Assembly: GCA_022340425.1 (NCBI GenBank) | Contig: JAJDNY010000162.1 | Span: 11,632 to 75,631 of the forward strand | From: Desulfobacteraceae bacterium | GTDB lineage: Bacteria > Desulfobacterota > Desulfobacteria > Desulfobacterales > JAABRJ01 | DNA length: 64,000 nt | Reading direction: 5' to 3' | Shown here: positions 1-64,000 of the stretch, one piece after another | How positions within the stretch are numbered: position 1 is the stretch's first letter | Layout of the letters: each line of letters opens with the position of its first letter | Made by a program: the position numbers and the translations under genes | The notes under the pieces: generated by a model | Seen by the model: the letters and a program-made list of their open reading frames with translations, nothing else | What the model was told of the DNA's origin: nothing | The model's database searches: none

Positions 1-112
1 TAAAAATCACCACGTCCCTGACCGGAAGCATCGGCAAAACATCGGGGAGGTCCTTGAAATCTTCGCTTTCCTCGATGATGCTGATTAAATCGTCCCTGTC
101 ACTTTCAGCCAT
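1..112 (-). CDS. lon: Lon protease, first 37 codons only (gene runs off the left edge)
   Basis: Not in the ORF track because it is open at the window edge. The reverse strand from ATG 112..110 (GGAG upstream) reads MAESDRDDLISIIEESEDFKDLPDVLPMLPVRDVVIF. The LPxLPxRDxVxFP start is typical of Lon N-termini. Confidence 0.5.
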   Translation of the reverse strand, partial: MAESDRDDLISIIEESEDFKDLPDVLPMLPVRDVVIF

Positions 113-437
113 GCTCGCTCCTATGGGGGATTTTGACCCTTTTCGGTGAAAACTTCGGAGACCTCCCCGCGGTTGTCCGCCAAAAGGGTTTGATTCAACA
201 AATTTTTATAATAAGACTTTTATGCCTTCTGACAATGATTCAGATAGGATTTTTTGCCCGGACCTTACAATATTGCCAACCGATATGCAATTGGCACCGC
301 CAATCAAGGCGCAGCCGGCGCCTGTCGATAGAAACCCTTGAGACGCGGGCCGCCTGCGGACCGAGCCCCATGGAGGCGCTGACGGACTTTCCGCCCTCCA
401 TCCACACCGCCATTCAAAAAGGACAGACCCCGCAACG

Positions 438-1214
438 ATGCCATTACCCATCGCCCCCGAACTTCCGGCCTTTATTCTGGGTGCCTGTATCGGCAGCTTT
501 CTCAATGTCTGCATCTACCGCATACCGCTCGCCCGATCGATCGTCTCCCCGGGCTCCATGTGCCCGCGCTGCGGAAGCCCGATTCGCTTCTACGACAACA
601 TCCCGATTTTGAGCTACCTCTGGCTGAAAGGCCGCTGCCGCCAATGCCAGGCCCGGGTGTCGCCCCGCTACCCCCTGGTGGAGCTCCTGACCGCCCTGCT
701 TTTCACGGCCGTTGCCCATCGCTTCGGCGTCTCCATCGAGGCCGCGATTTACATGGCATTCAGCGCGGCGCTGGTGACCATCACCTTTATCGACATCGAC
801 CACCGCATCATCCCGGACCGGATTTCCCTGCCCGGCATTGGGCTGTGCTTCCTGGCGGCCCTGACCCTGCCCCACATGGGCTGGCAGGCGTCCCTGCTGG
901 GCATTGTGGTTGGCGGCGGCAGCCTTTTTGTGGTAGCCTGGACTTACAGCATGCTGACCGGAAAGGAAGGCATGGGCGGCGGCGACGTCAAACTGCTGGC
1001 CATGATCGGCGCGCTCTTGGGATGGCAGGGGGTGATTTTCACCATATTTTCGGCCTCATTGCTGGGCACCGTGGTCGGGCTGGGGGTTATGGTGCATGCC
1101 CGCAGCAACCTCAAACTGGCGGTTCCCTTCGGCCCCTTCCTGGCCACCGGCGCCTTGGCCTATATTTTCATGGGCCGCGAACTGGTGGCCTGGTATTTTG
1201 GATTGATGCGCTAG
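438..1214 (+). CDS. pilD: Type IV prepilin leader peptidase / N-methyltransferase (A24 family)
   Basis: 258 aa. N-terminal CxxC...CxxC (CPRCGSPI...CRQCQARV), multiple TM segments, and GGGDVKL plus a second Asp region typical of PilD/A24 peptidases. Confidence 0.85.
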   Translation: MPLPIAPELPAFILGACIGSFLNVCIYRIPLARSIVSPGSMCPRCGSPIRFYDNIPILSYLWLKGRCRQCQARVSPRYPLVELLTALLFTAVAHRFGVSIEAAIYMAFSAALVTITFIDIDHRIIPDRISLPGIGLCFLAALTLPHMGWQASLLGIVVGGGSLFVVAWTYSMLTGKEGMGGGDVKLLAMIGALLGWQGVIFTIFSASLLGTVVGLGVMVHARSNLKLAVPFGPFLATGALAYIFMGRELVAWYFGLMR

Positions 1215-1280
1215 ACGCTCTGGGGAGAATCGCCCCACTTCCGGCGGGCTGCCATCCCGGACGACAGGAACCTTAAACCC

Positions 1281-2006
1281 ATGCGCCTTGCGGTCTTATC
1301 CGACATCCACGCCAACCTCGAAGCGTTCCAGCAGGTTCTAAAGGACATCGACCGGGCCGACATCGACGCCGTCGTCAGCCTGGGGGACAACATCGGCTAC
1401 GGGCCGGATCCCAACGCGGTGATCGACCTGCTCCAGCAGCGCCGGATCCCCTCGGTAATGGGAAACCACGAACTGGCGGTGGTCAGCCCCCGGCATCTGG
1501 GCTGGTTCAACCCCCTGGCGCGCCGGTCCCTGCGCTGGACCATCGAGAGGCTTTCAGAGCCATCCCGGGACTTCATCAGCCGCCTGCCGGGGGTTTTGAC
1601 GCTTTACGGCTTGCGGTTTGTCCACGGCTTCCCGCCGCGGGCGATCACCACCTACCTTTTCCAGGTTTCGCCGCAGCGGATCTTGAACACCTTCCAACGC
1701 CTCTCGGAGCCCCTCTGCTTCATCGGTCACACCCACGACCTGGAACACCTGGAATACGACGGTCACGACGTCTCACGCCACCCCCTGCGGGAAGGCGGCG
1801 TCGCGCTTCGCCCGGAAAACCGCCACATCCTGAACATCGGCGCCGTCGGCCAGCCGCGCGATGGCGACAACCGGGCCAAATACGTGATCTGGGACTCCCT
1901 TGAAAAGGTCCTCACGGTGCGTTTCTTGGCCTACGACATCGCCAAGGTGGTACGAAAAATCAAGGCCGCCGGGCTCCCCGAAGCCCATGCCGATCGGCTT
2001 TGGTGA
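1281..2006 (+). CDS. Metallophosphoesterase (calcineurin-like, YfcE/MJ0936-type)
   Basis: 241 aa. Motifs LSDIHAN, GDNIGYGP, GNHE and GHTH match the metallophosphoesterase signature. Confidence 0.75.
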   Translation: MRLAVLSDIHANLEAFQQVLKDIDRADIDAVVSLGDNIGYGPDPNAVIDLLQQRRIPSVMGNHELAVVSPRHLGWFNPLARRSLRWTIERLSEPSRDFISRLPGVLTLYGLRFVHGFPPRAITTYLFQVSPQRILNTFQRLSEPLCFIGHTHDLEHLEYDGHDVSRHPLREGGVALRPENRHILNIGAVGQPRDGDNRAKYVIWDSLEKVLTVRFLAYDIAKVVRKIKAAGLPEAHADRLW

Positions 2007-2066
2007 GCGCCACCCCAAAAAGCGCGGGATTGGCCCCAGGACCCGCCCCGCAAAAGAAAAACCGCC

Positions 2067-3416
2067 ATGCAGACCATTGGAAAATACCGCATCCGCGGCC
2101 TTCTCGGACGCGGCGCCATGAGCCGGGTCTACCGGGTTGAAATCCCCACGATTCGAAAGACAGTGGCCCTCAAGCGCCTGGAACCGGACCCTATGCTGGT
2201 GGCGTTGATGGGCGCTGAAAAAATCCGCCGCTTGTTCGTTTCCGAGGCGGTCACGATGGCGGGCCTGCGGCACCCCAATGTGGTCGCCGTCTGGGACTTT
2301 GGCGAAACCCAAGGGATCCCCCACTACCTCATGGAGCATTACAGCCACAACCTCGGCGAGATGATCGGGGAATCCTACCGTGTGGAACGCCCGTCGCGTG
2401 CGATACCGGTGGACAAGGCGCTTCACTACCTCCGCGGGGTGCTAAGCGGGCTCGCCTGCCTGCATTACGCCGGCATCGTCCATCGCGACATCAAGCCCTT
2501 CAACATCCTGATCACGGAGCAGGACACGGCCAAGATATGTGATTTCGGTCTTTCCAAGCTGAGGGGGGAAACGTTTGCGGGACCGCAGCAGCTAAAGGTC
2601 GGCTCGCCCTGGTATGCGGCTCCGGAGCAGGAGGCCGACCCGAACGCCGCGGGATTCAGCGCCGATGTCTTTTCGGCGGGGGTGATGTTCTACCGGATGC
2701 TGACCGGGGTCCTGCCCATGGCGGAGCCCATGCCTCCCAGCCGGCAGCACCCCGACCTTGACGCCATCTGGGACGCGTTCATCCTCAAGGCCATTGCCCC
2801 GAACCCGGATGCGCGCCATGGCGACGGCCGCCAAATGTTGGCGGCTTTGGCCGATCTTGAAACCCACTGGGAAAAGCGCAAAGAAGCGGTCTGTCGCCTG
2901 CCACCCGACCCCCCGGGTCAATCCCCGACCGCGAAGCACGCGCCGCGGATACTGCGAAAAACGCCGCGCAAGGTGGCCCCAAAAGAGGCGCTGGCGTTTT
3001 TCCGGCTCGATCCCCTCTGGCGGCCCCTCAGCATCAGGCCGCGAGCTTTCAGGCAGAAAAGCGCGGGCATCATCCTGGACGCCGAAAGCGGCCTGGTGTG
3101 GCAAACTGCCGGCACACCCTACCCCCTGACCTGGCATCAGGCCGCAGCCTACGTGGAGCATCTGAGAGCCGAAGGCTTCGGCGACAGGCAGAACTGGCGC
3201 CTGCCGACGGTGGACGAACTGCTTACGCTGGTGACCGATCTCCCCCGCAACCGCGATTTCTGCCTGGACCCGGTGTTCGACCCCGAACAGCGCTGGGCGT
3301 GGAGCGCGGACCGGCGGTCTTTCGTGGCAGCCTGGTGCGTCAGCTTCGATCTGGGGTACGTATCCCCCCAGGACTTCACCGACCTGAACTTTGTGCGCGC
3401 GGTGGCCGACGCTTGA
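2067..3416 (+). CDS. Ser/Thr protein kinase with C-terminal DUF1566-like (Lcl C-terminal) domain
   Basis: 449 aa. Hanks kinase motifs (GRGAMSRVY, HRDIKPFNIL, DFGLSK, APE). The C-terminal ~110 aa contain WRLPTVDELLTLV, typical of DUF1566. Confidence 0.8.
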   Translation: MQTIGKYRIRGLLGRGAMSRVYRVEIPTIRKTVALKRLEPDPMLVALMGAEKIRRLFVSEAVTMAGLRHPNVVAVWDFGETQGIPHYLMEHYSHNLGEMIGESYRVERPSRAIPVDKALHYLRGVLSGLACLHYAGIVHRDIKPFNILITEQDTAKICDFGLSKLRGETFAGPQQLKVGSPWYAAPEQEADPNAAGFSADVFSAGVMFYRMLTGVLPMAEPMPPSRQHPDLDAIWDAFILKAIAPNPDARHGDGRQMLAALADLETHWEKRKEAVCRLPPDPPGQSPTAKHAPRILRKTPRKVAPKEALAFFRLDPLWRPLSIRPRAFRQKSAGIILDAESGLVWQTAGTPYPLTWHQAAAYVEHLRAEGFGDRQNWRLPTVDELLTLVTDLPRNRDFCLDPVFDPEQRWAWSADRRSFVAAWCVSFDLGYVSPQDFTDLNFVRAVADA

Positions 3417-3440
3417 CACCCTCGGCGGGCAGGACCAAAA

Positions 3441-3941
3441 TCAGGCCAGGGCCGCCAGGGCCGCCGTGTAATCCGGCTCCTCGGCGATCTCCGGCACCTG
3501 CTGGGTATAGCCCACCGTTCCTTTTTCATCCACAATCACCACGGCGCGGGACAGCAGGCCCTTCAACGGGCCTTCTGCAATGGTCACCCCGTAGCGCTCA
3601 CCGAAGCTCCCGGTGCGAAAATCAGAGACCGATACGACTTCGTTGAGGCCTTCGGCGCCGCAAAAGCGGGCATGCGCGAAGGGCAGGTCCCTGGAGACGC
3701 ACAGTACCACGCAGTTCTCCAGTTTGCTGGCCTCCTGGTTGAAGCGTCGCACCGAGGTGGCGCACACCGGGGTGTCAACGCTGGGAAAGATGTTCAGCAC
3801 CACCCGCTTGCCCTTGAAATCGGAAAGGTTGACATCGGAAAGGTCCGTTTTGGTCAGGGTGAAGTCCGGCGCCGGAGCGCCAACCTTCGGCAGATCGCCC
3901 TGGGTGATGATTGGTGTGCCTTTGAAGGTGATTTGGGCCAT
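3441..3941 (-). CDS. tpx: Thiol peroxidase (atypical 2-Cys peroxiredoxin Tpx)
   Basis: 166 aa. [12 protein letters not shown] peroxidatic-Cys motif, with full-length similarity to Tpx. Confidence 0.9.
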
Positions 3942-3961
3942 GGTTTATCCTTTCTCTGATG

Positions 3962-4930
3962 TTAGGGCCGGTAACTGCCGGTCAGGGTCTCAATGGTCTT
4001 GGCGCTGGAGGCTTCTTGCAGCAGACTGAGCGCGGCGCCGAGAACCTCCAAATGCCGTTTACGGTCCCCCGGCGGTCCCAGGGGACGTCCCATCACGTGC
4101 GGGGTCAGCAGCACCCGGGGCAGATGCATCTTTTCAAGCTGGGCGCGGAACACTTGGCTGGCAACGATCACCGTCGCGATCCCGCTGGCTTCCATCAGTC
4201 TGGCGACATGTCCGACCGACATGTGACAGACCGGTCAGACGGGTACCAGCAAGAGGGCCTCGACCTCTTTTTCCTGGAGCAGGGCCACCCATTGGGGCCC
4301 GCTTTGCTTCAACAGCCGGATCTGGGAGCAGACTCCCATGAAGGCGTAGGCCGCGTCGGTCAGGGCCCCGATTTTACCCTCGGCCCGCAGCTGACGCAGG
4401 CCGTCAATGGGCAGGACAACATTGTGGTCGGCCTGGGCGCCGCGAATATCGTAGCCTCCGTGGCGCACCCGCAGGCGCTGGGGCGGGGTGTCGAAAGGGA
4501 TGGCTGAAAGGGTCGGCGGCGCCTTGATTATCTCCATGATCTTGGCAACCGCCATCTCCTGGGTCATGTCGGCGATTCCCAGCGGCCGGGGGTCGTCCCC
4601 GGCCACGAAGTGCCCGCTGGAGGAGATCAGCGCCATGCGGGCCGCGGTGAGCGGTTTGGCCAGCACCGTGAAGGGGCCGTCGTCGTAGGCGAACTGTTTG
4701 GCCTCGGCATAGCCCCTGGCCTGCCATTCCAGGACGTGGTCGATCACGCGGCCAAAGTCGCCGTCGTCCAGGGCCGCGCCCAGTTTCAAGAGAAGCAGCC
4801 GGAAAAACTCGGCCGCCTCCTGATCCGGCAGGCTCTTCAAAAACTTGAAGTTCAGGTCAGTGCGCGACCCATAAGCGAAGGAATCTTTGAACTCCGTCAG
4901 GCTTTCGCTTTGGGAGGAGGATGTCGTCAT
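3962..4930 (-). CDS. Selenoprotein of the glycine/sarcosine/betaine/D-proline reductase B (GrdB) family; in-frame TGA at 4237..4235 read as Sec
   Basis: Track ORFs 4235..4930 and 3962..4222 are in the same frame. The junction reads ...LLVPV-[TGA]-PVCH-MSVGHVARLMEASGIATV..., which is a U-x-x-C motif. A hairpin follows the TGA. GGYD, the D.N.V.P...L..EG.IG region and the GI(A/P)TV region fit my recollection of the GrdB family. The joined CDS is 322 codons. Confidence 0.72.
4198..4231 (-). promoter_or_regulatory. Candidate bacterial SECIS stem-loop
   Basis: The RNA after the UGA is CCG-GUCUG-UC-ACAUGUC-GGUCG-GACAUGU-CGC-CAGAC. It has a 5-bp outer stem, an internal loop, a 7-bp inner stem and a G/U-containing apical loop about 20 nt after the UGA. 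Confidence 0.5.
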
Positions 4931-5121
4931 GGCGCCTCCATTGGGGTGTGAACTGTCGGTCTAGGCACGTGTAGGTCTCAAATCTTAAGATCGGCATGGC
5001 GGAGGTACGGTCAAGCGCACCAGGGGCCACCGGTCGCTGCCGGCGGCCCGTCAATCAGGCCAACGGGCGGGAGGTGCTGCTTGAAGGCGACCCAGCGCCT
5101 GCACGAACGCCGGGGGGCGTT

Positions 5122-5346
5122 TCAGGGTTTGTAGTTGGCGATATCCTGGACGAAGCTTTCAAAATCGTGCCAGCGCAGAAAGCGGGATATCATCTCCCCC
5201 ACCTTGTCGGCCGTGTCCACCCGATAACGACCGCTGGCATCGCGGCCAGCAAGGGCCTTGGCGTTTCTCACAATCGCCTGCAAGCTCTCGGCGGTCATCT
5301 CGACAACCGCATTTACCGCTATCGTCTCCCTCGTTTCCTCTGGCAT
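5122..5346 (-). CDS. Hypothetical 74-aa protein
   Basis: ATG with a GAAAGGGG RBS-like stretch upstream, and GC3-rich codons like the neighbouring genes. I recognise no motif. Confidence 0.4.
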   Translation of the reverse strand: MPEETRETIAVNAVVEMTAESLQAIVRNAKALAGRDASGRYRVDTADKVGEMISRFLRWHDFESFVQDIANYKP

Positions 5347-5434
5347 GGAGCAGCCCCTTTCAAAACGCAGCGGACATTAATCCCGATCGACTGACGGACC
5401 TCAGCGCCAAGCCCGCCGCTGGCCGACGTAGCCT

Positions 5435-5635
5435 TCAGCGCAGGCCGGCGCGACCGTCGTCACAGGGTTCGCCGCCGTCCTCCAGGCGGGAGTGTTCGGC
5501 GGTCTGGGAAACCCCGCAGACCGGCAGCGGGTCGATCGGCTTCATCGGCTGGCCGCAGCAGACGGGCGCCTGCTCGGCATCTCCTTCATTTTGCCGTTGA
5601 CATTTCGGACACTCGTAAGTAATCCCAGCACTCAT
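5435..5635 (-). CDS. Small Cys-rich (zinc-ribbon-like) protein, 66 aa from the internal ATG
   Basis: MSAGITYECPKCQRQNEG...VCCGQP...PVCG. It has a CxxC plus further Cys residues. The track ORF starts at an upstream TTG (5707), which I consider less likely. Confidence 0.4.
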   Translation of the reverse strand: MSAGITYECPKCQRQNEGDAEQAPVCCGQPMKPIDPLPVCGVSQTAEHSRLEDGGEPCDDGRAGLR

Positions 5636-6004
5636 GGCATTCTCCTCAAAAACCCGGTTTAATGGGGTCCCGCGGCCGGGACGGTGAAAATGCCTTAGGA
5701 CCTCCAAAGATCTTTACACCAAAAAATAGGCAAACCCCGTTGCCTTGTCAATCCCGCGGGTTTTCCCCCAAACCCGCTGGGACCTAAATTCCCTATCAAT
5801 CTCGCGTCCCCTTGTTTTTGACATTTCGCTGACAATTGTGTCATTAGAAGTCTTAAACGCTTGCCCTACCCCACGCCCCCGACAGGGGGCCGGCACCCCG
5901 CAGAGCCGGTCGGGGCGCCAGTGCCTCGCCCGCCGCCCCGGTGCCGGGCGTGGTGAACCGGCGGCCGCGCATCGCAATCCCCCAACCCGAAAGGAGAGAA
6001 CCCT

Positions 6005-6475
6005 ATGGCCAAAAAAATTCTGATCGCGATCGACGATTCTGAAAACGCCCGACGGGCGGCCGCATTTGTCGCCCAAACGTTCACGCCCGACAGCCGCATC
6101 ACGCTTTTCAGCGTCCTGCCCGACACGGCTTCCATTTGCGAAATGGACAGCCCCGAACTCACCCCCTATTTTGTAACCCAGCAGACCTCTTTTTGCACCA
6201 TCGAAGCCAAAAAGCGCGAACTGATCGAAAACGCCCTGGCCGGTGCCAAAAAAGACCTTCTGGCCGCGGGCTTCGACGCTGACGCCATCAAGATCAAAAT
6301 GGAAGCCAAGAAAAAGGGGATCGCGCAGGACATCGCCGCCGAGGCGCAGACCGGTTACGATGTCGTGGTTCTCGGCCGGCGGGGCATCTCGGGCATCAAG
6401 GAGTTTTTTTTGGGCAGCATATCGCAGAAGGTCATCAATGCCGTAAAGGACGTATCGGTGGTATTCGTCAATTGA
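6005..6475 (+). CDS. Universal stress protein (UspA family)
   Basis: 156 aa. KILIAIDDSE at the N-terminus and VVLGRRGISGIKEFFLGSISQKV at the C-terminus form the ATP-binding Usp signature. A GGAGA RBS is present. Confidence 0.85.
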   Translation: MAKKILIAIDDSENARRAAAFVAQTFTPDSRITLFSVLPDTASICEMDSPELTPYFVTQQTSFCTIEAKKRELIENALAGAKKDLLAAGFDADAIKIKMEAKKKGIAQDIAAEAQTGYDVVVLGRRGISGIKEFFLGSISQKVINAVKDVSVVFVN

Positions 6476-7289
6476 TGGCACCATCGACGGGAGCCTGGAA
6501 AGCCTGGCGGTAGCCAGCAATCGGGCGCAACGTCTCCCGGGTCAGCGGCAGCCGCTCGTGGCCGCCGATGATCAGGATTCCACCGGGAGCCAGAACGCCC
6601 AGCACCTTCGCAAAAGCCTCGGACCTGCCCGGTTCCGCCAAGTAGGTAAGGATCGAGTTGCGCAGAAAAATGAGATCGTACGGGCCGCCCGGCGGCCCGG
6701 CGCGCAGGTCATGCATCCGCCAGAGGATGCCTTGTCTGATGGCGGGGCGCACCACCCAATGCCGCCCGCCGCGCAGCATCGTCAGCCCCGCGGCGCGCTC
6801 GGCAGGCCTCATTTCCCGGAGGCTGGCGGCAGCGTAAACACCCCGGCGGGCGGCCGCCAGATGATCGGGGTTCAGATCGGAACCCAAAAGCTCCAGAACG
6901 GCGTTCATCCCGGACGCTTGCGATGCCAATAGGGTCCAAAGAATCTTGAATGAGTAAGTTTCCTCGCCACGGGCGCAGCCGGCCGACCAGACCCGATACG
7001 AGGCCCCAGGCGGCCGGGCGCCCACCCACTGCGGCAGCTGCGCCTGGAGGGTATCCCACAAGCGCCGGTCCCTGAAAAACCGGCTGATGGGAACCGTTAG
7101 GCATTTTTCGCACGCGCTCCTGACGGCCGCATCCGCCGCCAGGCAGGCCAGGTAGGTGCTCATCTCCCGGCAGCCCAGGACCTGCATGTGCCGGACGATG
7201 CGTTTTTTTGCCCCCTTGCGCACCTTGCGGTAGCCGGACCAACTGAAACGGAGTAATTCCAGAAGGCTTTGGAAGTGACCATCATCCAT
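6468..7289 (-). CDS. CheR-type SAM-dependent protein-glutamate methyltransferase
   Basis: FFRD, VWSAGCARGEETYS and DLIFLRNSILTYL motifs. The start is placed at the internal ATG (MDDGHFQSLLELL). The upstream 67 codons in the track look non-coding (Pro/Gly/Arg-rich). Confidence 0.7.
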   Translation of the reverse strand: MDDGHFQSLLELLRFSWSGYRKVRKGAKKRIVRHMQVLGCREMSTYLACLAADAAVRSACEKCLTVPISRFFRDRRLWDTLQAQLPQWVGARPPGASYRVWSAGCARGEETYSFKILWTLLASQASGMNAVLELLGSDLNPDHLAAARRGVYAAASLREMRPAERAAGLTMLRGGRHWVVRPAIRQGILWRMHDLRAGPPGGPYDLIFLRNSILTYLAEPGRSEAFAKVLGVLAPGGILIIGGHERLPLTRETLRPIAGYRQAFQAPVDGAIN

Positions 7290-7638
7290 CAGGGCCGTCC
7301 TCGGAAAACCCAAGTGCCCGGGGAAAAAAAGCCGGGAAACGGCCTGCCGGCCGCTGCCTGTGGGCCGACCCGAAGCCTGCGCGTTCGAGGACGGCCCTGC
7401 GGGAGCGCCCCGCCAGCACACCCGCCTTCCCCGCTCCATCCAGCGGCTCGAACCACACGGCGGGGCAGCCGCTGCGTCCCCCGGTACCATTTTCGTGCTT
7501 AGCGGGTGAGGGCGCAGAAGGCAAGCGCTGTCTTAAAGGCGGATCTCTGCCGCAACACCCCCGCGGGGTGAGGCGCCGCCGGCCAGCCGCGCCCAGGCGT
7601 GCTCCAAAGCCATTTCGCAACCATCGAAAGGGGACAGC

Positions 7639-9186
7639 ATGAAGGCAATCCTGGATGAATTCCAGCTGACCGGCGAACACTCCGGCGTCGGCAGCGGGGC
7701 GTGGTTGGCCGCCGAAGGGCGGACCCTGGAGGTTCGCTCCCCCATTGATAACGGGGTGATCGGGCGCGTTCGCACCGCCGCCCGTAGCGATTATGAAACC
7801 GTGATCAGCCGCGCACAGAAGGCCTTTGAAAGCTGGCGCACGGTTCCGGCCCCCAAACGCGGCGAAATCGTGCGCCAGATCGGGGAAGCCCTCAGAGCCC
7901 ACAAGCAGGAACTGGGCGCACTGGTGAGCCTCGAAGTCGGCAAGATCCGGGCGGAAGGCGCGGGTGAAGTCCAGGAAATGATCGATATCGCCGATTTCGC
8001 GCTGGGGCAGTCCCGTATGCTATACGGGCTGAGCATGCACAGCGAGCGCCCGGACCACCGCATTTACGAGCAGTGGCATCCGCTGGGCCCGATCGGGGTG
8101 ATCACGGCCTTCAATTTCCCGGTGGCGGTCTGGGCGTGGAACGCCATGATCGCCCTGGTGGCCGGAAACACCGTGGTCTGGAAGCCCTCCTCAAAAGCCG
8201 CCTTAAGCGCGATCGCCGCCACCAAGATCGTCTGGGAGGTGCTGGAGCGCCAGGATCTGCCCCAGGGGATCGTGAACCTCGTGGTGGGCGACCGCGAGGC
8301 CGTCGGAGAGCCCCTGGCCCACGACCGCCGCCTTCCGCTGATCTCCGCCACGGGCAGCGTCGCCATGGGCCGTGAGGTGGCACGCGCGGTGGCGGGCCGG
8401 CTGGGCCGCAGCCTGCTGGAGCTGGGCGGCAACAACGGCATCATCGTCACCCCCAGCGCCGATTTCAAGCTGGCCGTGCCGGCCATTGTTTTCGGCGCCG
8501 TCGGCACCGCGGGCCAGCGCTGTACCAGCACGCGGCGCCTGATCATCCATGAGTCGATCTACGAGGCCCTCTCGGCCGCCCTGGTCCAGGCCTACCGCCA
8601 GGTGACGGTGGGCAACCCCCTTGCGGCCGGCACCCTGATGGGGCCCCTGATCGACCGGGCCGCCGTCCGCAGCATGCAGGACGCCCTGGAACGCCTGGAG
8701 TCCGAGGGCGGCAAAATCCTTTACGGCGGGCGCCCGCTGACCGAGCCGCCCTTGGATACCGGCACCTACGTCGCGCCCTGCATCTGCGAGGCCCGGGCGG
8801 ACACCCCGGTGGTGGCCGAGGAGACCTTTGCGCCGATTCTCTTCCTCATGCGCTACCGCAGCCTGGAAGAGGCCGTGGCGATTCACAACCAGGTGCCCCA
8901 GGGGCTTTCCTCGGCCATCATGACCACCGACCTGCGCGAGGCCGAATTTTTTTTGAGTCAGCGGGGAAGCGATTGCGGTATTGCCAACGTCAACATCGGG
9001 ACATCGGGTGCGGAAATCGGCGGGGCCTTCGGTGGCGAAAAAGACACCGGCGGCGGCCGGGAGGCCGGCTCGGATGCCTGGAAGACCTACATGCGGCGCC
9101 AGACCAATACGATCAACTGGTCCAGCCGACTGCCCCTGGCCCAGGGCATCAGGTTCGACATCGGCATCGAGGACTCCGGGCAATGA
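7639..9186 (+). CDS. NAD-dependent aldehyde dehydrogenase, ALDH7/piperideine-6-carboxylate (alpha-aminoadipic semialdehyde) dehydrogenase-like
   Basis: 515 aa. ELGGNN and the catalytic-Cys region GQRCTS are present. The N-terminal region (SPIDNGVIG...PAPKRGEIVRQIG) resembles the ALDH7 subfamily. Confidence 0.8.
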   Translation: MKAILDEFQLTGEHSGVGSGAWLAAEGRTLEVRSPIDNGVIGRVRTAARSDYETVISRAQKAFESWRTVPAPKRGEIVRQIGEALRAHKQELGALVSLEVGKIRAEGAGEVQEMIDIADFALGQSRMLYGLSMHSERPDHRIYEQWHPLGPIGVITAFNFPVAVWAWNAMIALVAGNTVVWKPSSKAALSAIAATKIVWEVLERQDLPQGIVNLVVGDREAVGEPLAHDRRLPLISATGSVAMGREVARAVAGRLGRSLLELGGNNGIIVTPSADFKLAVPAIVFGAVGTAGQRCTSTRRLIIHESIYEALSAALVQAYRQVTVGNPLAAGTLMGPLIDRAAVRSMQDALERLESEGGKILYGGRPLTEPPLDTGTYVAPCICEARADTPVVAEETFAPILFLMRYRSLEEAVAIHNQVPQGLSSAIMTTDLREAEFFLSQRGSDCGIANVNIGTSGAEIGGAFGGEKDTGGGREAGSDAWKTYMRRQTNTINWSSRLPLAQGIRFDIGIEDSGQ

Positions 9187-9192
9187 CTGGTG

Positions 9193-10119
9193 CTAATTGA
9201 GGATGTACCGGGCGGGGTTGACCGGGACCCCGCTCAGCAGCACCTCGTAGTGCAGGTGCGGCCCCGTGCTGCGGCCGGTGTTGCCCACCTGGGCGATGAC
9301 CTCGCCGCGTTTGACCTTATCCCCCGCCTTCTTCAAGATCTTGCTCAGATGCCCGTAGCGGGTGACGAAACCGTGGCCGTGCTGGATGGTGAGCATCTTG
9401 CCCATCAGCCCCTTGGGGCCTGCAAAGGTGACCCTGCCATCGGCCGGCGCGATCACCGGGGTGCCCTGACGGGTGGCGATATCCAGTCCGGCGTGAAACT
9501 GGCGGGTGCCGGTGAAGGGGGATTTGCGGTATCCAAAGCGGGAGGTTACCCACCCGCTGGTGGGCCGGATGGCCGGTGTGGCGGCCAGCAGGTTGGCCTG
9601 AGCCTCGATTTTGGTTTTCAGGCTTTCAAAGCCTTCCCTCTGCTTGACTATCGCTGACTGGAGCACTTTGACCTGATCGTGCATCTCGCGCAGGATGCTG
9701 CTGTCGATTTCCCCCGGGGAAAGATTGGTGTCCAGATCATCCGGAACGGCCCCGCCGACACCGAACGGGCTGCCGGTCTCCTCGGCCAGTTCACAGTTGG
9801 CGATGACGCGTATCTTGCTTTCGAACTGGGCCAGCTTCAAAAGCTCGGCCTTGAGGGCATTGATCTCTTCGGCGAAGGTGAGAATTCGGCGTCGCTGGCG
9901 CGTAACCTCCTCCCGCTGGGCGGAGAGATGGGTTTTCAGCTGCCGGTTGTCGCTTTCCGTCCGTCTGAGATCGAAATAGCTGCAGGAGAGCGCCGTCAAA
10001 GCCACCACGAAAACCGCTGCCAGCAGGCCTGCCAACCAAAGCATGGCCCTGGGCACACTGGCCTGCCGAATCGGAGCGCCGCAATCACTCACCACATAGA
10101 CGGTCAATCGTTTTTTCAT
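9193..10119 (-). CDS. M23 family metallopeptidase (murein DD-endopeptidase-like) with N-terminal TM and coiled coil
   Basis: HAGLDIA...GHGFVTRYGHL...GNTGRSTGPHLHYEV is the M23 signature. Confidence 0.85.
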   Translation of the reverse strand: MKKRLTVYVVSDCGAPIRQASVPRAMLWLAGLLAAVFVVALTALSCSYFDLRRTESDNRQLKTHLSAQREEVTRQRRRILTFAEEINALKAELLKLAQFESKIRVIANCELAEETGSPFGVGGAVPDDLDTNLSPGEIDSSILREMHDQVKVLQSAIVKQREGFESLKTKIEAQANLLAATPAIRPTSGWVTSRFGYRKSPFTGTRQFHAGLDIATRQGTPVIAPADGRVTFAGPKGLMGKMLTIQHGHGFVTRYGHLSKILKKAGDKVKRGEVIAQVGNTGRSTGPHLHYEVLLSGVPVNPARYILN

Positions 10120-10431
10120 ACTTTACTTTACTTCAAGGATTGCGCTGAATTAGGCGACTTATCGACCGCTTTTCGGCATGGCTGAAAAAGCAATCTGGGT
10201 GCCACCCGTGCTTTTGCCCATAGCGCGCCGCGATGCCGGCCCGAAGCCCGCCTGGCCGCCAGCCATCGCTTGAATTTCCGCAAGATCCCAAGCCGCTCAG
10301 CCCCCGCCGTCACCTTTTGCAGACTGCCGGAAGCACTTTTACTCACGGACCGGCCCGGAGGGGGCTGGAGGTTTCCAGAACGCCCAAATTATGGTAATTT
10401 CCAGACCATCCAACCCAGGAGGACAGACACC

Positions 10432-12432
10432 ATGGCCACCCGCCGCGATCACCCCCTGAAAGGGGCGCTTCAAGCTGTCAGCGACGATTTGAAGAAAACC
10501 GGCGAACTGCTGGGGCTGCCGCCCGAGGGTCTGCTGAAGGATTGGCTGGAGACCCTCAGGGCGCGTTTGCTGCCGCGCCTGTCGGGAGAATTGCCGCTGG
10601 TGGCCGCGATTTGCGGCGGCGGCTCATCCGGCAAGTCGACGCTCTTCAACGCCTTGGTGGGCAAAGCGGTTTCCACGGTGGGCGGGCGGGCCGGCCTTAA
10701 TCGGCGGGTGCTGCTGTGTTCGCACCCCAGCCTTTTCCAGCGCGAGGGCCTTCTAACGCTGCTCTTTCAACCCTTCGGCTGCCTGCCCGGCCCCCTGGGC
10801 GACCCGGCCGACCTGGCCGTCCCCGGCTGCCCGCTGTATGTCGCTAGCGAGCGGGTTTCCGCCGACCTGCTGCTGATGGACACGCCGGACTTCGACACCG
10901 GCGCCCGCGGGGTTTACGTCAACCGCGAAACCTCCCGCCAGGCCCTGGAGACGGCCGACGTTTTGATCTACATCTTCACCAACGCCAACTACAACAACCG
11001 CGACAACACCGATTTCCTGGCCGATGAGCTGACCCAGGTCGGCACCAAGAAATGTTTCCTGGTCTACCGTGTCTACCCCACCTTCAAGGCCGAGGAGGTC
11101 CGTGAACATGCGACCACGGTGGCCCGCAACCTCTACGGGCAGGATGCCCCAAACCAGGTCATCGGCGTCTACCGGGCCGATGAGAGCAACGCCGTGGCCA
11201 GCGGTGAAGCGCCCATGATCTTGAGCCCCCTGGATCCGGGGGCCCCGCCCCTGGCCGATGCCCTTCGGGCCCTGGACCCGCGCAAGCTGCAGCCCGAGCT
11301 GATGGCCTCGATGCTGGCCGACACCCTGGCCCAGGCCGCCGCCTTCTCCGAGCGCCTGGCGCTCTCGCGCCAGGCGCTGGCGCTTTACCGCGACGCCCTG
11401 CGCACCGCCCAGAGCCACAGCGTCCAGCAGGCCCTGCGCCATTTCCCCACCGATCGCCTGCTCAAGCGCTTTGCCAAGATATGGCTGCAAACCGACCCGC
11501 CCCACATCAAGCTGCTGCGCAAGACCGGAACGGCCATTGAATGGCCCTACCGCGGGGTGCTCAAGATCGTCAAGCGCCTGCGCAAAGGCCGGGCTGGCGC
11601 TTCACCATCGGCCAAAGACGGCCTCCGCCGGCAGTTGGAGGAGGATCTGCTGAGCGCCGTGCATGACCTCTACCGCCAGGCTGTGGGCCCCTGGCTCGAG
11701 GTCACGGCCACAGTTCAGGATGCGGCCGGGAAACAGATGGCGGCCATCGCCAAGACCCTGGCGGCGGCCCCCGAAAACGCGCATGCCCTGATGGGCGGCC
11801 GGGTTCGAATGACGCCCGCCGATCAGCCGGGGCTGGCGGCCTTCAAGGTCCCGACCCATCCGGCGCTTTCAGCCGAACAGGAGCGCCTCAGATCCCTGGA
11901 GTGGTCCACCACTCTGCAAACCCTGCTGACCCGCAAGGAACTGACCCAATTTATTTCCCCCGAGGTGGAAAACAGTCTAAGACAACTGGCCGATCAGTTT
12001 CGCCGCCAGATGGGCCTGCGCGACAAGCTCTGGCAGACGGTGGCGGCCTTTCTCAACGTTCTGCCGGCGACCGCGGCCGTCACCTACATCCTCTCGACCG
12101 GGGACCCGATCGGAGCGGCAGGCATCAAGGTCAAGCTGACGGGCTTTTTCGGGTTGCATGACCTTTACGCGCTGATTGCCATACCGGCCACTTCCGGCAT
12201 GAAAAGCGCCGACCGCCGGCTGCTGGAGACCATGCTGGCCCCCATTGCGCGCGCCTGGTTGAGCGACAAGGCCGAGACCGTGCAGAAAATCCTGGAAGAG
12301 AACCTGACCGGCGCGCTCATTGCGCGCGCCACCCAAATACTGGACGACAGCCGAGACACCCTGGCCGCCGTCGACGATCACCTGCGGCAGTGCAGAAAGG
12401 CAGCGCCCCCCGAATGGCAAACAACCGGATAG
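10432..12432 (+). CDS. Membrane-associated P-loop GTPase (dynamin-like / bacterial large GTPase), partner 1
   Basis: Start set at ATG 10432, with AGGAGG 8-13 nt upstream. G1 is GGGSSGKST, the G3-like motif is DTPDFD and the G4-like motif is NNRD. The rest is a long helical region with a C-terminal hydrophobic hairpin (LNVLPATAAVTYIL...LYALIAIPA). Confidence 0.65.
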   Translation: MATRRDHPLKGALQAVSDDLKKTGELLGLPPEGLLKDWLETLRARLLPRLSGELPLVAAICGGGSSGKSTLFNALVGKAVSTVGGRAGLNRRVLLCSHPSLFQREGLLTLLFQPFGCLPGPLGDPADLAVPGCPLYVASERVSADLLLMDTPDFDTGARGVYVNRETSRQALETADVLIYIFTNANYNNRDNTDFLADELTQVGTKKCFLVYRVYPTFKAEEVREHATTVARNLYGQDAPNQVIGVYRADESNAVASGEAPMILSPLDPGAPPLADALRALDPRKLQPELMASMLADTLAQAAAFSERLALSRQALALYRDALRTAQSHSVQQALRHFPTDRLLKRFAKIWLQTDPPHIKLLRKTGTAIEWPYRGVLKIVKRLRKGRAGASPSAKDGLRRQLEEDLLSAVHDLYRQAVGPWLEVTATVQDAAGKQMAAIAKTLAAAPENAHALMGGRVRMTPADQPGLAAFKVPTHPALSAEQERLRSLEWSTTLQTLLTRKELTQFISPEVENSLRQLADQFRRQMGLRDKLWQTVAAFLNVLPATAAVTYILSTGDPIGAAGIKVKLTGFFGLHDLYALIAIPATSGMKSADRRLLETMLAPIARAWLSDKAETVQKILEENLTGALIARATQILDDSRDTLAAVDDHLRQCRKAAPPEWQTTG

Positions 12433-14231
12433 CGGCAACCCTCAAAGCCAGCGGCATCATCGAAACCCATCGCCACGCCCTGCAACGGCTGCAAGGCGCC
12501 CTGACGGCCTGCCCCTTGTGGTCGCCGGGGGTGGCGCTGCAAAGACAGTGCGCCGAGGCCGGCCAGATGATCGACAAGCTGGTGGCGCGCCTGGAGCGCA
12601 AGCTCGTGGTGACCCTCATCGGGCCCACCGGGTCGGGAAAATCCACCCTGCTAAACGCCCTGGCCGGCGTCGACGATTTGTCAGTCACCGGTCACCGGCG
12701 GCCCACCACGCGCCAGGCGGTGGTCTTTTGCGGCGCCCGGGACGACGCCGACCAGCTGGTGGCGCAACTGGGGGCCGAGGCCGTCAGCGTGGTCACCAGC
12801 CAGGCGGCCCAGGCACTGACGCAGTCCATCCTGATCGACACCCCGGACATGGACAGCACCGAGCAGGAAGCGCACATTCCCATCATCCGCAAGGCCCTGG
12901 GGCTATCGGACATCCTGATCTGCGTTTTCAACGCCGAAAACCCCAAGCGCCGCGACCACGTGGATTTTCTGGCGCCCTATGTCCGCATGTTCCAGGGGGA
13001 GGCCGTGATCTGCGTCATCAACCGCTGCGACCGGCTGGCGGAGGCGGAACTGCGGGAGGTGATCGTGCCGGAGTTCAGCGACTTTATCCGCAGCGCCTGG
13101 CAGCGGCCGGTGGAAAAGATCTTCTGCATATCCGCCCGCCGCCACCTCCAGGACCCGGACTGGGACCCCGGGGCGCCCCCGCGGCATGATTTCGACCAGT
13201 ACCCCAAGCTGCACGCCATGATTTTCGGCGCCTTCAACCGCCCGGGCTTCGTCGTGGATCAGCGCCTGCAAAACGCCGCGGCTCTGCGTGATTACATCGA
13301 AACCGAAATTCGGGGGGAAATTCAAAAAGACCGCCCGGCCCTGGAGGAGGCCCTCAAAAAAATGGCGGCGGCCGAAAAGGACGGCGTCGGCGCCGCCCTG
13401 ACCAGTCTGTACCGCGAAACGCCCGGACAACTGCTGGGGGTCAATGTGCGCCTCTACCAGCTGCTCGCCCACCGCTGGACCGGGCCGGTGGGCTGGTTGG
13501 TCGCGCTCTGGGCGCGGGTCCTGGTTTTCGGCACAGGGGTAGCCGCCATGCTGCGCTTGGGCAACCCGCTGCGCCAGCTGTGGGGGGCGGTGGCAACCGT
13601 CAGCCACTACCGCAAGGCCCGATCGGCCGTGGCCGACAGCGAGGCGGGCAAGGGCCTGGACCAGGCCCTACTGGGCTACCGCCTGAGCCTCCTGAAGCGC
13701 TGGCCGGAGATTGCCGAACTCCTGGTGCGCGGCCGCTTCGCACCTGAAGCGCGCGATGTCGCAGGCGTCCTGCCCGAGCCCGAGGAGCTGGCCTCAGAGC
13801 TGGGCGCCCTCTGGAACGGCGCCCTGGAGCGCGCCCTGGAAAAGGCGGCCAAAAAGCTCAGCGGCGTTTTCATCCAGGTTCTCTTCAACCTCCCCATCCT
13901 AGCCCTACTCTGCCATGTGGGCTGGATCACGGCCAGCAACTATTTTTCCGGCCACTACCTCTCCGGGGATTTTTTCCTGCACGCCTTCGTAACGCTCCTG
14001 ATCGCGCTGTTGCTGGCGTTTTTCGTTTTCCAGGTCATCACCCGCGCCACGGCCAGCCCCGAGCGCCTGGCGCAAGGCGCCTTCGAGGGGCTCCAGCAGC
14101 AGGCGACAGACTTCATGCCCCTGGGCGACACCGCTCTGGCCCGCCAGGTCCGGGCGGTCCTGGTCCTCGACAGCGCGCCCGCCGCAGCAGCTGAAGACGG
14201 CCCCGCCGAGGTTGGCTCCGCCCACCGTTGA
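12414..14231 (+). CDS. Membrane-associated P-loop GTPase, partner 2
   Basis: ATG 12414 overlaps the partner-1 stop (12430..12432) by 19 nt. G1 is GPTGSGKST, the G3-like motif is DTPDMD and G4 is NRCD. Several C-terminal TM segments are present. Confidence 0.65.
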   Translation: MANNRIAATLKASGIIETHRHALQRLQGALTACPLWSPGVALQRQCAEAGQMIDKLVARLERKLVVTLIGPTGSGKSTLLNALAGVDDLSVTGHRRPTTRQAVVFCGARDDADQLVAQLGAEAVSVVTSQAAQALTQSILIDTPDMDSTEQEAHIPIIRKALGLSDILICVFNAENPKRRDHVDFLAPYVRMFQGEAVICVINRCDRLAEAELREVIVPEFSDFIRSAWQRPVEKIFCISARRHLQDPDWDPGAPPRHDFDQYPKLHAMIFGAFNRPGFVVDQRLQNAAALRDYIETEIRGEIQKDRPALEEALKKMAAAEKDGVGAALTSLYRETPGQLLGVNVRLYQLLAHRWTGPVGWLVALWARVLVFGTGVAAMLRLGNPLRQLWGAVATVSHYRKARSAVADSEAGKGLDQALLGYRLSLLKRWPEIAELLVRGRFAPEARDVAGVLPEPEELASELGALWNGALERALEKAAKKLSGVFIQVLFNLPILALLCHVGWITASNYFSGHYLSGDFFLHAFVTLLIALLLAFFVFQVITRATASPERLAQGAFEGLQQQATDFMPLGDTALARQVRAVLVLDSAPAAAAEDGPAEVGSAHR

Positions 14232-14522
14232 AGAGGGCGGATGGGGCAACAGGGTCCCCGGCCGCGGACCTTTTCCAAGGTCTCCGCGGCGGTCGCCGTG
14301 AGGTGGGGATCGGTGGCGCGCTCCGCAACCATCCCCAGGGCCGGCAGCCGGCGATCATCGCCCGCCTCGCCGATGAGGCCTGGAATGTCCCCGCAACCAG
14401 GGGGTCGAAGGATAGAATCAACCGTGATCCAATCAGATTGATTCTCACGAGGAATGAAGGTGACCTTCCGGACTTTGCTGGCAACACGTGACCCAGAATT
14501 TTAATGCGAGAGAGAAACAGCA

Positions 14523-15695
14523 ATGCAAGTGATCAGGCCAAAGCTTTTCTTGTTTTTCTTTTTCCTTCTGCTTCTTGCTGTGACCCATCGCGCAGCAGCC
14601 AGCACCTTCCACGCAAACCAACGCACAACAACCGCTTTATCCAAATTACTACCACAACTACAGGTTGTGGACAGCCGGATATTCTGCCTCTGGCAAGAAC
14701 TGGATGCTGGATCGAAATGGCAAATCTGGACGGCCGTAATGAACACGGATGGCAGTGGCTGGACCGCAACAAAGAGAACGACCACCCCCTTCAGCAAGAG
14801 CTATCCTCAGTTCCAGGTGAATAACGGCAAGATTTACTTGATCTGGTCGGAGGCCGACGGTACCCATAACCAAATTTGGACCGCTGTGATGAACATAGAC
14901 GGCACAGGCTGGTCCGCCGTGAAGCGGACTTCGACAGCCGCCGACAAAGAAACACCTCAGCTTCAGGTTGTAAACAACAGCATCCATTTTGTCTGGGGGG
15001 AGTCAGATGGTTTTAACTCTCAGATCTGGACAGCCGTTATGAACACGGATGGCACCGGATGGTCTGCAAACCAAAGGACTTCCGCGGTGACTCCAAAACT
15101 TACCCCTCAATTTCATGTCGTTGAGAACAAGATCCATTACGTCTGGTCCGAATATCTTGGCGGGCATTTCCAGGTCATCACAGCCACCATGAATACTGAT
15201 GGCACCAAGTGGTCTGGAACCCAGCGGACGTTCACCAGTCGCGACAAGATGTTTCCCCAGTTGCAGGCATCAGAAGAAAAGATTTACTATGTGTGGCGAG
15301 AAAACGACGGAAGTCATCTGCAAGTGCGGGTAAGTTGGATGAATGTCGACGGCAGCGGTTGGTATAGTCCCGGACTGTCGGAAAGCCCATACGATAAAAC
15401 CCCCCCTCAGTTTCAAGTCGTGAACAACCGCGTCTATTGCGTCTTGAGCCAAGACGACGGCAGTTACGACCAAATCTGGACGGTCACGCTGGATTTGAGT
15501 CAAACAGATCTCAGGGCTGATGCAATCAAAAGGACGTCCAGCGAATTTTCTAAAGGCTATCCCCAGATGCAGGTTTTTAACCGCAGAATTTATTACATCT
15601 GGTGTGAGAATGACGGTTCCAACATCCAGATCTGGACGGCCGTAAGTTCAAATTTCGCTCCAGGCGCTGTTGACCTCTTGTTGCTGGATGATTGA
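14523..15695 (+). CDS. Secreted repeat protein, probable 7-bladed beta-propeller, function unknown
   Basis: 390 aa. Signal peptide KLFLFFFFLLLLAVTHRAAA|S, followed by seven ~50-aa repeats. The gene is visibly more AT-rich than its neighbours. Confidence 0.7.
   Translation: MQVIRPKLFLFFFFLLLLAVTHRAAASTFHANQRTTTALSKLLPQLQVVDSRIFCLWQELDAGSKWQIWTAVMNTDGSGWTATKRTTTPFSKSYPQFQVNNGKIYLIWSEADGTHNQIWTAVMNIDGTGWSAVKRTSTAADKETPQLQVVNNSIHFVWGESDGFNSQIWTAVMNTDGTGWSANQRTSAVTPKLTPQFHVVENKIHYVWSEYLGGHFQVITATMNTDGTKWSGTQRTFTSRDKMFPQLQASEEKIYYVWRENDGSHLQVRVSWMNVDGSGWYSPGLSESPYDKTPPQFQVVNNRVYCVLSQDDGSYDQIWTVTLDLSQTDLRADAIKRTSSEFSKGYPQMQVFNRRIYYIWCENDGSNIQIWTAVSSNFAPGAVDLLLLDD
14613..15656 (+). repeat. Seven tandem ~150-nt (about 50-aa) coding repeats
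   Basis: The unit consensus, read directly from the translation, is xxKRTsxxxxKxxPQ(L/F)QVvnnkIyyvWsExDGxxxQIWTAVMNtDGtGWS. Repeat 6 is the most diverged. Confidence 0.8.
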
Positions 15696-15915
15696 TGTCA
15701 TGTTCCAAAATATCGACTTTGGGAGTCTGCGGCTTCCCATTTAATTCTGGTTTCCCCTTTTTTCGATCAATGTCTTTTCCATGGCCTCCAGGTCCTGGCT
15801 GATCTCGGAGCAGCCCAACCGATATTTCCCGGCAAGGAGCCGACACCTTTTGGAGCAACCAATCCTGAACCCGTAATCACCGCCACGACCGCTTGGCGAA
15901 CTATAGGAGGAGTGC

Positions 15916-16260
15916 ATGGCCGCCAAATCCCACCTCACCGTTTTGTGGACCAACGACAACCCCGTCACCGCCGAAAAGATGGTCTTGATGTACACGGTCA
16001 ACGCCCTTGCCCACGGGTGGTGGGAAAAGGTGACCCTCGTTGTCTGGGGTGCCACCGCCACCCTGGTGTGCGACAACCCCGCTGTCCGGCAGAAGGTTCA
16101 GGAGGCGATCGCCGCCGGGGTGCACGTCACGGCCTGTAAGGCCTGCGCAGACCAGCTGGGCGTGTCCGAGACGTTGAAAGAGCTGGGGATCGAGGTGACC
16201 TACTGGGGCAAACCCCTGACCGAGATCCTGAAAAACGGTGAAGCGCTGCTGACGGTCTGA
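15916..16260 (+). CDS. DsrE/DsrF-like small sulfur-relay-fold protein
   Basis: 114 aa with an AGGAGG RBS. The overall pattern (VLWTNDNP...VTLVVWGA...TACKACADQLG) resembles DsrE-family proteins. This assignment rests on my recollection only. Confidence 0.45.
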   Translation: MAAKSHLTVLWTNDNPVTAEKMVLMYTVNALAHGWWEKVTLVVWGATATLVCDNPAVRQKVQEAIAAGVHVTACKACADQLGVSETLKELGIEVTYWGKPLTEILKNGEALLTV

Positions 16261-16498
16261 CCGCCGCAAGATGCACCCAGCACCTTTGGGATGCGGGCCC
16301 CCGGGTAACGGCGGCCCGGCATCTGGCTGCCGATCTACGCTTAGCTCTGCCCGCCACCGGGGCCAGGCCGGCGAGCGTTCCGACGATTGTATTGGACCGG
16401 CGGTTGTGGTAGGGTCGCGGAATTGTTGAACTTCAAGGTAAAGGGCGGCGAGAGGGGGGCCGGGTTTCTGATCGAAGTCTTCCGGCGCCGCGAAAAGA

Positions 16499-16596
16499 TG
16501 GCGGAAGTGCATGGGAATCGAACCCACCCGGGACGGTTTTAACGCCCCACACCGGATTTGAAGTCCGGGAGCCCCACCAGTGAGCTGCGCACTTCC
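16499..16596 (-). tRNA. selC: tRNA-Sec (anticodon UCA)
   Basis: The reverse strand reads GGAAGTGCGCAGCTCACTGGTGGGGCTCCCGGACTTCAAATCCGGTGTGGGGCGTTAAAACCGTCCCGGGTGGGTTCGATTCCCATGCACTTCCGCCA. It has an 8-bp acceptor stem, the anticodon loop CUUCAAA, a long extra arm, a GGTTCGATTCC T-arm and an encoded CCA. Confidence 0.9.
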
Positions 16597-16627
16597 GTGT
16601 CGAAGCCTGCGAGGAATCTTCAGCCTA

Positions 16628-16654
16628 ATATTATGGCTGATCGGTTTTTGTCAA
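16628..16654 (-). promoter_or_regulatory. Candidate sigma70-type promoter for selC
   Basis: The reverse strand has TTGACA (16654..16649), a 15-nt spacer and TAATAT (16633..16628), about 30 nt upstream of the tRNA 5' end. Confidence 0.35.
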
Positions 16655-16678
16655 CGATATTAAAGGAGCCCAGTGCCC

Positions 16679-17818
16679 ATGATCAACCCCCAACGGATGG
16701 CCGAGAACTTCATCAACCTGGTCCAAATCGACAGTCTTTCGCGCCACGAGGGCCGGCTGGCCGCCGACCTCCAAAAGCGTCTGGAAGCCCTGGGAGCCGA
16801 GATCGTCTTCGACCGCGCCCATGAACCAATCGGGGGGGATTGCGGCAACCTGATCGCCCGCTTTCACGGCAACCGCCCCCGCCCGCCGCTGCTCTTCAAC
16901 GCCCACATGGACACCGTCGGGCCGGGCGAGGGCATCCGGCCGATCCTGGCCAACGGCCTTTTCACCAGCGACGGCACCACGATTCTGGGTGCCGACGACA
17001 AAAGCGCCATCGCCATCCTGCTGGAGGCCCTGACGGTCATTATCGAAGACGGACTTCCCCACGGCCCGCTGGAGGTGGTCCTGACGGTCTGCGAGGAGGT
17101 CGGGCTGCTGGGGGCCAAGCATCTCGATTTCAGCCTGATCAGCGCCCGCATGGGCTATGCCCTGGACGCCACCGACACGGCCGGAATCGTCACCCGCGCG
17201 CCGGCGGCCAACCGCCTGGAGTTCAAAATCCACGGCAAAGACGCCCATGCCGGCGCCGCCCCCGAAAAAGGGATCAACGCCATCTGGCTGGCAAGCCGGG
17301 CCATCGCCGCCCAGACCCTCGGCCGCATCGACCACGAAACCACCTGCAATATCGGCCTGATCGAAGGCGGGCTGGCCATCAACATCGTCCCCAGCCTGGT
17401 GACCGTCAAGGGCGAGGCCCGCAGCCACAGCGAAGAGAAGCTGGAGCGGGTCACAGCTGCCCTGGTTAAGGGGTTCGAGGCTGCGGTGGCGGCCTATCCC
17501 AAACCCGAGCCCCAAAGCCCGCTGCCGCGCCTGGAGGTCAGCTGCGAGCGGGACTTTTCCGCCACCCACATCCCCGACGACCACCCGGTGGTGACCCTGG
17601 CCCAGCAGGCCGCGGCCAACCTCGGGCGCGAACTTCGGCCCAAGCCCACCGGCGGCGGGGCCGACGCCAACGTCTTTTTCCAGAAGGGGATCATGACCGG
17701 GGTCCTGGGAACCGGCATGCGCGATATGCACACCGTGCGGGAAAACATCCGCCTGGACGACCTGCTGCGGACCGCAGAGCTGGTCCTGGAGATCATCCGG
17801 CTGCACGCCCATGGCTGA
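16679..17818 (+). CDS. M20/M25/M40 family metallopeptidase (tripeptidase/PepT-like)
   Basis: LLFNAHMDTV, GADDKSAIA and EEVGLLGAK motifs. I prefer ATG 16679 (AAAGGAG 10 nt upstream) to the track GTG at 16673. Confidence 0.75.
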   Translation: MINPQRMAENFINLVQIDSLSRHEGRLAADLQKRLEALGAEIVFDRAHEPIGGDCGNLIARFHGNRPRPPLLFNAHMDTVGPGEGIRPILANGLFTSDGTTILGADDKSAIAILLEALTVIIEDGLPHGPLEVVLTVCEEVGLLGAKHLDFSLISARMGYALDATDTAGIVTRAPAANRLEFKIHGKDAHAGAAPEKGINAIWLASRAIAAQTLGRIDHETTCNIGLIEGGLAINIVPSLVTVKGEARSHSEEKLERVTAALVKGFEAAVAAYPKPEPQSPLPRLEVSCERDFSATHIPDDHPVVTLAQQAAANLGRELRPKPTGGGADANVFFQKGIMTGVLGTGMRDMHTVRENIRLDDLLRTAELVLEIIRLHAHG

Positions 17819-19091
17819 GGAACGCGCAACCCGCCCAGATGCCGGGGACCGCGCGAGCCCCCCGGCAAACCCTCCCGAGGGGATCCGGATCGCCTATTTG
17901 GACTGTTTCGCCGGCATCAGCGGGGCCAGCGTGCTGGGGGCCCTGGTGGATCTCGGGGTACCCCCCGACTGGCTGCAAGGTGAGCTCGGCCGAATGCCCC
18001 TGGCGGGGCTTGAAATCGGGGCCCGCGAGATCTCCGCCCAGGGGCTGCGCGCCGCGCGCGTCAGCTTGGCGGTCAGCGCGGCCAACGGGGCGTGGCGGCC
18101 GGCCGACCTCCGGGCGCTGATCGCGGCAAGCCCTTTTGGCCCGAGGGTCATAGCCCGCAGCTTGGCGATCTTCGACCGCCTGGCGGCGGGTCGGGCCCGC
18201 GCCCGACGCGGCCTGCGGGAAGATCGAGACCTCCTCTGGGAGGAGGCCGTCCATCTGCTGGTGGAGATCGTGGGCGCAGCCCTCGGGTTGGAGTATCTGA
18301 AGATCGGCGAGGTGGCGGCCTCCCGGATACCCCTGGGCGGCGGGCTGATCCAACGGGGGGACGAATGGCTGCCGACCCCCGCCCCGGAAACGGTCGAAAT
18401 ATTGCATGGGGTCCCGGTTTACGGCAGCGGTTTCAACGGCGAACTGGTGACACCCACCGGAGCGGCCATCGTTTCGGCCCTGGCGGACGGCTTCGGTGCC
18501 GTGCCGGAGATGGACCTCACCGGCGCGGGCTACGGCGCCGGGGAAAACCGCCGCGCCGGGCTGCCCAACCTCCTGCGGATTCTGGTGGGCACCCGCCCGG
18601 GCGATCGGATAGAGCAGCTTGTGATGGTGGCCACCGGGATCGACGACATGAACCCCGAGCTTTTCGGCTACCTCATGGAACAGCTCTTCGCCGACGGCGC
18701 CCTGGACGTTTTCTGGACCCCGATCTACATGAAGAAAAACCGACCGGCGACCCAGGTCCAGGTCCTCTGCCACCCGTGGCAGCGGGAGGCCGTGATTCGG
18801 CGCCTCTTAAGCGAAACCACCTCCACCGGCGTGCGCTGCCACCTGGTGGAGCGCCACAGCCTGTTTCGCGAGACGGTCCGCGTCGAGACCCCTTTCGGCC
18901 CCCTGGCGGTCAAGCGCATCCTGAACCCCGACGGCCGGGAACGCTTCACCCCGGAGTATGAGGTCTGCCGCAAGGTTGCCAAACGGACGGCCACCCCCCT
19001 GTGGCGGGTTTACGAGCTGGTCGAGCGGGCCGCGGCCGAGGGCCAGGCCGAGCCGCAGCGGATGGTTGACAAAAAGCCGGGCGACCGGTAG
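17811..19091 (+). CDS. larC: Nickel-pincer cofactor nickel insertion protein LarC (DUF111)
   Basis: IAYLDCFAGISGASVLGALVDLG at the N-terminus is typical of LarC/UPF0272. The start overlaps the M20 gene end by 8 nt. Confidence 0.8.
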   Translation: MAEERATRPDAGDRASPPANPPEGIRIAYLDCFAGISGASVLGALVDLGVPPDWLQGELGRMPLAGLEIGAREISAQGLRAARVSLAVSAANGAWRPADLRALIAASPFGPRVIARSLAIFDRLAAGRARARRGLREDRDLLWEEAVHLLVEIVGAALGLEYLKIGEVAASRIPLGGGLIQRGDEWLPTPAPETVEILHGVPVYGSGFNGELVTPTGAAIVSALADGFGAVPEMDLTGAGYGAGENRRAGLPNLLRILVGTRPGDRIEQLVMVATGIDDMNPELFGYLMEQLFADGALDVFWTPIYMKKNRPATQVQVLCHPWQREAVIRRLLSETTSTGVRCHLVERHSLFRETVRVETPFGPLAVKRILNPDGRERFTPEYEVCRKVAKRTATPLWRVYELVERAAAEGQAEPQRMVDKKPGDR

Positions 19092-19100
19092 GACAGCCCC

Positions 19101-19565
19101 ATGTCCCGGGCCGCGCGCATCGTCATTTTTTTGGCCACCGGCTGCTATGCGGGCAAGCTGCCCTTTGCCCCCGGCACCTTCGGCTCGCTTGCGGCCCTTC
19201 CGCTCTGCTGGCTGCTGGCCCAGCTGGGGCGCCCGACGGCCATTTTGGCCACGGTCCTGATTATCGCGGGGGCCGTCTGGGTGGCCGGCGCGGCCGAGCG
19301 CCTTCTCCAGCAGCGGGACCCGGGCAGCATCGTGATCGACGAGATCGCCGGGATGCTGGTGACCTTCAGCGGGCTTTCCTTCACGCCGTTTTCGGCCGCC
19401 GCCGGGTTTGTCTTGTTCCGGGTGTTGGATATCGCCAAACCGTTTCCCATCGGCTGGGCGGAAAAGCGGTTGAAGGGTGGGGTGGGCATCGTCGCGGACG
19501 ACCTGATCGCAGGCGTGATGGCCAACCTGGGCTGCCGCCTGCTGCTGACCCTCTGGGGGGGGTGA
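19101..19565 (+). CDS. pgpA: Phosphatidylglycerophosphatase A
   Basis: 154 aa. PGTFGSLAALPL and IVIDEIAGM motifs. Confidence 0.8.
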   Translation: MSRAARIVIFLATGCYAGKLPFAPGTFGSLAALPLCWLLAQLGRPTAILATVLIIAGAVWVAGAAERLLQQRDPGSIVIDEIAGMLVTFSGLSFTPFSAAAGFVLFRVLDIAKPFPIGWAEKRLKGGVGIVADDLIAGVMANLGCRLLLTLWGG

Positions 19566-19590
19566 GGCCTCCCGGCAGGCGATTGATGAA

Positions 19591-20223
19591 ATGCCAAAAA
19601 AGGGTGATGATTCAACGGGTTCTGGCGCCCCAAGGCCCATCCGGGTCTTTGTGGCCGTCGCTCTGCCGCCAGACGTCCGAGCAGCCCTGGAAGCGGCCCA
19701 GGAGGAGCTGCGCGCGCACCGTTTCGAGATCCGTTGGGTGAAGCCGGAGCATATCCACCTGACGCTGAAATTTATCGGCGAGACGCTGCCGGCGGACCTG
19801 GCCCGCATCGGGCCGGCCCTGCGCGCGGCGGCCGCGGCAACCGGCCCCTTTGTCATCTCCGCCAGGGGGGCCGGCGTCTTTCCGGGCATCAAGGCGCCGC
19901 GGGTGGTCTGGGCCGGCCTCGGCGGAGAGTTGCCGGCGCTTTTCGCGCTCCAGCAGTCTGTGGCCCAGGCCCTGGTGGAGGCCGGCTTTCCACCCGAGAC
20001 GCGGCCCTTTAAGGCCCACCTGACTTTAGGCCGGGTAAAGGGTCGAATCAGGCCGGCCGAGCTGCTGGCCGCCCTGCAGACGCTGGGGCAGTGGGCGTCG
20101 CCGGCTTTCCGGGTGGCGCGCGTGACCCTTTTTCAAAGCGACCTGCGCCCCGGCGGGGCGATCTACACCCCACGCGACGTGGTGCCCTTAAACGAGCAAT
20201 TAACCGATCAGGAGGCAATATGA
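19591..20223 (+). CDS. thpR: RNA 2',3'-cyclic phosphodiesterase (2H phosphoesterase, LigT/ThpR)
   Basis: Two HxTx motifs (HLTLKF and HLTLGR) at the expected spacing. Confidence 0.8.
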
Positions 20224-21257
20224 GAGACACCCAGGACAAGGAGAAAGCGGTGGAGTCGGCTATCAGCCAGATCGAGCGTCAGTTCGGCAAGGGGTCGATC
20301 ATGAAGCTCGGCAGTCGCCCGATCGTCGAGGTCCCCACCATCTCCACCGGCTCCCTGGCCCTTGACCGGGCGCTGGGGATCGGCGGCATCCCCCGCGGGC
20401 GGGTGACCGAGATCTTCGGCCCGGAATCCTCGGGCAAAACCAGTCTGGCCCTGCACGCCGTGGCCGAGGCCCAGAAACGCGGCGGGATCGCCGCCTTCAT
20501 CGACGCCGAGCACGCCCTGGACACCGTCTACGCCCGCAAGCTGGGGGTCAACTGCGACGAACTTCTGGTCTCCCAGCCGGATACCGGCGAGCAGGCCCTT
20601 GAAATCGCCGACATGCTGGTGCGCAGCGGCGCCATCGACATCCTGGTGATCGACTCCGTGGCCGCCCTGGTGCCGCGGGCCGAAATCGAAGGCGAAATGG
20701 GCGATGCCCACATGGGCCTTCAGGCCCGCCTGATGAGCCAGGCGCTTCGCAAGCTGACCGGCACCATCGGCAAAACCAACACCGCCGTGGTCTTCATCAA
20801 TCAGATCCGAATGAAAATCGGGGTGATGTTCGGCAACCCGGAAACCACCACCGGCGGCAACGCGCTCAAATTCTACGCCTCGGTGCGCATGGACATCCGG
20901 CGCACCGGCGCCATCAAGGACGGCCAGGAGGTGATCGGCAACCGCACCAAGGTGCGGGTGGTCAAAAACAAGATGGCGCCGCCCTTCAAGGAGGCCGAGT
21001 TCGACATCATGTACGGCGAGGGCATCTCCCAGACCGGGGACCTCCTGGACATGGGGGTGGCCACCGAGATCATCGAAAAAAGCGGCGCCTGGTACTCCTT
21101 CGAGGGGGAGCGCATCGGCCAGGGCCGGGAGAACGTCAAGCGCTTCCTGCAGGACAACTCCGACATCTTCGAGAACATCCAGAATCGGGTCAAAGCCGCC
21201 TTGGGGCTGCAGGCGCCAGCACCACAGCCGGCCGAGCCCGCGCCGGCCGCCGACTGA
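20220..21257 (+). CDS. recA: Recombinase RecA
   Basis: The start is the internal ATG ([31 protein letters not shown]), which forms an ATGA overlap with the thpR stop. Walker A is GPESSGKTS. Similarity to RecA runs the full length. Confidence 0.95.
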
Positions 21258-21348
21258 TCCGGCCCGCCGGCCGCATTCGGGGCACCCGACCCGGGGGACA
21301 GGCGCCCCGGGCCCCTGACATCAAACGACACCAGCAACGGAGCGACCC

Positions 21349-23973
21349 ATGACAGGCAACGAGGCACGCCAACTTTTTCTGGATTATTTCGCCAAACACC
21401 AGCACCGGGTGGTGCGCAGCTCCTCCCTGGTGCCCCAGGACGACCCCACCCTGCTCTTCACCAACGCCGGCATGGTCCAGTTCAAGCGCACCTTCCTCGG
21501 CGAGGAGAAGCGGGACTACGAGCGCGCCGTCACCTCGCAGAAATGCGTGCGGGCCGGCGGCAAGCACAACGATCTGGAAAACGTGGGCTACACCGCCCGG
21601 CACCACACCTTCTTCGAGATGCTGGGCAATTTCTCCTTCATGGACTACTTCAAGGAGAAGGCCATCGCCTTTGCCTGGGATCTCCTCACCAACGGCTACC
21701 ATCTACCCGTTGACAAGCTCTGGGTCTCCATCTACCTCGACGACGACGAGGCCCATGACATCTGGCAGCGCCAGATCGGGGTGCCGGCAGAAAGGATCCT
21801 GCGCTTCGGCGAAAAAGACAATTTCTGGGCCATGGGCGACACCGGGCCCTGCGGCCCCTGCTCCGAGATCCACATCGACCGGGGCGCGGCCCACGGCTGC
21901 GGCAAGCCGGACTGCCAGCTGGGGTGCGAGTGCGACCGCTTCTTGGAGATCTGGAACCTGGTCTTCATGCAGTTCAACCGCGACGCCGACGGTCGGATGA
22001 CCCCCCTGCCCAAGCCCAGCATCGACACCGGGATGGGCCTGGAACGGGTCGTCTCCATCCTGCAAAACACCCCCACCAACTATGAGACCGACCTGCTGCT
22101 GCCCATCATCGGCAAGGTCGAGGAGATGACCGCCAAGCGCCTGGGCGCCTCGGCCGAAGCCGATGTGGCGATGAAGGTGATCGCCGACCACAGCCGGGCC
22201 ACGGCCTTTTTGATCGGCGACGGGGTGCTGCCCTCCAACGAGGGCCGCGGCTACGTCCTGCGGCGCATCATGCGCCGGGCGATCCGCTACGGCCGCAACA
22301 TCGGGCTGCTCAAACCGTTCCTGCACGAAACCGCCGGGGTGGTCTTCGACATCATGAAGACCGCCTACCCGGAGCTGGGGGAGGCCCGGGCGTTCATCAC
22401 CAACGTCATCCAAAACGAGGAGCTGCGCTTCTCCGAAACCCTGGACCATGGGCTCAAACTCCTCAACGACACCCTCTCCGAGCTGCGCGCCAAGGGGGTC
22501 GACACCGTCCCCGGCGAGGTCATCTTCAAATTGTACGACACCTTCGGCTTCCCGGTGGACATCGTGCGCGACGTGGTCCGCGACCGGGGCATGACCCTGG
22601 ACATGCCGGCCTTCGATGGCGAAATGGCCAAGCAGCGCGAAAAGTCGCGCTCGGTGGCCGCCTTCACTCAGATCAGCGAAGCCTACCGCGGCCTCTCGGC
22701 CCAGGGCGTGAGCCCCCGCTTCGTGGGCTACGAGAATCTCTCGGGTAAGGCGCAGGTGCTGCTGATCGTGCGCGACGGCGCGGAGGTCGAAAGCGCCCGG
22801 GCCGGCGAGACCGTCGAGGTGGTCACCAGCGAAACCCCGTTTTACGGCGAATCCGGCGGCCAGGTGGGCGACCAGGGCGAAATCACGGCGCCGCAGCTTA
22901 AGATGACTGTCAGCACCACCGTCAAGGACCCCACCGGGATGATCATCCACAAGGGCGAAATCACCGCCGGCACCCTCCGCAAGGGGGACGCGGTGACCCT
23001 CACGGTGGACGGCGAAAAACGCCGCGCCACCGCCTGCAACCACACCGCGACCCACATTCTGCACGCCGTTTTGCGCAGGGTCCTGGGCGACCACGTGCGC
23101 CAGGCCGGCTCGCTGGTGGCGCCAGAGCGCCTGCGCTTCGACTTCACCCACTTCTCCCAGGTGACGCCCGCAGACCTGGACCGCATCGAAACCCTGGTCA
23201 ACGACCGCATCCGGGAGAACCTGCCGGCCGAGACGGCCGAGATGGCCGCCGATGAGGCCCTCAAGTCAGGGGCCACGGCCCTCTTCGAGGAAAAATACGG
23301 CGACCGCGTGCGGGTGGTCTCCCTGGCCGACTTCAGCCAGGAGCTCTGCGGCGGCACCCACACCGAACGCACCGGGAACATCGGTGTTTTCAAGATCGTG
23401 ATGGAGGCCAGCGTGGCCGCCGGGGTGCGCCGTATCGAGGCCATGACCGGCGCCGCGGCCCTGGCATACCTGCAGCAGCAGGCGCACATCGTCCAGAACG
23501 CCGCGCGCCTTTTGAAAGACAAGCCCGAAGGCCTGATCCAGCGGATCGAAGGCCTGCTCAGCAACCAGAAGGCCCTGGAAAGGGAGGTCGAGCGCTTGAG
23601 CGGCCAGCTGGCCAGCGCCTCGGCCTCGGACGCCGAGAAAGCGGTGCGCACCATCAACGGCGTCAAGGTCCTGGCCAGCCGGGTGAACGCCGACAGCCCG
23701 GGGGCCCTGCGCGAGCTGGCCGACCGCTTCAAGGAGAAGCTGCAGTCCGGCGTGGTGGTGCTGGGTGCCGCCAGCGGCCCCAAGGCGCTCCTGATCGCGG
23801 CCGTCACCAAGGACCTGACCGGGCGCTTTCACGCCGGCAATATCGTCAAGGCCGTGGCCGCGCTCGTGGGCGGCGGCGGCGGCGGCCGTCCCGACATGGC
23901 CCAGGCCGGCGGCACCCAGCCGGAAAACCTGGACGCTGCCCTGGAGAAGGTCTACGAGCTGGTTCAGGGCTGA
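21349..23973 (+). CDS. alaS: Alanine--tRNA ligase
   Basis: 874 aa. FTNAGMVQFK, the WNLVFMQFNR region, the HTATH editing motif and a C-terminal GGGGGRPDMAQAGG. Confidence 0.95.
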   Translation: MTGNEARQLFLDYFAKHQHRVVRSSSLVPQDDPTLLFTNAGMVQFKRTFLGEEKRDYERAVTSQKCVRAGGKHNDLENVGYTARHHTFFEMLGNFSFMDYFKEKAIAFAWDLLTNGYHLPVDKLWVSIYLDDDEAHDIWQRQIGVPAERILRFGEKDNFWAMGDTGPCGPCSEIHIDRGAAHGCGKPDCQLGCECDRFLEIWNLVFMQFNRDADGRMTPLPKPSIDTGMGLERVVSILQNTPTNYETDLLLPIIGKVEEMTAKRLGASAEADVAMKVIADHSRATAFLIGDGVLPSNEGRGYVLRRIMRRAIRYGRNIGLLKPFLHETAGVVFDIMKTAYPELGEARAFITNVIQNEELRFSETLDHGLKLLNDTLSELRAKGVDTVPGEVIFKLYDTFGFPVDIVRDVVRDRGMTLDMPAFDGEMAKQREKSRSVAAFTQISEAYRGLSAQGVSPRFVGYENLSGKAQVLLIVRDGAEVESARAGETVEVVTSETPFYGESGGQVGDQGEITAPQLKMTVSTTVKDPTGMIIHKGEITAGTLRKGDAVTLTVDGEKRRATACNHTATHILHAVLRRVLGDHVRQAGSLVAPERLRFDFTHFSQVTPADLDRIETLVNDRIRENLPAETAEMAADEALKSGATALFEEKYGDRVRVVSLADFSQELCGGTHTERTGNIGVFKIVMEASVAAGVRRIEAMTGAAALAYLQQQAHIVQNAARLLKDKPEGLIQRIEGLLSNQKALEREVERLSGQLASASASDAEKAVRTINGVKVLASRVNADSPGALRELADRFKEKLQSGVVVLGAASGPKALLIAAVTKDLTGRFHAGNIVKAVAALVGGGGGGRPDMAQAGGTQPENLDAALEKVYELVQG

Positions 23974-24078
23974 GCGGCGCCGGGGGTTGATTCAGGGGTC
24001 CGCGGCACCGCCGGCAGTGAACGCTGAACGGCCGCAACGGTCCCGGCAATGGGGTTCACCCGACGGCCGGCCGGGGCC

Positions 24079-25182
24079 TTACTTGGGAAAGGGGCGGGCC
24101 CCGCTTTTGACCTGCATGACGAGATTCAGATCGTGCTCGGCGTTCGGATAGGAGCCGCCGGCGAGCTCGATGGCGCGTTCGTGGTGCATGATGGCCTGGT
24201 CGAACTTGCCTTCGTAGAACAGCACGTTTCCCATCCCGTTGACGGCGCCCGGGTCGTCTGGGTTGATTCCCAGCGCCGTCTCGAAATGCATCCGGGCCCG
24301 GCCCAGGTACCTCTTCCGCTGCTCCGGTGTCAGGAGATCGGTCCCGCCCGAACTGGCATACACGTTCTTCGCCGCATAGCCCGCCAGCGTGTGCAGGTAG
24401 ACGTCGTCGGGAAAGGACGCCAGCGCCTTGTCGATGTGGGTCAGATTGGCGTCGATAAGCGCGATCGCCCGGGCGCGGTCGGCGTGGGTCCTCCCGAAAA
24501 GCAGCTCAAGCCCCTCCTGCTGTTCGACGCGCAGCCGCTCACGGATATCCGCCAGGTACGCCCCCCCAGCCTCCGGCGCCGGTCCCGGCGCCACCTTCTC
24601 CACGACTTCAGGCAAGACCCGTTGCCCGTGAAAGGGACCCAACCACCACCAGCCCGCCGCGACGATGGCGATCACGACGGCGGCCGCCACCGCCAGCGCC
24701 ATCGGGCGGCGCGCCCAGCGCCGCTTGCCGTGCGACCCGACAACCTGGATCAGCCGCGCCACATCCGATTCCCAATCGTCGTCGCGCAGCTTCAGTGCGT
24801 TGATGCGCGCAAGCTGCGCGAGGCTGCCGGGCAGGTCTGCACCCCGCGGCATGCGGGCTTCGTCGATCAGAATCGGGATCACGCGGGCGGATCCTTTGAG
24901 TGCCAATTCCAGTTCCACGCGGTTCCAGTCCGCCGGGTCATCCAGACGGCGAGCGCCCGCTGCGTCACGGGCCGTGGCCCAGTTGGGGCCGATCAAGGCG
25001 AGGACGATGACATTTCCGGTCAGGCTTTCCTCGATGGCCCGGACCCAGTCCTCCCCGGCGCCGATGCTGTTCTTGTCCCGGAAGATCGCACTTTCGCCCA
25101 TGCGCCTGGCCAGCGATTCCCGCAGCCTACCGGCGACCATTTGGGAATCGCTCCGGCGGTAACTGATGAAAATCTTCGGCAT
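24079..25182 (-). CDS. TIR domain - single TM - TPR repeat protein
   Basis: The start is ATG 25182 (GGAGG 5 nt upstream), reading MPKIFISYRRSD... (TIR_2-type). The TM segment is RPMALAVAAAVVIAIVAAGWWWL. The C-terminus carries TPR-like repeats (GNVLFYEGKFDQAIMHHERAIEL). Confidence 0.75.
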   Translation of the reverse strand: MPKIFISYRRSDSQMVAGRLRESLARRMGESAIFRDKNSIGAGEDWVRAIEESLTGNVIVLALIGPNWATARDAAGARRLDDPADWNRVELELALKGSARVIPILIDEARMPRGADLPGSLAQLARINALKLRDDDWESDVARLIQVVGSHGKRRWARRPMALAVAAAVVIAIVAAGWWWLGPFHGQRVLPEVVEKVAPGPAPEAGGAYLADIRERLRVEQQEGLELLFGRTHADRARAIALIDANLTHIDKALASFPDDVYLHTLAGYAAKNVYASSGGTDLLTPEQRKRYLGRARMHFETALGINPDDPGAVNGMGNVLFYEGKFDQAIMHHERAIELAGGSYPNAEHDLNLVMQVKSGARPFPK

Positions 25183-25951
25183 CTTCGCCTCCGTGACATG
25201 GGCCTGCCCCGCGTCGGTATAGCCGATAAAATCAGTCAAGGGCGAGCGCCACTGCGGGATCTGTCCAATTGCCGCCCTTCCGGCACCCAGGCATGAGGCT
25301 GCGCAGGACGGCAGCAGAGAAAAAAAGTGGGGGTTTTTTCGGGCGTGCGGCTGTAAGGCGAAGGTGAGGCGATCGACGAAAGTGAGCCGCTGCTATTTTT
25401 CGATAGCAGATTCGATGGGGGATTGCAAAAGTTCCGCCGGAGCCATCACCCGCGGCGGAATTAACAAGCGGCACCAAGAGTTCAGCAGCAGCCAACAACA
25501 CACTTCAATTGAGTGAGAAAAAGCAAGCGATGGATTAGGCAGTCCTCTGGAACGAATGTTGTTCCTCTCAGAAAACCCCCAGCGGGGCGCCTACCCCAAG
25601 GAATTGCTTGCCATTGGCCTGGCAGATGATGATTTTCGACTTTGCAAGGGCGACTTTTCCGGGCTCTGAAAAATTCCAGCGAAAGAAAGAAGGACCGGCT
25701 CAGCGGCCGCCCCCCAAGCGAAAGGGAGGGCGAGTGGCGACAGTCAACCCGCAGATCGGTTTGCCCGTGAACACCCGCACGTCTGGCAAGAATTGCTTCC
25801 GGTGCGTTGCGCTTGACTTGTCGCGGGTGCTTGAATAAAAAAGGGATTATCTGGCCGTGAACTGGAATTTCCTTTTCGAGTTACCTGTAGGTGAGGACCA
25901 TTTCATTGAGGGCATCTCGTAACATTTCACGGCACGCCTCAAGATCCTTTC

Positions 25952-26200
25952 TTAAAAAAAATCCGGAACCCCGACCCGAGCCGCTGTCTCCAGGAAAACG
26001 GCCAAATGGTCCTGGTATTCGAGCTCCAGGGCCGGATCTTTCTGCAAAGCGCCCACAAACTGCTCGCCTACATCGCTCTCGTCATCAGCCAGCGGCTGCG
26101 GGTGCGGTCCCAGGAAGTCCGGATGCTCACTGACGATTAGGGGCCCGGCCGGCGGACCCCCCAAAAAAAACTCATCCCCATCGGCCCTAGCGCGCGTCAC
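25952..26200 (-). CDS. Doubtful acidic 82-aa ORF ending at an A8/T8 homopolymer
   Basis: GTG start with no clear RBS. The coding-like C-terminal half is DESDVGEQFVGALQKDPALELEYQDHLAVFLE. See the related finding about a possible frameshift extension. Confidence 0.2.
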   Translation of the reverse strand: MTRARADGDEFFLGGPPAGPLIVSEHPDFLGPHPQPLADDESDVGEQFVGALQKDPALELEYQDHLAVFLETAARVGVPDFF

Positions 26201-26229
26201 CGGCCCGCCCCGTGCGGCAGGAGGTTCCC

Positions 26230-29200
26230 ATGAAATGTCCCGGCTGCGCCCACGTCAATGCCCCCGATGCCCGGTTTTGCATCCAGTGCGGACAGATGCT
26301 GGGCGGCGTCTGCCCCGGCTGCGGGGCCGTCAATCCGGCCCAGGGCAGATTCTGCAGCCAGTGCGGCGCGGCGTTAACGGCCGGCCCCTTCGCCGATGCC
26401 GCGCCGCACCCGCGCGTTTGCCAGCCCGAGGAGAGACGCGCTTTACCCCGGCCCGCCGCCGGGGAGCGCAAGCACGTCACCGTGCTCTTCTCCGACATGT
26501 CCGGGTACACGGCGCTTACCCAGCGCCTGGACCCCGAGGAGGTCCGCGACCTCATGGCGCGCCTGACGCATGAGATCACCCGGGTGGTGGCCCGCTACGA
26601 GGGCTTTATCGAGAAGTTCGCAGGCGATGCCGTCATGGCGGTCTTCGGCGCCATCCAGGCCCATGAGGACGACGCGATCCGGGCCATCATCGCCGCCCGG
26701 GAGATCCACGAGCGCGTGGCGGCCTACAGCCGCAGGTACGAGGAAGAGATCGGGCAGCGGCTGGCGATGCACTCCGGGATCAACACCGGGCTCGTGGTCA
26801 CCGGCAGCGTGGACTTCGAGGCGGGCACCCACGGCATCGCCGGTGCGCCGCTCAACATCGCCTCCCGGCTGTGCGCCCTCGCCGGGCCGGGGGAGATCCT
26901 GGTGGGGGATGACACCTACCGCCACGCCCTGGGCTATTTCAATTTTCTGGCCCTGGACCCGGTGGCGGTCAAGGGCGTGAGCGTCCCGGTTCGGATCTAC
27001 CGGGTCGTATCCTTGATCGGCCGGCCCCAGAAGATCCACCGCTTCCACGGCCTGCGGGCCGATCTGATCGGCCGCAGCCCCGAGCTCACCACCTTGGCCG
27101 AGGCTTTGGACCGGGTGCGGGCCGGACACGGCCGCCTGGTGACAATCTGCGGCACCGCCGGCACCGGCAAAAGCCGCCTGGTGGAGGAATTCAGGGCCGT
27201 CGCCGGCCGCGCCAAGGTCAACTGGCGCGAGGGCCAGTGCTACCCCTATTCCCGCAACTTCACCTACTTTCCCTTCATCGATCTCTTGAACCGCACCCTG
27301 GGCATCGAGGAGGGCGACCCGGCGGAGCGTGTGCGGGCGAAGATCGAATCCGGCCTGGATTTCGTCGACCACCGGGAGGAGGTGGTGCCCTACGTCGGCC
27401 GCCTCTACAACTTCGACTACCCGCAGCTGACCAGAATCGGCCCGGAGACCTGGCGCCAGCGGCTGCAGAAGGCGATCCTGGACATCCTGACGGCCATGAG
27501 CCGGCGCGCGCCGACGATCATCTGCCTGGAGGATCTGCACTGGGCGGACCCGTCTTCGCTCGAGCTGATCCGCTTTCTCCTTTCGGACTTCCGCTACCCG
27601 GCCCTGGTGATCCTGGTCTACCGGCCCACTTTAAGCCTCTTGTCCCACCAGCAGACCGAAAACCTCGGCGAGGCTTACGTGGAGATCCGCCTGGAGGACC
27701 TATCGCCGGCGGAAACCGAGACGATGGTCGGCTCGCTTCTGAAGAGCCAGGCACTGCCCCCGGAGTTGAAGCGCTTCGTGCGCGACAAGGCCGGCGGCAA
27801 CCCCTTTTATCTTGAGGAAATCATCAACTCCCTGGTGGAATCCGGGACACTTTCGCCTGAAAAAGACGGCTGGGTGCTGCGCAAAACCATCGGCGAGGCC
27901 CGGATATCGGCCACCGTGCACGGGGTCATCGCCGCCCGGGTGGACCGCCTGGAGCCCGCGGTCAAATGCATCCTGCAGGAGGCGGCGGTGATCGGCCGCT
28001 CCTTTTCACACGACATCTTATGCCGCATCACCGATTGCGAGACCGACCTCTGGCACCACCTGGGCAGTCTGGAGACCCTTGACATCATCAAGGCCCGCAG
28101 CTTCAGGCCCTCGGTGGAATACATCTTCAAGCACGCCCTGACCCAGGAGGTGGTCTACGGGGGGCTTGTCACCGCCCGGCGCAAGGCGATCCACGAGCGG
28201 GTCGCCCGGGTCCTGGAGAAGCTCTACGCGGATCGGTTGCCCGAATCCTACGAGGCCCTGGCCTACCATTTTCAGCGCGGCACCTCCCCCGACAAGGCAG
28301 TGACCTACCTGGCAGCCTCCGGCGCCAAGAGCCTGGGGCGCTATGCCCTGGAGGAAGCCCACCGCTACTACCAGAGCGCCTACGACCGGATCGGGCAACA
28401 CTTCACTCCGCCGGAAAGCGACCGCCAAAAGATCGCGCTGATCAACCAGTGGGCGTTCGTCCACTACTACCGCGGGCGCTACGAGGAACTGCTGCAGCTT
28501 CTGAGCGACCACAGGCAGAGCGCCGATCGGCTCACCGACGACAAAAACCGCGGCATGTTTCACGCCTGGCTGGGCTGCGCCCTGTGGCACCGCGAACGGT
28601 TCCGGGAGGCCCACCAAACGCTTCTGACGGCCCTTTCCCTGGCCAAGGAAAAAGAGGACATGGCCTTCGTCGGCTATGCCAGCTGCTGGCTGGCCTGGGT
28701 CTGCAGCGAGCTGGGGCTGCTCGACGAAGCGCTGGCCCACGCCGCAAAGGCCCAGGAGATCCACCGCGCGGGGGAAAGCGACAACTTCATCTACTTCAGC
28801 TCCGTCGCTGCCACAGGCTACGCCCTCTGGCACAAGGGCGAGAAGGCGGAGACCGCGGCGACCGGCCATTCTTTGCTGCAATTTGGCCGCGAGCACGGGG
28901 ATTACCGCGCCAAGGGCATGGGCTACTGCTGTCTTGGCTGGAGCGCCCTGATGGGGGGCGACATCCCTGATGCCTGCGGGTTTTTCGAAAAAGCCGTCCT
29001 GGTCTCGGTCGACCCCTGGTATGCGATCTTCCCGAAGTTGGCCCTGGCCTACGGCCTGATGGTAAACGGGCGGGTCCACGAGGCCAAGCGCCAGATCGCC
29101 GAAGGCGAGGCCTTCTGCAAGGAGTTCGGGGCGGAGTTCGGGGGCCAGCCGGCGCGCTTTTTCAAGGGGGTGATCCTGGTGGGGGAAGGCAAAGTCGACG

Positions 29201-29610
29201 AGGGTCTCTCCCTGTTGGAGGAGTGCTGCCGCAACTGGCGCCAAAACGGCAGCAAGCTGCGCTTCGCCGCCTTCGGGGCGATGCTGGCGGGTATCTATTC
29301 AGAGCTCTACCGCAAGGCCCGCGCCGGGGGTCAGGCTGAGTTGGCGCTTTCCGCCCAAAAGCAGGCGGCGGCCTATTTTCAGGACGCCGTTGAATCGGCC
29401 GCGGAGATCGGCGCCAAGGGGACTCTTGCCCGGGCCTACCGCGCCTGGGGCCGCTTCTACCAGGAGCAGGGCGACAGCGACCAGGCCCGGGGGTGCTTTA
29501 CCGCGGCCGCGGCTTACTTCCGTTCCTGCGGGGTGGAAAACCTGGCGCAACAGGCCGAAGAAGATCAGCGGGCCCTTGAGGGAGAGCCGGGGGCGGGGCC
29601 CACGGGATAG
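26230..29610 (+). CDS. Double zinc-ribbon + class III adenylate/guanylate cyclase + AAA/STAND ATPase + TPR protein
   Basis: ATG 26230 follows AGGAGG. There are two CxxC-x(10-11)-CxxC ribbons. The cyclase core is HVTVLFSDMSGYT...EKFAGDAVMAVFG. Walker A is CGTAGTGKS (27151..27174). The C-terminal ~500 aa are TPR-like. Confidence 0.8.
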   Translation: MKCPGCAHVNAPDARFCIQCGQMLGGVCPGCGAVNPAQGRFCSQCGAALTAGPFADAAPHPRVCQPEERRALPRPAAGERKHVTVLFSDMSGYTALTQRLDPEEVRDLMARLTHEITRVVARYEGFIEKFAGDAVMAVFGAIQAHEDDAIRAIIAAREIHERVAAYSRRYEEEIGQRLAMHSGINTGLVVTGSVDFEAGTHGIAGAPLNIASRLCALAGPGEILVGDDTYRHALGYFNFLALDPVAVKGVSVPVRIYRVVSLIGRPQKIHRFHGLRADLIGRSPELTTLAEALDRVRAGHGRLVTICGTAGTGKSRLVEEFRAVAGRAKVNWREGQCYPYSRNFTYFPFIDLLNRTLGIEEGDPAERVRAKIESGLDFVDHREEVVPYVGRLYNFDYPQLTRIGPETWRQRLQKAILDILTAMSRRAPTIICLEDLHWADPSSLELIRFLLSDFRYPALVILVYRPTLSLLSHQQTENLGEAYVEIRLEDLSPAETETMVGSLLKSQALPPELKRFVRDKAGGNPFYLEEIINSLVESGTLSPEKDGWVLRKTIGEARISATVHGVIAARVDRLEPAVKCILQEAAVIGRSFSHDILCRITDCETDLWHHLGSLETLDIIKARSFRPSVEYIFKHALTQEVVYGGLVTARRKAIHERVARVLEKLYADRLPESYEALAYHFQRGTSPDKAVTYLAASGAKSLGRYALEEAHRYYQSAYDRIGQHFTPPESDRQKIALINQWAFVHYYRGRYEELLQLLSDHRQSADRLTDDKNRGMFHAWLGCALWHRERFREAHQTLLTALSLAKEKEDMAFVGYASCWLAWVCSELGLLDEALAHAAKAQEIHRAGESDNFIYFSSVAATGYALWHKGEKAETAATGHSLLQFGREHGDYRAKGMGYCCLGWSALMGGDIPDACGFFEKAVLVSVDPWYAIFPKLALAYGLMVNGRVHEAKRQIAEGEAFCKEFGAEFGGQPARFFKGVILVGEGKVDEGLSLLEECCRNWRQNGSKLRFAAFGAMLAGIYSELYRKARAGGQAELALSAQKQAAAYFQDAVESAAEIGAKGTLARAYRAWGRFYQEQGDSDQARGCFTAAAAYFRSCGVENLAQQAEEDQRALEGEPGAGPTG

Positions 29611-29838
29611 TGTCGGTGGGTTGTAGGGTTATTCCCTGAAGCTGCCGTTCACCGTCGCAGCACCCGTTGGGATCGGCGCCGTTTGCCTTTCCGTCCCATG
29701 CCCCCGGAGAGCATCAGCACGACGGACATCTTCGTCGCCTGCCGACCGGCAGGGGACGGCTGACGGGGTGTGGTGGGAGAGCTGCTACGGTGGGTCCACC
29801 AGCTTCCCCGCTGCCTTGCCCGCACGTTTGAACCGGTT

Positions 29839-30369
29839 TTATCGATTACCGGGTAGCTTCAATCTTGGGGGCGATGGGGATGATGCGGGTTTGTTGGCCT
29901 GCAGGTCCCATCCCGCCTGGACGTTTCCGCCGCCAGTGCCGTCTGCATGTTTCTGTTTGACGTAGGTCTGCTCAATCTTGCCGTAGGTAAAAGAGACCGT
30001 CTCGGTGGGGTCCCTGCCGCCGTCCCCGCTGACGGTAACACCGCTGACGGTAACTTCGCTCATCTTGTATTCCATGAATTTCAGCCTGTCTCCGCCGGCC
30101 CGGCAGAGTTCCAGAACGACCTCCTTGATGTGCTCCCCCTTGGCGCATGCCACGAAAAGCAGGGGCGTTGCGGCATCCAGGGGCTTCACGATGGTAAGAT
30201 CCGCAAAATCCGCCCGCCGGCTCGACCCACCTCCGGAGCCAGCCTGGAATGCCCTGGCCTGCTGGTTGCACCCCCAAGAAAAAGAGAGGACCGCGATCCA
30301 CTCCCGATGCCTGTCATCGGTGCTTTCACCTTCGATCCCATCGATTCTCAAAAACACATTCGCCGGCAT
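29839..30369 (-). CDS. hcp: Hcp1-family tube protein (T6SS Hcp / phage tail-tube fold), orphan
   Basis: ATG 30369 follows AGGAGG. MPANVFLRIDGIEGESTDDRHREWIAVLSFSWG...TPLLFVACAKGEHI...GWDLQANK tracks Hcp1 sequences along the whole length. A 17-aa Pro/Ser-rich tail follows. Confidence 0.8.
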   Translation of the reverse strand: MPANVFLRIDGIEGESTDDRHREWIAVLSFSWGCNQQARAFQAGSGGGSSRRADFADLTIVKPLDAATPLLFVACAKGEHIKEVVLELCRAGGDRLKFMEYKMSEVTVSGVTVSGDGGRDPTETVSFTYGKIEQTYVKQKHADGTGGGNVQAGWDLQANKPASSPSPPRLKLPGNR

Positions 30370-30481
30370 GGAGGCCTCCTCTGTTTTTTGGGGATTGGGC
30401 TCGAGATTCGGGTCCGCGCGGCGCCTGAAACGCGCTTCGTTTCCTGCCGGGGGCGGCAACGACGAAAACGGTGTGCGTGAA

Positions 30482-30820
30482 TCACGGCGCATTTTCAGCC
30501 AGGATGCCGTCACCTTCGCCGATGGGCTCCTCGCCCGTCATGAGGTGAAACATATTGGGGTTCTGCTCATACCAGCCAAACTTTATCGGTTTTTCGTTGC
30601 GCAAGAGATCCACCATCGTTGCCAGTTGCTGATAGTCCATGTGCCCGTAGAAGCGCTGACCGAAGGTCGTAGGCGCCGACGCATTGGGAATTGGACCGTC
30701 TTTGTGGAATTTTAGCAAGGCATAAAACCCATCGCCCATCAGTTGAACACCGCCGTAGTAGTCTCCCTGACCGCCCACCGACACCTTGTAGCTGGTGATT
30801 TCATACCATTTCCACGCCAT
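30482..30820 (-). CDS. Hypothetical 112-aa protein (W/Y-rich, no Cys, no recognisable motif)
   Basis: ATG follows AGGAGG. It is co-oriented between the giant gene and hcp. Confidence 0.55.
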   Translation of the reverse strand: MAWKWYEITSYKVSVGGQGDYYGGVQLMGDGFYALLKFHKDGPIPNASAPTTFGQRFYGHMDYQQLATMVDLLRNEKPIKFGWYEQNPNMFHLMTGEEPIGEGDGILAENAP

Positions 30821-31005
30821 GGGACACCTCCTTTATGATGGGATGTTGGTTGCCGTTCCAGCCCCGCCCTTTGCGGCGCATTCACGCCCCTTCCCCTGGT
30901 CCAGACCGGGTTCGGTTCCGGCAATATCGGTGAAGGGAAAACAAGCGCTTTCCGGTTCACATGCACCGTCCGCGTGCAGCGCGACAGGACAGGTTGGGCC
31001 GGCTT

Positions 31006-34000
31006 TCAGATCGCGTTTCGAATCATCGTCAAGGCCTCCTCGATCCTGGCATTGGGTGCCTCGTAGACTTCCAGGATGAAATCCAGGTGCTCCCCGATGG
31101 AGGCCATCTGCCGGGGGCTGGTGCCCCGCAGGCCGGCATCCCGGTACTTTTCCACGATGGCCTTGGCGTCCTCTTCCATCTTTTGGGCTGCCGCATTCGG
31201 GTTGGCCAGGAGCAGGACCAGCAGGCAATCCGCTTCGGCCACGGCACCCCAGAAATCGGGTTTTTCTTCATAGCGCTTGCGGGCGATGTCGATGGTTTGG
31301 CGGCATTCGGCTACCAATTCCGTCCTCCAGGTCGCCGCACGGGATTTGCGGATCCGCTCCAGAAGTACCCTGGCCAGGGCATAATTGGTGAAGGCGTAAG
31401 GGTCCTCGCGGTCCAGGTCATAGGCGCCGCGGTAAGTGTTCATCATGCTTTCAAGGGCCTTTTGCCTGTCTTCACGGGTTTCGAGAATATAGACCTGGCG
31501 TTTGAAGGCCCCGCCCAGGAGGTTCAGCCGCTCGATGCTCTTGCCGGTTTGCACCAGACGCTCCAGGGTGTCCAGCGCCTGGCCGACCTCTTCCAAAAGT
31601 TTCCGGTGCCTTTTTTCACGTTCCTCGCCGGCCTTCAGCCGTCGCAGATCCTGCCACGCCGCAGCGGCTGCACGCACCTTGAAATTGGCGGCCTGCTCCA
31701 CGGCCCGCATGGGGCAGTCGCCCCGGTCGGCCTTGATGGCCTTCTCCAGCCAATCCGCCGCCTTGCGGTAGGCACCGGTTTCGCCCCAGGCAAAACCCAG
31801 GGCGGCGGCCACATCGGCGCGCTTTGGCCATTTCTCGCGGTGGGATTCCGGGATCCGTTTGATGTATTTTCCGATCTGATCCCCCATGGCGGCGAGCGAC
31901 GATCCAACGGGGTCTTCGGCGCGCATTTGCATCCGGATCCACTGGGTGTGGTTGTCCAGGTCGGCAATCAGTTCGCGGGGGGTGAAATAGGCCCTTTTCT
32001 CCTTTTTCGTCTCCGGGGAGCCGTCTCCGTGCAGCCGGAACGCGGGGTCGCCGTAGCACTGATATGCGCCCCAGGTGTTGACGTTGGGAAAGCGCAGATG
32101 GATTTCCTGGCGCGCCGCCCTGACGGCCTCGCCGAAGGCCTCCCCGGAGAGCAGGCGGTGATAAAAGGTTTCCGCAAAGGCCTCGGCAGCGCCGTCATCC
32201 ACGGCCCAGCCGGCTGCCACCACCGCCTTGACCCCCATGTCGATGAACTGCATGGCCAAGTTGGCCGCCAGCAGGCCGTAGGCGACCTGGGACGGTGGGC
32301 CGGTCTTGCCCAGGTGGCAGCAATTGACGAAGACCAGTTCCGGCACCCAGCGCATCTGTTCCACATCCCCCGGCGTCAGGATGGTGTTCTTGCCGATGAC
32401 CATGCCGGAAATGCGCTTCGGGGCCTTTCCGACGTCCCTGCCTGACAGGCCCTTTGGGGCTTTCTCGACCTCTTCAAAATTCCCTTCGCTCACGGGGTCG
32501 TCGATCTCGAATGCGTGCACCCCGTGGCCGGCCAGATGCAGGATCCGCCAGGCGTCCTTGTGGAGCCCGGAGAGGATGGCGTCGGTTCGCTCGTCGATGC
32601 AGCCGACGGCTCGGAACCCGTTGGCGTTCAGCATGGCCAGCACTTTCTGGGCCTCGCTGCGCGCACCGGGCAGGTCGCCGAAGGCGTTCCAGCCCTCCAG
32701 GTCGGGGTTGCCGATCACCAGTGCGGTGGGGTCCACGGCGTGTGCCGGGTGGGGCCGGAATTTGGGGGTCTTGCGCTGACGGATCAGCCCCGAGGTCACC
32801 GCCGGCGGGCGTCCCGAATGGCTCCAGCGATCCTCCAGCAGTTCCCACGGGAAACGGGCGGACTCGTCATCCAGCAGCAATACCAGATCGTCCTGTTTGG
32901 GGGCCTGTTCCTTGAGTCGATTGGGCAGAAGCATCTCGAAGAGGGTCTTGGCCACCTCGGGATTGGCGCTGGCGGATCGCGAGGCCTGCAGGATGAAGCG
33001 ATCGGCCAGGCGCAACTGGCCGGTGGCAAGGGTTTCCTCGGCCCTGGCGCGGTTTGTGGTGGCAACGAAGCGCAGCAGATCGCTTTCTTTTTCACGGACG
33101 ATTTCCAGCCGCTGCCACCACCCCTCGGCCTCGCCGTATCGGATTCGGCGCCGCCCGCCCTGCCCCGCTTCGACCACCCGCGCGGGCCAGTCCAGCGCCA
33201 GGTTCAATTCGCCATCAGCAAGAGCCACTTCCAAGGCTTCGGCGGCGGTGATGGCGACATCTTCGAACAAGTCCAGAAATTCGATCCGATCGATCACCAC
33301 GCGGTCCTCCATGCGGGCATCGACCAGTTTGCGGTTGACCGCTACGGCCCCGCGCAGAATGGCGCAAACGGAATCCCGGATGCTCATGCCGCCGGCGCCC
33401 GTGGCCACCAGGAGGGAGGTGATCCTGACCGAGCGGGACCCCCCCATGGGCCCGAAGCGTTCATCCGGCCACTGCGAAACCTTCAGGGCATAGTCCAGCA
33501 GGGCGTCGTGCACGCAGGACGTGAGAAGGTTTGGTGAGATCTCGCCCACCTGCCCCAGCCCGACGACGATGGCGCCCCCCGGCTTGGCATCTTTTTTCCG
33601 GTTGAAGAACAGGGCGTGGGTGCCCAGCCGCCCGGGATAGATGCCCAGATCGCGCCGCTGGGTAAGCATCTTGTCCAGCCGGCAGTTCAAGGCCTCCTCC
33701 GCGCTGACGATGGTGTCCCCCCAGTAATGGCCCACCAGGACCGGGTGGGAGGCGTAGGCCAAATCACCATGCCGGACGCTGACCGTGATGGCGGGCACCC
33801 CCCTGCCTGCCGCGGCCGGGTCGAAAGGCCGGCTGGGGCCGAAGCCGAAGCTCCGCAGGCCCTCCTCGTCGGGAATGCCGTCGCTGGGGGGCACGCTGGG
33901 CATGCTAAAAAGGCCTTCCGGCCGCCGCCCCGCGCGAACCGCCAGCGGCGGCACCTGTGACAGGCGGCTGGTGGCCCCCGTCATCAGCAGCTCGAGATAC

Positions 34001-36537
34001 CCGGGAAATGCCCGTTTTTTGGCACACAGCTCGTCGTGGGCCGTGTCCTCCAGATACCAGACCGGCACATTGCCGATGGCGCCGGAGGCCCAGGTCACGG
34101 TGCCGTCGCCTTCCGAGGTGCCCTTGAAGTCCAGCCGTTTTCGTCCGGCCAGGCGGGGCTCCTCGTAGGGGACCAGCTCATAATCGGCCACCGTGGCCCT
34201 CTGGGAGCCCGCCACGTAAACGCTGAGCTTGGGGTCGGGAACGGTTTTGCCCAGGGCATCCCAGGTGGTTCTGGCCTTTGCCAGAACCGTTTCCCTGGCT
34301 GGTTTCCAGTGCGCATTCAATTCATCTTTCAATCCCCGCCACAGGCCCGGTTGGCTGAAATCCGGATCCCCCGCAGCGAAGGGCAGCAGTTCCAGGAGAC
34401 CGGGGAACTCCCGGACGATATTGATGATCGCGTCCATGTTGTTTTTCAGGTCCAGCAGGGCGAGCTTGGCCTGGGTGGGGTTGAAACCGGTCAACCAGCG
34501 CATGGCCTCGTAGGAGCCGTGGTTGGGGGTGCCCAGCATCATGAAGCGGCTGTTGGGCAGCGCCGCAATCCGCTGCCAGAGTTCGGCGCCGCGGCCGCCG
34601 TCGCCCATCATGGCGCGCACCACGAGCCCCCCCATGGAGTGGGCGATGATGTGCACCGGCTGCTTCATGCGCTCGGCCTGGGGCAGCCAGTCTGCCAATC
34701 GGTCGGCCAGTTTTTGGGCCGCATCGCGAACCGAGTCGCGCCAGTTGTAGGGGAATATCTCCACGCGGTGGCTGCGCGCCAAAAACTCCAGCAGGGGACC
34801 GTAGAACTGGTCCAGCAGATCGGTGGGATCGATCTGGGTTTGGGGTGCCTTGAGCCGTGCCAGCCCCCCCCACATCAACGCCCAGTAGTTCAGCCAGACC
34901 GGTTCGCCGTCCACGCTCAAGGCGCTGCCCATGGTCCCCGGCAGCACCACCGCCAGGGGCCTCGGCGTGCCGCTCGCCCGGCTGCGGCGCACGGCCTCGC
35001 GCCAGCGCGGCTCCTCGTGCTTGGCTTTCTCGATCGGTTGGAAACCGCCGTCGCCGGCATCGACACGGGTGAGGCCCGAGACCAGCCAGTTGATGCTTTT
35101 TTTGTTTTCGAAGTAGTTGAAATGGCACACCGCGGCGCCCTGGTCGAACTGAAAGCGGGCACCTTTTTCCGGGCGCCGGATACCGCCGAACATGGAACCG
35201 GTGTTGACCACCAGGTCATGCTCGGCGCCGTAGAACCAGTCGGTGGCCAACAACTTGATCTGCCCCCAGAGGGTTTCGCCCTCGATATCCCCGGAGATCA
35301 CCGAGAGATCGGCCCCCGTTTTCAGGTGCGGGTGGTGCAGCAACCGGGTGAGGGCCGAGCCCGGCATCATCGCCTCCAGACCCGGCAGAGTCCGGGGGTC
35401 GGTGCGTTCTTTCACCACCGCCAGCAGAAAATCCACCGCGTCCCCGAAAAACCCCTTGCCGCTGATGAAGTCCAGCACCGACAACCACCGGTCCAGCCGC
35501 CCCGAAGCCAGGGTCGTGCCGCGCGCCGGACAGGCCACCCGGACGAAGCGGGTCACCTGGAACTTTTTGAGATCCAGAAGGTCCCGCAACGCTTCCAGCA
35601 GGCTGCGGTCCTTCACATAGGCCTCGTCTCTGGCCTCCTTGGATTTGGAATCCAGGGGCTTCAAGCCAAGCTGCCGGGCCATGGTGCGGTCGGATTGGAA
35701 GAGTTCCGCATAGTCGCTTTTGAGGGGATCGTTTTGCGTGTCGCGCTGGCCAAGGCAGAGCAGCTCTCCCACCAGCCCGCCCCGGGAGTGGCTGACCAGG
35801 TGAAGCTGCGCACCCTCCGGCAGGAGCTTCGCCAGGATCTTCGCCAGTTCCAGTGCGTTTTCGATGGGGCTTTGGGTCAGCGAGCGGTGTTCGAAGGCAA
35901 AAACGCGCTCACCGTATGTCTCCCCCAGGACCTTGCGGGCCTGCTCCCCCTGGGCGTTTTGAGCTTCCCACAGCTTGCCGAAACTCCCCCGGGTGCTGGA
36001 GGCGGTGCCGTGGAGAAACACCAGGATCGGCCTCTGGCCGTCGCCAATGGGGTTTTCGGTACTTACCGGCAGAAGGGAAAAGTCCCCCGTCATCTGGCAG
36101 CGGTAGAGCCCGGGGGTGTTGCCGCCAAGCTGCTTGGCCTCGAACTTGTGGCTCAGGCCGTGGGCGGTTTTGCCGGCCAGATCGATGCCGAAAAAATCCA
36201 ACACCCGGATGCCCAGCTTCAACCAACCGCGTTCGCCCCGCTGCCGGATGCGGCTGGGCGCCCGTAGGGCGATCTCCCAGGCAGGCTCGCCGCCGCGGCC
36301 AAGAACCCGGGTGCCGTGCTCGGCGACGAGGTCGTCCGCCCGTGTCCACAGGACGAAGCCGTTGTCGAGCTCCACCCGGACCACTTCATCCGCCTGAACC
36401 ACCATTTCGGCGGCCCCGGCTTCCCGCAAGCCCCGGGGCAGCAGCCGCCGATTGGAGGAAATGGAGACCTCCCGGGTGACGGGACTTTCAGTGGCGCCTT
36501 CCAGGCCGGCAACATGAAATGATTTGGCTGTGGTCAT
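31006..36537 (-). CDS. Giant multidomain protein: two alpha/beta-hydrolase (lipase/esterase-like) modules + CHAT (caspase-fold) protease + TPR-like C-terminal region
   Basis: I prefer ATG 36537 (AGGAG upstream) to the track TTG at 36570. In track numbering: VSHSRGG with Ser262 (35785..35787), HDLVVN and VCHF; IIAHSMGG with Ser645 (34636..34638), EGDGTV and TAHDEL; CHAT HLAGHG with His1349 (32524..32526) and FVNCCHLG with Cys1418 (32317..32319). There is no signal peptide. Confidence 0.8.
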   Translation of the reverse strand: MTTAKSFHVAGLEGATESPVTREVSISSNRRLLPRGLREAGAAEMVVQADEVVRVELDNGFVLWTRADDLVAEHGTRVLGRGGEPAWEIALRAPSRIRQRGERGWLKLGIRVLDFFGIDLAGKTAHGLSHKFEAKQLGGNTPGLYRCQMTGDFSLLPVSTENPIGDGQRPILVFLHGTASSTRGSFGKLWEAQNAQGEQARKVLGETYGERVFAFEHRSLTQSPIENALELAKILAKLLPEGAQLHLVSHSRGGLVGELLCLGQRDTQNDPLKSDYAELFQSDRTMARQLGLKPLDSKSKEARDEAYVKDRSLLEALRDLLDLKKFQVTRFVRVACPARGTTLASGRLDRWLSVLDFISGKGFFGDAVDFLLAVVKERTDPRTLPGLEAMMPGSALTRLLHHPHLKTGADLSVISGDIEGETLWGQIKLLATDWFYGAEHDLVVNTGSMFGGIRRPEKGARFQFDQGAAVCHFNYFENKKSINWLVSGLTRVDAGDGGFQPIEKAKHEEPRWREAVRRSRASGTPRPLAVVLPGTMGSALSVDGEPVWLNYWALMWGGLARLKAPQTQIDPTDLLDQFYGPLLEFLARSHRVEIFPYNWRDSVRDAAQKLADRLADWLPQAERMKQPVHIIAHSMGGLVVRAMMGDGGRGAELWQRIAALPNSRFMMLGTPNHGSYEAMRWLTGFNPTQAKLALLDLKNNMDAIINIVREFPGLLELLPFAAGDPDFSQPGLWRGLKDELNAHWKPARETVLAKARTTWDALGKTVPDPKLSVYVAGSQRATVADYELVPYEEPRLAGRKRLDFKGTSEGDGTVTWASGAIGNVPVWYLEDTAHDELCAKKRAFPGYLELLMTGATSRLSQVPPLAVRAGRRPEGLFSMPSVPPSDGIPDEEGLRSFGFGPSRPFDPAAAGRGVPAITVSVRHGDLAYASHPVLVGHYWGDTIVSAEEALNCRLDKMLTQRRDLGIYPGRLGTHALFFNRKKDAKPGGAIVVGLGQVGEISPNLLTSCVHDALLDYALKVSQWPDERFGPMGGSRSVRITSLLVATGAGGMSIRDSVCAILRGAVAVNRKLVDARMEDRVVIDRIEFLDLFEDVAITAAEALEVALADGELNLALDWPARVVEAGQGGRRRIRYGEAEGWWQRLEIVREKESDLLRFVATTNRARAEETLATGQLRLADRFILQASRSASANPEVAKTLFEMLLPNRLKEQAPKQDDLVLLLDDESARFPWELLEDRWSHSGRPPAVTSGLIRQRKTPKFRPHPAHAVDPTALVIGNPDLEGWNAFGDLPGARSEAQKVLAMLNANGFRAVGCIDERTDAILSGLHKDAWRILHLAGHGVHAFEIDDPVSEGNFEEVEKAPKGLSGRDVGKAPKRISGMVIGKNTILTPGDVEQMRWVPELVFVNCCHLGKTGPPSQVAYGLLAANLAMQFIDMGVKAVVAAGWAVDDGAAEAFAETFYHRLLSGEAFGEAVRAARQEIHLRFPNVNTWGAYQCYGDPAFRLHGDGSPETKKEKRAYFTPRELIADLDNHTQWIRMQMRAEDPVGSSLAAMGDQIGKYIKRIPESHREKWPKRADVAAALGFAWGETGAYRKAADWLEKAIKADRGDCPMRAVEQAANFKVRAAAAAWQDLRRLKAGEEREKRHRKLLEEVGQALDTLERLVQTGKSIERLNLLGGAFKRQVYILETREDRQKALESMMNTYRGAYDLDREDPYAFTNYALARVLLERIRKSRAATWRTELVAECRQTIDIARKRYEEKPDFWGAVAEADCLLVLLLANPNAAAQKMEEDAKAIVEKYRDAGLRGTSPRQMASIGEHLDFILEVYEAPNARIEEALTMIRNAI

Positions 36538-36652
36538 GGCGCACGCTCCTGTTTTTTCATGGGTTTTCAAGAGGGATACCCGACCCGTGCCGGCCGGGAG
36601 GCCTTCCGCCCCGCCGGCGGCATAAAGACATTGGGGGCGGGATCATCGATGG

Positions 36653-38938
36653 CTAAATCACCTTTTGAGCCGTCCATCCGAACGGATGGTTGGACCACCA
36701 GGTGATCCCCGAGATGCGCGACAGTGTCCAGGTATGCACATAGCCCACGAATCTCTGATTATTGGAGGCGGAGAAAGCAATTCTTATCTCGACCTTGTAA
36801 TCGGTGCGCTTGGATCCGGCTCCCAACTGGTTGGGATCGAAACCACCCAACGTCCCCGAAAAGGGGTAGCTCTTGTTATCACTGCCGACGTAAGTCCCCG
36901 AAATGCTCCAAAGCGGCGCTGCATAGGGCGCGTTTGTCACCACGCGATAGTTCCAGATCCGGGTGACTTTCAGGGTTCCCCGCCAGCCGTCGTGGTCCAT
37001 GGACCAGTCCCCTCTCAGCCACTCGGCATTGCTCGCGACATCAGCGGTCGGATCCCCGAACAGGTTGTACATCACGGTGTTGTCCAAGTGGGCGCTGGAG
37101 GTCCCGTGGTTGAGCACCATCTTGGTCTTGGCATAGCGGATAATGGCGGCCGGTGTCTGACATTTGCCGGTCATCACGGCATCGAACATGTACTTGGCGA
37201 AATCGTTGTTGGGGTACGTCCAGGAGTTGCGCGATGAAGCGAAAACCGAAACCGCCTTGCGATTGCGGATGAATGATTCCGTGATCGTCTCCAGGCTGTT
37301 GTCATCCACCCAGCCGTTTTGGCAGCAGACACTCAAGACAAACGGAGGGTGCGCGCCATTGGTGAGGGCGGCAACATCGGTGCCGTTGAGACCGTTGCTG
37401 GAAGACCACGCGGTCTTCGATCCGTGACCACGGTAGAGGGCGATCACAACGCCGCTGTTCATGGTCGCCACGACATCGCTCTTGGAGGTGTTCTTGGCGT
37501 AACGTTTGATGGCGGCGTAACGTTTGTTAATGTTGTTGTAAATTTGGTCACAGGTGTTTTCGTATGTGGCGGATTGGTATGCGCAGAGCATGACCCTGTT
37601 TTGCCAGTCGCCCCAGTCGCCCTTTCTATATCCCCCGTAGCGGACGAGGTGCTCGCAGACGCTTTTCAGTTGGGCGGCGTTGGATGTCGGAATGCGGGAA
37701 ACCGTCAGTTCAGGGGCCAGATCTCCGGAGAGGTCGGCGTAAAAATGATCCGAGGCGTAGGTATTCCCGCCCCGGTTGTAGATGTGGATGGGGATGACGT
37801 CGGTGTCCCCCGCCAACACCACAAAACGCGGGGGCACCCGCCAGTTGGCCGTTGCCCAGGCAATGAACGCCTTGATGGACCCCTTCAAACTGGTGCTCGG
37901 AAACTCCCGCTGAATGTCATCGGTCAGCGCCACCTTGGCGTAGTATGGCCACCCCGTCTTTGCCGTCAGCAGCGGTTCGACCGCGGTTTCGAGTGCCCGG
38001 GTCGTTACGATCACGTACTCTGCTATGAGGCCGGCCACCTTCAGCTTGGGAAGCGGAAGTATCGGCACGCCCACAGGCAGCGCGACTGTGGCGAGTGGCG
38101 CGGCAGCTATGGCCGTTAGGGTTCCGGTCGGGTCGGAAACCTCGTCTTCGGTCTCCTCGAGAAGAGAGATCCCCCGGCGTCTGGCGGATGCGGGATCCGC
38201 TTCAGCCTCCAGCTCTTCGATGAACTCCCGGTCCAGCCCCTGGAAATCCTCCACCCGCGAAGAATAGTCCGTCTGTTCGTCCAGCAGGTCCAACCCCAGG
38301 ATCAGGTCCGCTTCCGGCATTTCACGGGGCTTTCGCCCCGGCTCCCGGTCGGCCCCGGGCGGGGTTTGATACGTTACTTCAAGAACCAGCGACTGGACAA
38401 TCTCCATTTTCCGTGACACCGGCCGGTACTGGCCCAAATAGATCAGGATGTGGGCTACTTTCACCCCCGCTATGGTCTTGAGGCCCAGAAAGTCGAAGTC
38501 GCGACCCGGATAAGGGTCGTCCGACTCGTAGATCGCCGGGTCGGGTTCATAGACCTCGCGAAACTCCTCCTCCGTGAATTGCTTGGGTGCCGGTGCTACC
38601 CGCAATTCATGGTCGATGGTGATGGATGATTTCTCGGCCACACGCACCGCGACATCCTCCACGTCCATGGGGACCGCCACGAAGATACCGGCCTTGGGTA
38701 CGGCGGGCGCACCCTCGGTTTCGACCTGGGTAGTATCGGGGATTTCAATTTGCTGAAATTCCGCCACAGCCCCTTCCCAGGCGCCTGATACGGAATATCG
38801 AACGGTTACGGTTGTTTTCTCGCCCGCATCGCGCATGTCCCGGGTGACCATCTGTTTGGCGGACTTGCTGACCTCAACTTTGGGGGGCGCATCGCTTTCG
38901 GCTGCGTCCTGAAAGCCGATCCATTTCTTTTCGCTCAT
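36653..38938 (-). CDS. Peptidase C25 (gingipain-like) family cysteine protease, apparently cytoplasmic
   Basis: ATG follows AGGAGG. VLAGDTDVIPIH...YASDHFYADL, YRGHGS with His505 (37424..37426) and LSVCCQNGW with Cys539 (37322..37324). The layout is an N-terminal propeptide-like region, an acidic linker and an unassigned ~120-aa C-terminal beta-rich domain. The N-terminus is hydrophilic. Confidence 0.75.
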   Translation of the reverse strand: MSEKKWIGFQDAAESDAPPKVEVSKSAKQMVTRDMRDAGEKTTVTVRYSVSGAWEGAVAEFQQIEIPDTTQVETEGAPAVPKAGIFVAVPMDVEDVAVRVAEKSSITIDHELRVAPAPKQFTEEEFREVYEPDPAIYESDDPYPGRDFDFLGLKTIAGVKVAHILIYLGQYRPVSRKMEIVQSLVLEVTYQTPPGADREPGRKPREMPEADLILGLDLLDEQTDYSSRVEDFQGLDREFIEELEAEADPASARRRGISLLEETEDEVSDPTGTLTAIAAAPLATVALPVGVPILPLPKLKVAGLIAEYVIVTTRALETAVEPLLTAKTGWPYYAKVALTDDIQREFPSTSLKGSIKAFIAWATANWRVPPRFVVLAGDTDVIPIHIYNRGGNTYASDHFYADLSGDLAPELTVSRIPTSNAAQLKSVCEHLVRYGGYRKGDWGDWQNRVMLCAYQSATYENTCDQIYNNINKRYAAIKRYAKNTSKSDVVATMNSGVVIALYRGHGSKTAWSSSNGLNGTDVAALTNGAHPPFVLSVCCQNGWVDDNSLETITESFIRNRKAVSVFASSRNSWTYPNNDFAKYMFDAVMTGKCQTPAAIIRYAKTKMVLNHGTSSAHLDNTVMYNLFGDPTADVASNAEWLRGDWSMDHDGWRGTLKVTRIWNYRVVTNAPYAAPLWSISGTYVGSDNKSYPFSGTLGGFDPNQLGAGSKRTDYKVEIRIAFSASNNQRFVGYVHTWTLSRISGITWWSNHPFGWTAQKVI

Positions 38939-39206
38939 GGTGTTACCCTCCTTTCCAATTGGACTTTTGGGGAACCGTCAAACGCGACTTGCTTGGATAT
39001 GGGCCACCACCTCCTTTCTCTCGTTTGGCCCACCCGCCTGACGTCATCGCTTGGAATTGCGAGCAGATAACGTGCGGGGGCCGCTTGCGCTGTTAAGCAC
39101 AAGTATTCAGAGCAGAGTTTTTTTGTTTGAGCCGAATTGAAAGGCTGACGCTGTCGGAATTCTATTTATACGGCCGGTTTTTGTCCGGCCCGATTTTCGG
39201 ATAGAT

Positions 39207-39578
39207 TCACACCCATCGCCGTTGGCGACGGATCAGCGATAGGTCCTTGAAAATGATCGTTCGAAACGACCGGGAAAGGTCGTGGTCGGAAGGGAAAATA
39301 CCGGGAGACTGGGAAAATAGAAACCGATTGAAAAGTTTAAAAAATTCGGTGGTGGCCGCCTGCCCCGACGGGCGGCCGCTCAAAGAGAAGAAGTAGGTGC
39401 GCTTGGGCGATAGCATGGGAAATTCGGCTGCCTTTCCGGTGATCGTGGCCAAAGGGTATGCACCGATTGGGTTCAGATGGTAGAAAGCGCTGTTACCGAA
39501 CTTCAGAAAAATCCCGGCGATGGCGAGATTCAGCCGATGGGAAAATCGACGATTGAAAGTGAATAAAAATTGAAACAT
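39207..39578 (-). CDS. Doubtful 123-aa ORF in an AT-rich spacer
   Basis: ATG without a convincing RBS. Codon usage is atypical (AT-rich, F/L/S/R-rich) and I find no motif. It may be non-coding. Confidence 0.2.
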   Translation of the reverse strand: MFQFLFTFNRRFSHRLNLAIAGIFLKFGNSAFYHLNPIGAYPLATITGKAAEFPMLSPKRTYFFSLSGRPSGQAATTEFFKLFNRFLFSQSPGIFPSDHDLSRSFRTIIFKDLSLIRRQRRWV

Positions 39579-39696
39579 TTTTCCGAATTTTGCAAGCCTT
39601 TTTTGGGAGAGGCACCTTCAAACGGGCCGGTTGGCCGGCTCCCGCCCCAAAAAATCCGGACATGACGGATATCCGCTCAACCCCCTTTCGCCCACT

Positions 39697-41502
39697 TCAG
39701 ACGTCTTTGAAGTCGGCCCCCTTTATGATGACGCCGATTTGCTCGGCCTTCTGGCTGAAGTCCTCCAGCAGCCGGTTCAATGGGATCTGCTGGTCTTCGC
39801 GGTACATCAGAACCAGGGTCGACAGCTTGCATTTCTGGAGTTCGGCGTGCTCCAGGCGCAAGCCCATCTGGCGCGCGAGGGGCGCGATCTCCTCCAGCGC
39901 CTGCCCGACGCTGGGGTATCTGTTCCCGGGGTCGCGGGCACAGGCCCTCATGATGAAGTTTCGCAAAGGGGCCGGCAGGTCCGGCACGAAGTCGGCCGGG
40001 TCGGGGATGTCGCGCTCGACGATGTGGTCCATGACCGCCAGCGGGTCCTCGTCGTCGAAGGGCCGGCGGCCGCTCACCATTTCGAAGGCGGTCAGGCCCA
40101 GGGAGAAGATGTCGCTGCGCTGGTCCACCGGCAGGCACTCCACCTGCTCGGGGGACATGTAGAAGGGGGTGCCGGTGAGCGGGTTTTCGGACCCGCACGA
40201 ACAGGCCAGGCCGAAATCGAGAATCTTGACCTGGCCGTCCGGGAGGATGAAGATGTTGCCCGGCTTGATGTCCTGGTGGACGATGGCCTTTTCGTGGGCG
40301 AAACCGATTCCGCGGCAGATCTGGACCAGGACTTCCAGCGCGTCGCGCACGGGCAGCCGGCCGACCGCATCCAGCAGCTCCCGCAGGGTCCTTCCCTCCA
40401 GGTGCTCCATGATGATGAAGACGGTGCGAAAGCGCTCCTCGATGTCGAAGACCTTGACGATGTTCTCATGGTTGAGGTTGGCGATGGTCTGGGCTTCCCG
40501 GCGAAAGTTGGTCAGAAACTCCGGGTTAAGGGCCAGGTCGTGACGCAGCATCTTGATGGCCACCGGGCGGTTGAGGTCCCCGTGATAGCCGGTGTAGACC
40601 ACCGCGAAGGCGCCCCGGCCCAGGATGGCGGTGATGAGGTATTTACCGATCCGCCGGTCGGCGGTCAGCTTGCGGGAGGCGAAGCGCTCGGCAACGATCT
40701 CGGTCAGAAAGGTGGCCACCTCCGGGTCGGCCTGGAGCATCTCTTCGAAAACATCCCTGGGAACTCGCCACAGCTCAAGATCGGTCACCGCCTCCACGTG
40801 CGCGCTGCGGGGCTCGCCGGTCAGAAGGGCCATCTCGCCGACAAACTCCCGCTCCTTGACCAGGCCCACGACGTGGCGCTCACCCTGCTTTTCCAGAACC
40901 ACCCGGCAGGTCCCGGTGTGAACGAAGAAACACGCATCGCCCTCCTCCCCCTGGGTGATGAAGGTCTCCTCGGCCTTTACCGGTTGGTGGCGGATAATGT
41001 TCAGCAGCGGGCAGACCGCGTCGCGATGAATGGCCCTTAAAAAAGGCACCGTCCGGAAGAACTCGTAGTCCGAGGGGAAAGGGCCGGGTTTGGGGGCGTC
41101 GGCGGGGGCTGCGGGCAGTTTGAAATCGGCTGCGGCGGCCGTGCAGCCCACCAGGTGGTAGGCCGCCTTTTTCGGGTCCGGCCTGACCCAGCGCACCTGG
41201 CAATCGAAGCACCCCCAGCGCTTGCCGGGGAAGCCGAAGACGAAGAGGTGAAAGTGCTGCCCCGGCGGGATTTCCCGATTGGTCCAGAGGAGAAGGCCGT
41301 CCGGGCTGCCGTCATGGACATCGACATAGAAAGGCCGCTCCCCGCGGCGCCACGGCGGCGGAGAAGCACCCGTCCCGTCCACAGGCCTGAACAGGGCGAC
41401 GCGCGGCGGGTTCAACGCCTGGCGCGGCGAGTTTCGCCGATTGGGGGCAGCCGGCGGCGCGGGTTTTCCGTCGGCGCCGGTTTTCGCATGGGGCTGATGC
41501 AT
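39697..41502 (-). CDS. Ser/Thr protein kinase with cyclic-nucleotide-binding domain and N-terminal PilZ-like region
   Basis: The cNMP-binding core is FVGEMALLTGEPRSAHVEAV. The kinase motifs are GRGAFAVVY, HQDIKPGNIF, DFGLA and SPE. The N-terminal RRNSPR...DGSPDG resembles PilZ RxxxR/DxSxxG, but the spacing is atypical. Confidence 0.8.
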   Translation of the reverse strand: MHQPHAKTGADGKPAPPAAPNRRNSPRQALNPPRVALFRPVDGTGASPPPWRRGERPFYVDVHDGSPDGLLLWTNREIPPGQHFHLFVFGFPGKRWGCFDCQVRWVRPDPKKAAYHLVGCTAAAADFKLPAAPADAPKPGPFPSDYEFFRTVPFLRAIHRDAVCPLLNIIRHQPVKAEETFITQGEEGDACFFVHTGTCRVVLEKQGERHVVGLVKEREFVGEMALLTGEPRSAHVEAVTDLELWRVPRDVFEEMLQADPEVATFLTEIVAERFASRKLTADRRIGKYLITAILGRGAFAVVYTGYHGDLNRPVAIKMLRHDLALNPEFLTNFRREAQTIANLNHENIVKVFDIEERFRTVFIIMEHLEGRTLRELLDAVGRLPVRDALEVLVQICRGIGFAHEKAIVHQDIKPGNIFILPDGQVKILDFGLACSCGSENPLTGTPFYMSPEQVECLPVDQRSDIFSLGLTAFEMVSGRRPFDDEDPLAVMDHIVERDIPDPADFVPDLPAPLRNFIMRACARDPGNRYPSVGQALEEIAPLARQMGLRLEHAELQKCKLSTLVLMYREDQQIPLNRLLEDFSQKAEQIGVIIKGADFKDV

Positions 41503-41662
41503 GGGCTGGAAGGCATGGGAGGTGAATGATATTCATTCTTTACAGGGCACCCCATTATATGTCAAGGGGCTTTGGGGCTGACCTCCTGCGGGGTCGTGGC
41601 TTGCCGGGGTATTGAACGGCTATCCGGCAGCGGCGCCGGAGGGGTGTTGGTTGCCGCCGAGT

Positions 41663-43423
41663 TTACGGGGTGAAGACGTCGTCGAAGACCACCACCGCGG
41701 GCTGCGGCGGGACCGCCAGGTTGTGGGCCATGGCGTCTTTGAGGACCGCCACCGCGTCCGGGTCCAGCCACCAGTACCAGTAGGCGCCCTCTTCGCCGCC
41801 GAACTTGGAGAGCACCGTGGCCGGCATGCCGAACTTGTTCCAGTAGAGCAGGCGGGTGTAATTGATGTTCCAGAGCAGCACGAAGGGGTAGTCGTTGAAA
41901 ACGATCTGGTCGATCTTGCGGATGATCTCGTTGCGTTTTTGGACGTCGAAGATCTCCTTCTGCAGGGCGATCAGGTCGTCCACCGCCGGGTTGCGAAAGC
42001 CCGTGATGTTGCTGCCGCCCAAGCGATCGGCCTCCCTTGAGGACCACATCCCCTCGGGGTCCTTGAAGATCCCCGCCCCCCAGGCCGCCCAGGTCATGTC
42101 GAAGTTGAAGCCGTCCATGTCCTTCATCCAGGCCGCCCAGTCCTTCTGGTCGATGATCAGCTCGATGCCCGCGTCCTTGAGGTCCTCGGCGTAGACCGCC
42201 AGGAACTTGTCGGTGCCCGCGCTGCGGGTGAGAAACTTGAAGACGAAGCGCCGGCCGTCCTTAACACGCCAGCCGGTGGCGGGGTCCACCGTCCAGCCCG
42301 CCTGATCGAGCAGCTCGCGGGCCTTTTGCTTGTCGAAGGGGGTCAGCGGGTTGGGACAGGGGGCTTTCAGCGAGTAGAGGTCCTCGTAGTAGGAGCGGTG
42401 CAGAAAGTACTGGCTGTACATCATCGTCTGGTTGAGCTTTTCGCGGTCCAGCAAAAGCGACATGGCCCGGCGCACCCGTAAATCGTCGAAGGGTGGCCGG
42501 CGCATGTTCATGGCAAAGCCCTGGAAGCCCACCGGCTTGTGGTTGAAGACCTGCTGCCGCACGATCCAGTTGTTGAAGAAGCGCGGTCCGCTGGTCTCGT
42601 TGACCCACTGGCGGGCGGTATAAACCGGGTAGAGGTCGATCAGGCCCTTTTTGAAGGCCTCGAAGGCGTTTTCGTTCTCGGCATAGAAGCGGAAGCGGAT
42701 GGTCTGAAAGTTGCCGACCCCCCGGGTGCGCTGGGCCCCCCGCAGCCACCAGTCCGGGCGGCGCTCCAGCGTGAGGGCGATCCCCTCGGTGAGCGTGCCC
42801 AGGCGGTAGGGGCCCGAGACCACCGGAAACTCGAAGTTGACCTTGTTGAAGTCGCGCCCCTGGAGGGCGTGGCGCGGCAGGATCGACAGGCCGCCGGCCG
42901 CACCGAGGTTCTGCCAGTGGACGCTGCGGGCCCGGAAGCGGATGGTGCGCGCGTCCACCACCACCGGCTGCTCGAAGCGCTCCATGGCCACCTTCTGGGC
43001 GCCGGTGAGGTGCTTGGGGTCCATGATCGTGTCGAAGGTGAAGCGCACGTCCTGGGCCGTCACCGGCTGGCCGTCGCTCCAGCGGGCGGCCGGGTCGATC
43101 CGGAAGGTGAAGGTCCGCTTGTCCGCGGAGATCGTCCAACCCTCGGCCAGCCCCGGCCGGTACTCGGCGCTGACCGGGTCCATGTCCAGGAGCGACTCGT
43201 AGAGGGCGCCGAAAACCTGGGCCGACTGGGTGCTGCCGTCCAGGTAGTAGTTCAGACTACTGGGGTACTGGCCCAGGTAGACCGAGATCTCACCGCCGAC
43301 CCGGGCGTCGGGGTCGGCCAGGGGGTTGGGGCGGTCCTGCCAGCCCTGATCGGGGAAGCGCTCCTCGGCGGCGGCCCCCGCTACGGCCAGCAGCAGGGCA
43401 AAAATCCAAAGCCAGGCTTTCAT
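41663..43423 (-). CDS. ABC transporter substrate-binding protein, family 5 (peptide/nickel, YejA-like)
   Basis: The start is the internal ATG with a signal peptide (MKAWLWIFALLLAVAGAAA). The length and conserved blocks fit SBP_bac_5. Confidence 0.8.
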   Translation of the reverse strand: MKAWLWIFALLLAVAGAAAEERFPDQGWQDRPNPLADPDARVGGEISVYLGQYPSSLNYYLDGSTQSAQVFGALYESLLDMDPVSAEYRPGLAEGWTISADKRTFTFRIDPAARWSDGQPVTAQDVRFTFDTIMDPKHLTGAQKVAMERFEQPVVVDARTIRFRARSVHWQNLGAAGGLSILPRHALQGRDFNKVNFEFPVVSGPYRLGTLTEGIALTLERRPDWWLRGAQRTRGVGNFQTIRFRFYAENENAFEAFKKGLIDLYPVYTARQWVNETSGPRFFNNWIVRQQVFNHKPVGFQGFAMNMRRPPFDDLRVRRAMSLLLDREKLNQTMMYSQYFLHRSYYEDLYSLKAPCPNPLTPFDKQKARELLDQAGWTVDPATGWRVKDGRRFVFKFLTRSAGTDKFLAVYAEDLKDAGIELIIDQKDWAAWMKDMDGFNFDMTWAAWGAGIFKDPEGMWSSREADRLGGSNITGFRNPAVDDLIALQKEIFDVQKRNEIIRKIDQIVFNDYPFVLLWNINYTRLLYWNKFGMPATVLSKFGGEEGAYWYWWLDPDAVAVLKDAMAHNLAVPPQPAVVVFDDVFTP

Positions 43424-43451
43424 CGCAAGTCTCCACTGGGGCGACCGGGGG

Positions 43452-44282
43452 TCAGCTTCCCTTGAGCACATCGATCATGGAGTAGACCCGCGCCGGCCGC
43501 CCCTGCCGGATTTTCGCCGCCAGGTAGGCGACGGCATCCAGGGTGCCCAGGGCGTAGATGTCGCGGCCGTTGACGTTGTGGGTGAACTCGAAGCGCACGC
43601 TGCCGTCGGCGGAATCCAGAGTGTAGGTGTGCCAGCCGTGGCCTCGCAGGTGGGCCTCGGGAACGCCCCACTGCTCCCGCTGAACCACCGGGTCGCGCTC
43701 CATCTGGATCTCTTCGTCGGCAAGCGGCGCCCCCAGCTCCCGGAAGTAGCCCAGCATCGCGCGGGCCGTACCGCTGGTATCGGCCTTGCCCTGCTGGTGG
43801 CTTTCGCGCACGCTGAGGCGGTAGCCGCTGAAGAGTCCCGGAAAGGTCTCGGCGGCCCAGGCCATCATGGCCTGAAAGCCCACAATCTGCTTGCCCATGT
43901 TGGGGGCGATGACCGCCGCCGGGCCGGCCGCGGAGACGGTGGCCTGCAGACGTTCGCGGTCGCCGCCGGTGGTCCCCATGACGAAGGGCAGCCGGAAGCG
44001 GCAGTAGAATTCGGCGTTGGCGGTGATGGCCGAGGGGTGGGTGAAATCCACGCTGATAAAGGGACCGAAGGCCTCGATAACCGGTTGGATCTCGATCTCG
44101 CGGCGATCCGGGTGAATCAGGGCGACCTTGAATTCATCGGCGATGGTTTCGGTGGCGCTGATTTCGGGGCCGGTCAGGGAAAAGGGGACCACGCTGAAGC
44201 GTGCATCGGCCAGGGCGTGGCGAACGACGCAGGCCGCCATGTTGCCCGGCAGGCCGTTGATCATCACCGCTGTGGGTGCCAT
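43452..44282 (-). CDS. dapB: 4-hydroxy-tetrahydrodipicolinate reductase (plant/cyanobacterial-type DapB)
   Basis: VMINGLPGNMA, PFVMGTTGGDR, APNMGKQIV, ESHQxxKxDxSGTA and YSMIDVL align closely with DapB of the plant-like subfamily. Confidence 0.8.
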   Translation of the reverse strand: MAPTAVMINGLPGNMAACVVRHALADARFSVVPFSLTGPEISATETIADEFKVALIHPDRREIEIQPVIEAFGPFISVDFTHPSAITANAEFYCRFRLPFVMGTTGGDRERLQATVSAAGPAAVIAPNMGKQIVGFQAMMAWAAETFPGLFSGYRLSVRESHQQGKADTSGTARAMLGYFRELGAPLADEEIQMERDPVVQREQWGVPEAHLRGHGWHTYTLDSADGSVRFEFTHNVNGRDIYALGTLDAVAYLAAKIRQGRPARVYSMIDVLKGS

Positions 44283-44285
44283 CGT

Positions 44286-45977
44286 CTACCTCCTTGCTGT
44301 GTCGACCTGCCGCGCCAGGCGGCGGGCCAAGTCTTTGAGACGGTTGAAGTCGCCCGCTTGCGGGGCGTCGAAATGGTGCTGCAGGGCCCGCACGGCGGCC
44401 GGGATGTAGGCCTCGAAAAAGGGTTTACCCTTCACCCGGCTGAGGTGGCCGAAGGCCCCCAGCATCTGCAGGTTGCGGCTGAGGGCGCAGTAGGCGTAGC
44501 CGGCCTGAAAGCGCTCGGGATCGCATCCCAGCCGCCGGCGGGCATAGGCCAGAAGACCCTCCTGGACCGGCGGGGGCAGTTCGACGTAGGGGTCGATCAG
44601 AAGCGCCGCCAGGTCGTATTGCACCGGCCCCGGGCGGGCCCCCTGAAAATCGATGAACCAGGGGCTTTCGCGGTGCCACATGATGTTGCGCGACTGAAGA
44701 TCGCGGTGAATCAGGCCGTCCAAGCCATGGGCCAGCAGGCCGTCGGCCAGGGCGCCGAACTCCACCTGGAACTCGGCCGGCGAGACCTCAAGGCCCAGAT
44801 AGCCCTGCACAAAGGCCGTCAGGAAATAGCGGCACTCGCGCTCCAGGATCAGCTGGCGGTCGAAACGCGGGCCCTGGTAGGCCCAGGCCGGGTCGAAGCC
44901 CGCCGCCCCCCGGGTCCAGAGCGGCAGGACCGCGTCGATCACCCGCCGGTAGATCGCAGTCAGCTCATCGGCCGAGGTGCAGCGCCGGGCGTGCTGCTGG
45001 AGGTTTTCATCCCCCAGGTCCTCCATAAAAACCAAGCCGCTAAAGGCATCGTGAACCCCGATGGCCGGCACCGGCACCCCTTTCCGCTGGAGATGGCGGC
45101 CGATGGCGATAAAGGCATCGGCCTCGCAGGTCTCCAGGCCGGGGCGGATGCCGTGATCGGCTAGAACGAGCGTGCGCTGCTCACAGCCCAGGCGGTACCA
45201 GGCGCGGTCCGAACCGTCGCCGGCCAGCTGCCGGCAGGCGATGGTGTCCGCCGGCGGCGGCGGGTCTTCGGGCCAGCGGCTGCGAAAGGCCCGCACGGCC
45301 AGATGGTCGCGGGCCGCGCGGCGATAGCGCTCGGGGGTGCCCAGGTCATCCCACCGGCAGGGGTCGGCCACGAAGGCCCGGATTTCCCCGCCGCCGGCCA
45401 TCAGCCGGCGGAAGGCATCGATGCTGCTGTAAAAAACGCCCCGCGGGATCAGGTCCAGGATAGCGAGGTCCAGCACCTGGATGCCGGTGAAGGTCAGCCG
45501 GCGTTCCGCGGGCGCCTCCCGATGAAAGCCCGTAACGGTCCCCCGGGAGCTGACGGCGACGGTGTTGAAGCGCGGGCAGTCGGTCAAGGCCAGGGTGACG
45601 GGGTCCGGGTGGCCGCAGTGAAAGCGGTAGACCGCGGCAAGGTCGATATCGGTCAGGATATCGCTGTTGACCACCAGAAAAGGGCGCGCGTCCCAAAAAT
45701 CGGCGAGATTTTGAATGGCCCCGCCGGTGCCCAGGATTTGGGGTTCAAAGCGCGTCCGGACCGGGACCGGGTAGCGCTGGGATTCTATGAAAGCCTCGAT
45801 CCGGGCATGCAGGTGGTGGGTGTTGACCATCACGGCCTCACACCCGCCATTGATCAGCTGCCGGATCAGGTGCTCCAGCAGGGGGCGCCCGTCGATGGGG
45901 AAAAGCGGCTTGGGGGTGTGGTCGCTGTAAGGCCTGAGGCGCGTTCCAAATCCCGCTGCAAGAACAAGGGCTTTCAT
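44286..45977 (-). CDS. Fusion of a sugar-1-phosphate nucleotidyltransferase (MurU-like) and an APH-fold sugar kinase (AmgK-like)
   Basis: The N-terminus is MKALVLAAGFGTRLRPYSDHTPKPLFPI (NTP_transferase). The C-terminal half has the APH-type HRDLQSRNIMW. The MurNAc-recycling function is an inference from similarity to P. putida AmgK/MurU. Confidence 0.6.
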   Translation of the reverse strand: MKALVLAAGFGTRLRPYSDHTPKPLFPIDGRPLLEHLIRQLINGGCEAVMVNTHHLHARIEAFIESQRYPVPVRTRFEPQILGTGGAIQNLADFWDARPFLVVNSDILTDIDLAAVYRFHCGHPDPVTLALTDCPRFNTVAVSSRGTVTGFHREAPAERRLTFTGIQVLDLAILDLIPRGVFYSSIDAFRRLMAGGGEIRAFVADPCRWDDLGTPERYRRAARDHLAVRAFRSRWPEDPPPPADTIACRQLAGDGSDRAWYRLGCEQRTLVLADHGIRPGLETCEADAFIAIGRHLQRKGVPVPAIGVHDAFSGLVFMEDLGDENLQQHARRCTSADELTAIYRRVIDAVLPLWTRGAAGFDPAWAYQGPRFDRQLILERECRYFLTAFVQGYLGLEVSPAEFQVEFGALADGLLAHGLDGLIHRDLQSRNIMWHRESPWFIDFQGARPGPVQYDLAALLIDPYVELPPPVQEGLLAYARRRLGCDPERFQAGYAYCALSRNLQMLGAFGHLSRVKGKPFFEAYIPAAVRALQHHFDAPQAGDFNRLKDLARRLARQVDTARR

Positions 45978-46016
45978 CGTTTCTTTAAAGTGTCGCTTAA
46001 GACCGAGACCAGGGCC

Positions 46017-48665
46017 TCAGGGCGGTAGGTGGCCGAGGTAGTGCTGCACCTTTTCGGCGTAGCGCTGGATCTTCTCCTCGGCGTCGGCATTCCGGATGCC
46101 GTGATAGTTGAGATAGTCGACGGCGTTGGCGTAGTTGATCTTGGAGAGCGCCTCGATGCGCTCCACCGCCTTTTCCTTGTACATTTTGGTCCCCAGCGAC
46201 TGCACCTTTTTCAGTCGGTCTTTCTTGTCCAGCTCCTTTTTGCTGGGCCGCATGAAGGAGTTGAGGGCGATCCAGTAGGACTCGAAGAAGGGCTTCAGGA
46301 AACTGGCGAACTGCCGCAGCTTGCGGTAGCCGGCCGCGGTGAGCTGGTAGGTGTCCGGCAGGCTGCGGTGGGGCATCAGAATCGCGTCGTCGATAAACGC
46401 CTTGAGGGTCTTGCGAACGAAATACTCGGGGGTGCGGTCCACGTCATAGGCGAATTCGTTTTTGAAAAACTCCTGGATGAAGTGGTACTCGCTGTGAAGA
46501 TCCACCGCGGAGAACTGAAAGGCGTCCTTGGCGAGGATCACCAGGCCGGTGATCGCAGCGGGAATGAAAAACGCGATGCAGCTGTTTTGATAGTAGGAAA
46601 GCGCCGTGCGTTTGTTGAGATTGATCTTGAACTCGGTCTCCCCCTCGATGTCCTCCTGCTTGGCGTCGACCTTTTCGATGAATTTGCTCCCGACAAAGGA
46701 GTCGAGCGCATTTTCAATCGCCCGGGTCTGGTCCATTAGGAGGGTGTCGGCCAGGGACACGCCCTGCGAAGAGAGATAACTCAGGTAGGTTTCGATGATC
46801 TCCGAAAGCTGCTGGTAGGTCAGGCGCTCCTTGGAGGCATTGAGCAGGGCGCTGGCCGCCAGGGCGTGGGGGGTGACCACCGTGACGGCGTTGATGGCGT
46901 TGACGATGCGAAAGCCCAGGTTGCGGCAGAGGATGTTCTGCTCCTTGCTGGACATTTCCGTGAAGGGGGTTTCAAAACGGGTCAGCACGTCCTTGATTGA
47001 GATCGGCTCGTTGAACTTGATGTAGATCCGGCCGAAGCGCTTTTTGAGGAACTTGCGCGCTTTGAGGACCTGCCAAAAATTCTCGGGCTCCTTCTGCCCG
47101 CCCTGGATCTCGTGCAGGTAGGCGTTTTCTTCCAAAACCCGGTCGTAGCCGATGTAGATCGGGGCGAAGATCATGTCTTCGCAGACCCCCTCGCGGTAGG
47201 CGCTCAAAATGATCGAGAGCAGGCCGAGCTTGGGCAGGATCAGCTTGCCGGTGCGGCTACGTCCGCCTTCGATGAAAAACTCGATGTTGAAACCTTCGGC
47301 CAAAAGCCAGCAGACGTATTCCGAAAACACCCTGGAATAGAGGACCGCGCCCTTGAAGGTGCGGCGGATGAAAAAAGCCCCGCCGCCCCGGAAAAAGGGC
47401 CCCACCGGCCAGAAGGAAAGATTTTTGCCGGCGGCGATGTGGGGACACGGCATGTTGTTGTGGTAGAGGATGTAGGAGAGAATCAGGTAGTCGATGTGGC
47501 TCTTGTGGCAGGGAATGAAGATCACGGGGCCGCGCTGGGCCATGGTTTTGACGCGGTTGAGGGCGTCGCGGTTGACGCTCACGCCCTCGAACATCGATTC
47601 CAGAAACCAGCGCACCAGGATGGCCCCGAACTTGATGACGAAGTTGTTGTACTTGGCCGCGATCTCATCGATGTAGCCGTCGGCCTCCTTGCGCACCTTG
47701 TGGAGCGGCAGCTCGCGTTTGGCCGCATACTGCTCCATGAACTCCTGCAGCCGTTCGCTGGTCAGAATCTGCTCCCTGAGCTCCTCCTGAGTCTTGAGAA
47801 TCGGCCCGGTGATGCTCTGGCGGTGGCGGTTGATCTGCCGCAAAAGCTCCTGGCGCAGCAGCACGGCCTGCTGCTCCGGGTCGCGCTCGCGGATCTCGGG
47901 GTTTCCGATGAACTGCCGCAGATTCAGCGGCTGGGAGACCTCCACGAACACGTTGCCGGGGTTCTTGAAAAGGACCATGAGCTTGCGGATTTTGCGCGGG
48001 TTCTCGCGGGACCCAAGAAAAATATCCACGATCGAGGGGATCGAACGATAAGGCTCCCGGCCAAAGAGCATCAGCTGCGGCACCAGGAAAATCGGCCGAT
48101 CCAGCGTCTTCTGAATTTCGATCAGGTGCTGAACCGGATCGGTGTGGGCCTTGACGAAGCGGCGGTGAAACCCCTTCTTTTCGACCAAGGAGAGAAAGGC
48201 GGTCTGGCCGCCGGCCATCGCCGCGCGCAAATAGCCGCTGCGGTATGGGTCGAGCAGCTTCCAGTGTTTGAAAAAATAGTGCGCGTGGGCCAGCAGCATG
48301 CGCAGGATGCGCGACACGGGCTGCCAGATCAAAAAGCGGTAGTCCAGCCCGATCTCGGGGTAACGCAGTTTCTCGCGCTGGTAGCGCGTGAAATAGAACC
48401 AGAACTCGAAGGTGCTCTTGTACTTGCCGGTGTAAACGATGGTCGCCTCGGGCGGCAGAGCCTTCAACAACGCCAGTTGACCGGCATCGATCTTGATGCC
48501 GGAGTAGAACATGTTCATCAGCAGACCCGCCAGAAACCCGATCTTGCCGGGGACGGTGCAGCTGAAATGGTGGTAGGTCCCCTGCAGGGCCTTCCCGACC
48601 CACCGCCCAAGCCGGCCGCGAGCCGGAGCCAAAGCACCGGGTTGTGATGGTTGGGATTGATCCAT
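46017..48665 (-). CDS. plsB: Glycerol-3-phosphate 1-O-acyltransferase
   Basis: 882 aa. HKSHIDYLIL (HX4D acyltransferase motif), FFIEGGRSRTGK and a PlsB-like length. Confidence 0.8.
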   Translation of the reverse strand: MDQSQPSQPGALAPARGRLGRWVGKALQGTYHHFSCTVPGKIGFLAGLLMNMFYSGIKIDAGQLALLKALPPEATIVYTGKYKSTFEFWFYFTRYQREKLRYPEIGLDYRFLIWQPVSRILRMLLAHAHYFFKHWKLLDPYRSGYLRAAMAGGQTAFLSLVEKKGFHRRFVKAHTDPVQHLIEIQKTLDRPIFLVPQLMLFGREPYRSIPSIVDIFLGSRENPRKIRKLMVLFKNPGNVFVEVSQPLNLRQFIGNPEIRERDPEQQAVLLRQELLRQINRHRQSITGPILKTQEELREQILTSERLQEFMEQYAAKRELPLHKVRKEADGYIDEIAAKYNNFVIKFGAILVRWFLESMFEGVSVNRDALNRVKTMAQRGPVIFIPCHKSHIDYLILSYILYHNNMPCPHIAAGKNLSFWPVGPFFRGGGAFFIRRTFKGAVLYSRVFSEYVCWLLAEGFNIEFFIEGGRSRTGKLILPKLGLLSIILSAYREGVCEDMIFAPIYIGYDRVLEENAYLHEIQGGQKEPENFWQVLKARKFLKKRFGRIYIKFNEPISIKDVLTRFETPFTEMSSKEQNILCRNLGFRIVNAINAVTVVTPHALAASALLNASKERLTYQQLSEIIETYLSYLSSQGVSLADTLLMDQTRAIENALDSFVGSKFIEKVDAKQEDIEGETEFKINLNKRTALSYYQNSCIAFFIPAAITGLVILAKDAFQFSAVDLHSEYHFIQEFFKNEFAYDVDRTPEYFVRKTLKAFIDDAILMPHRSLPDTYQLTAAGYRKLRQFASFLKPFFESYWIALNSFMRPSKKELDKKDRLKKVQSLGTKMYKEKAVERIEALSKINYANAVDYLNYHGIRNADAEEKIQRYAEKVQHYLGHLPP

Positions 48666-48902
48666 TTTGCGATCCGCTTGATATGTTCGATGCTGGCTGA
48701 TATCGTAGATAAATGGAACACAGGGGCGGGCGAAATCGGCCCGATGGACGTCACACCGCTGGCAGACTGAAAGGGCAAAAGGGGCGGCCGGGGGCGATCA
48801 GGAGCCTTTGAATTAACAAAAAGGCGGCGGGTTTGCAATAACTCATTTTAAACCCCGCGCCCGGCCGGCTTTCCACCGCCCCGGGGAAAGAATATTTCCC
48901 CA

Positions 48903-49062
48903 AAATTGATGAAGCGGTAAAAAGTCAAAAACCTGACGGTTTCGTAGAAAGGTCAAGTTACGGCGCGCAAATCTCGAGGAGTGAGGCCTACTTATGTACG
49001 CCGCAGCGACTTCGAGATGCAGCGCAACGCAGAAATTGGCCTTTCTACAGAACCGTCAAAAT
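48903..49062 (-). repeat. Dispersed ~160-bp imperfect-palindrome element, copy A (inverted relative to copy B)
   Basis: The reverse complement shares long identical blocks with 58569..58728, for example GGCCAATTTCTGCGTTGCGCTGCATCTCGAAGTCGCTGCG and CCTCACTCCTCGAGATTTGCGCGCCGTAACTTGACCTTT. Confidence 0.75.
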
Positions 49063-49324
49063 TTAAGCTTGCGTTACCGATACGGTTGTGGTATTTCCTG
49101 AGATCATTTTGAAAACGACTTCTAAAAGAGTATATCTACCGGATATTATTTTAAATTTCGGCATACTTAGACGAGTCAAAAGCAGGTCGGGTGGGTTGGC
49201 TGGCATTTGTCGCAAGTGGTTTGCCCCGCTGGCGTCCGGGCGGGAACAATTCATCGGGAAACAGGGCATTTCAATCGAGAAAATACAACTCAATCATGGC
49301 CACGTTAAAGGAGGATGATTTTCT

Positions 49325-49612
49325 ATGAAAACGTTAATTGGTGGTGCAGTCGCTGCTGTTCTGGGTCTCATTGGCCTGTCGGTGTGGTGGAAACCTTTTC
49401 TGCAGCTTTTGGCGGGCGCAATCCCGATCATGCTTCTGCTTGGCGGTGGATTGGCGCTTTACCTGGGCTTTGACGAACTCAAAGACTCCTGGAAAAAAGA
49501 TGAGACGACAAGCGATGTGACTGAGAGCGCCACGGATGACGTTGATCAATACAAAAAGGAAATCGACGACCTCAAAAAAGAGATCGAAACCCTGAAGGGC
49601 GAGAAAGCCTGA
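49325..49612 (+). CDS. Small membrane protein (2 TM + acidic coiled-coil tail)
   Basis: 95 aa with a GGAGG RBS (AAAGGAGGATGATTTTCT ATG). A strong terminator follows. Confidence 0.55.
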   Translation: MKTLIGGAVAAVLGLIGLSVWWKPFLQLLAGAIPIMLLLGGGLALYLGFDELKDSWKKDETTSDVTESATDDVDQYKKEIDDLKKEIETLKGEKA

Positions 49613-49657
49613 TCCTTCCCGATCCATAGATCCAAGAACGCTATCCTTAGTCAAAAA

Positions 49658-49688
49658 CCCTGCACATGCTCGTGTGCAGGGTTTTTTG
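49658..49688 (+). terminator. Rho-independent terminator
   Basis: CCCTGCACA-TGCTCG-TGTGCAGGG followed by TTTTTTGTT. Confidence 0.75.
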
Positions 49689-49760
49689 TTGCCCGCCCGC
49701 CCCCGCCCTTTGACCGCAATTCCGCCTGCGGGTAACGGGCTTGAATGGATCGGTGAAAGC

Positions 49761-50936
49761 TCAGCCATAGAGCAGATATTTCGCCCGCATCTCTCTGAAG
49801 CGGTTGAGCTCAGGCTCCCAGGCGGCCGCCAGGGTGCGCACGGGCACCCCCGCGGCCAACTGCCGATGTAAACTTGTGGCGCCGGTGAGCAGCACGATGG
49901 GCAATTTCTCGAATTCGTACTCGTAGGGCGGCTGCCGCCAGGCAAACTCCGCGGGGTGACAGGCCAGCACGGCCCGCAGCAGTTCAAGGGTAGCCTCGTA
50001 TGGGCGGTAGCGGGCTGGGTCGGTAACATGTATCTGGAAACCGTGGCAGGCGCTGCCGGACCACTTGCTGGCGGTTGGCTCGAACACCAGCGGCCGCAGC
50101 CAGATCCCTGAAAGTTCCGCCTTGTCCACGGCGGCCAGAATCTTGCGGGTATCGAAAAAGGGGGCGCCGAAGACCTCAAAGGGCTGGGTGGTGCCGCGCC
50201 CCTCGGAGACATTGGTCCCCTCCCAGAGCACCTGACCGGGGTAGACCCGGGCCGCGGCCGGTGTGGGCAGGTTGGGCGACGGGGGCACCCAGGGAAGACC
50301 CGTGGCCGCAAAATCCATCCAACGCCGCCAGCCTGTAAGCGGCACCACGTCCAGCTCGCAGCAAACGCCGAAGGCCTGGTTGAAAAGGCCGGTGAGCTCG
50401 CCCAGGGTGAGACCGTGGCGCATGGGAATGGGATAGCGCCCCACGAACGAGACCGTTTCGGAATCAAGGCAGTTGCCTTCCACCTGGATCCCGTCGATGG
50501 GGTTGGGGCGGTCCAGGATCACCACCCGCTTGCCGAATTTGCGGGCAGCCTCCAGGCAGTAGGAGACGGTGTAAACAAAGGTGTAGACCCGCGTGCCGAC
50601 ATCCTGCAGGTCCACCAGCAAGAGGTCGATCGGCGCCAGCATCTCCTCCGTGGGTACCCGCGTCTGGCCGTAGAGGCTGAAGACCGGCAAACCGGAGACG
50701 GGGTCCGTGATGTGGTCGGACTCGATCATGTTGTCTTGCTTTTCGGCAAAAAAGCCGTGCTGGGGGGAGTAGAGGGCTTTCAACTGGCCGGGAAAGCGAG
50801 CCTGGATCAGATCGCGGGCGTGACGCAAGCGGTGGTCCACCGAAGCCGGGTTGCACAGCAGGCCCAGCCGCTGACCGGCCAGCCAAGCCGGGGGGTGGGT
50901 CAGCAGTTTTTCAAGACCGGTTTGAACCTGCACCAT
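49761..50936 (-). CDS. DUF1343 family protein (exo-beta-N-acetylmuramidase NamZ-like)
   Basis: The start is the internal ATG (MVQVQTGLEKLL...GLLCNPASV) with a GGGGGA RBS. The length and conserved blocks fit DUF1343. Confidence 0.65.
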   Translation of the reverse strand: MVQVQTGLEKLLTHPPAWLAGQRLGLLCNPASVDHRLRHARDLIQARFPGQLKALYSPQHGFFAEKQDNMIESDHITDPVSGLPVFSLYGQTRVPTEEMLAPIDLLLVDLQDVGTRVYTFVYTVSYCLEAARKFGKRVVILDRPNPIDGIQVEGNCLDSETVSFVGRYPIPMRHGLTLGELTGLFNQAFGVCCELDVVPLTGWRRWMDFAATGLPWVPPSPNLPTPAAARVYPGQVLWEGTNVSEGRGTTQPFEVFGAPFFDTRKILAAVDKAELSGIWLRPLVFEPTASKWSGSACHGFQIHVTDPARYRPYEATLELLRAVLACHPAEFAWRQPPYEYEFEKLPIVLLTGATSLHRQLAAGVPVRTLAAAWEPELNRFREMRAKYLLYG

Positions 50937-51073
50937 GGTGTTTCCCCCTTTTCGCCTGCTCCGTTGCGGATGTTCAAGCGCATGCCGGGTGGATCGCCTT
51001 GCCCCGGGCGCCCGCGGCTGTCTGCCGATCCGCCAAGGGTTTGTTTTAGCACAAGGCGCGTCGCCGCCCAAAC

Positions 51074-51130
51074 AAAATTGACAATTCCGTAGAAAAGGTT
51101 AATTTCCGCGTTGCGCCGCATCCCGAAGCC
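51074..51130 (+). repeat. Partial or diverged third copy (left arm) of the dispersed element
   Basis: TTGACAATTCCGTAGAAAAGGTTAATTTCCGCGTTGCGCCGCATCCCGAAG compares with copy B TTGACAGTTCCGTAAAATGGCCAATTTCTGCGTTGCGCTGCATCTCGAAG. Confidence 0.5.
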
Positions 51131-51238
51131 CGGAGCAAGTCGGAGGACCCACTGGCCGCCGGCGGCTTTAAAAGGCTTGACATTGTTCCTATTAAAAAAT
51201 AGTGAATTGGCTTTGTCCAGTTTATGTGAGGCGAAGCG

Positions 51239-51955
51239 TTGGGACTGAATTTAAAAGGTGTGGTCATCATCGTCGGCAATTACGGCAGCGGCAAATCCGA
51301 AGTCGCCGTCAACCTGGCGGTGCACAGCCGGCGGGCCGGCCGCTCGGTTCGGATCGCCGATCTGGACCTGGTCAACCCCTATTTCCGGACCCGCGAAGCC
51401 CGAGGGCCGCTCACAGCCCTGGGCATCGAAGTCGTACTGCCGCCGGAGCGCTACCTGCACGCGGACCTGCCCATTTTGGACCCTGCCGTGGCGGGGGCTA
51501 TTCTGGCCCCGGGGGACATCACCATTTTGGATGTGGGCGGTGACGGGGTCGGCGCCACCGTGCTGGCGGCACTGGCCGATGCCTTCCGCAAGCACCCGCC
51601 GCGCATGCTGCAGGTGGTCAATCCCTACCGGCCGTTTACCGAAACCCTCCAGGGCTGCCAGCAGATTCGCGCCCAAATTGAATCCGCCGCCCGCATGACC
51701 GTGGATGGCTTTGTGGGCAACGCCAATCTGATGGACGAAACCACCGCCCACCACATCTACGATGGCTACCAATTCGTCCGGGAACTGGCCGCTGCCGCGG
51801 CCCTGCCGCTGGAGTTCGTCACCGCGGCAGCGCCCCTGCTGCCCCACCTGGACCGCAGCCGGTTTGCCTGCCCGCTGCTGCCCATCGAGCGCCAACTGGT
51901 GACACCCTGGGTCAAGGCGGCGCCGCTGGGACCCAAAAACCTGCGTGTGGTCTGA
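51239..51955 (+). CDS. P-loop NTPase (MinD/ParA-like SIMIBI class), function unknown
   Basis: The Walker A is VGNYGSGKSE, followed by IADLDLVNPYF. The TTG start in the track is uncertain. Confidence 0.5.
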   Translation: MGLNLKGVVIIVGNYGSGKSEVAVNLAVHSRRAGRSVRIADLDLVNPYFRTREARGPLTALGIEVVLPPERYLHADLPILDPAVAGAILAPGDITILDVGGDGVGATVLAALADAFRKHPPRMLQVVNPYRPFTETLQGCQQIRAQIESAARMTVDGFVGNANLMDETTAHHIYDGYQFVRELAAAAALPLEFVTAAAPLLPHLDRSRFACPLLPIERQLVTPWVKAAPLGPKNLRVV

Positions 51956-52015
51956 TTCCCGGGGCAAAACCGGTCGGCATCCCCATTTTTTCTACTGCGA
52001 AGGAGTTGAAGATTC

Positions 52016-52255
52016 ATGAAGTACAAACACATTGTCGACAGCGATCGCTGCAAGGGCTGCGGGCTGTGCGTGGACATCTGCCCCAAGAACGTCCTGGAAA
52101 TTTCCAAGCAGGTCAACACCAAAGGCTATTTCCCGGTGTACCAGGCGCGGCCAGAGGACTGCATCTTCTGCTCGGCCTGCTGCATCATGTGCCCGGACGT
52201 TGCCATCACCATCATCGCGATAGCCGAGGAAAAAGAAAAGGCGCAATCAGCTTAG
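52016..52255 (+). CDS. 2-oxoacid:ferredoxin oxidoreductase delta subunit (2x[4Fe-4S] ferredoxin)
   Basis: CKGCGLCVDICP and CIFCSACCIMCP cluster motifs. Confidence 0.8.
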   Translation: MKYKHIVDSDRCKGCGLCVDICPKNVLEISKQVNTKGYFPVYQARPEDCIFCSACCIMCPDVAITIIAIAEEKEKAQSA

Positions 52256-52269
52256 GACGGAGAAAAAAT

Positions 52270-53349
52270 ATGGGCAAGATTTTGATGAAGGGAAACGAGG
52301 CCATCGGCGAGGCGGCCATCAGGGCCGGCTGCCTGAACTACTTTGCCTATCCGATTACCCCGCAATCCGAGGTGGCCGAGTATCTCGCCCGCCGGATGCC
52401 CGAGGTCAACGGCGTCTTTCTTCAAGGCGAAAGCGAAGTCGCCGTCGCTTATATGCTGTTCGGGGCCGCCGGCTGCGGGGAGCGGGTCTTCACCTCGTCC
52501 TCGAGCCCCGGCATCAGTCTGATGAGCGAGGGGTTGAGCTACATCGCGGGCGCCCAGCTGCCGGTGGTGTTCGTCAATATCATGCGCGGCGGCCCCGGCC
52601 TGGGCGGCATCCTGCCCTCCCAGGGGGACTACTTTCAGGCCACCAAGGGCGGCGGCCACGGGGATTACCACCTGCTGGTGATGGCGCCGGCCAGCGTTCA
52701 GGAAACCGTCGAGATGGTGATGCAGGCATTTCCGCTGGCGGAGAAATACCGCAACCCGGTCATGATCCTGGGCGACGGCCTGATCGGCCAGATGATGGAG
52801 CCGGTGGCCTTTCCCGACCACCTACAGGTCCCTGCCAGCGACAAAAGCGCCTGGGCCACCAGCGGCATCGACACCCGTAAGGGCGGGGACCGCAACCTGG
52901 TCAAATCCCTCTACCTGGACCCCAAGGTGCTCAACGACCACAACCTCCTCTTGAAGTCCAAATACGAGCGCATGGCCCGGGAGGAGATCCGCTTCGAGCC
53001 TTACAACCTCGACGCCGACTACGAGGTACTGATCGTCAGCTACGGCACCATGAGCCGGGTCTGCCGCACCACCATCGACGCCCTCAAAGAGCGCGGCGTC
53101 GATGTCGGCATGCTGCGCCCCCAGACCCTGTTTCCCTTCCCGCTGCAGGCGATCCGCGAGGCGGCGGCCAAACCCAGCTGCAAGGTGGTGGTCAGCATCG
53201 AGATGAGCATGGGCCAGATGGTCGAAGATGTCGAACGCGCGGTTCAGGGCCAGCGGCCGGTCACCTGGTACGGCAAGTGCGGCGGCGATGTGCCCACCCC
53301 GGAGGAAATTGCGGACGTCGTTCTCGAACTCGGAAAAAAAGGAGCATAA
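52270..53349 (+). CDS. 2-oxoacid:ferredoxin oxidoreductase alpha subunit (Kor/Vor type)
   Basis: The start is the internal ATG (MGKILMKGNEAIGEAAIRAGC...YPITPQSE). The track ORF start at 52006 is in a frame overlapping the delta gene and is rejected. Confidence 0.85.
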   Translation: MGKILMKGNEAIGEAAIRAGCLNYFAYPITPQSEVAEYLARRMPEVNGVFLQGESEVAVAYMLFGAAGCGERVFTSSSSPGISLMSEGLSYIAGAQLPVVFVNIMRGGPGLGGILPSQGDYFQATKGGGHGDYHLLVMAPASVQETVEMVMQAFPLAEKYRNPVMILGDGLIGQMMEPVAFPDHLQVPASDKSAWATSGIDTRKGGDRNLVKSLYLDPKVLNDHNLLLKSKYERMAREEIRFEPYNLDADYEVLIVSYGTMSRVCRTTIDALKERGVDVGMLRPQTLFPFPLQAIREAAAKPSCKVVVSIEMSMGQMVEDVERAVQGQRPVTWYGKCGGDVPTPEEIADVVLELGKKGA

Positions 53350-53352
53350 AAG

Positions 53353-54090
53353 ATGGGTAAAACCTTCAAAAAACCGGAGTCGCTGACCGACGTGCCCACC
53401 CATTACTGCCCGGGCTGCACCCACGGTGTGATCCACCGGCTGGTGGCCGAGGTGATCGACGAACTGGGGATCCGGGGCCGCACGGTGGGCATCGCACCGG
53501 TGGGCTGCGCCGTTCTGGCCTACAACTACTTCAACTTCGATTTCCAGGAGGCGGCCCACGGCCGCGCACCGGCCATGGCCACGGGCATCAAACGGGTGCG
53601 CCCCGATTTGATGGTCTTCACCTACCAGGGAGACGGGGACCTGGCCAGCATCGGCATGGCCGAGATTGTCCACGCTGCCAACCGCGGCGAAAAATTCACC
53701 ACGGTTTTCGTCAACAACGCCGTTTACGGCATGACCGGCGGCCAGATGGCGCCCACCACGATGCCCAACCAGCGCACCACCACCTCCCCCTTCGGCCGCA
53801 AGGTCGAGGAGACCGGCATGCCCATCCGGATGGCCGAGCTGCTGGCCTCGCTGCAAACCCCGGCTTACATCGCCCGGCAGACGGTGCTCAAGCCGAAGTA
53901 CATCGTCAAGGCCAAAAAGTGCCTCAAAAAGGCGTTTCAGTACCAGCTGGAAGGCCGCTGCTTCAGCTTTGTGGAAATGGTCAGCACCTGCCCGACCAAC
54001 TGGGGACTAACACCCAGCGAAGCGGTCAAGTGGTCGGAGGAAACCCTGTTGCCCTACTACCAGCTGGGTGAATTCAAAACCCCCGAGTAG
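53353..54090 (+). CDS. 2-oxoacid:ferredoxin oxidoreductase beta subunit (TPP-binding)
   Basis: YCPGCTHG...GDGD...NNAVYGMTGGQ. Confidence 0.85.
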   Translation: MGKTFKKPESLTDVPTHYCPGCTHGVIHRLVAEVIDELGIRGRTVGIAPVGCAVLAYNYFNFDFQEAAHGRAPAMATGIKRVRPDLMVFTYQGDGDLASIGMAEIVHAANRGEKFTTVFVNNAVYGMTGGQMAPTTMPNQRTTTSPFGRKVEETGMPIRMAELLASLQTPAYIARQTVLKPKYIVKAKKCLKKAFQYQLEGRCFSFVEMVSTCPTNWGLTPSEAVKWSEETLLPYYQLGEFKTPE

Positions 54091-54104
54091 CCCGAGGAGA
54101 GGAT

Positions 54105-54641
<537 letters not shown>

Positions 54642-54710
54642 GGCCGAGGCTGCGCCCCAGCCCGCTGGCCACTCGGGCCGCCCGCTGCCCCCAAAGCGGA
54701 AATCAACCCC

Positions 54711-55796
54711 ATGAACCTACCGGCACCCGACTACATCCTGGCGATCCAGCCCTACGAACCCGGCAAGCCCTGTGAAGAACTGGAGCGGGAGTACGGCATT
54801 TCCGATTCGGTCAAACTGGCCTCCAACGAAAACCCGCTGGGGCCTTCGCCCCTGGCGGCGGCGGCCGTCAAGGACTGCCTGAACAGCCTCCACCGCTACC
54901 CCGATGCCACCGGCTACCGATTGACCCGGCAGTTGGCGGCCAAGCTCGGCGTGAGCCCCGCCAACATCGTTCTGGGAAATGGCTCAGACGATCTCATCGG
55001 CATGCTGGCGCGGGTCTTTCTGCAGCCCGGCGACGAGGTCCTGATTCCCAAGCCGGCCTTTATGATGTACGACATCACGGTGCGCGCCGCGGGCGCCGTT
55101 CCGATATACTCCCCCTTGCGGGAGCTGGTCATCGATCTCGAGGACATGGCCCGCCGGATGGGGCCCAAAACCCGGATGGTGTTCATCACCAACCCCCACA
55201 ACCCCACCGGCAGCGTGGTGACCCGGGCGGCCATGGACCGGTTTCTCTCGGCCTTGCCCGCCGGGGTGGTGGTGGTCCTCGACGAGGCCTATGTTGAGTT
55301 CGTGCGCAACCCGGACAGTCCCGACGGCTGCCGCTATCTCGACGAAAACCGGCTGCTGGTGGCGCTACGGACCTTTTCCAAGGCCTACGGTCTGGCTGGG
55401 CTGCGGATCGGCTACGGCCTCATGCCGCAGGCGGTCGCGGAGTTGCTCCACCGCATCCGCCAGCCCTTCAACACCAATGCCCTCGCCCAGGCCGCGGCCT
55501 GCGCCGCGCTGGAGGACAGCACGCACCTGGCACACACCCTGAAGACCGTGCACGAGGGCCTGGCCTACCTCCAAGCCGGTCTGCGACGCATGCAGGTCCG
55601 CTATTTTGAAACCGAGGCCAATTTCTTCCTGATCGACCTGGAACGCGACGCGGCCGCCGTCCATCAAAAACTGCTGCGCCAGGGGGTCATCGTACGCCCC
55701 ATGGGCGGCTACGGGTATCCCCGCTTCCTGAGGGTCAACGCCGGCCTTCCCAGTGAAAACGAGCGCTTCTTGAAGGCGCTGGCGGCGGCCCTTTAG
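54711..55796 (+). CDS. hisC: Histidinol-phosphate aminotransferase
   Basis: 361 aa. LASNENPLGPSP, NPHNPTG and the RTFSKAYGLAGLRIGY lysine motif. Confidence 0.85.
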   Translation: MNLPAPDYILAIQPYEPGKPCEELEREYGISDSVKLASNENPLGPSPLAAAAVKDCLNSLHRYPDATGYRLTRQLAAKLGVSPANIVLGNGSDDLIGMLARVFLQPGDEVLIPKPAFMMYDITVRAAGAVPIYSPLRELVIDLEDMARRMGPKTRMVFITNPHNPTGSVVTRAAMDRFLSALPAGVVVVLDEAYVEFVRNPDSPDGCRYLDENRLLVALRTFSKAYGLAGLRIGYGLMPQAVAELLHRIRQPFNTNALAQAAACAALEDSTHLAHTLKTVHEGLAYLQAGLRRMQVRYFETEANFFLIDLERDAAAVHQKLLRQGVIVRPMGGYGYPRFLRVNAGLPSENERFLKALAAAL

Positions 55797-55813
55797 ACCG
55801 GCCGCGACTTCTG

Positions 55814-56530
55814 ATGAGGCAACGGGTCATGGCTTCGGATCCCACCCACCGCCGTCTGGTCATCACCATCGACGGGCCCGCCGGCGCCGGCAAGACCACG
55901 GTCAGCCGCACTCTGGCCCAGCGGCTGGGGTATCGCTACGTGGATACCGGCGCGCTCTACCGCGCGGTGGCCCTGGCGGCGCTCCAGGCCGGACTGCGGT
56001 CCGACGATGACGCGGGCCTGGAGCGGCTCTGCGGCCGACTGAAGCTCGCCTTTGCATCCGCCCAAAACGGCAGCCCGCGCCTGCTCTCAGACGGAGTCGA
56101 CGTCAGCGGCCAGATCCGCTCGCCGGAGGTCACCCTGATGGCCTCGGCGGTATCGGCGCGCCCGCCGGTTCGCCGAGGGTTGCTGCGCATGCAGCGCGAA
56201 CTGGGCCGCGAGGGCGGGGCCGTGTTCGAGGGCCGGGACATGGGCACGGTGGTTTTTCCGGGGGCGGACGTCAAATTTTTCCTGGATGCCTCCCCCCACA
56301 CCCGGGCCCTGCGGCGCTATGCGGAAATCCATGCCACGACCGGCCAGAGCCTGGCCGAAATCGAGGCGGCCATCCGCCAGCGAGACGCCAACGACCGCAA
56401 CCGGAAGCTGGCGCCGCTGCAGCCGGCGGAGGATGCCATTTCCGTGGATTCCACCGATCTCACGATTGAACAGGTGGTCGAGCAGATGCTGGGCCATGTT
56501 CTGCGAAAAAAACACCAACTCTCTGCATAA
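55814..56530 (+). CDS. cmk: Cytidylate kinase
   Basis: ITIDGPAGAGKTTVSR...YVDTGALYR. The true start may be ATG 55829. Confidence 0.85.
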   Translation: MRQRVMASDPTHRRLVITIDGPAGAGKTTVSRTLAQRLGYRYVDTGALYRAVALAALQAGLRSDDDAGLERLCGRLKLAFASAQNGSPRLLSDGVDVSGQIRSPEVTLMASAVSARPPVRRGLLRMQRELGREGGAVFEGRDMGTVVFPGADVKFFLDASPHTRALRRYAEIHATTGQSLAEIEAAIRQRDANDRNRKLAPLQPAEDAISVDSTDLTIEQVVEQMLGHVLRKKHQLSA

Positions 56531-56681
56531 TCCCGCCCGCTCCCGGCGCCGGCAGCTTTTCCCGGCCGTGGAACCTCACTTTAAAGTTGTTTTTTTTTCG
56601 TTTGTCTGATAGTAGGGTCGATTTATGCGATTCCCTTCGGAAGGGACGCAATCAAACCAGGTAAGGGGGACTTTTTGTTTC

Positions 56682-58490
56682 ATGGAAAATTTAACAGAAA
56701 ACGATTCTAAACAACCGCAGGAGTTGCAGGAAACCGCAGAGACGGCCGCCACCGCGACCAGCGACCCGTCTTTGGCCGAAGCCGACGTCGATACCGACAG
56801 CGCCCCGGCCGAAGAAACCATGGAAGACTTGATGGAAATGTACGAAGAGAGCATCAAGCGCTTCCGGGAAGGCGAGGTCGTCACCGGCAGGATCATCGCC
56901 GTTGACAAGGACTACGTTCTGGTGGACATCGGCTACAAGTCCGAAGGCCAGATCCGCATCCAGGAATTCCGCGATGAAAACGGCGAAATCAACGCCAAGC
57001 TCAACGACGAAGTCGAGGTGATGGTGGAATACTGGGATGACGAAGAGGAGCGCGTCATCCTGTCCAAGGAAAAAGCCGCCAAGGTCAAGGTCTGGGATGC
57101 CATCAAAACCTGCTACGACGACAACGGCACCATCGAGGGAGTCATCACCAACCGGGTCAAGGGCGGCTTTTCGGTGGACGTCGGCGTCCAGGCGTTTCTG
57201 CCGGGTTCCCAGGCTGATCTGCGCCCCATCCGCAATCTGGATGAGCTGGTGGGCAAAAGCTTCCCCTTCCGGATTCTCAAATACAACCGCAAACGCAGCA
57301 ACATCGTGCTCTCAAGGCGGGTGCTGCTGGAAGAGGAGCGCGAGGCCAAGCGCTCCCAGACCCTCAGTTCGATCCATGAGGGCAAGATCATGGCCGGGAC
57401 CGTCAAGAACATCACCGAGTACGGCGTCTTCGTCGACTTAGGCGGCCTGGACGGCCTGCTGCACATCACCGATATTTCCTGGGGGCGCGTCAAGCATCCC
57501 TCGGAGCTCTATTCCGTGGGCGACAAGATCCAGGTCAAGGTCCTGCATCTGGACCTCGAGAAAGAGCGCGTCTCGCTGGGTGTCAAGCAGCTGGTACCGG
57601 ATCCCTGGACCACCGCCGCCGAAAAGTATCCGGTCGGCTCGCGGGTCAACGGGAAAGTTGTCAGCCTGACCGACTACGGCGCCTTCGTGGAATTGGAGGA
57701 GGGCATTGAGGGTCTGATCCACGTCTCGGAAATGTCCTGGACCCGCAAGGTCCGCCACCCCTCCAAGGTGGTTTCGGTGGGGGAGATGGTCGACGCGGTG
57801 GTGCTCGACATCAAGCCCGACAACCGCCGGATCTCGCTGGGGATGAAACAGGTGGTGCCCAACCCGTGGGATGTGATCAACGAGAAATACCCGATCGGGA
57901 CCACCATCGAGGGCAAGATCAAGAACATCACCGACTTCGGTCTGTTCGTGGGCATCGACGAGGGCATCGACGGGTTGATCCACATCTCCGACATTTCGTG
58001 GACCAAACGCATCAAACACCCCAATGAGGTCTACAAAAAAGGTGACCTGGTGCAGGCCATCGTTCTGGACATCGACAAGGAGAACGAACGCTTTTCGCTG
58101 GGCATCAAGCAGCTCCAGTCCGATCCCTGGCAGACCGTGGCCGAGCGCTACGATGTCGGCAAGGAGATCACCGGAACGGTGACCAATGTGACCGATTTCG
58201 GTGTTTTCGTCGAACTCGAGGAAGGCATCGAGGGGCTGGTCCACGTCTCGGAGATCAGCAAGGAGAAAATCAAGACCCCCGTCGGCATGTACAACGTCGG
58301 CGACGTGATCACCGCCCGGGTGATGAACATCAATAGCGACGACCGCCGCATCGGGCTCTCCATCAAGCGGATGGACATGGAAGACGACCAATCCCTGCTC
58401 AGCGATTACGTCAACAGCATGGGACCGGCCACCTCTTCCTTCGGCGAGATTCTGCGCGAAAACTTGCAGGGCAAGCTGAACGAGGAATAA
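56682..58490 (+). CDS. rpsA: 30S ribosomal protein S1
   Basis: The start is the internal ATG (MENLTEND...). There are six S1 (OB-fold) repeats with the recurring GxV..i..fGaFV.l..gveGLlHiSe pattern. The cmk-rpsA synteny is conserved. Confidence 0.9.
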   Translation: MENLTENDSKQPQELQETAETAATATSDPSLAEADVDTDSAPAEETMEDLMEMYEESIKRFREGEVVTGRIIAVDKDYVLVDIGYKSEGQIRIQEFRDENGEINAKLNDEVEVMVEYWDDEEERVILSKEKAAKVKVWDAIKTCYDDNGTIEGVITNRVKGGFSVDVGVQAFLPGSQADLRPIRNLDELVGKSFPFRILKYNRKRSNIVLSRRVLLEEEREAKRSQTLSSIHEGKIMAGTVKNITEYGVFVDLGGLDGLLHITDISWGRVKHPSELYSVGDKIQVKVLHLDLEKERVSLGVKQLVPDPWTTAAEKYPVGSRVNGKVVSLTDYGAFVELEEGIEGLIHVSEMSWTRKVRHPSKVVSVGEMVDAVVLDIKPDNRRISLGMKQVVPNPWDVINEKYPIGTTIEGKIKNITDFGLFVGIDEGIDGLIHISDISWTKRIKHPNEVYKKGDLVQAIVLDIDKENERFSLGIKQLQSDPWQTVAERYDVGKEITGTVTNVTDFGVFVELEEGIEGLVHVSEISKEKIKTPVGMYNVGDVITARVMNINSDDRRIGLSIKRMDMEDDQSLLSDYVNSMGPATSSFGEILRENLQGKLNEE

Positions 58491-58525
58491 GGGCGCGCTT
58501 GCTGCCGCAAGCAGCATACAGCGAC

Positions 58526-58566
58526 GGGCAGGGTTCGGGGAGTGCACCCCCGGCCCTGCCCGTTTT
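58526..58566 (+). terminator. Probable rho-independent terminator of rpsA
   Basis: GGGCAGGG...CCCTGCCC stem (with a GC-rich extension) followed by GTTTT. Confidence 0.5.
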
Positions 58567-58568
58567 GA

Positions 58569-58728
58569 CTTTGACAGTTCCGTAAAATGGCCAATTTCTG
58601 CGTTGCGCTGCATCTCGAAGTCGCTGCGACGTACAATCGTACGCCTCACTCCTCGAGATTTGCGCGCCGTAACTTGACCTTTTTACGAAACTGTCTGGAT
58701 TTTGACTTTTTACTGGTTCATCAACTTT
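58569..58728 (+). repeat. Dispersed ~160-bp imperfect-palindrome element, copy B
   Basis: See copy A. The arms are inverted copies of each other: the left arm is GACAGTTCCGTAAAATGGCCAA and the reverse complement of the right arm is GACAGTTTCGTAAAAAGGTCAA. Confidence 0.75.
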
Positions 58729-58779
58729 CACCGTCACTTTTTTTGATTCCCACCCGAACAGCCCGGGGAAGGTTCCATC

Positions 58780-59670
58780 ATGTTCGCGCGCCGACACCCC
58801 TTTCTGTTTTTTCTGCTGGCCTTGACCGCCCTGGTGGGCGGCACCGTGGTCTGCCTTTCCCTGATCCTCACCCTGGGCTTTGGGGTTCCCCGGCTTGACC
58901 TGGGCCCGAAGGTGGGGGTGATCGAGATTTCGGGCGCCATCACCGAGGCCGAGGACACCCTCGCGCGCCTGAAAGCGTTCCGGGAGGACGACACGGTGCA
59001 GGCCATCGTCATCCGCATCGATTCCCCGGGCGGCGGTGTGGGGCCCGCCCAGGAGATCTACAGCGAAATCCGCAAGACCATACCCACCAAGAAAATCATC
59101 GCCTCCATGGGCAGCGTCGCGGCCTCGGGAGGCTACTACCTGGCGGCGGCCGCCAACGGGATAGTGGCCAACCCGGGCACCATCACCGGCAGCATCGGGG
59201 TGATCATGGGCTACACCGACCTGCAGGAGGTCTTTCGCAAGATCGGACTGACACCGGTGGTGATCAAAAGCGGGGCCTTCAAAGACATGGGCTCACCGCT
59301 GCGGGAGATGAGCGCTGAGGAGCGCGCCATCCTGCAGGGCTTCGTGGACCAGATCCACGAACAGTTCGTCCAGGCCGTGGCAGAGGGCCGCAACATGGAC
59401 AGCGCCGCGGTGGCGCCGCTGGCCGACGGCCGCATCTACAGCGGACAGGAAGCCCTCAAATTGGGATTGGTGGACCGGCTCGGCAACCTCAGCGATGCCA
59501 TCGCCTGGGCCGGCAACCTGGGAGGGATCGAGGGGGAGCCCGAAGTGGTCTATGCCCGCGAAAAAACCGGGGCCTTCCTGAAATACTTCCTGGAGACGGC
59601 CGTCAAGGCCGTGATCGAGCAGATCCCCGCGGCCCTCTCCGGCAGCGGGTACCTCACCCCCGGCCGCTGA
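58780..59670 (+). CDS. sppA: Signal peptide peptidase SppA (36K type)
   Basis: N-terminal TM, then IDSPGGGV, GSVAASGGYYLA and the KSGAFKD lysine region. Confidence 0.85.
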   Translation: MFARRHPFLFFLLALTALVGGTVVCLSLILTLGFGVPRLDLGPKVGVIEISGAITEAEDTLARLKAFREDDTVQAIVIRIDSPGGGVGPAQEIYSEIRKTIPTKKIIASMGSVAASGGYYLAAAANGIVANPGTITGSIGVIMGYTDLQEVFRKIGLTPVVIKSGAFKDMGSPLREMSAEERAILQGFVDQIHEQFVQAVAEGRNMDSAAVAPLADGRIYSGQEALKLGLVDRLGNLSDAIAWAGNLGGIEGEPEVVYAREKTGAFLKYFLETAVKAVIEQIPAALSGSGYLTPGR

Positions 59671-59694
59671 TACCGCCGCGACCCGGCACCTCCC

Positions 59695-60303
59695 CTATTC
59701 GAACATACTCACATCCCCCATCCCTCGGCGAATCACCTCGGGAACGTCGTCGATCAGCGAGATGACGCTGGAGGGTTCCCCCGCCACGATGCCGCCGTCA
59801 ATCACGATGTCGATCCGGCTGCCGAAATAATCCTGGATCAGGGTCGGGTCGTGGAAGACCGACCCCTCGGGGGTGGCGGCGCTGGTGGTCAGGATCGGAT
59901 TGCCCAACTCCTTGACCAGGGCGATGCAGATGGCGTTGTCGGGCACCCGAATGCCGGCCGTGCGCCGCTTGGTCAACATGATCTTCGGCACCAGGCGCGA
60001 GCCCTCCAGAACGAAGGTGTAAGGCCCGGGAAGCAGCCGTCTCATGGTTTTGTAAGCGTAGTTGGAGACTTTGGCATAGCTGCTGATGGTGGTCAGATCC
60101 GAGCAGATGAAGCTGAAAGGGTTTTTCTTGTCGCGCTGTTTGAGCTGGTAAATCCGCTCGATGGCGTGCTTGCTCATGATATCGCAGCCTATGCCGTAAA
60201 AGGTGTCGGTGGGATAGGCGATCACCCCGCCGCCCCTCAGGGTGTCGACCACTTTGCGGATCAGGCGCGGTTGGGGATTCTGGGGATTGATCTGAATCAA
60301 CAT
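59695..60303 (-). CDS. tsaC: L-threonylcarbamoyladenylate synthase (TsaC/YrdC family)
   Basis: The start is the internal ATG (MLIQINPQNP...). GGVIAYPTDTFYGIGCD is the hallmark motif. Confidence 0.8.
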   Translation of the reverse strand: MLIQINPQNPQPRLIRKVVDTLRGGGVIAYPTDTFYGIGCDIMSKHAIERIYQLKQRDKKNPFSFICSDLTTISSYAKVSNYAYKTMRRLLPGPYTFVLEGSRLVPKIMLTKRRTAGIRVPDNAICIALVKELGNPILTTSAATPEGSVFHDPTLIQDYFGSRIDIVIDGGIVAGEPSSVISLIDDVPEVIRRGMGDVSMFE

Positions 60304-60416
60304 GACGATCGGGTCCTGTGGTGCCTGCTGGGGGTTGAAAAACGGGCGGCCCGCGAGCAAATAAGACTCGTTCCCTATTACGCCCGAGGGTCCAAGTCAA
60401 CCGCTCAAATTAAAAA

Positions 60417-60445
60417 TTGACCTGATCCGATGCTTTCGCTATAGG
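60417..60445 (+). promoter_or_regulatory. Candidate sigma70 promoter upstream of guaB
   Basis: TTGACC (60417..60422), a 17-nt spacer and TATAGG (60440..60445), about 100 nt before the guaB ATG. Confidence 0.35.
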
Positions 60446-60481
60446 GGTGGGTTAAAATTTTTCGTGCGTTCACGTGCCTGA

Positions 60482-62005
<1,524 letters not shown>

Positions 62006-62228
62006 GACCGCCCGCTGACCTCGGGCGTTGGGCCATTGCCCCGCCCGCGGCGACGGCCGCCCCCAACCCCGGCCGGCCGCCGCCTGCACCGCCCTTGCCG
62101 GTCCCTTCCACAATCGGTTGTTGTGCTGACGCCGCGGCCATGCTATATATGGGCCGCTGGCGGGGCCATCCGCCTGAATTTAAATCGCTTCTCCCGCTTT
62201 TCACCCCCCACTTCAGACAGGTACCCGA

Positions 62229-64000
62229 ATGCCTTCGACACCTGACTTCGTCCATCTCCACGTCCACACCCAATACAGCCTCCTGGACGGCGCCATCCGC
62301 ATCGATTCGCTCCTCAAGCGGGTGACCGAATTCGGGATGTCCAGCGTGGCGATCACCGATCACGGCACCATGTTCGGGGCCGTCGAGTTTTACGACAAGG
62401 CCCGCCAGGCGGGCATCAAGCCGATCATCGGCTGCGAGTGCTACGTGGCGCCGCGCACCCTGCGGGACAAAACCCCCCTGGACAGCAAAGGAGTGACCCA
62501 CCTGATCCTGCTGGCCCAAAACCAGGAGGGCTACCGCAATCTCTGCCAGCTGGCGTCGATTGCCCAGCTCCAGGGGTTTTACTACAAACCGCGCATCGAC
62601 AAGAGCCTCCTGCAGGCCCACAGCAAGGGGCTGATCGCCCTTTCGGCCTGTCTGCAGGGCGAAATTCCGCGCCGCATCCGGGAAAACCGCCTGGATCTGG
62701 CCGATGCGGCCGCCCAAAGCTACCTGGAGATCTTCGGCGAGAACAACTTCTATTTGGAGGTCCAGCACAACGGGATCGAACTCCAGGAGCGGGTCAACGC
62801 GGCCCTGCGCGACATGAGCGCCCGCCTCTCGATCCCGCTGGTGGCCAGCAACGATTGCCATTACCTGGACAAGGACGACGTGCGCGCCCACGATGTCCTG
62901 CTGTGCATCCAGACCGGCAAGACCGTACGCGACAGCGAGCGTTTCAAATTCCGCACCGACCAGCTTTATTTCAAACCCCAGGAGGAGATGGCCGTCTATT
63001 TCAAGGACTACCCCGGCGCTATCGAAAACAGCGTCGCCATCGCCGAGCGCTGCCAGATCGAATTCGACTTCGGCACCTACCATTTTCCCCAGTTCGCCAC
63101 CGAAACCGGCATGCCGCCGGCGGCGCTTTTCGAGCGCCAGGTGCGCGAGGGCTACGCGCGGGTCATGCAGAAAATCCGCCAGCTGAACCCCGCTGTGGAC
63201 GAATCCGCCTATCGCGAACGCCTGGAGTTTGAAATCGAGATCATCAAAAGGATGAACTTCCCCGGCTATTTTCTGATCGTGGCCGACTTTATCCGCTATG
63301 CCAAGGACCACAATATCCCCGTCGGGCCCGGGCGCGGTTCGGCGGCCGGCAGTCTGGTGGCCTACAGCCTGGGGATCACCGACCTCGACCCCCTGGCCCA
63401 CGGGCTGATTTTCGAGCGCTTTCTCAACCCCTCGCGCTCCAGTATGCCGGATATCGACGTGGATTTCTGCATCAACGGCCGTGAGGAGGTCTTCAAGTAC
63501 GTCGTCCAGAAATACGGCGGCGGGGACTACGTGGCCCAGATCATCACCTTCGGAAAACTCAAGACCCGCGCCGTGATCCGGGATGTAGGGCGCGCCCTGG
63601 ACATTCCCCTGCGGGAGGTGGACGCCATCGCCAAGATGGTGCCCGACAAGCTCGGGATCAAACTCGACGAAGCCCTCCGGCAGGAGCCCAAGCTGGCCCA
63701 GCTGGCCCAGGAGCAGCCGGAGATCGGCGATCTGATCAATATCTGCCGGGTCCTGGAGGGGCTGCCGCGGCACGCCTCGACCCACGCCGCCGGGGTGGTC
63801 ATCGGCGACAAACCGCTGGTGGAATACCTGCCGCTTTACCGGGGCAAGAACAACGAAGTGGTGACCCAATTCGACATGAAGCGGGTCGAGCAGATCGGGC
63901 TGGTGAAGTTCGACTTCCTGGGGTTGCGCAACCTGACGGTGATCCAAAATGCGCTCGCGCTGATCCAGGACCTGGAGCAGGAACCGCCCGATCTGGCCAA
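62229..64000 (+). CDS. dnaE: DNA polymerase III alpha subunit, N-terminal ~590 codons (runs off the right edge)
   Basis: Not in the ORF track because it is open at the window edge. ATG 62229 reads MPSTPDFVHLHVHTQYSLLDGAIRIDSL...ITDHGTMFGAVEFY (PHP domain), and the frame continues open through ...KFDFLGLRNLTVIQNALALIQ. Confidence 0.9.
   Translation, partial: MPSTPDFVHLHVHTQYSLLDGAIRIDSLLKRVTEFGMSSVAITDHGTMFGAVEFYDKARQAGIKPIIGCECYVAPRTLRDKTPLDSKGVTHLILLAQNQEGYRNLCQLASIAQLQGFYYKPRIDKSLLQAHSKGLIALSACLQGEIPRRIRENRLDLADAAAQSYLEIFGENNFYLEVQHNGIELQERVNAALRDMSARLSIPLVASNDCHYLDKDDVRAHDVLLCIQTGKTVRDSERFKFRTDQLYFKPQEEMAVYFKDYPGAIENSVAIAERCQIEFDFGTYHFPQFATETGMPPAALFERQVREGYARVMQKIRQLNPAVDESAYRERLEFEIEIIKRMNFPGYFLIVADFIRYAKDHNIPVGPGRGSAAGSLVAYSLGITDLDPLAHGLIFERFLNPSRSSMPDIDVDFCINGREEVFKYVVQKYGGGDYVAQIITFGKLKTRAVIRDVGRALDIPLREVDAIAKMVPDKLGIKLDEALRQEPKLAQLAQEQPEIGDLINICRVLEGLPRHASTHAAGVVIGDKPLVEYLPLYRGKNNEVVTQFDMKRVEQIGLVKFDFLGLRNLTVIQNALALIQDLEQEPPDLA

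Follow-up and report, generated by a model that had tools for sequence, protein, structure and literature searches.

In the literature surveyed, the bacterial TIR systems that have been characterised sense infection in the cytoplasm. One paper remarks that bacterial TIR systems seem to lack the membrane-receptor features of Toll-like receptors (PMC11350192). It also describes TIR and TIR+TPR proteins, each encoded by a single gene, that protect E. coli provided that the TIR catalytic residue is intact (PMC11350192). These antiphage proteins, like E. coli TIR-II, bring TIR and TPR together in one polypeptide or operon; they are cytosolic, often with an ATPase. Thoeris systems (ThsB; type VIII ThsI with a TPR sensor) have a separate signal-activated effector. 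A membrane-tethered TIR of the NADase class is found in amoebae, where the tether of TirC, an N-terminal TM helix, restrains toxic oligomerisation (PMC13142454). SARM1, an octamer with ARM-SAM-TIR architecture that is soluble and associated with mitochondria, is controlled by NMN/NAD through its ARM domain. Toll-like receptors are type I proteins: their LRR ectodomain is at the N-terminus, followed by a TM helix, and the TIR at the C-terminus is of the scaffold type. Envelope detection that is relayed to the cytoplasm has a precedent in Zorya ZorAB and other envelope-sensing defence systems (PMC11890865), Zorya being an unrelated MotAB-like motor complex with separate effectors.

The gene described here lies in a 64-kb stretch of DNA (the window, i.e. 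the whole stretch that was analysed). Its product shares with SARM1/TIR-1 the FISYRR box, the BB-loop Asp and Gly, the Trp, the catalytic Glu and an insertion before the WxxxE helix. It differs from SARM1, to which it is ~22% identical, by a TIR that is N-terminal and TM-tethered to a predicted extracytoplasmic TPR. The proposal made below would give it three traits of Toll-like receptors: a repeat-protein sensor outside, one TM helix, and a TIR inside that acts on clustering. However, it is predicted to be type II, with the TIR at its N-terminus and a TPR domain; its nearest TIR is that of SARM1 and not of a Toll-like receptor, and what defines the latter was not found. As there is no sign of common descent with the Toll-like receptor architecture, this likeness is an analogy and not a membership. 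The comparison with the E. coli TIR+TPR proteins is one of architecture, not of sequence, and because a TM helix separates TIR from TPR, the TPR would be unable to see cytoplasmic phage proteins, unlike theirs. With Thoeris the protein has in common a TIR combined with a putatively TPR-S-like scaffold, and weak ThsB-type HMM matches over the first about 70 residues, but it lacks a separate effector, and its TIR and TPR are predicted on opposite sides of the membrane. TirC, in contrast, is eukaryotic, has no ectodomain and belongs to the TIR-STING-like TIR clade. Phrase searches of the literature on membrane-anchored bacterial TIR proteins and on TPR-S found no description of a bacterial TIR(in)-TM-TPR(out) protein. 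The features of the locus are as follows.

24079..25182, minus strand: TIR-TM-TPR gene, 367 aa, stop codon included, ATG at 25182 (ORF list)
25188..25192, minus strand: GGAGG, Shine-Dalgarno-like, 5 nt upstream of the ATG (sequence reading)
24733..25182, minus strand: TIR domain, SARM1-like, residues 1-150, predicted cytoplasmic (Pfam, PDB profile, Foldseek)
24913..24915, minus strand: codon of Glu90, putative catalytic glutamate of the WxxxE motif (aligned with SARM1 E642)
24631..24705, minus strand: single TM helix, residues about 160-184, PMALAVAAAVVIAIVAAGWWWLGPF (Kyte-Doolittle and Hessa-scale scans)
24559..24630, minus strand: linker, variable, Pro/Ala/Glu-rich, residues 185-208 (pLDDT <50; mean identity to orthologues 19%)
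24103..24558, minus strand: seven-helix TPR-like C-terminal domain (CTD), residues 209-360, predicted extracytoplasmic (pLDDT >90, Foldseek, conservation)

The gene and its SARM1-like TIR domain

The ORF is a genuine gene. Its GC3 is 0.83 and its start, MPKIF, is common to orthologues at 44-89% identity. An overlapping ORF of 415 aa on the plus strand was rejected as an antisense artefact of the high GC. The AF2 model of the protein (mean pLDDT 83, above 90 in the CTD) is laid out as a TIR fold, a helix at 159-180, disorder at 181-208 and seven helices within 209-360. Purifying selection acts on both the TIR and the CTD: dN/dS is 0.11-0.30 for the former and 0.26-0.33 for the latter, compared to 0.46-0.99 for the TM helix plus linker.

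The N-terminus had been read as TIR_2-type in an earlier note on this DNA made from the sequence alone, and this reading holds: Pfam TIR_2 (PF13676) matches residues 4-145 over its whole length (profile positions 1-122 of 122) with E=3e-15 and 57.2 bits, for a cutoff of 28. The SARM1 TIR was matched in a PDB profile search (E=4e-12), and a phmmer comparison with the SARM1/TIR-1 TIR gave E=7e-5 over an alignment of 145 residues; SARM1/TIR-1 is the sole solved TIR detectable by sequence. Foldseek superposes the modelled domain on the SARM1 TIR with a TM-score on target of 0.82-0.87 and an rmsd of 2.1-3.1 A. The strands of the model (E3-7, 58-64, 100-106 and 130-132), with helices between them, form a flavodoxin-like beta/alpha fold.

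The same note had placed a Glu at the NADase catalytic position and proposed an alignment as the check. In the phmmer alignment E90, which sits in ...DWNRVELELAL, pairs with SARM1 E642; W86 pairs with W638, D36 with D594 and G43 with G601, so that the BB-loop Asp and Gly of the composite active site are present as well. These residues (D36, G43, W86 and E90) are invariant among the 36 orthologues of alignment A1. N38 pairs with SARM1 E596, a position where Glu is not conserved in the 36 orthologues. The TIR domain is SARM1-like and probably of the NAD-cleaving class, bearing in mind that a conserved Glu in a TIR does not always mean NADase activity (PMC7075850).

Membrane helix and C-terminal domain

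A single hydrophobic segment is present in the 367 aa, with a Kyte-Doolittle mean of 2.3 over residues 161-179. An additive dG scan using the Hessa 2005 scale gave a negative value, about -1.1 kcal/mol, for residues 161-183 only, which bears out the one TM helix described before. Across orthologues the hydrophobicity of the helix is kept and its sequence is not. The helix is flanked by five K/R on its N side and two on its C side. No signal peptide was found in the protein, whose N-terminus is strand A of the TIR fold. One insertable segment, no cleavable signal peptide and a positive-inside bias are all found here, as in a type II single-pass protein. Given the lack of a signal peptide and the K/R distribution, we infer an N-in/C-out topology, with a cytoplasmic TIR and a TPR on the outer side of the membrane.

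The TPR-like repeats noticed after the helix are recovered by several methods. Pfam TPR_1 matches residues 315-341 (cutoff 27.8); its score is 28.4 bits for the whole protein and 31.3 when the CTD is searched by itself. TPR_12 matches the CTD with 36.6 bits (cutoff 30.1). Consensus TPR proteins were matched in the PDB profile search of the window protein, and Foldseek relates the CTD to the 3-TPR modules CTPR3, Sgt2 and Hop TPR1. Canonical TPR sequence is limited to the last about 1.5 repeats of the CTD. The residues invariant in the CTD include G268, Y269, K272, N273, N315, G316, G318 and N319; at least 16 invariant residues are of surface type and are kept over three TIR clades, in bacteria and archaea.

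Burroughs and Aravind reportedly linked the TPR-S domain to TIR signalling in 2020, as a scaffold with a predicted role in sensing NAD-derived signals inside the cell. A preprint cites the TPR-S link for cADPR-responsive ThsI (bioRxiv 2025.12.03.692087). Pfam TPR-S (PF20308, curated cutoff 27.6 bits) has no match in the window CTD even at E<=10. It does match a relative, L023, with 32.6 bits, over the non-canonical first helices; L023 is 42% identical to the CTD of the window protein over 187 aa. Scores of 27.1-27.5 bits are reached by three other proteins (L024, L022 and P0147), and PF20308 matches 13 of the 25 CTD-family members at E<0.1. Judged from these matches, the CTD may be distantly related to TPR-S. 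A likeness between the CTD and the TPR-S region of a neighbouring CHAT protein was rejected (hhalign probability 1%).

Relatives and genomic context

A TM helix lies 30-130 residues past the Glu motif in 79 of the 90 listed relatives of the TIR clade with a recognisable Glu motif (about 88%), and in 68 of these 79 the N side of the helix is the richer in K/R. Behind TIR and TM the clade carries various tails: the window CTD, VWA_2, WD40/PD40, VHL-like domains, and tails bearing either 4 or 6 cysteines or repeats with paired Cys. These cysteine patterns suggest periplasmic disulfides. Other relatives, such as P0058 and P0066, are nearly tailless. The outer domain is swapped in the other sense as well, as the CTD is found after the TIR and TM helix in two other TIR clades, on a 1-TM anchor whose N-tail is charged, on a 2-TM anchor (+3 loop), and in a protein that starts with a signal peptide and Trypsin_2. 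Because all these architectures place it there, the CTD is predicted to lie outside the cell. For the 2TM-CTD relatives the positive-inside rule is conflicting or ambiguous, and this group was set aside as topology evidence. The receptor-like TIR(in)-TM-TPR(out) shape proposed in the earlier note is upheld by sequence-based topology, and a predicted TIR(in)-TM-X(out) arrangement is conserved across the whole clade. When the CTD was compared by phmmer with 1.84 billion representatives, the output was dominated by generic multi-TPR proteins sharing one canonical repeat, and about 20-25 single-stretch CTD-family clusters were usable. The family has a patchy distribution over distant phyla and archaea. 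The protein belongs to an uncharacterised family of stand-alone, receptor-shaped proteins.

On the other side of the TIR gene start lies a divergent ORF encoding a cyclase-STAND protein (start at 26212 or 26230). The spacer of about 1.03 kb has a GC of 0.56, compared to 0.68 in its flanks, in agreement with the ~1-kb low-GC spacer first described. Rfam detects no regulatory RNA in it, no sigma-70-like promoter was detected, and terminator-like matches are at chance level. A functional link between the two genes, whose conservation as neighbours the earlier note had proposed to check, is not supported by the comparison of loci. Three sister genomes (L011, L012 and L013) keep LigT-recA-alaS beside the TIR gene, with ~90% nucleotide identity through recA-alaS-TIR, and the cyclase-STAND gene is absent from all three; the upstream slot is filled either by toxin-antitoxin modules together with a TPR gene or by a gene for TIR-NACHT-FGE-sulfatase. 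The TIR gene is inherited vertically beside alaS (and recA) in four related MAGs, and in this lineage it is located at the edge of a variable island.

No neighbour gene is conserved across ten independent contexts, so the gene is self-sufficient and has no obligatory partner. Neighbourhood conservation with the cyclase gene had been set as a check by the earlier note, which named homologues lacking conserved neighbours as a result against its reading; this lack removes the idea of a multi-gene system and leaves the receptor-like architecture unaffected. Variable regions are frequent among the contexts, and they hold toxin-antitoxin modules, transposases, STAND NTPases and further TIR genes; about half are ordinary metabolic or flagellar neighbourhoods. 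A second TIR-domain gene is present within 6 kb in 4 of the 10 group-A contexts (TIR-NACHT-FGE-sulfatase, TIR-WD40, a 304-aa TIR protein and a TIR fragment) and in none of the other 6. The additional gene of the Smithella group-B loci is a TIR-patatin. In two cases genes of PBP1-type and D-Ala-D-Ala ligase adjoin group-B and group-C genes. A crude motif scan of the 64-kb window found no second TIR gene.

Two known systems were considered and rejected. The protein has no cNMP-binding domain (no Pfam cNMP_binding match) and the cyclase is not consistently paired with it, as the sister loci lack it, which sets aside Pycsar. Thoeris was discarded in view of the ten contexts, where there is no effector gene or conserved operon, and of partial, weak HMM matches: PADLOC ThsB reaches 29 bits over residues 3-72 only, and NCBIfam ThcB4 reaches 32 bits for a cutoff of 220.

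A proposed sensor and effector in one chain, and the alternatives

We propose that this stand-alone single-pass membrane protein is both sensor and effector, with a SARM1-like, NAD+-cleaving TIR inside and a TPR-like module outside; the case for and against it is, in our view, evenly balanced. One TM helix and a flexible linker would join the cytoplasmic TIR to the periplasmic module. At rest, the membrane tether and a low local density would hold the TIR domains apart. An envelope event, with a component of a phage or competitor or a ligand derived from the envelope as candidate triggers, may bind or cluster the outer modules and bring the TIR domains together. A composite TIR-TIR active site could then assemble and cleave NAD+, with two conceivable outcomes: the cell would either run out of NAD+ and undergo growth arrest or abortive infection, or make an ADPR-type signal. 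The requirement of the TIR catalytic residue in the E. coli proteins and the restraint of TirC by its tether, both mentioned above, are precedents.

Several other explanations have to be weighed. The TIR protein could act as effector for, or partner to, the divergent zinc-ribbon/class III cyclase/STAND/TPR gene and be activated, as in Pycsar, by a cyclic nucleotide or by the STAND hub. The adjacency of the genes, the match of the cyclase domain to Pycsar PycC models (E=2.5e-16), the existence of cyclase plus TIR effector systems (Pycsar and, in a preprint, Pucsar) and a cyclase-TPR gene about 6 kb off in one distant orthologue are in keeping with it. The TIR protein, however, has neither a cNMP-binding nor any other cytoplasmic receiver domain, and no orthologue context keeps an adjoining cyclase. 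This partnership is largely refuted by the synteny comparison, and we scarcely believe in it. An adaptor role, with a non-catalytic or heterotypic TIR recruiting or activating soluble TIR proteins as Toll-like receptors do with their adaptors, would make sense of the TIR genes found nearby and of TIR-TIR assembly, through which the fold generally acts (PMC7075850). We judge it quite improbable: most group-A contexts and, as far as the crude scan goes, the window have no second TIR, the nearby ones can be explained equally well by co-location in defence islands, and the strict SARM1-type catalytic set favours catalysis by the protein itself.

Two further readings concern the outer domain. The TM helix may serve mainly as a tether for safety, with the outer TPR anchoring or oligomerising the protein instead of sensing a ligand; activation would then come from proteolytic release of the TIR, membrane damage or a change in expression. 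TPR modules frequently self-associate. The nearly tailless relatives and the conserved, non-diversifying CTD also fit a tether, as does TirC, which is toxic once its TM helix is removed and for which proteolytic release was proposed by the authors (PMC13142454). Against it, a plain anchor has no need of at least 16 invariant surface-type residues (K272, N273, N315, N319 etc.), and the repeated exchange of folded outer domains (VWA, beta-propellers, VHL-like) resembles sensor swapping; we consider the tether unlikely. The CTD could alternatively be a true TPR-S sensor of NAD-derived nucleotides, either sharing the cytoplasm with the TIR in a feed-forward loop, if the helix does not span the membrane at rest, or reading from outside a signal of lysed or infected neighbours. 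The profile matches of its family and the reported tie of TPR-S to TIR signalling go in this direction, and the positive-inside count favours a cytoplasmic CTD in some 2TM-CTD proteins (L024 has six K/R after TM2). But the window protein itself has no TPR-S match, hhalign with the CHAT TPR-S region is negative, the helix matches a genuine TM segment in hydrophobicity, and the trypsin, 1-TM and 2-TM architectures put the CTD outside; the chances of this explanation are slim. Finally, a non-immune housekeeping role in the envelope (assembly or stress signalling), with a TIR that modulates NAD metabolism or serves as a scaffold, agrees with the stable inheritance by alaS and recA, the purifying selection on both domains, the metabolic or flagellar contexts and the cell-wall-type neighbours (PBP1-type, D-Ala-D-Ala ligase). 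The patchy spread over phyla with no fixed neighbourhood is, however, typical of an accessory gene, the gene lies at an island edge in this lineage, and the bacterial TIR proteins functionally characterised in the literature surveyed act in defence or virulence. We give it little credence.

Some observations count against the sensor and effector proposal itself. The CTD is conserved and under purifying selection, unlike an arms-race receptor for phage proteins; half of the contexts or so are of an ordinary kind, and inheritance beside alaS is vertical in four related MAGs. No homologue was found in a search of a phage collection, and matches in the plasmid collection cover the TIR alone, with no full-length protein. 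TPR-S, as a predicted sensor of intracellular NAD signals, fits poorly with an outside CTD.

Taken further, the sensor and effector proposal would make this protein a bacterial counterpart of transmembrane TIR receptors, in which exchangeable outer domains read a cue and a SARM1-like TIR enzyme is clustered across the membrane; we put this forward tentatively and with more doubt than confidence. The cue for the TPR-S-like module could then be a component of the envelope or of a phage, or else consist of NAD-derived nucleotides that infected kin release. Should the protein prove inactive or a housekeeping envelope factor, the role of the TPR-S-like scaffold would still be narrowed. If the proposal is true, the SARM1 TIR has membrane receptors as its relatives in bacteria, and the family would inform on the bacterial lineage thought ancestral to the SARM1 TIR. 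It would also offer a tractable single-gene model for the activation of a TIR NADase by clustering across a membrane. A conserved TIR-TM-X family would bring outside-in sensing into prokaryotic TIR biology, and possibly immune signalling from cell to cell.

Anatomy of the TIR-TM-TPR protein

The gene analyzed occupies the following position:

24079-25182 (-): TIR-TM-TPR gene, 367-aa ORF, ATG start at 25182

A GGAGG motif is read in the sequence 5 nt before this ATG, and the GC3 of the gene is 0.83. A longer overlapping ORF on the + strand (415 aa, 24049-25296) was rejected as an antisense artefact of high G+C content. The anatomy of the protein and its conservation were established by direct observation. 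The earlier note had claimed an N-terminal TIR_2 domain, a Glu at the expected catalytic position, one TM helix and TPR-like repeats, and all four were recovered. The Pfam TIR_2 profile is covered in full by residues 4-145 (E=3e-15, 57 bits for a cutoff of 28). When residues 1-155 were compared by phmmer with all PDB sequences, only SARM1 and C. elegans TIR-1 were matched (best E=7e-5), and no solved bacterial TIR; the match improves to E=4e-12 with a profile of 36 orthologues. According to a recent preprint, SARM1 lies inside a mainly bacterial TIR clade (PMC13142454). Positions counted in the printed phmmer alignment (native SARM1 numbering) place E90 on the catalytic E642, W86 on W638, D36 on D594 and G43 on G601; a FISYRR box is common to both proteins. 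In the AlphaFold2 model of the whole protein (mean pLDDT 83), the TIR fits onto crystal structures of the SARM1 TIR with a TM-score on target of 0.82-0.87 and an rmsd of 2-3 A (Foldseek). Because E90, W86, D36 and G43 align with SARM1 and are invariant in the 36 orthologues (44-89% identity), the TIR carries all the catalytic residues by which the NADase class is recognised; a conserved TIR Glu does not guarantee activity (PMC7075850). Judged on its sequence, the protein is a TIR superfamily member with the hallmarks of that class.

The sole hydrophobic segment, PMALAVAAAVVIAIVAAGWWWLGPF (residues ~160-184), has a Kyte-Doolittle mean of 2.3 in the hydropathy scan. No other region has a negative additive dG on the scale of Hessa et al. 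2005 (~-1.1 kcal/mol for this segment, +6.9 for the runner-up elsewhere in the protein). The N-terminus of the protein is TIR strand A, and there is therefore no signal peptide. A single spanning helix requires the TIR and the C-terminal domain to be separated by the membrane. In the 15-residue stretch that precedes the helix there are 5 K/R and acidic residues are lacking; the following 15 residues include 2 K/R and 2 acidic residues. All indicators agree, and we infer a TIR inside and a C-terminal domain outside. Among orthologues the helix keeps its hydrophobicity and not its sequence (42% identity); the linker that follows is hypervariable, at 19% identity, and the AlphaFold2 model shows it as disordered. 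Against three orthologues, the TIR has a dN/dS of 0.11-0.30, the C-terminal domain one of 0.26-0.33 and the TM helix plus linker one of 0.46-0.99, a pattern that reads as the signature of two functional domains linked by an anchor.

The C-terminal domain and the predicted outer modules of the clade

The TPR-like C-terminal domain (CTD, residues 209-360) is modelled by AlphaFold2 as seven helices with pLDDT >90, and Foldseek groups it with three-repeat peptide-binding TPR modules (CTPR3, Sgt2/SGT, Hop TPR1). Canonical TPR sequence is restricted to the final repeat and a half: Pfam TPR_1 matches residues 315-341, barely over its cutoff, and other TPR families are weaker. The residues invariant in the 36 orthologues include G268, Y269, K272, N273, R289, Y292, N315, G316, G318, N319, Y345 and D351. 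Such strong conservation points to a ligand or partner that is itself conserved, and not to a phage protein that evolves fast. The CTD is a mobile module, present in several architectures.

CTD architectures found in genome and metagenome searches
SARM1-like TIR + TM helix + CTD
Two other TIR clades ('...SEWVKNEA' and 'FLSHASED...' types) + TM helix + CTD
Charged cytoplasmic N-tail + single TM helix + CTD
Two TM helices + CTD, in bacteria and archaeal MAGs
Signal-peptide-like N-terminus + Trypsin_2 + CTD twice in tandem

Most of these architectures would put the CTD outside the cell. The topology of the subgroup with two TM helices is ambiguous, the positive-inside count favouring a cytoplasmic CTD for some members.

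We then considered the best 120 listed homologues, 90 of which have a recognisable Glu motif. A hydrophobic segment lies 30-130 residues past this motif in 79 of the 90, with a K/R excess on its N side in 68 of the 79. The CTD described above forms the tail of 53 of these proteins. Other tails are VWA_2, WD40 or PD40 propellers, a VHL-like beta domain, pentapeptide repeats, or unannotated domains of 50-300 residues; some proteins have nearly none. In several tails there are 4 or 6 cysteines (0-2 in the TIR), or paired-Cys repeats as in the relative L017, which fits periplasmic disulfide-bonded domains. Since the TM helix and the K/R bias recur in the clade while the tails vary, TIR(in)-TM-X(out), X being whatever outer domain follows the helix, appears to be a family trait in which the outer module is exchanged.

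Genomic context and the cyclase neighbour

Other features of the window (and one copy in a sister contig)
14523-15695 (+): 390-aa ORF, GC3 0.59, signal-peptide-like N-terminus
16503-16596 (-): tRNA-Sec gene (Rfam RF01852, 76.5 bits)
26212 or 26230 to 29610 (+): cyclase-STAND protein; double zinc ribbon, class III nucleotide cyclase, AAA_16 STAND NTPase, TPR repeats
29839-30513 and 30482-30820 (-): putative orphan Hcp and 112-aa ORF, between the cyclase-STAND and CHAT genes
31006-36570 (-): giant 1854-aa protein; three DUF7379 stretches, LCAT/alpha-beta-hydrolase-like region, CHAT (caspase-like), C-terminal Pfam TPR-S
36653-38938 (-): 761-aa ORF upstream of the giant CHAT gene
58570-58703 and 48907-49060, and L001 9710-9863: dispersed element, ~135-155 bp, copies 84-90% identical

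For the cyclase-STAND protein there are matches to cyclase models of Pycsar, at E=2.5e-16, and a partial one to a TOMM kinase/cyclase fusion model (267 bits for a cutoff of 706). The Hcp ORF matches T6SS_HCP (E=1e-41), and the 112-aa ORF has no Pfam match. The tRNA-Sec is the only Rfam match above gathering score in the window. The two window copies of the dispersed element are in opposite orientations; the third lies in the recA-LigT intergenic region of a sister MAG. The 390-aa ORF overlaps the 15001-16000 composition bin, which has the lowest GC of the window (0.505); because of this low GC and of its GC3, the 14523-15695 stretch may be foreign DNA.

The divergent cyclase-STAND neighbour is present as announced, across a spacer of ~1.03 kb with a GC of 0.56. 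Three sister MAG contigs (L011, which is the L001 contig, L012 and L013; Desulfobacterales or Desulfobacteraceae) were compared with the window. Amino acid identity is 92-96% for alaS and 96-97% for recA, and identity is 86-89% for the TIR-TM-TPR gene. LigT-recA-alaS, convergent with the TIR gene, is kept in L011 and L012; on the 4.1-kb contig L013, what is left of alaS next to the TIR gene is its 3' part. Synteny stops at the start of the TIR gene, and the upstream slot varies by genome.

Content of the upstream slot
Window: cyclase-STAND gene, orphan Hcp, giant CHAT/TPR-S protein
L011: HicAB and ParE/Phd modules, TPR_12 protein, TIR fragment
L012, 2040-5116 (+): TIR-NACHT-FGE-sulfatase gene, apparently frameshift-split (780 aa + 280 aa), its TIR 40% identical to the window TIR

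The cyclase-STAND gene is not in the sister genomes and is therefore considered island cargo. Neighbours of the more distant orthologues are transposases, integrases, toxin-antitoxin pairs, flagellar genes, ordinary metabolic genes, a TIR-WD40 giant, or a calpain-like peptidase together with a Tle1-like lipase. In 4 of 10 contexts another TIR gene is present no more than 6 kb away. All-against-all BLAST of the neighbours gave no family common beyond close relatives. The TIR-TM-CTD gene of a second set of relatives, group B, is found in four closely related loci (L025, L027, L028, L029), from three Smithella/Smithellaceae MAGs and one contig binned as Dehalococcoidales. It ends a same-strand cluster (~57-8531 in L025) of Ser/Thr kinase-cNMP-binding, 206-aa unknown, TIR-patatin, metallophosphatase, CHAT and TIR-TM-CTD genes, followed by a PBP1-like gene; this synteny may reflect mere close kinship of the four loci. 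The Smithella loci, like the window, encode a CHAT protein, in their case immediately upstream of the group-B TIR-TM-CTD gene. Homologues were absent from the phage collection, and matches in the plasmid collection cover the TIR only, none the rest of the protein. The functional link with the cyclase proposed in the earlier note is unsupported, because synteny ends at the TIR gene and neighbours are not conserved; the synteny data largely refute a cyclase partnership. The gene behaves as a stand-alone unit, often, not always, in variable regions rich in conflict genes.

A candidate transmembrane sensor-effector and its rivals

Membership criteria led us to reject assignment of the protein to Thoeris and to Pycsar. 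TLR family membership was also rejected: in both, one TM helix joins a repeat sensor outside to a TIR inside, but the polarity is reversed in the window protein and the likeness is one of analogy only. In the literature searched we met no description of such a bacterial protein, although architecture surveys beyond it may list TIR-TM fusions. An experimental survey remarks that bacterial TIR systems seem to lack TLR-like membrane features (PMC11350192).

The best-supported reading is a single-polypeptide transmembrane sensor-effector, with predicted activity, topology, ligand and biological role. Composite TIR-TIR active sites are known to form in SARM1 and in bacterial TIRs. The outer TPR module would bind something at the envelope, or self-associate on cue; tethered TIR domains would be drawn together into such a site, which would cleave NAD+, the outcome being NAD+ depletion or signal production. 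There are three precedents. E. coli is defended by single-gene TIR and TIR+TPR proteins, and this defence requires the catalytic residue (PMC11350192). In the amoeba TirC, a TIR NADase is held in check by a TM tether (PMC13142454). Zorya is a case of envelope-level sensing (PMC11890865).

Several rivals were weighed against this sensor-effector. The TM helix may serve as a tether that proteolysis releases, and the CTD as an anchor. The TIR may instead be a heterotypic adaptor, or the protein may have a housekeeping envelope role. A further rival is a genuine nucleotide-sensing TPR-S role, intracellular or between cells. Among CTD proteins, L023 passes the cutoff of Pfam TPR-S (PF20308; 32.6 bits for 27.6), and L024, L022 and P0147 score 27.1-27.5 bits against it; matches at E<0.1 occur in 13 of 25 family members and fall on the non-canonical first helices. 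The window protein has no match to this profile; it is 42% identical to L023 over 187 residues. The window CTD does not resemble the TPR-S region of the CHAT protein encoded nearby. TPR-S is said to be a TPR scaffold for which recognition of NAD+-derived signals is predicted (Burroughs and Aravind 2020). A recent preprint cites this prediction in connection with ThsI, a Thoeris effector responsive to cADPR, for its TPR (bioRxiv 2025.12.03.692087). Such a sensor role sits awkwardly with a relative placed across the membrane from a TIR. With the proposed multi-gene context removed and a functional reading that is wholly predictive, the TIR-TM-TPR family is real, conserved and receptor-shaped.

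Follow-up and report, generated by a model that had tools for sequence, protein, structure and literature searches.

T6SS clusters commonly make use of orphan hcp genes encoded at a distance, and the orphan or auxiliary T6SS-i hcp genes of Vibrio cholerae (hcp1/hcp2), Pseudomonas fluorescens MFE01, Pantoea ananatis and Salmonella are the closest described counterparts of the gene considered here. Recent papers report T6SS auxiliary genes in hotspots that also hold defence systems. Hcp can also carry cargo, of known sizes between 10 and 44 kDa (PMC8262886), or be itself an effector, and a large screen for such specialised Hcp effectors demanded an extension of 120 residues or more beyond the Hcp domain (PMC11148199). 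We analysed an hcp (tssD) gene in a 64-kb stretch of Desulfobacteraceae DNA (the window), directly behind genes for an 1854-aa protein (the giant) and a 112-aa protein (p112). The gene (29839..30369, minus strand; stop codon 29839–29841) encodes 176 aa including a 14-aa tail. We consider it probable, at roughly 0.6, that this orphan paralogue still makes a functional Hcp, most probably for a T6SS encoded elsewhere, and that it resides in a conflict-gene hotspot.

The hcp ORF starts with the ATG at 30369 and has the N-terminus MPANVFLRIDGIEGES. Residues 1–162 (29884..30369, minus strand) make up a canonical Hcp core that ends in ...GWDLQANKPA, as judged from the ends of homologues and from PDB alignments. 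An RBS, GAGGAGG, can be read 6 nt upstream of the ATG (30375..30381, minus strand); it is kept across four orthologues (window, L001, L007 and L010), and a similar one, AAAGGAGG, lies upstream of the T6SS-embedded hcp in L090 and L004. A 224-aa GTG-initiated ORF (29839–30513) was rejected as the hcp gene because it overlaps the end of p112, homologues begin at MPAN, and it is the ATG at 30369 that has the RBS in front of it.

The protein covered the full T6SS_HCP model (PF05638; 1–129 of 129, E=7e-42; 143.2 bits, cut-off 23.5) and scored 80.7 bits with the NCBIfam model for TssD (TIGR03344; cut-off 58.9). A PDB sequence search returned 7fcf (E=3.5e-51) and P. aeruginosa Hcp1 (1y12, E=1.3e-28), with alignments spanning residues 2–160 of the window Hcp. 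The AlphaFold2 monomer model, built with 19 homologues, had a mean pLDDT of 84.2 and a pTM of 0.78, and the top 50 matches of this model in a Foldseek search of the PDB comprised only Hcp proteins and Hcp1 fusion constructs; 7fcf superposed with a TMt of 0.90–0.92 and an rmsd of 1.4 Å. In addition, all 28 columns that are invariant in the family alignment are kept. These results indicate that the ORF is a genuine Hcp/TssD with a predicted full Hcp fold. The first-pass annotation, made from the letters alone, had already named the protein an Hcp and had proposed structure prediction as a check on that call; the family, PDB and fold matches agree with it, and the prediction recovered the Hcp fold.

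A homologue search placed the window Hcp in a tight clade with P0001–P0006, whose members are 77–99% mutually identical, after which identity drops to 72% or less. Wherever the context of a clade member was readable (L001–L003, L007, L134, L010, L096 and L089), the order was always giant, 112-aa gene, Hcp. The clade is a narrow one of the Desulfobacterales. Its nearest relatives outside are P0007 and P0009 (72% identical) and P0016 (65%); their genes, like those of more distant relatives, are flanked by TssC and TssE in full TssA-TssB-TssC-Hcp-TssE-TssF-TssG-ClpV clusters, and the G+C content of two such clusters, 64–66%, is the same as that of the window. Similarity between the orphan locus and the T6SS clusters begins about 25 nt before the start codon, around the RBS, and stops at the stop codon. 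The position of the relatives inside canonical clusters, together with a similarity bounded by RBS and stop codon, marks the orphan as a recent offshoot of a canonical tube gene. The gene was probably duplicated or moved recently out of a canonical Desulfobacterales T6SS-i cluster, in a transfer of little beyond the coding sequence and its RBS. Its new place was a variable slot that follows the stand-alone 112-aa gene and the lineage-specific giant with its lipase, CHAT and TPR-S domains.

No T6SS core gene was found in the 64-kb window by tblastn with 12 T6SS proteins of the closest T6SS cluster, and Pfam scans of its other large ORFs gave only housekeeping or unrelated proteins (RecA, AlaRS, S1, IMPDH, DapB, PlsB-like and others). 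The two earlier observations that the window holds no T6SS core gene, and that a real Hcp is encoded here outside any T6SS locus, are thus borne out. The same absence of core genes (TssA-M, ClpV, VgrG) was seen in six loci of the orphan clade. Unlike typical auxiliary T6SS modules, the orphan hcp has no VgrG, PAAR, effector-immunity pair or adaptor gene beside it. Separately, an Rfam scan of the window returned tRNA-Sec only.

A T6SS contig (L097) comes from the same metagenome as one orphan locus (L096, 94% identical), and was considered as a T6SS from the same genome as the orphan hcp. However, L097 and two loci from among its TssC matches, L132 and L133, have a G+C content of 48–50% against 63–64%, and a tetranucleotide correlation of 0.3–0.46 against 0.96 within the window; they therefore belong to a different organism from the carrier of the orphan hcp, and L097 was rejected. 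Among the 120 matches listed for the L097 TssC, none was close to the GC-rich T6SS clusters.

The C-terminal tail (29842..29883, minus strand) consists of 14 codons, SSPSPPRLKLPGNR, and sits where T6SS-embedded and tail-less orphan homologues, which are 161–166 aa long, end in ...NKP[T/V]. This tail or a close variant of it was seen only in the window, P0001, P0002, P0003, L096 and L010. A DNA alignment of four orthologous loci revealed its origin. At the canonical end L007 reads AAA CCC ACC TAA; in the window, L001 and L010 this stop is replaced by sense codons, with a 9-nt indel, and the frame continues to a downstream TAA. The downstream TAA is common to all four loci, and in L007 it is kept as non-coding DNA. 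Outgroups terminate at the canonical end, and the tail therefore results from a derived loss of the stop codon within one subclade, through which former 3' untranslated sequence came to be translated. Among the three tail-bearing loci of the alignment, codon changes in the tail comprise three synonymous and three non-synonymous ones. The tail had no family match in Pfam, and its pLDDT of 51–61 in the AlphaFold2 model predicts disorder.

At 14 residues the tail is far too short for an effector domain, and it is not one; the test applied for a specialised Hcp effector (Hcp-ET) was a C-terminal extension of at least 120 aa with a toxin fold (PMC11148199). Nor does a cognate immunity gene lie directly downstream of hcp, where the next gene is a convergent cyclase-STAND gene. 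The tail had earlier been put at 17 aa and taken as a sign that this Hcp could itself carry an effector. The extension is real, but the letters quoted for it number 16 and the residues past the canonical ...NKP[T/V] only 14, and a read-through of a lost stop, confined to one subclade, predicted to be disordered and below the 120 aa of the screen (PMC11148199), speaks against an effector carrier. The Pro/Ser-rich tail is a by-product of the lost stop, disordered in the model and probably tolerated rather than functional.

At least nine clade members (77–99% identity) have an uninterrupted hcp ORF, free of frameshifts and premature stops. For five orphan hcp orthologues, Nei-Gojobori dN/dS was 0.22–0.39, compared with 0.22–0.32 for the C-terminal half of the giant and about 0.1 for p112. 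T6SS-embedded Hcps gave 0.05–0.14, although their dS is much larger and partly saturated, which makes the contrast with the orphans only indicative. The orphan clade is 61–69% identical to the outgroup (P0015, P0016 and P0018) and the embedded sister group 69–77%; the orphan branch is therefore the longer one. Ten columns discriminate orphan from embedded Hcps, three of them by a Lys-to-Arg change, and orphan Hcps have 9–11 Lys and 7–9 Arg against 13–16 Lys and 3 Arg in embedded ones, including those from equally GC-rich DNA. Judged from these comparisons, the orphan hcp is maintained by purifying selection under relaxed or altered constraint.

A gene under relaxed constraint could be a passenger, that is, a duplicated hcp that has no remaining role and drifts in a variable slot, not yet inactivated. 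The toleration of the stop loss and of the 14-aa extension would agree with this, as would the lack of hcp in one close relative (JBAPYE01, below) and of a promoter-like site upstream in a scan of 29500–31200. However, a drifting relic is hard to reconcile with at least nine clade members free of frameshifts and premature stops across about 20% amino-acid divergence, with a dN/dS of about 0.3, which is well below 1 and equal to that of the 1854-aa neighbour, or with the conservation of the RBS and of 28 out of 28 invariant columns. We therefore regard a passenger as unlikely.

On the strand of hcp, and upstream of it, lie p112 (30482..30820, minus strand, 112 aa), a member of a conserved unannotated stand-alone family and a neighbour of Hcp, and the giant (31006..36570, minus strand, 1854 aa), in which Pfam identifies DUF7379 and LCAT-like alpha/beta-hydrolase domains, a CHAT protease and TPR-S. 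The gaps in this row are 185 and 112 bp. Further upstream are a gingipain-like Peptidase C25 (36653..38938, minus strand, 761 aa; PF01364, E=5e-59), whose N-terminus, MSEKKWIGFQDAAESD, bears by eye no likeness to a signal peptide, and, as the upstream flank, a cNMP-binding Ser/Thr protein kinase recognized by Pfam (39697..41502, minus strand, 601 aa). On the other side hcp converges, as had been noted before, on the 3' end of a STAND-type gene for a protein with zinc-ribbon, adenylate-guanylate cyclase, AAA_16 and TPR domains by Pfam (26212..29610, plus strand, 1132 aa); the stop of the cyclase gene is at 29610, and a 228-bp gap separates the two. The giant has orthologues that are 86–98% identical in L001, L007, L010, L040 and L096, and matched neither PADLOC nor, by sequence, the PDB. 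None of the PADLOC-DB v2 families matched Hcp, p112, the giant or C25; the only matches were to the flanking cyclase (a PycC-like domain) and kinase (a PD-T4-6-like domain).

Comparison of sister loci shows how much of this arrangement varies. The C25 gene is present only in the window and L096 and missing from three of the five related loci (L001, L007 and L010). In L001 the stretch 36570–39205 of the window is cleanly missing, a 2.6-kb indel that removes C25; L007 also lacks the gene, its alignment to the window ending further out, at 39682; and L010 has in its place a pYEATS-TIR protein together with ORFs of 253 and 142 aa. Between kinase and giant there is thus C25 (window, L096), pYEATS-TIR (L010) or nothing (L001, L007), and C25 is variable cargo rather than a conserved operon member. 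The kinase itself is syntenic in L001, L007 and L096 and persists as a remnant in L010. Downstream of Hcp, the cyclase-STAND gene is found in L096, L001, L007 and probably L134, and is replaced in L010 and L023; the downstream flank is a gene with an FGE-sulfatase domain in L010 and a patatin-like gene in JBAPYE01. We also considered a joint transfer of giant, p112 and Hcp to new surroundings in L010, and rejected this, as the kinase-side flank is kept there and only the inserted cargo and the downstream flank differ. Taken together, these differences mark the region as a hotspot with exchangeable conflict-gene cargo, with Hcp in one exchangeable position.

Giant, p112 and Hcp follow one another in this order in six related loci, on one strand and with short gaps. 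The first-pass annotation had described hcp as the last gene of a protease/lipase operon. The gene order is as it stated; the operon is not upheld, given gaps of 185 and 112 bp and the lack of C25 in three of five loci. Indeed, the 2.6-kb indel of C25 and the absence of Hcp from L040/L023 mean that C25, giant, p112 and Hcp are not co-inherited as an operon. The scan of 29500–31200 gave no promoter-like site and a single terminator-like match, on the wrong strand and within shuffle expectation. With no promoter- or terminator-like site between the genes, hcp may be co-transcribed with the giant and p112; and because hcp is kept right after these two genes in the six loci, a functional tie is conceivable as well.

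We looked for p112 in other settings. It has no match in Pfam, NCBIfam, PADLOC or the PDB, yet 216 homologues were found, and the best 120 of the 216 are 67–91% identical and come from several phyla; an alignment of 27 homologues from several phyla had a mean column identity of 78%. In a scan of p112 contexts in species-representative genomes (79 loci), Hcp or giant occurred within 10 kb only in Desulfobacterales loci, and in none of the 75 loci outside this order. The 27 of these p112 loci that passed a threshold of at least 60% identity (61–81%) were likewise without Hcp or giant; they belong to Chloroflexota, Bacteroidota, Cyanobacteria, Alpha- and Gammaproteobacteria, Actinomycetota, Myxococcota and Balneolota. 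No neighbour family recurred in an all-against-all comparison of ORFs within 3.5 kb of p112, the neighbours being heterogeneous. Without Hcp, giant or a recurrent neighbour elsewhere, p112 is therefore a stand-alone gene and not a T6SS cargo. T6SS is not known in Cyanobacteria, Chloroflexota or Actinomycetota. The earlier proposal that Hcp could bind the 112-aa protein finds no support here for a cargo role, the family being widespread and none of the 27 loci having Hcp or giant within 10 kb.

The converse case, a giant without Hcp, was found in the MAG JBAPYE01 (L040/L023). It has the giant and p112 (91% identical), and Hcp is absent from this locus: homology to the window ends about 65 nt past the p112 stop, and the next gene, in convergent orientation, encodes a patatin-like membrane protein. 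This locus speaks against an obligate link between Hcp and the giant.

A more far-reaching reading is that the Hcp ring has been exapted as a T6SS-independent part of the intracellular conflict system of the giant, in which it could serve as scaffold or chaperone for a proteolytic fragment, as a substrate of CHAT or C25, or as a tail-tube-like ligand or decoy for a TPR-S sensor. If true, this would give a T6SS-independent job to a bona fide T6SS-i Hcp. The constancy of the gene order in six loci, with giant, p112 and Hcp always on one strand, even with a different downstream flank in L010, would fit such a role, and so would the lack of any T6SS gene nearby (in the 64-kb window), the accelerated evolution, the Lys-to-Arg shift, which is absent from equally GC-rich T6SS-embedded Hcps, and the company of conflict-type domains (CHAT, TPR-S and, in L010, pYEATS-TIR). 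Hcp has the same fold as the phage tail-tube protein. A precedent is offered by the defence protein DSR2, which is reported to sense a phage tail-tube protein (PMC11850899).

However, the association is limited to one narrow clade in which Hcps are at least 77% identical, the close relative JBAPYE01 keeps giant and p112 without Hcp, p112 is independent of Hcp everywhere else, and C25 comes and goes as an indel. At about 200 kDa, the giant is far above the known range of Hcp cargo, 10–44 kDa (PMC8262886). None of the three proteins has a PADLOC model, and Hcp goes unmentioned in two broad surveys of conflict systems of this type. Our literature search found no paper that ties Hcp to conflict systems of the CHAT type; a single co-mention was of CHAT-domain proteins in a T6SS variable region of Bacteroides, and nothing usable was found on TPR-S, pYEATS or DUF7379. 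Exaptation is accordingly improbable in our view, and slightly more so in its specific form, in which the ring was taken from a T6SS into an intracellular lipase-CHAT-TPR-S immune or suicide module as ligand or decoy, or as a protease-controlled scaffold. On the genomes compared, mechanistic links of Hcp to the protease, the lipase or the 112-aa protein are not supported.

Finally, a specialised or cargo-carrying Hcp, with the tail as a functional effector or adaptor peptide or with p112 as dedicated T6SS cargo, is very improbable: four tail-bearing lineages (83–94% overall identity) retain most of the tail sequence, and p112, encoded immediately upstream, is at 12.7 kDa lumen-sized and within the known cargo range (PMC8262886), but the tail measures 14 aa against the at least 120 aa that define Hcp effectors (PMC11148199), is absent in three orphan lineages and is predicted to be disordered, and p112 is present in Cyanobacteria, Chloroflexota and Actinomycetota, never near Hcp, and has no recurrent candidate immunity gene.

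We thus favour a working orphan paralogue. Hcp would still be made, would most likely form hexameric rings, and would supply a T6SS encoded at another site of the genome with an auxiliary, or possibly the sole, tube or chaperone subunit. Its place beside the giant would reflect residence in a recombination-prone conflict-gene hotspot and not a shared mechanism. We temper this interpretation because the orphan clade evolves faster and shows the Lys-to-Arg shift, which would also fit a changed or relaxed role. At face value, the gene adds to the orphan hcp paralogues that are common among bacteria with a T6SS, and its tail is an evolutionary accident. The analysis is also corrective, in that an apparent protease/lipase/Hcp operon resolves into a variable hotspot, whose slots hold different conflict genes across sister genomes. 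Should the genomes that carry it have no T6SS, its conserved position after a giant with CHAT and TPR-S domains would argue for a new role of Hcp that does not depend on secretion. Two by-products may prove more interesting than Hcp itself: the highly conserved, unannotated 112-aa family and the uncharacterised 1854-aa protein that combines two hydrolase domains with CHAT and TPR-S.

How does the locus compare with known systems? The giant resembles the TPR-CHAT of type III-E CRISPR and the CHAT systems described by Aravind and colleagues in having CHAT, TPR-S and putative lipid-hydrolase effector domains, and the likeness extends to a sister genome, L010, with its pYEATS-TIR gene in the adjacent slot. 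None of these conflict systems is, however, known to include Hcp (two surveys), PADLOC gives no match, and the link to Hcp here is positional only. With Hcp-ET proteins the window Hcp shares a core followed by extra C-terminal residues, but these are 14 disordered stop-loss residues and not a toxin domain of at least 120 aa, and no immunity gene lies downstream. It is much closer to the T6SS-embedded Hcps of Desulfococcus-like Desulfobacterales (P0007 and P0009), to which it is 72% identical and which it matches in fold and, through residue 162, in length; it differs from them in ten discriminating substitutions (three Lys-to-Arg), a longer branch and a different genomic context. The same fold is shared with the Hcp of 7fcf, at about 46–48% identity over the structural alignment. 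Orphan and auxiliary hcp genes such as those of V. cholerae, P. fluorescens MFE01, P. ananatis and Salmonella differ from the window hcp in its lack of vgrG, PAAR and an effector-immunity pair, and in its position behind a lipase-CHAT-TPR-S giant in Desulfobacterales. It nevertheless resembles them in its core of canonical length, its full Pfam and TIGRFAM signature, its location away from T6SS core genes and its close relationship to cluster-embedded hcp.

The 112-aa protein p112 (window 30482-30820, (-) strand), encoded between the gene for the 1854-aa giant protein and the orphan hcp, belongs to an unannotated family; sequence searches of Pfam, NCBIfam and the PDB returned no match. A profile search retrieved 185 clusters at 50% identity. 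Family members (loci L010-L088) share 61-91% identity in Desulfobacterota, Chloroflexota, Bacteroidota, Cyanobacteria, Alpha- and Gammaproteobacteria and Actinomycetota, and their length is always ~105-120 aa. They are stand-alone proteins, and their gene neighbours are unrelated from locus to locus. This combination of high conservation with a patchy distribution suggests that the family is under strong constraint and has spread horizontally. The AF2 model of p112 (pLDDT 81) predicts a beta-rich fold with one helix; a Foldseek search of the model against the PDB found no match.

We compared synonymous divergence of p112 and its neighbours in the window and in the related loci L001, L007 and L010. 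The dS of p112 was 0.45-0.65, in contrast to 0.19-0.30 for the adjacent Hcp and giant in the same genome pairs; the value is thus about twice that of the neighbours, genome pair by genome pair. This excess hints at a mutational or recombination history, or a constraint on codon usage, different from that of Hcp and the giant.

The orphan Hcp (window 29839-30369, (-) strand) and its clade contain 9-11 Lys and 7-9 Arg, in contrast to 13-16 Lys and 3 Arg in homologues outside the clade (P0007-P0018). Base composition alone does not explain this Lys-to-Arg shift, because it is absent from T6SS-embedded Hcps of equally GC-rich genomes. In a T6SS cluster of Desulfobacterales type from a low-GC organism (L132 4797-5968, GCA_030620525.1), TssC is followed by an inserted gene, which looks ParB-like by eye, and not by hcp-tssE; the contig ends at this point. 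Thus, in at least one T6SS cluster, hcp no longer occupies its customary position.

In the giant (window 31006-36570, (-) strand), DUF7379 and LCAT-like alpha/beta-hydrolase domains occur together with CHAT and TPR-S. PADLOC has no model for this protein and the PDB no sequence relative, and six Desulfobacterales loci keep it at 86-98%. We consider it a candidate for an uncharacterised intracellular sensor protein armed with a protease and a lipase. The slot between the giant and the cNMP-binding kinase (window 36570-39205; L010 724-2784) differs among loci. The window and L096 carry here a 2.6-kb segment that includes a C25 (gingipain-like) peptidase, the N-terminus of which does not resemble a signal peptide; L010 has a 253-aa ORF, a pYEATS-TIR protein and a 142-aa ORF in this position, and in L001 and L007 the slot is empty. 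The slot looks like a hotspot for conflict or defence gene cargo. In MAG JBAPYE01 (L040 and L023), no Hcp follows the giant and p112. From a breakpoint ~65 nt past the p112 stop, a convergent gene comes next, whose 1137-aa product is a multi-pass membrane protein that carries a patatin-like phospholipase domain.

The only RNA-family match to Rfam in the whole window was a tRNA-Sec gene (16499-16596, (-) strand; 76.5 bits; ARAGORN anticodon TCA). Two adjoining large GTPases of 720 and 613 aa (10270-14231, (+) strand), with weak dynamin-family matches at their N-termini, are possibly a bacterial dynamin-like pair.

A zinc-ribbon/nucleotide-cyclase/AAA_16/TPR protein (window 26212-29610, (+) strand) and the cNMP-binding Ser/Thr kinase (window 39697-41502, (-) strand) flank the locus on either side, and both are syntenic in several relatives. 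The two could be a cyclic-nucleotide signalling pair; the cyclase domain of the former resembles the PycC models of Pycsar.
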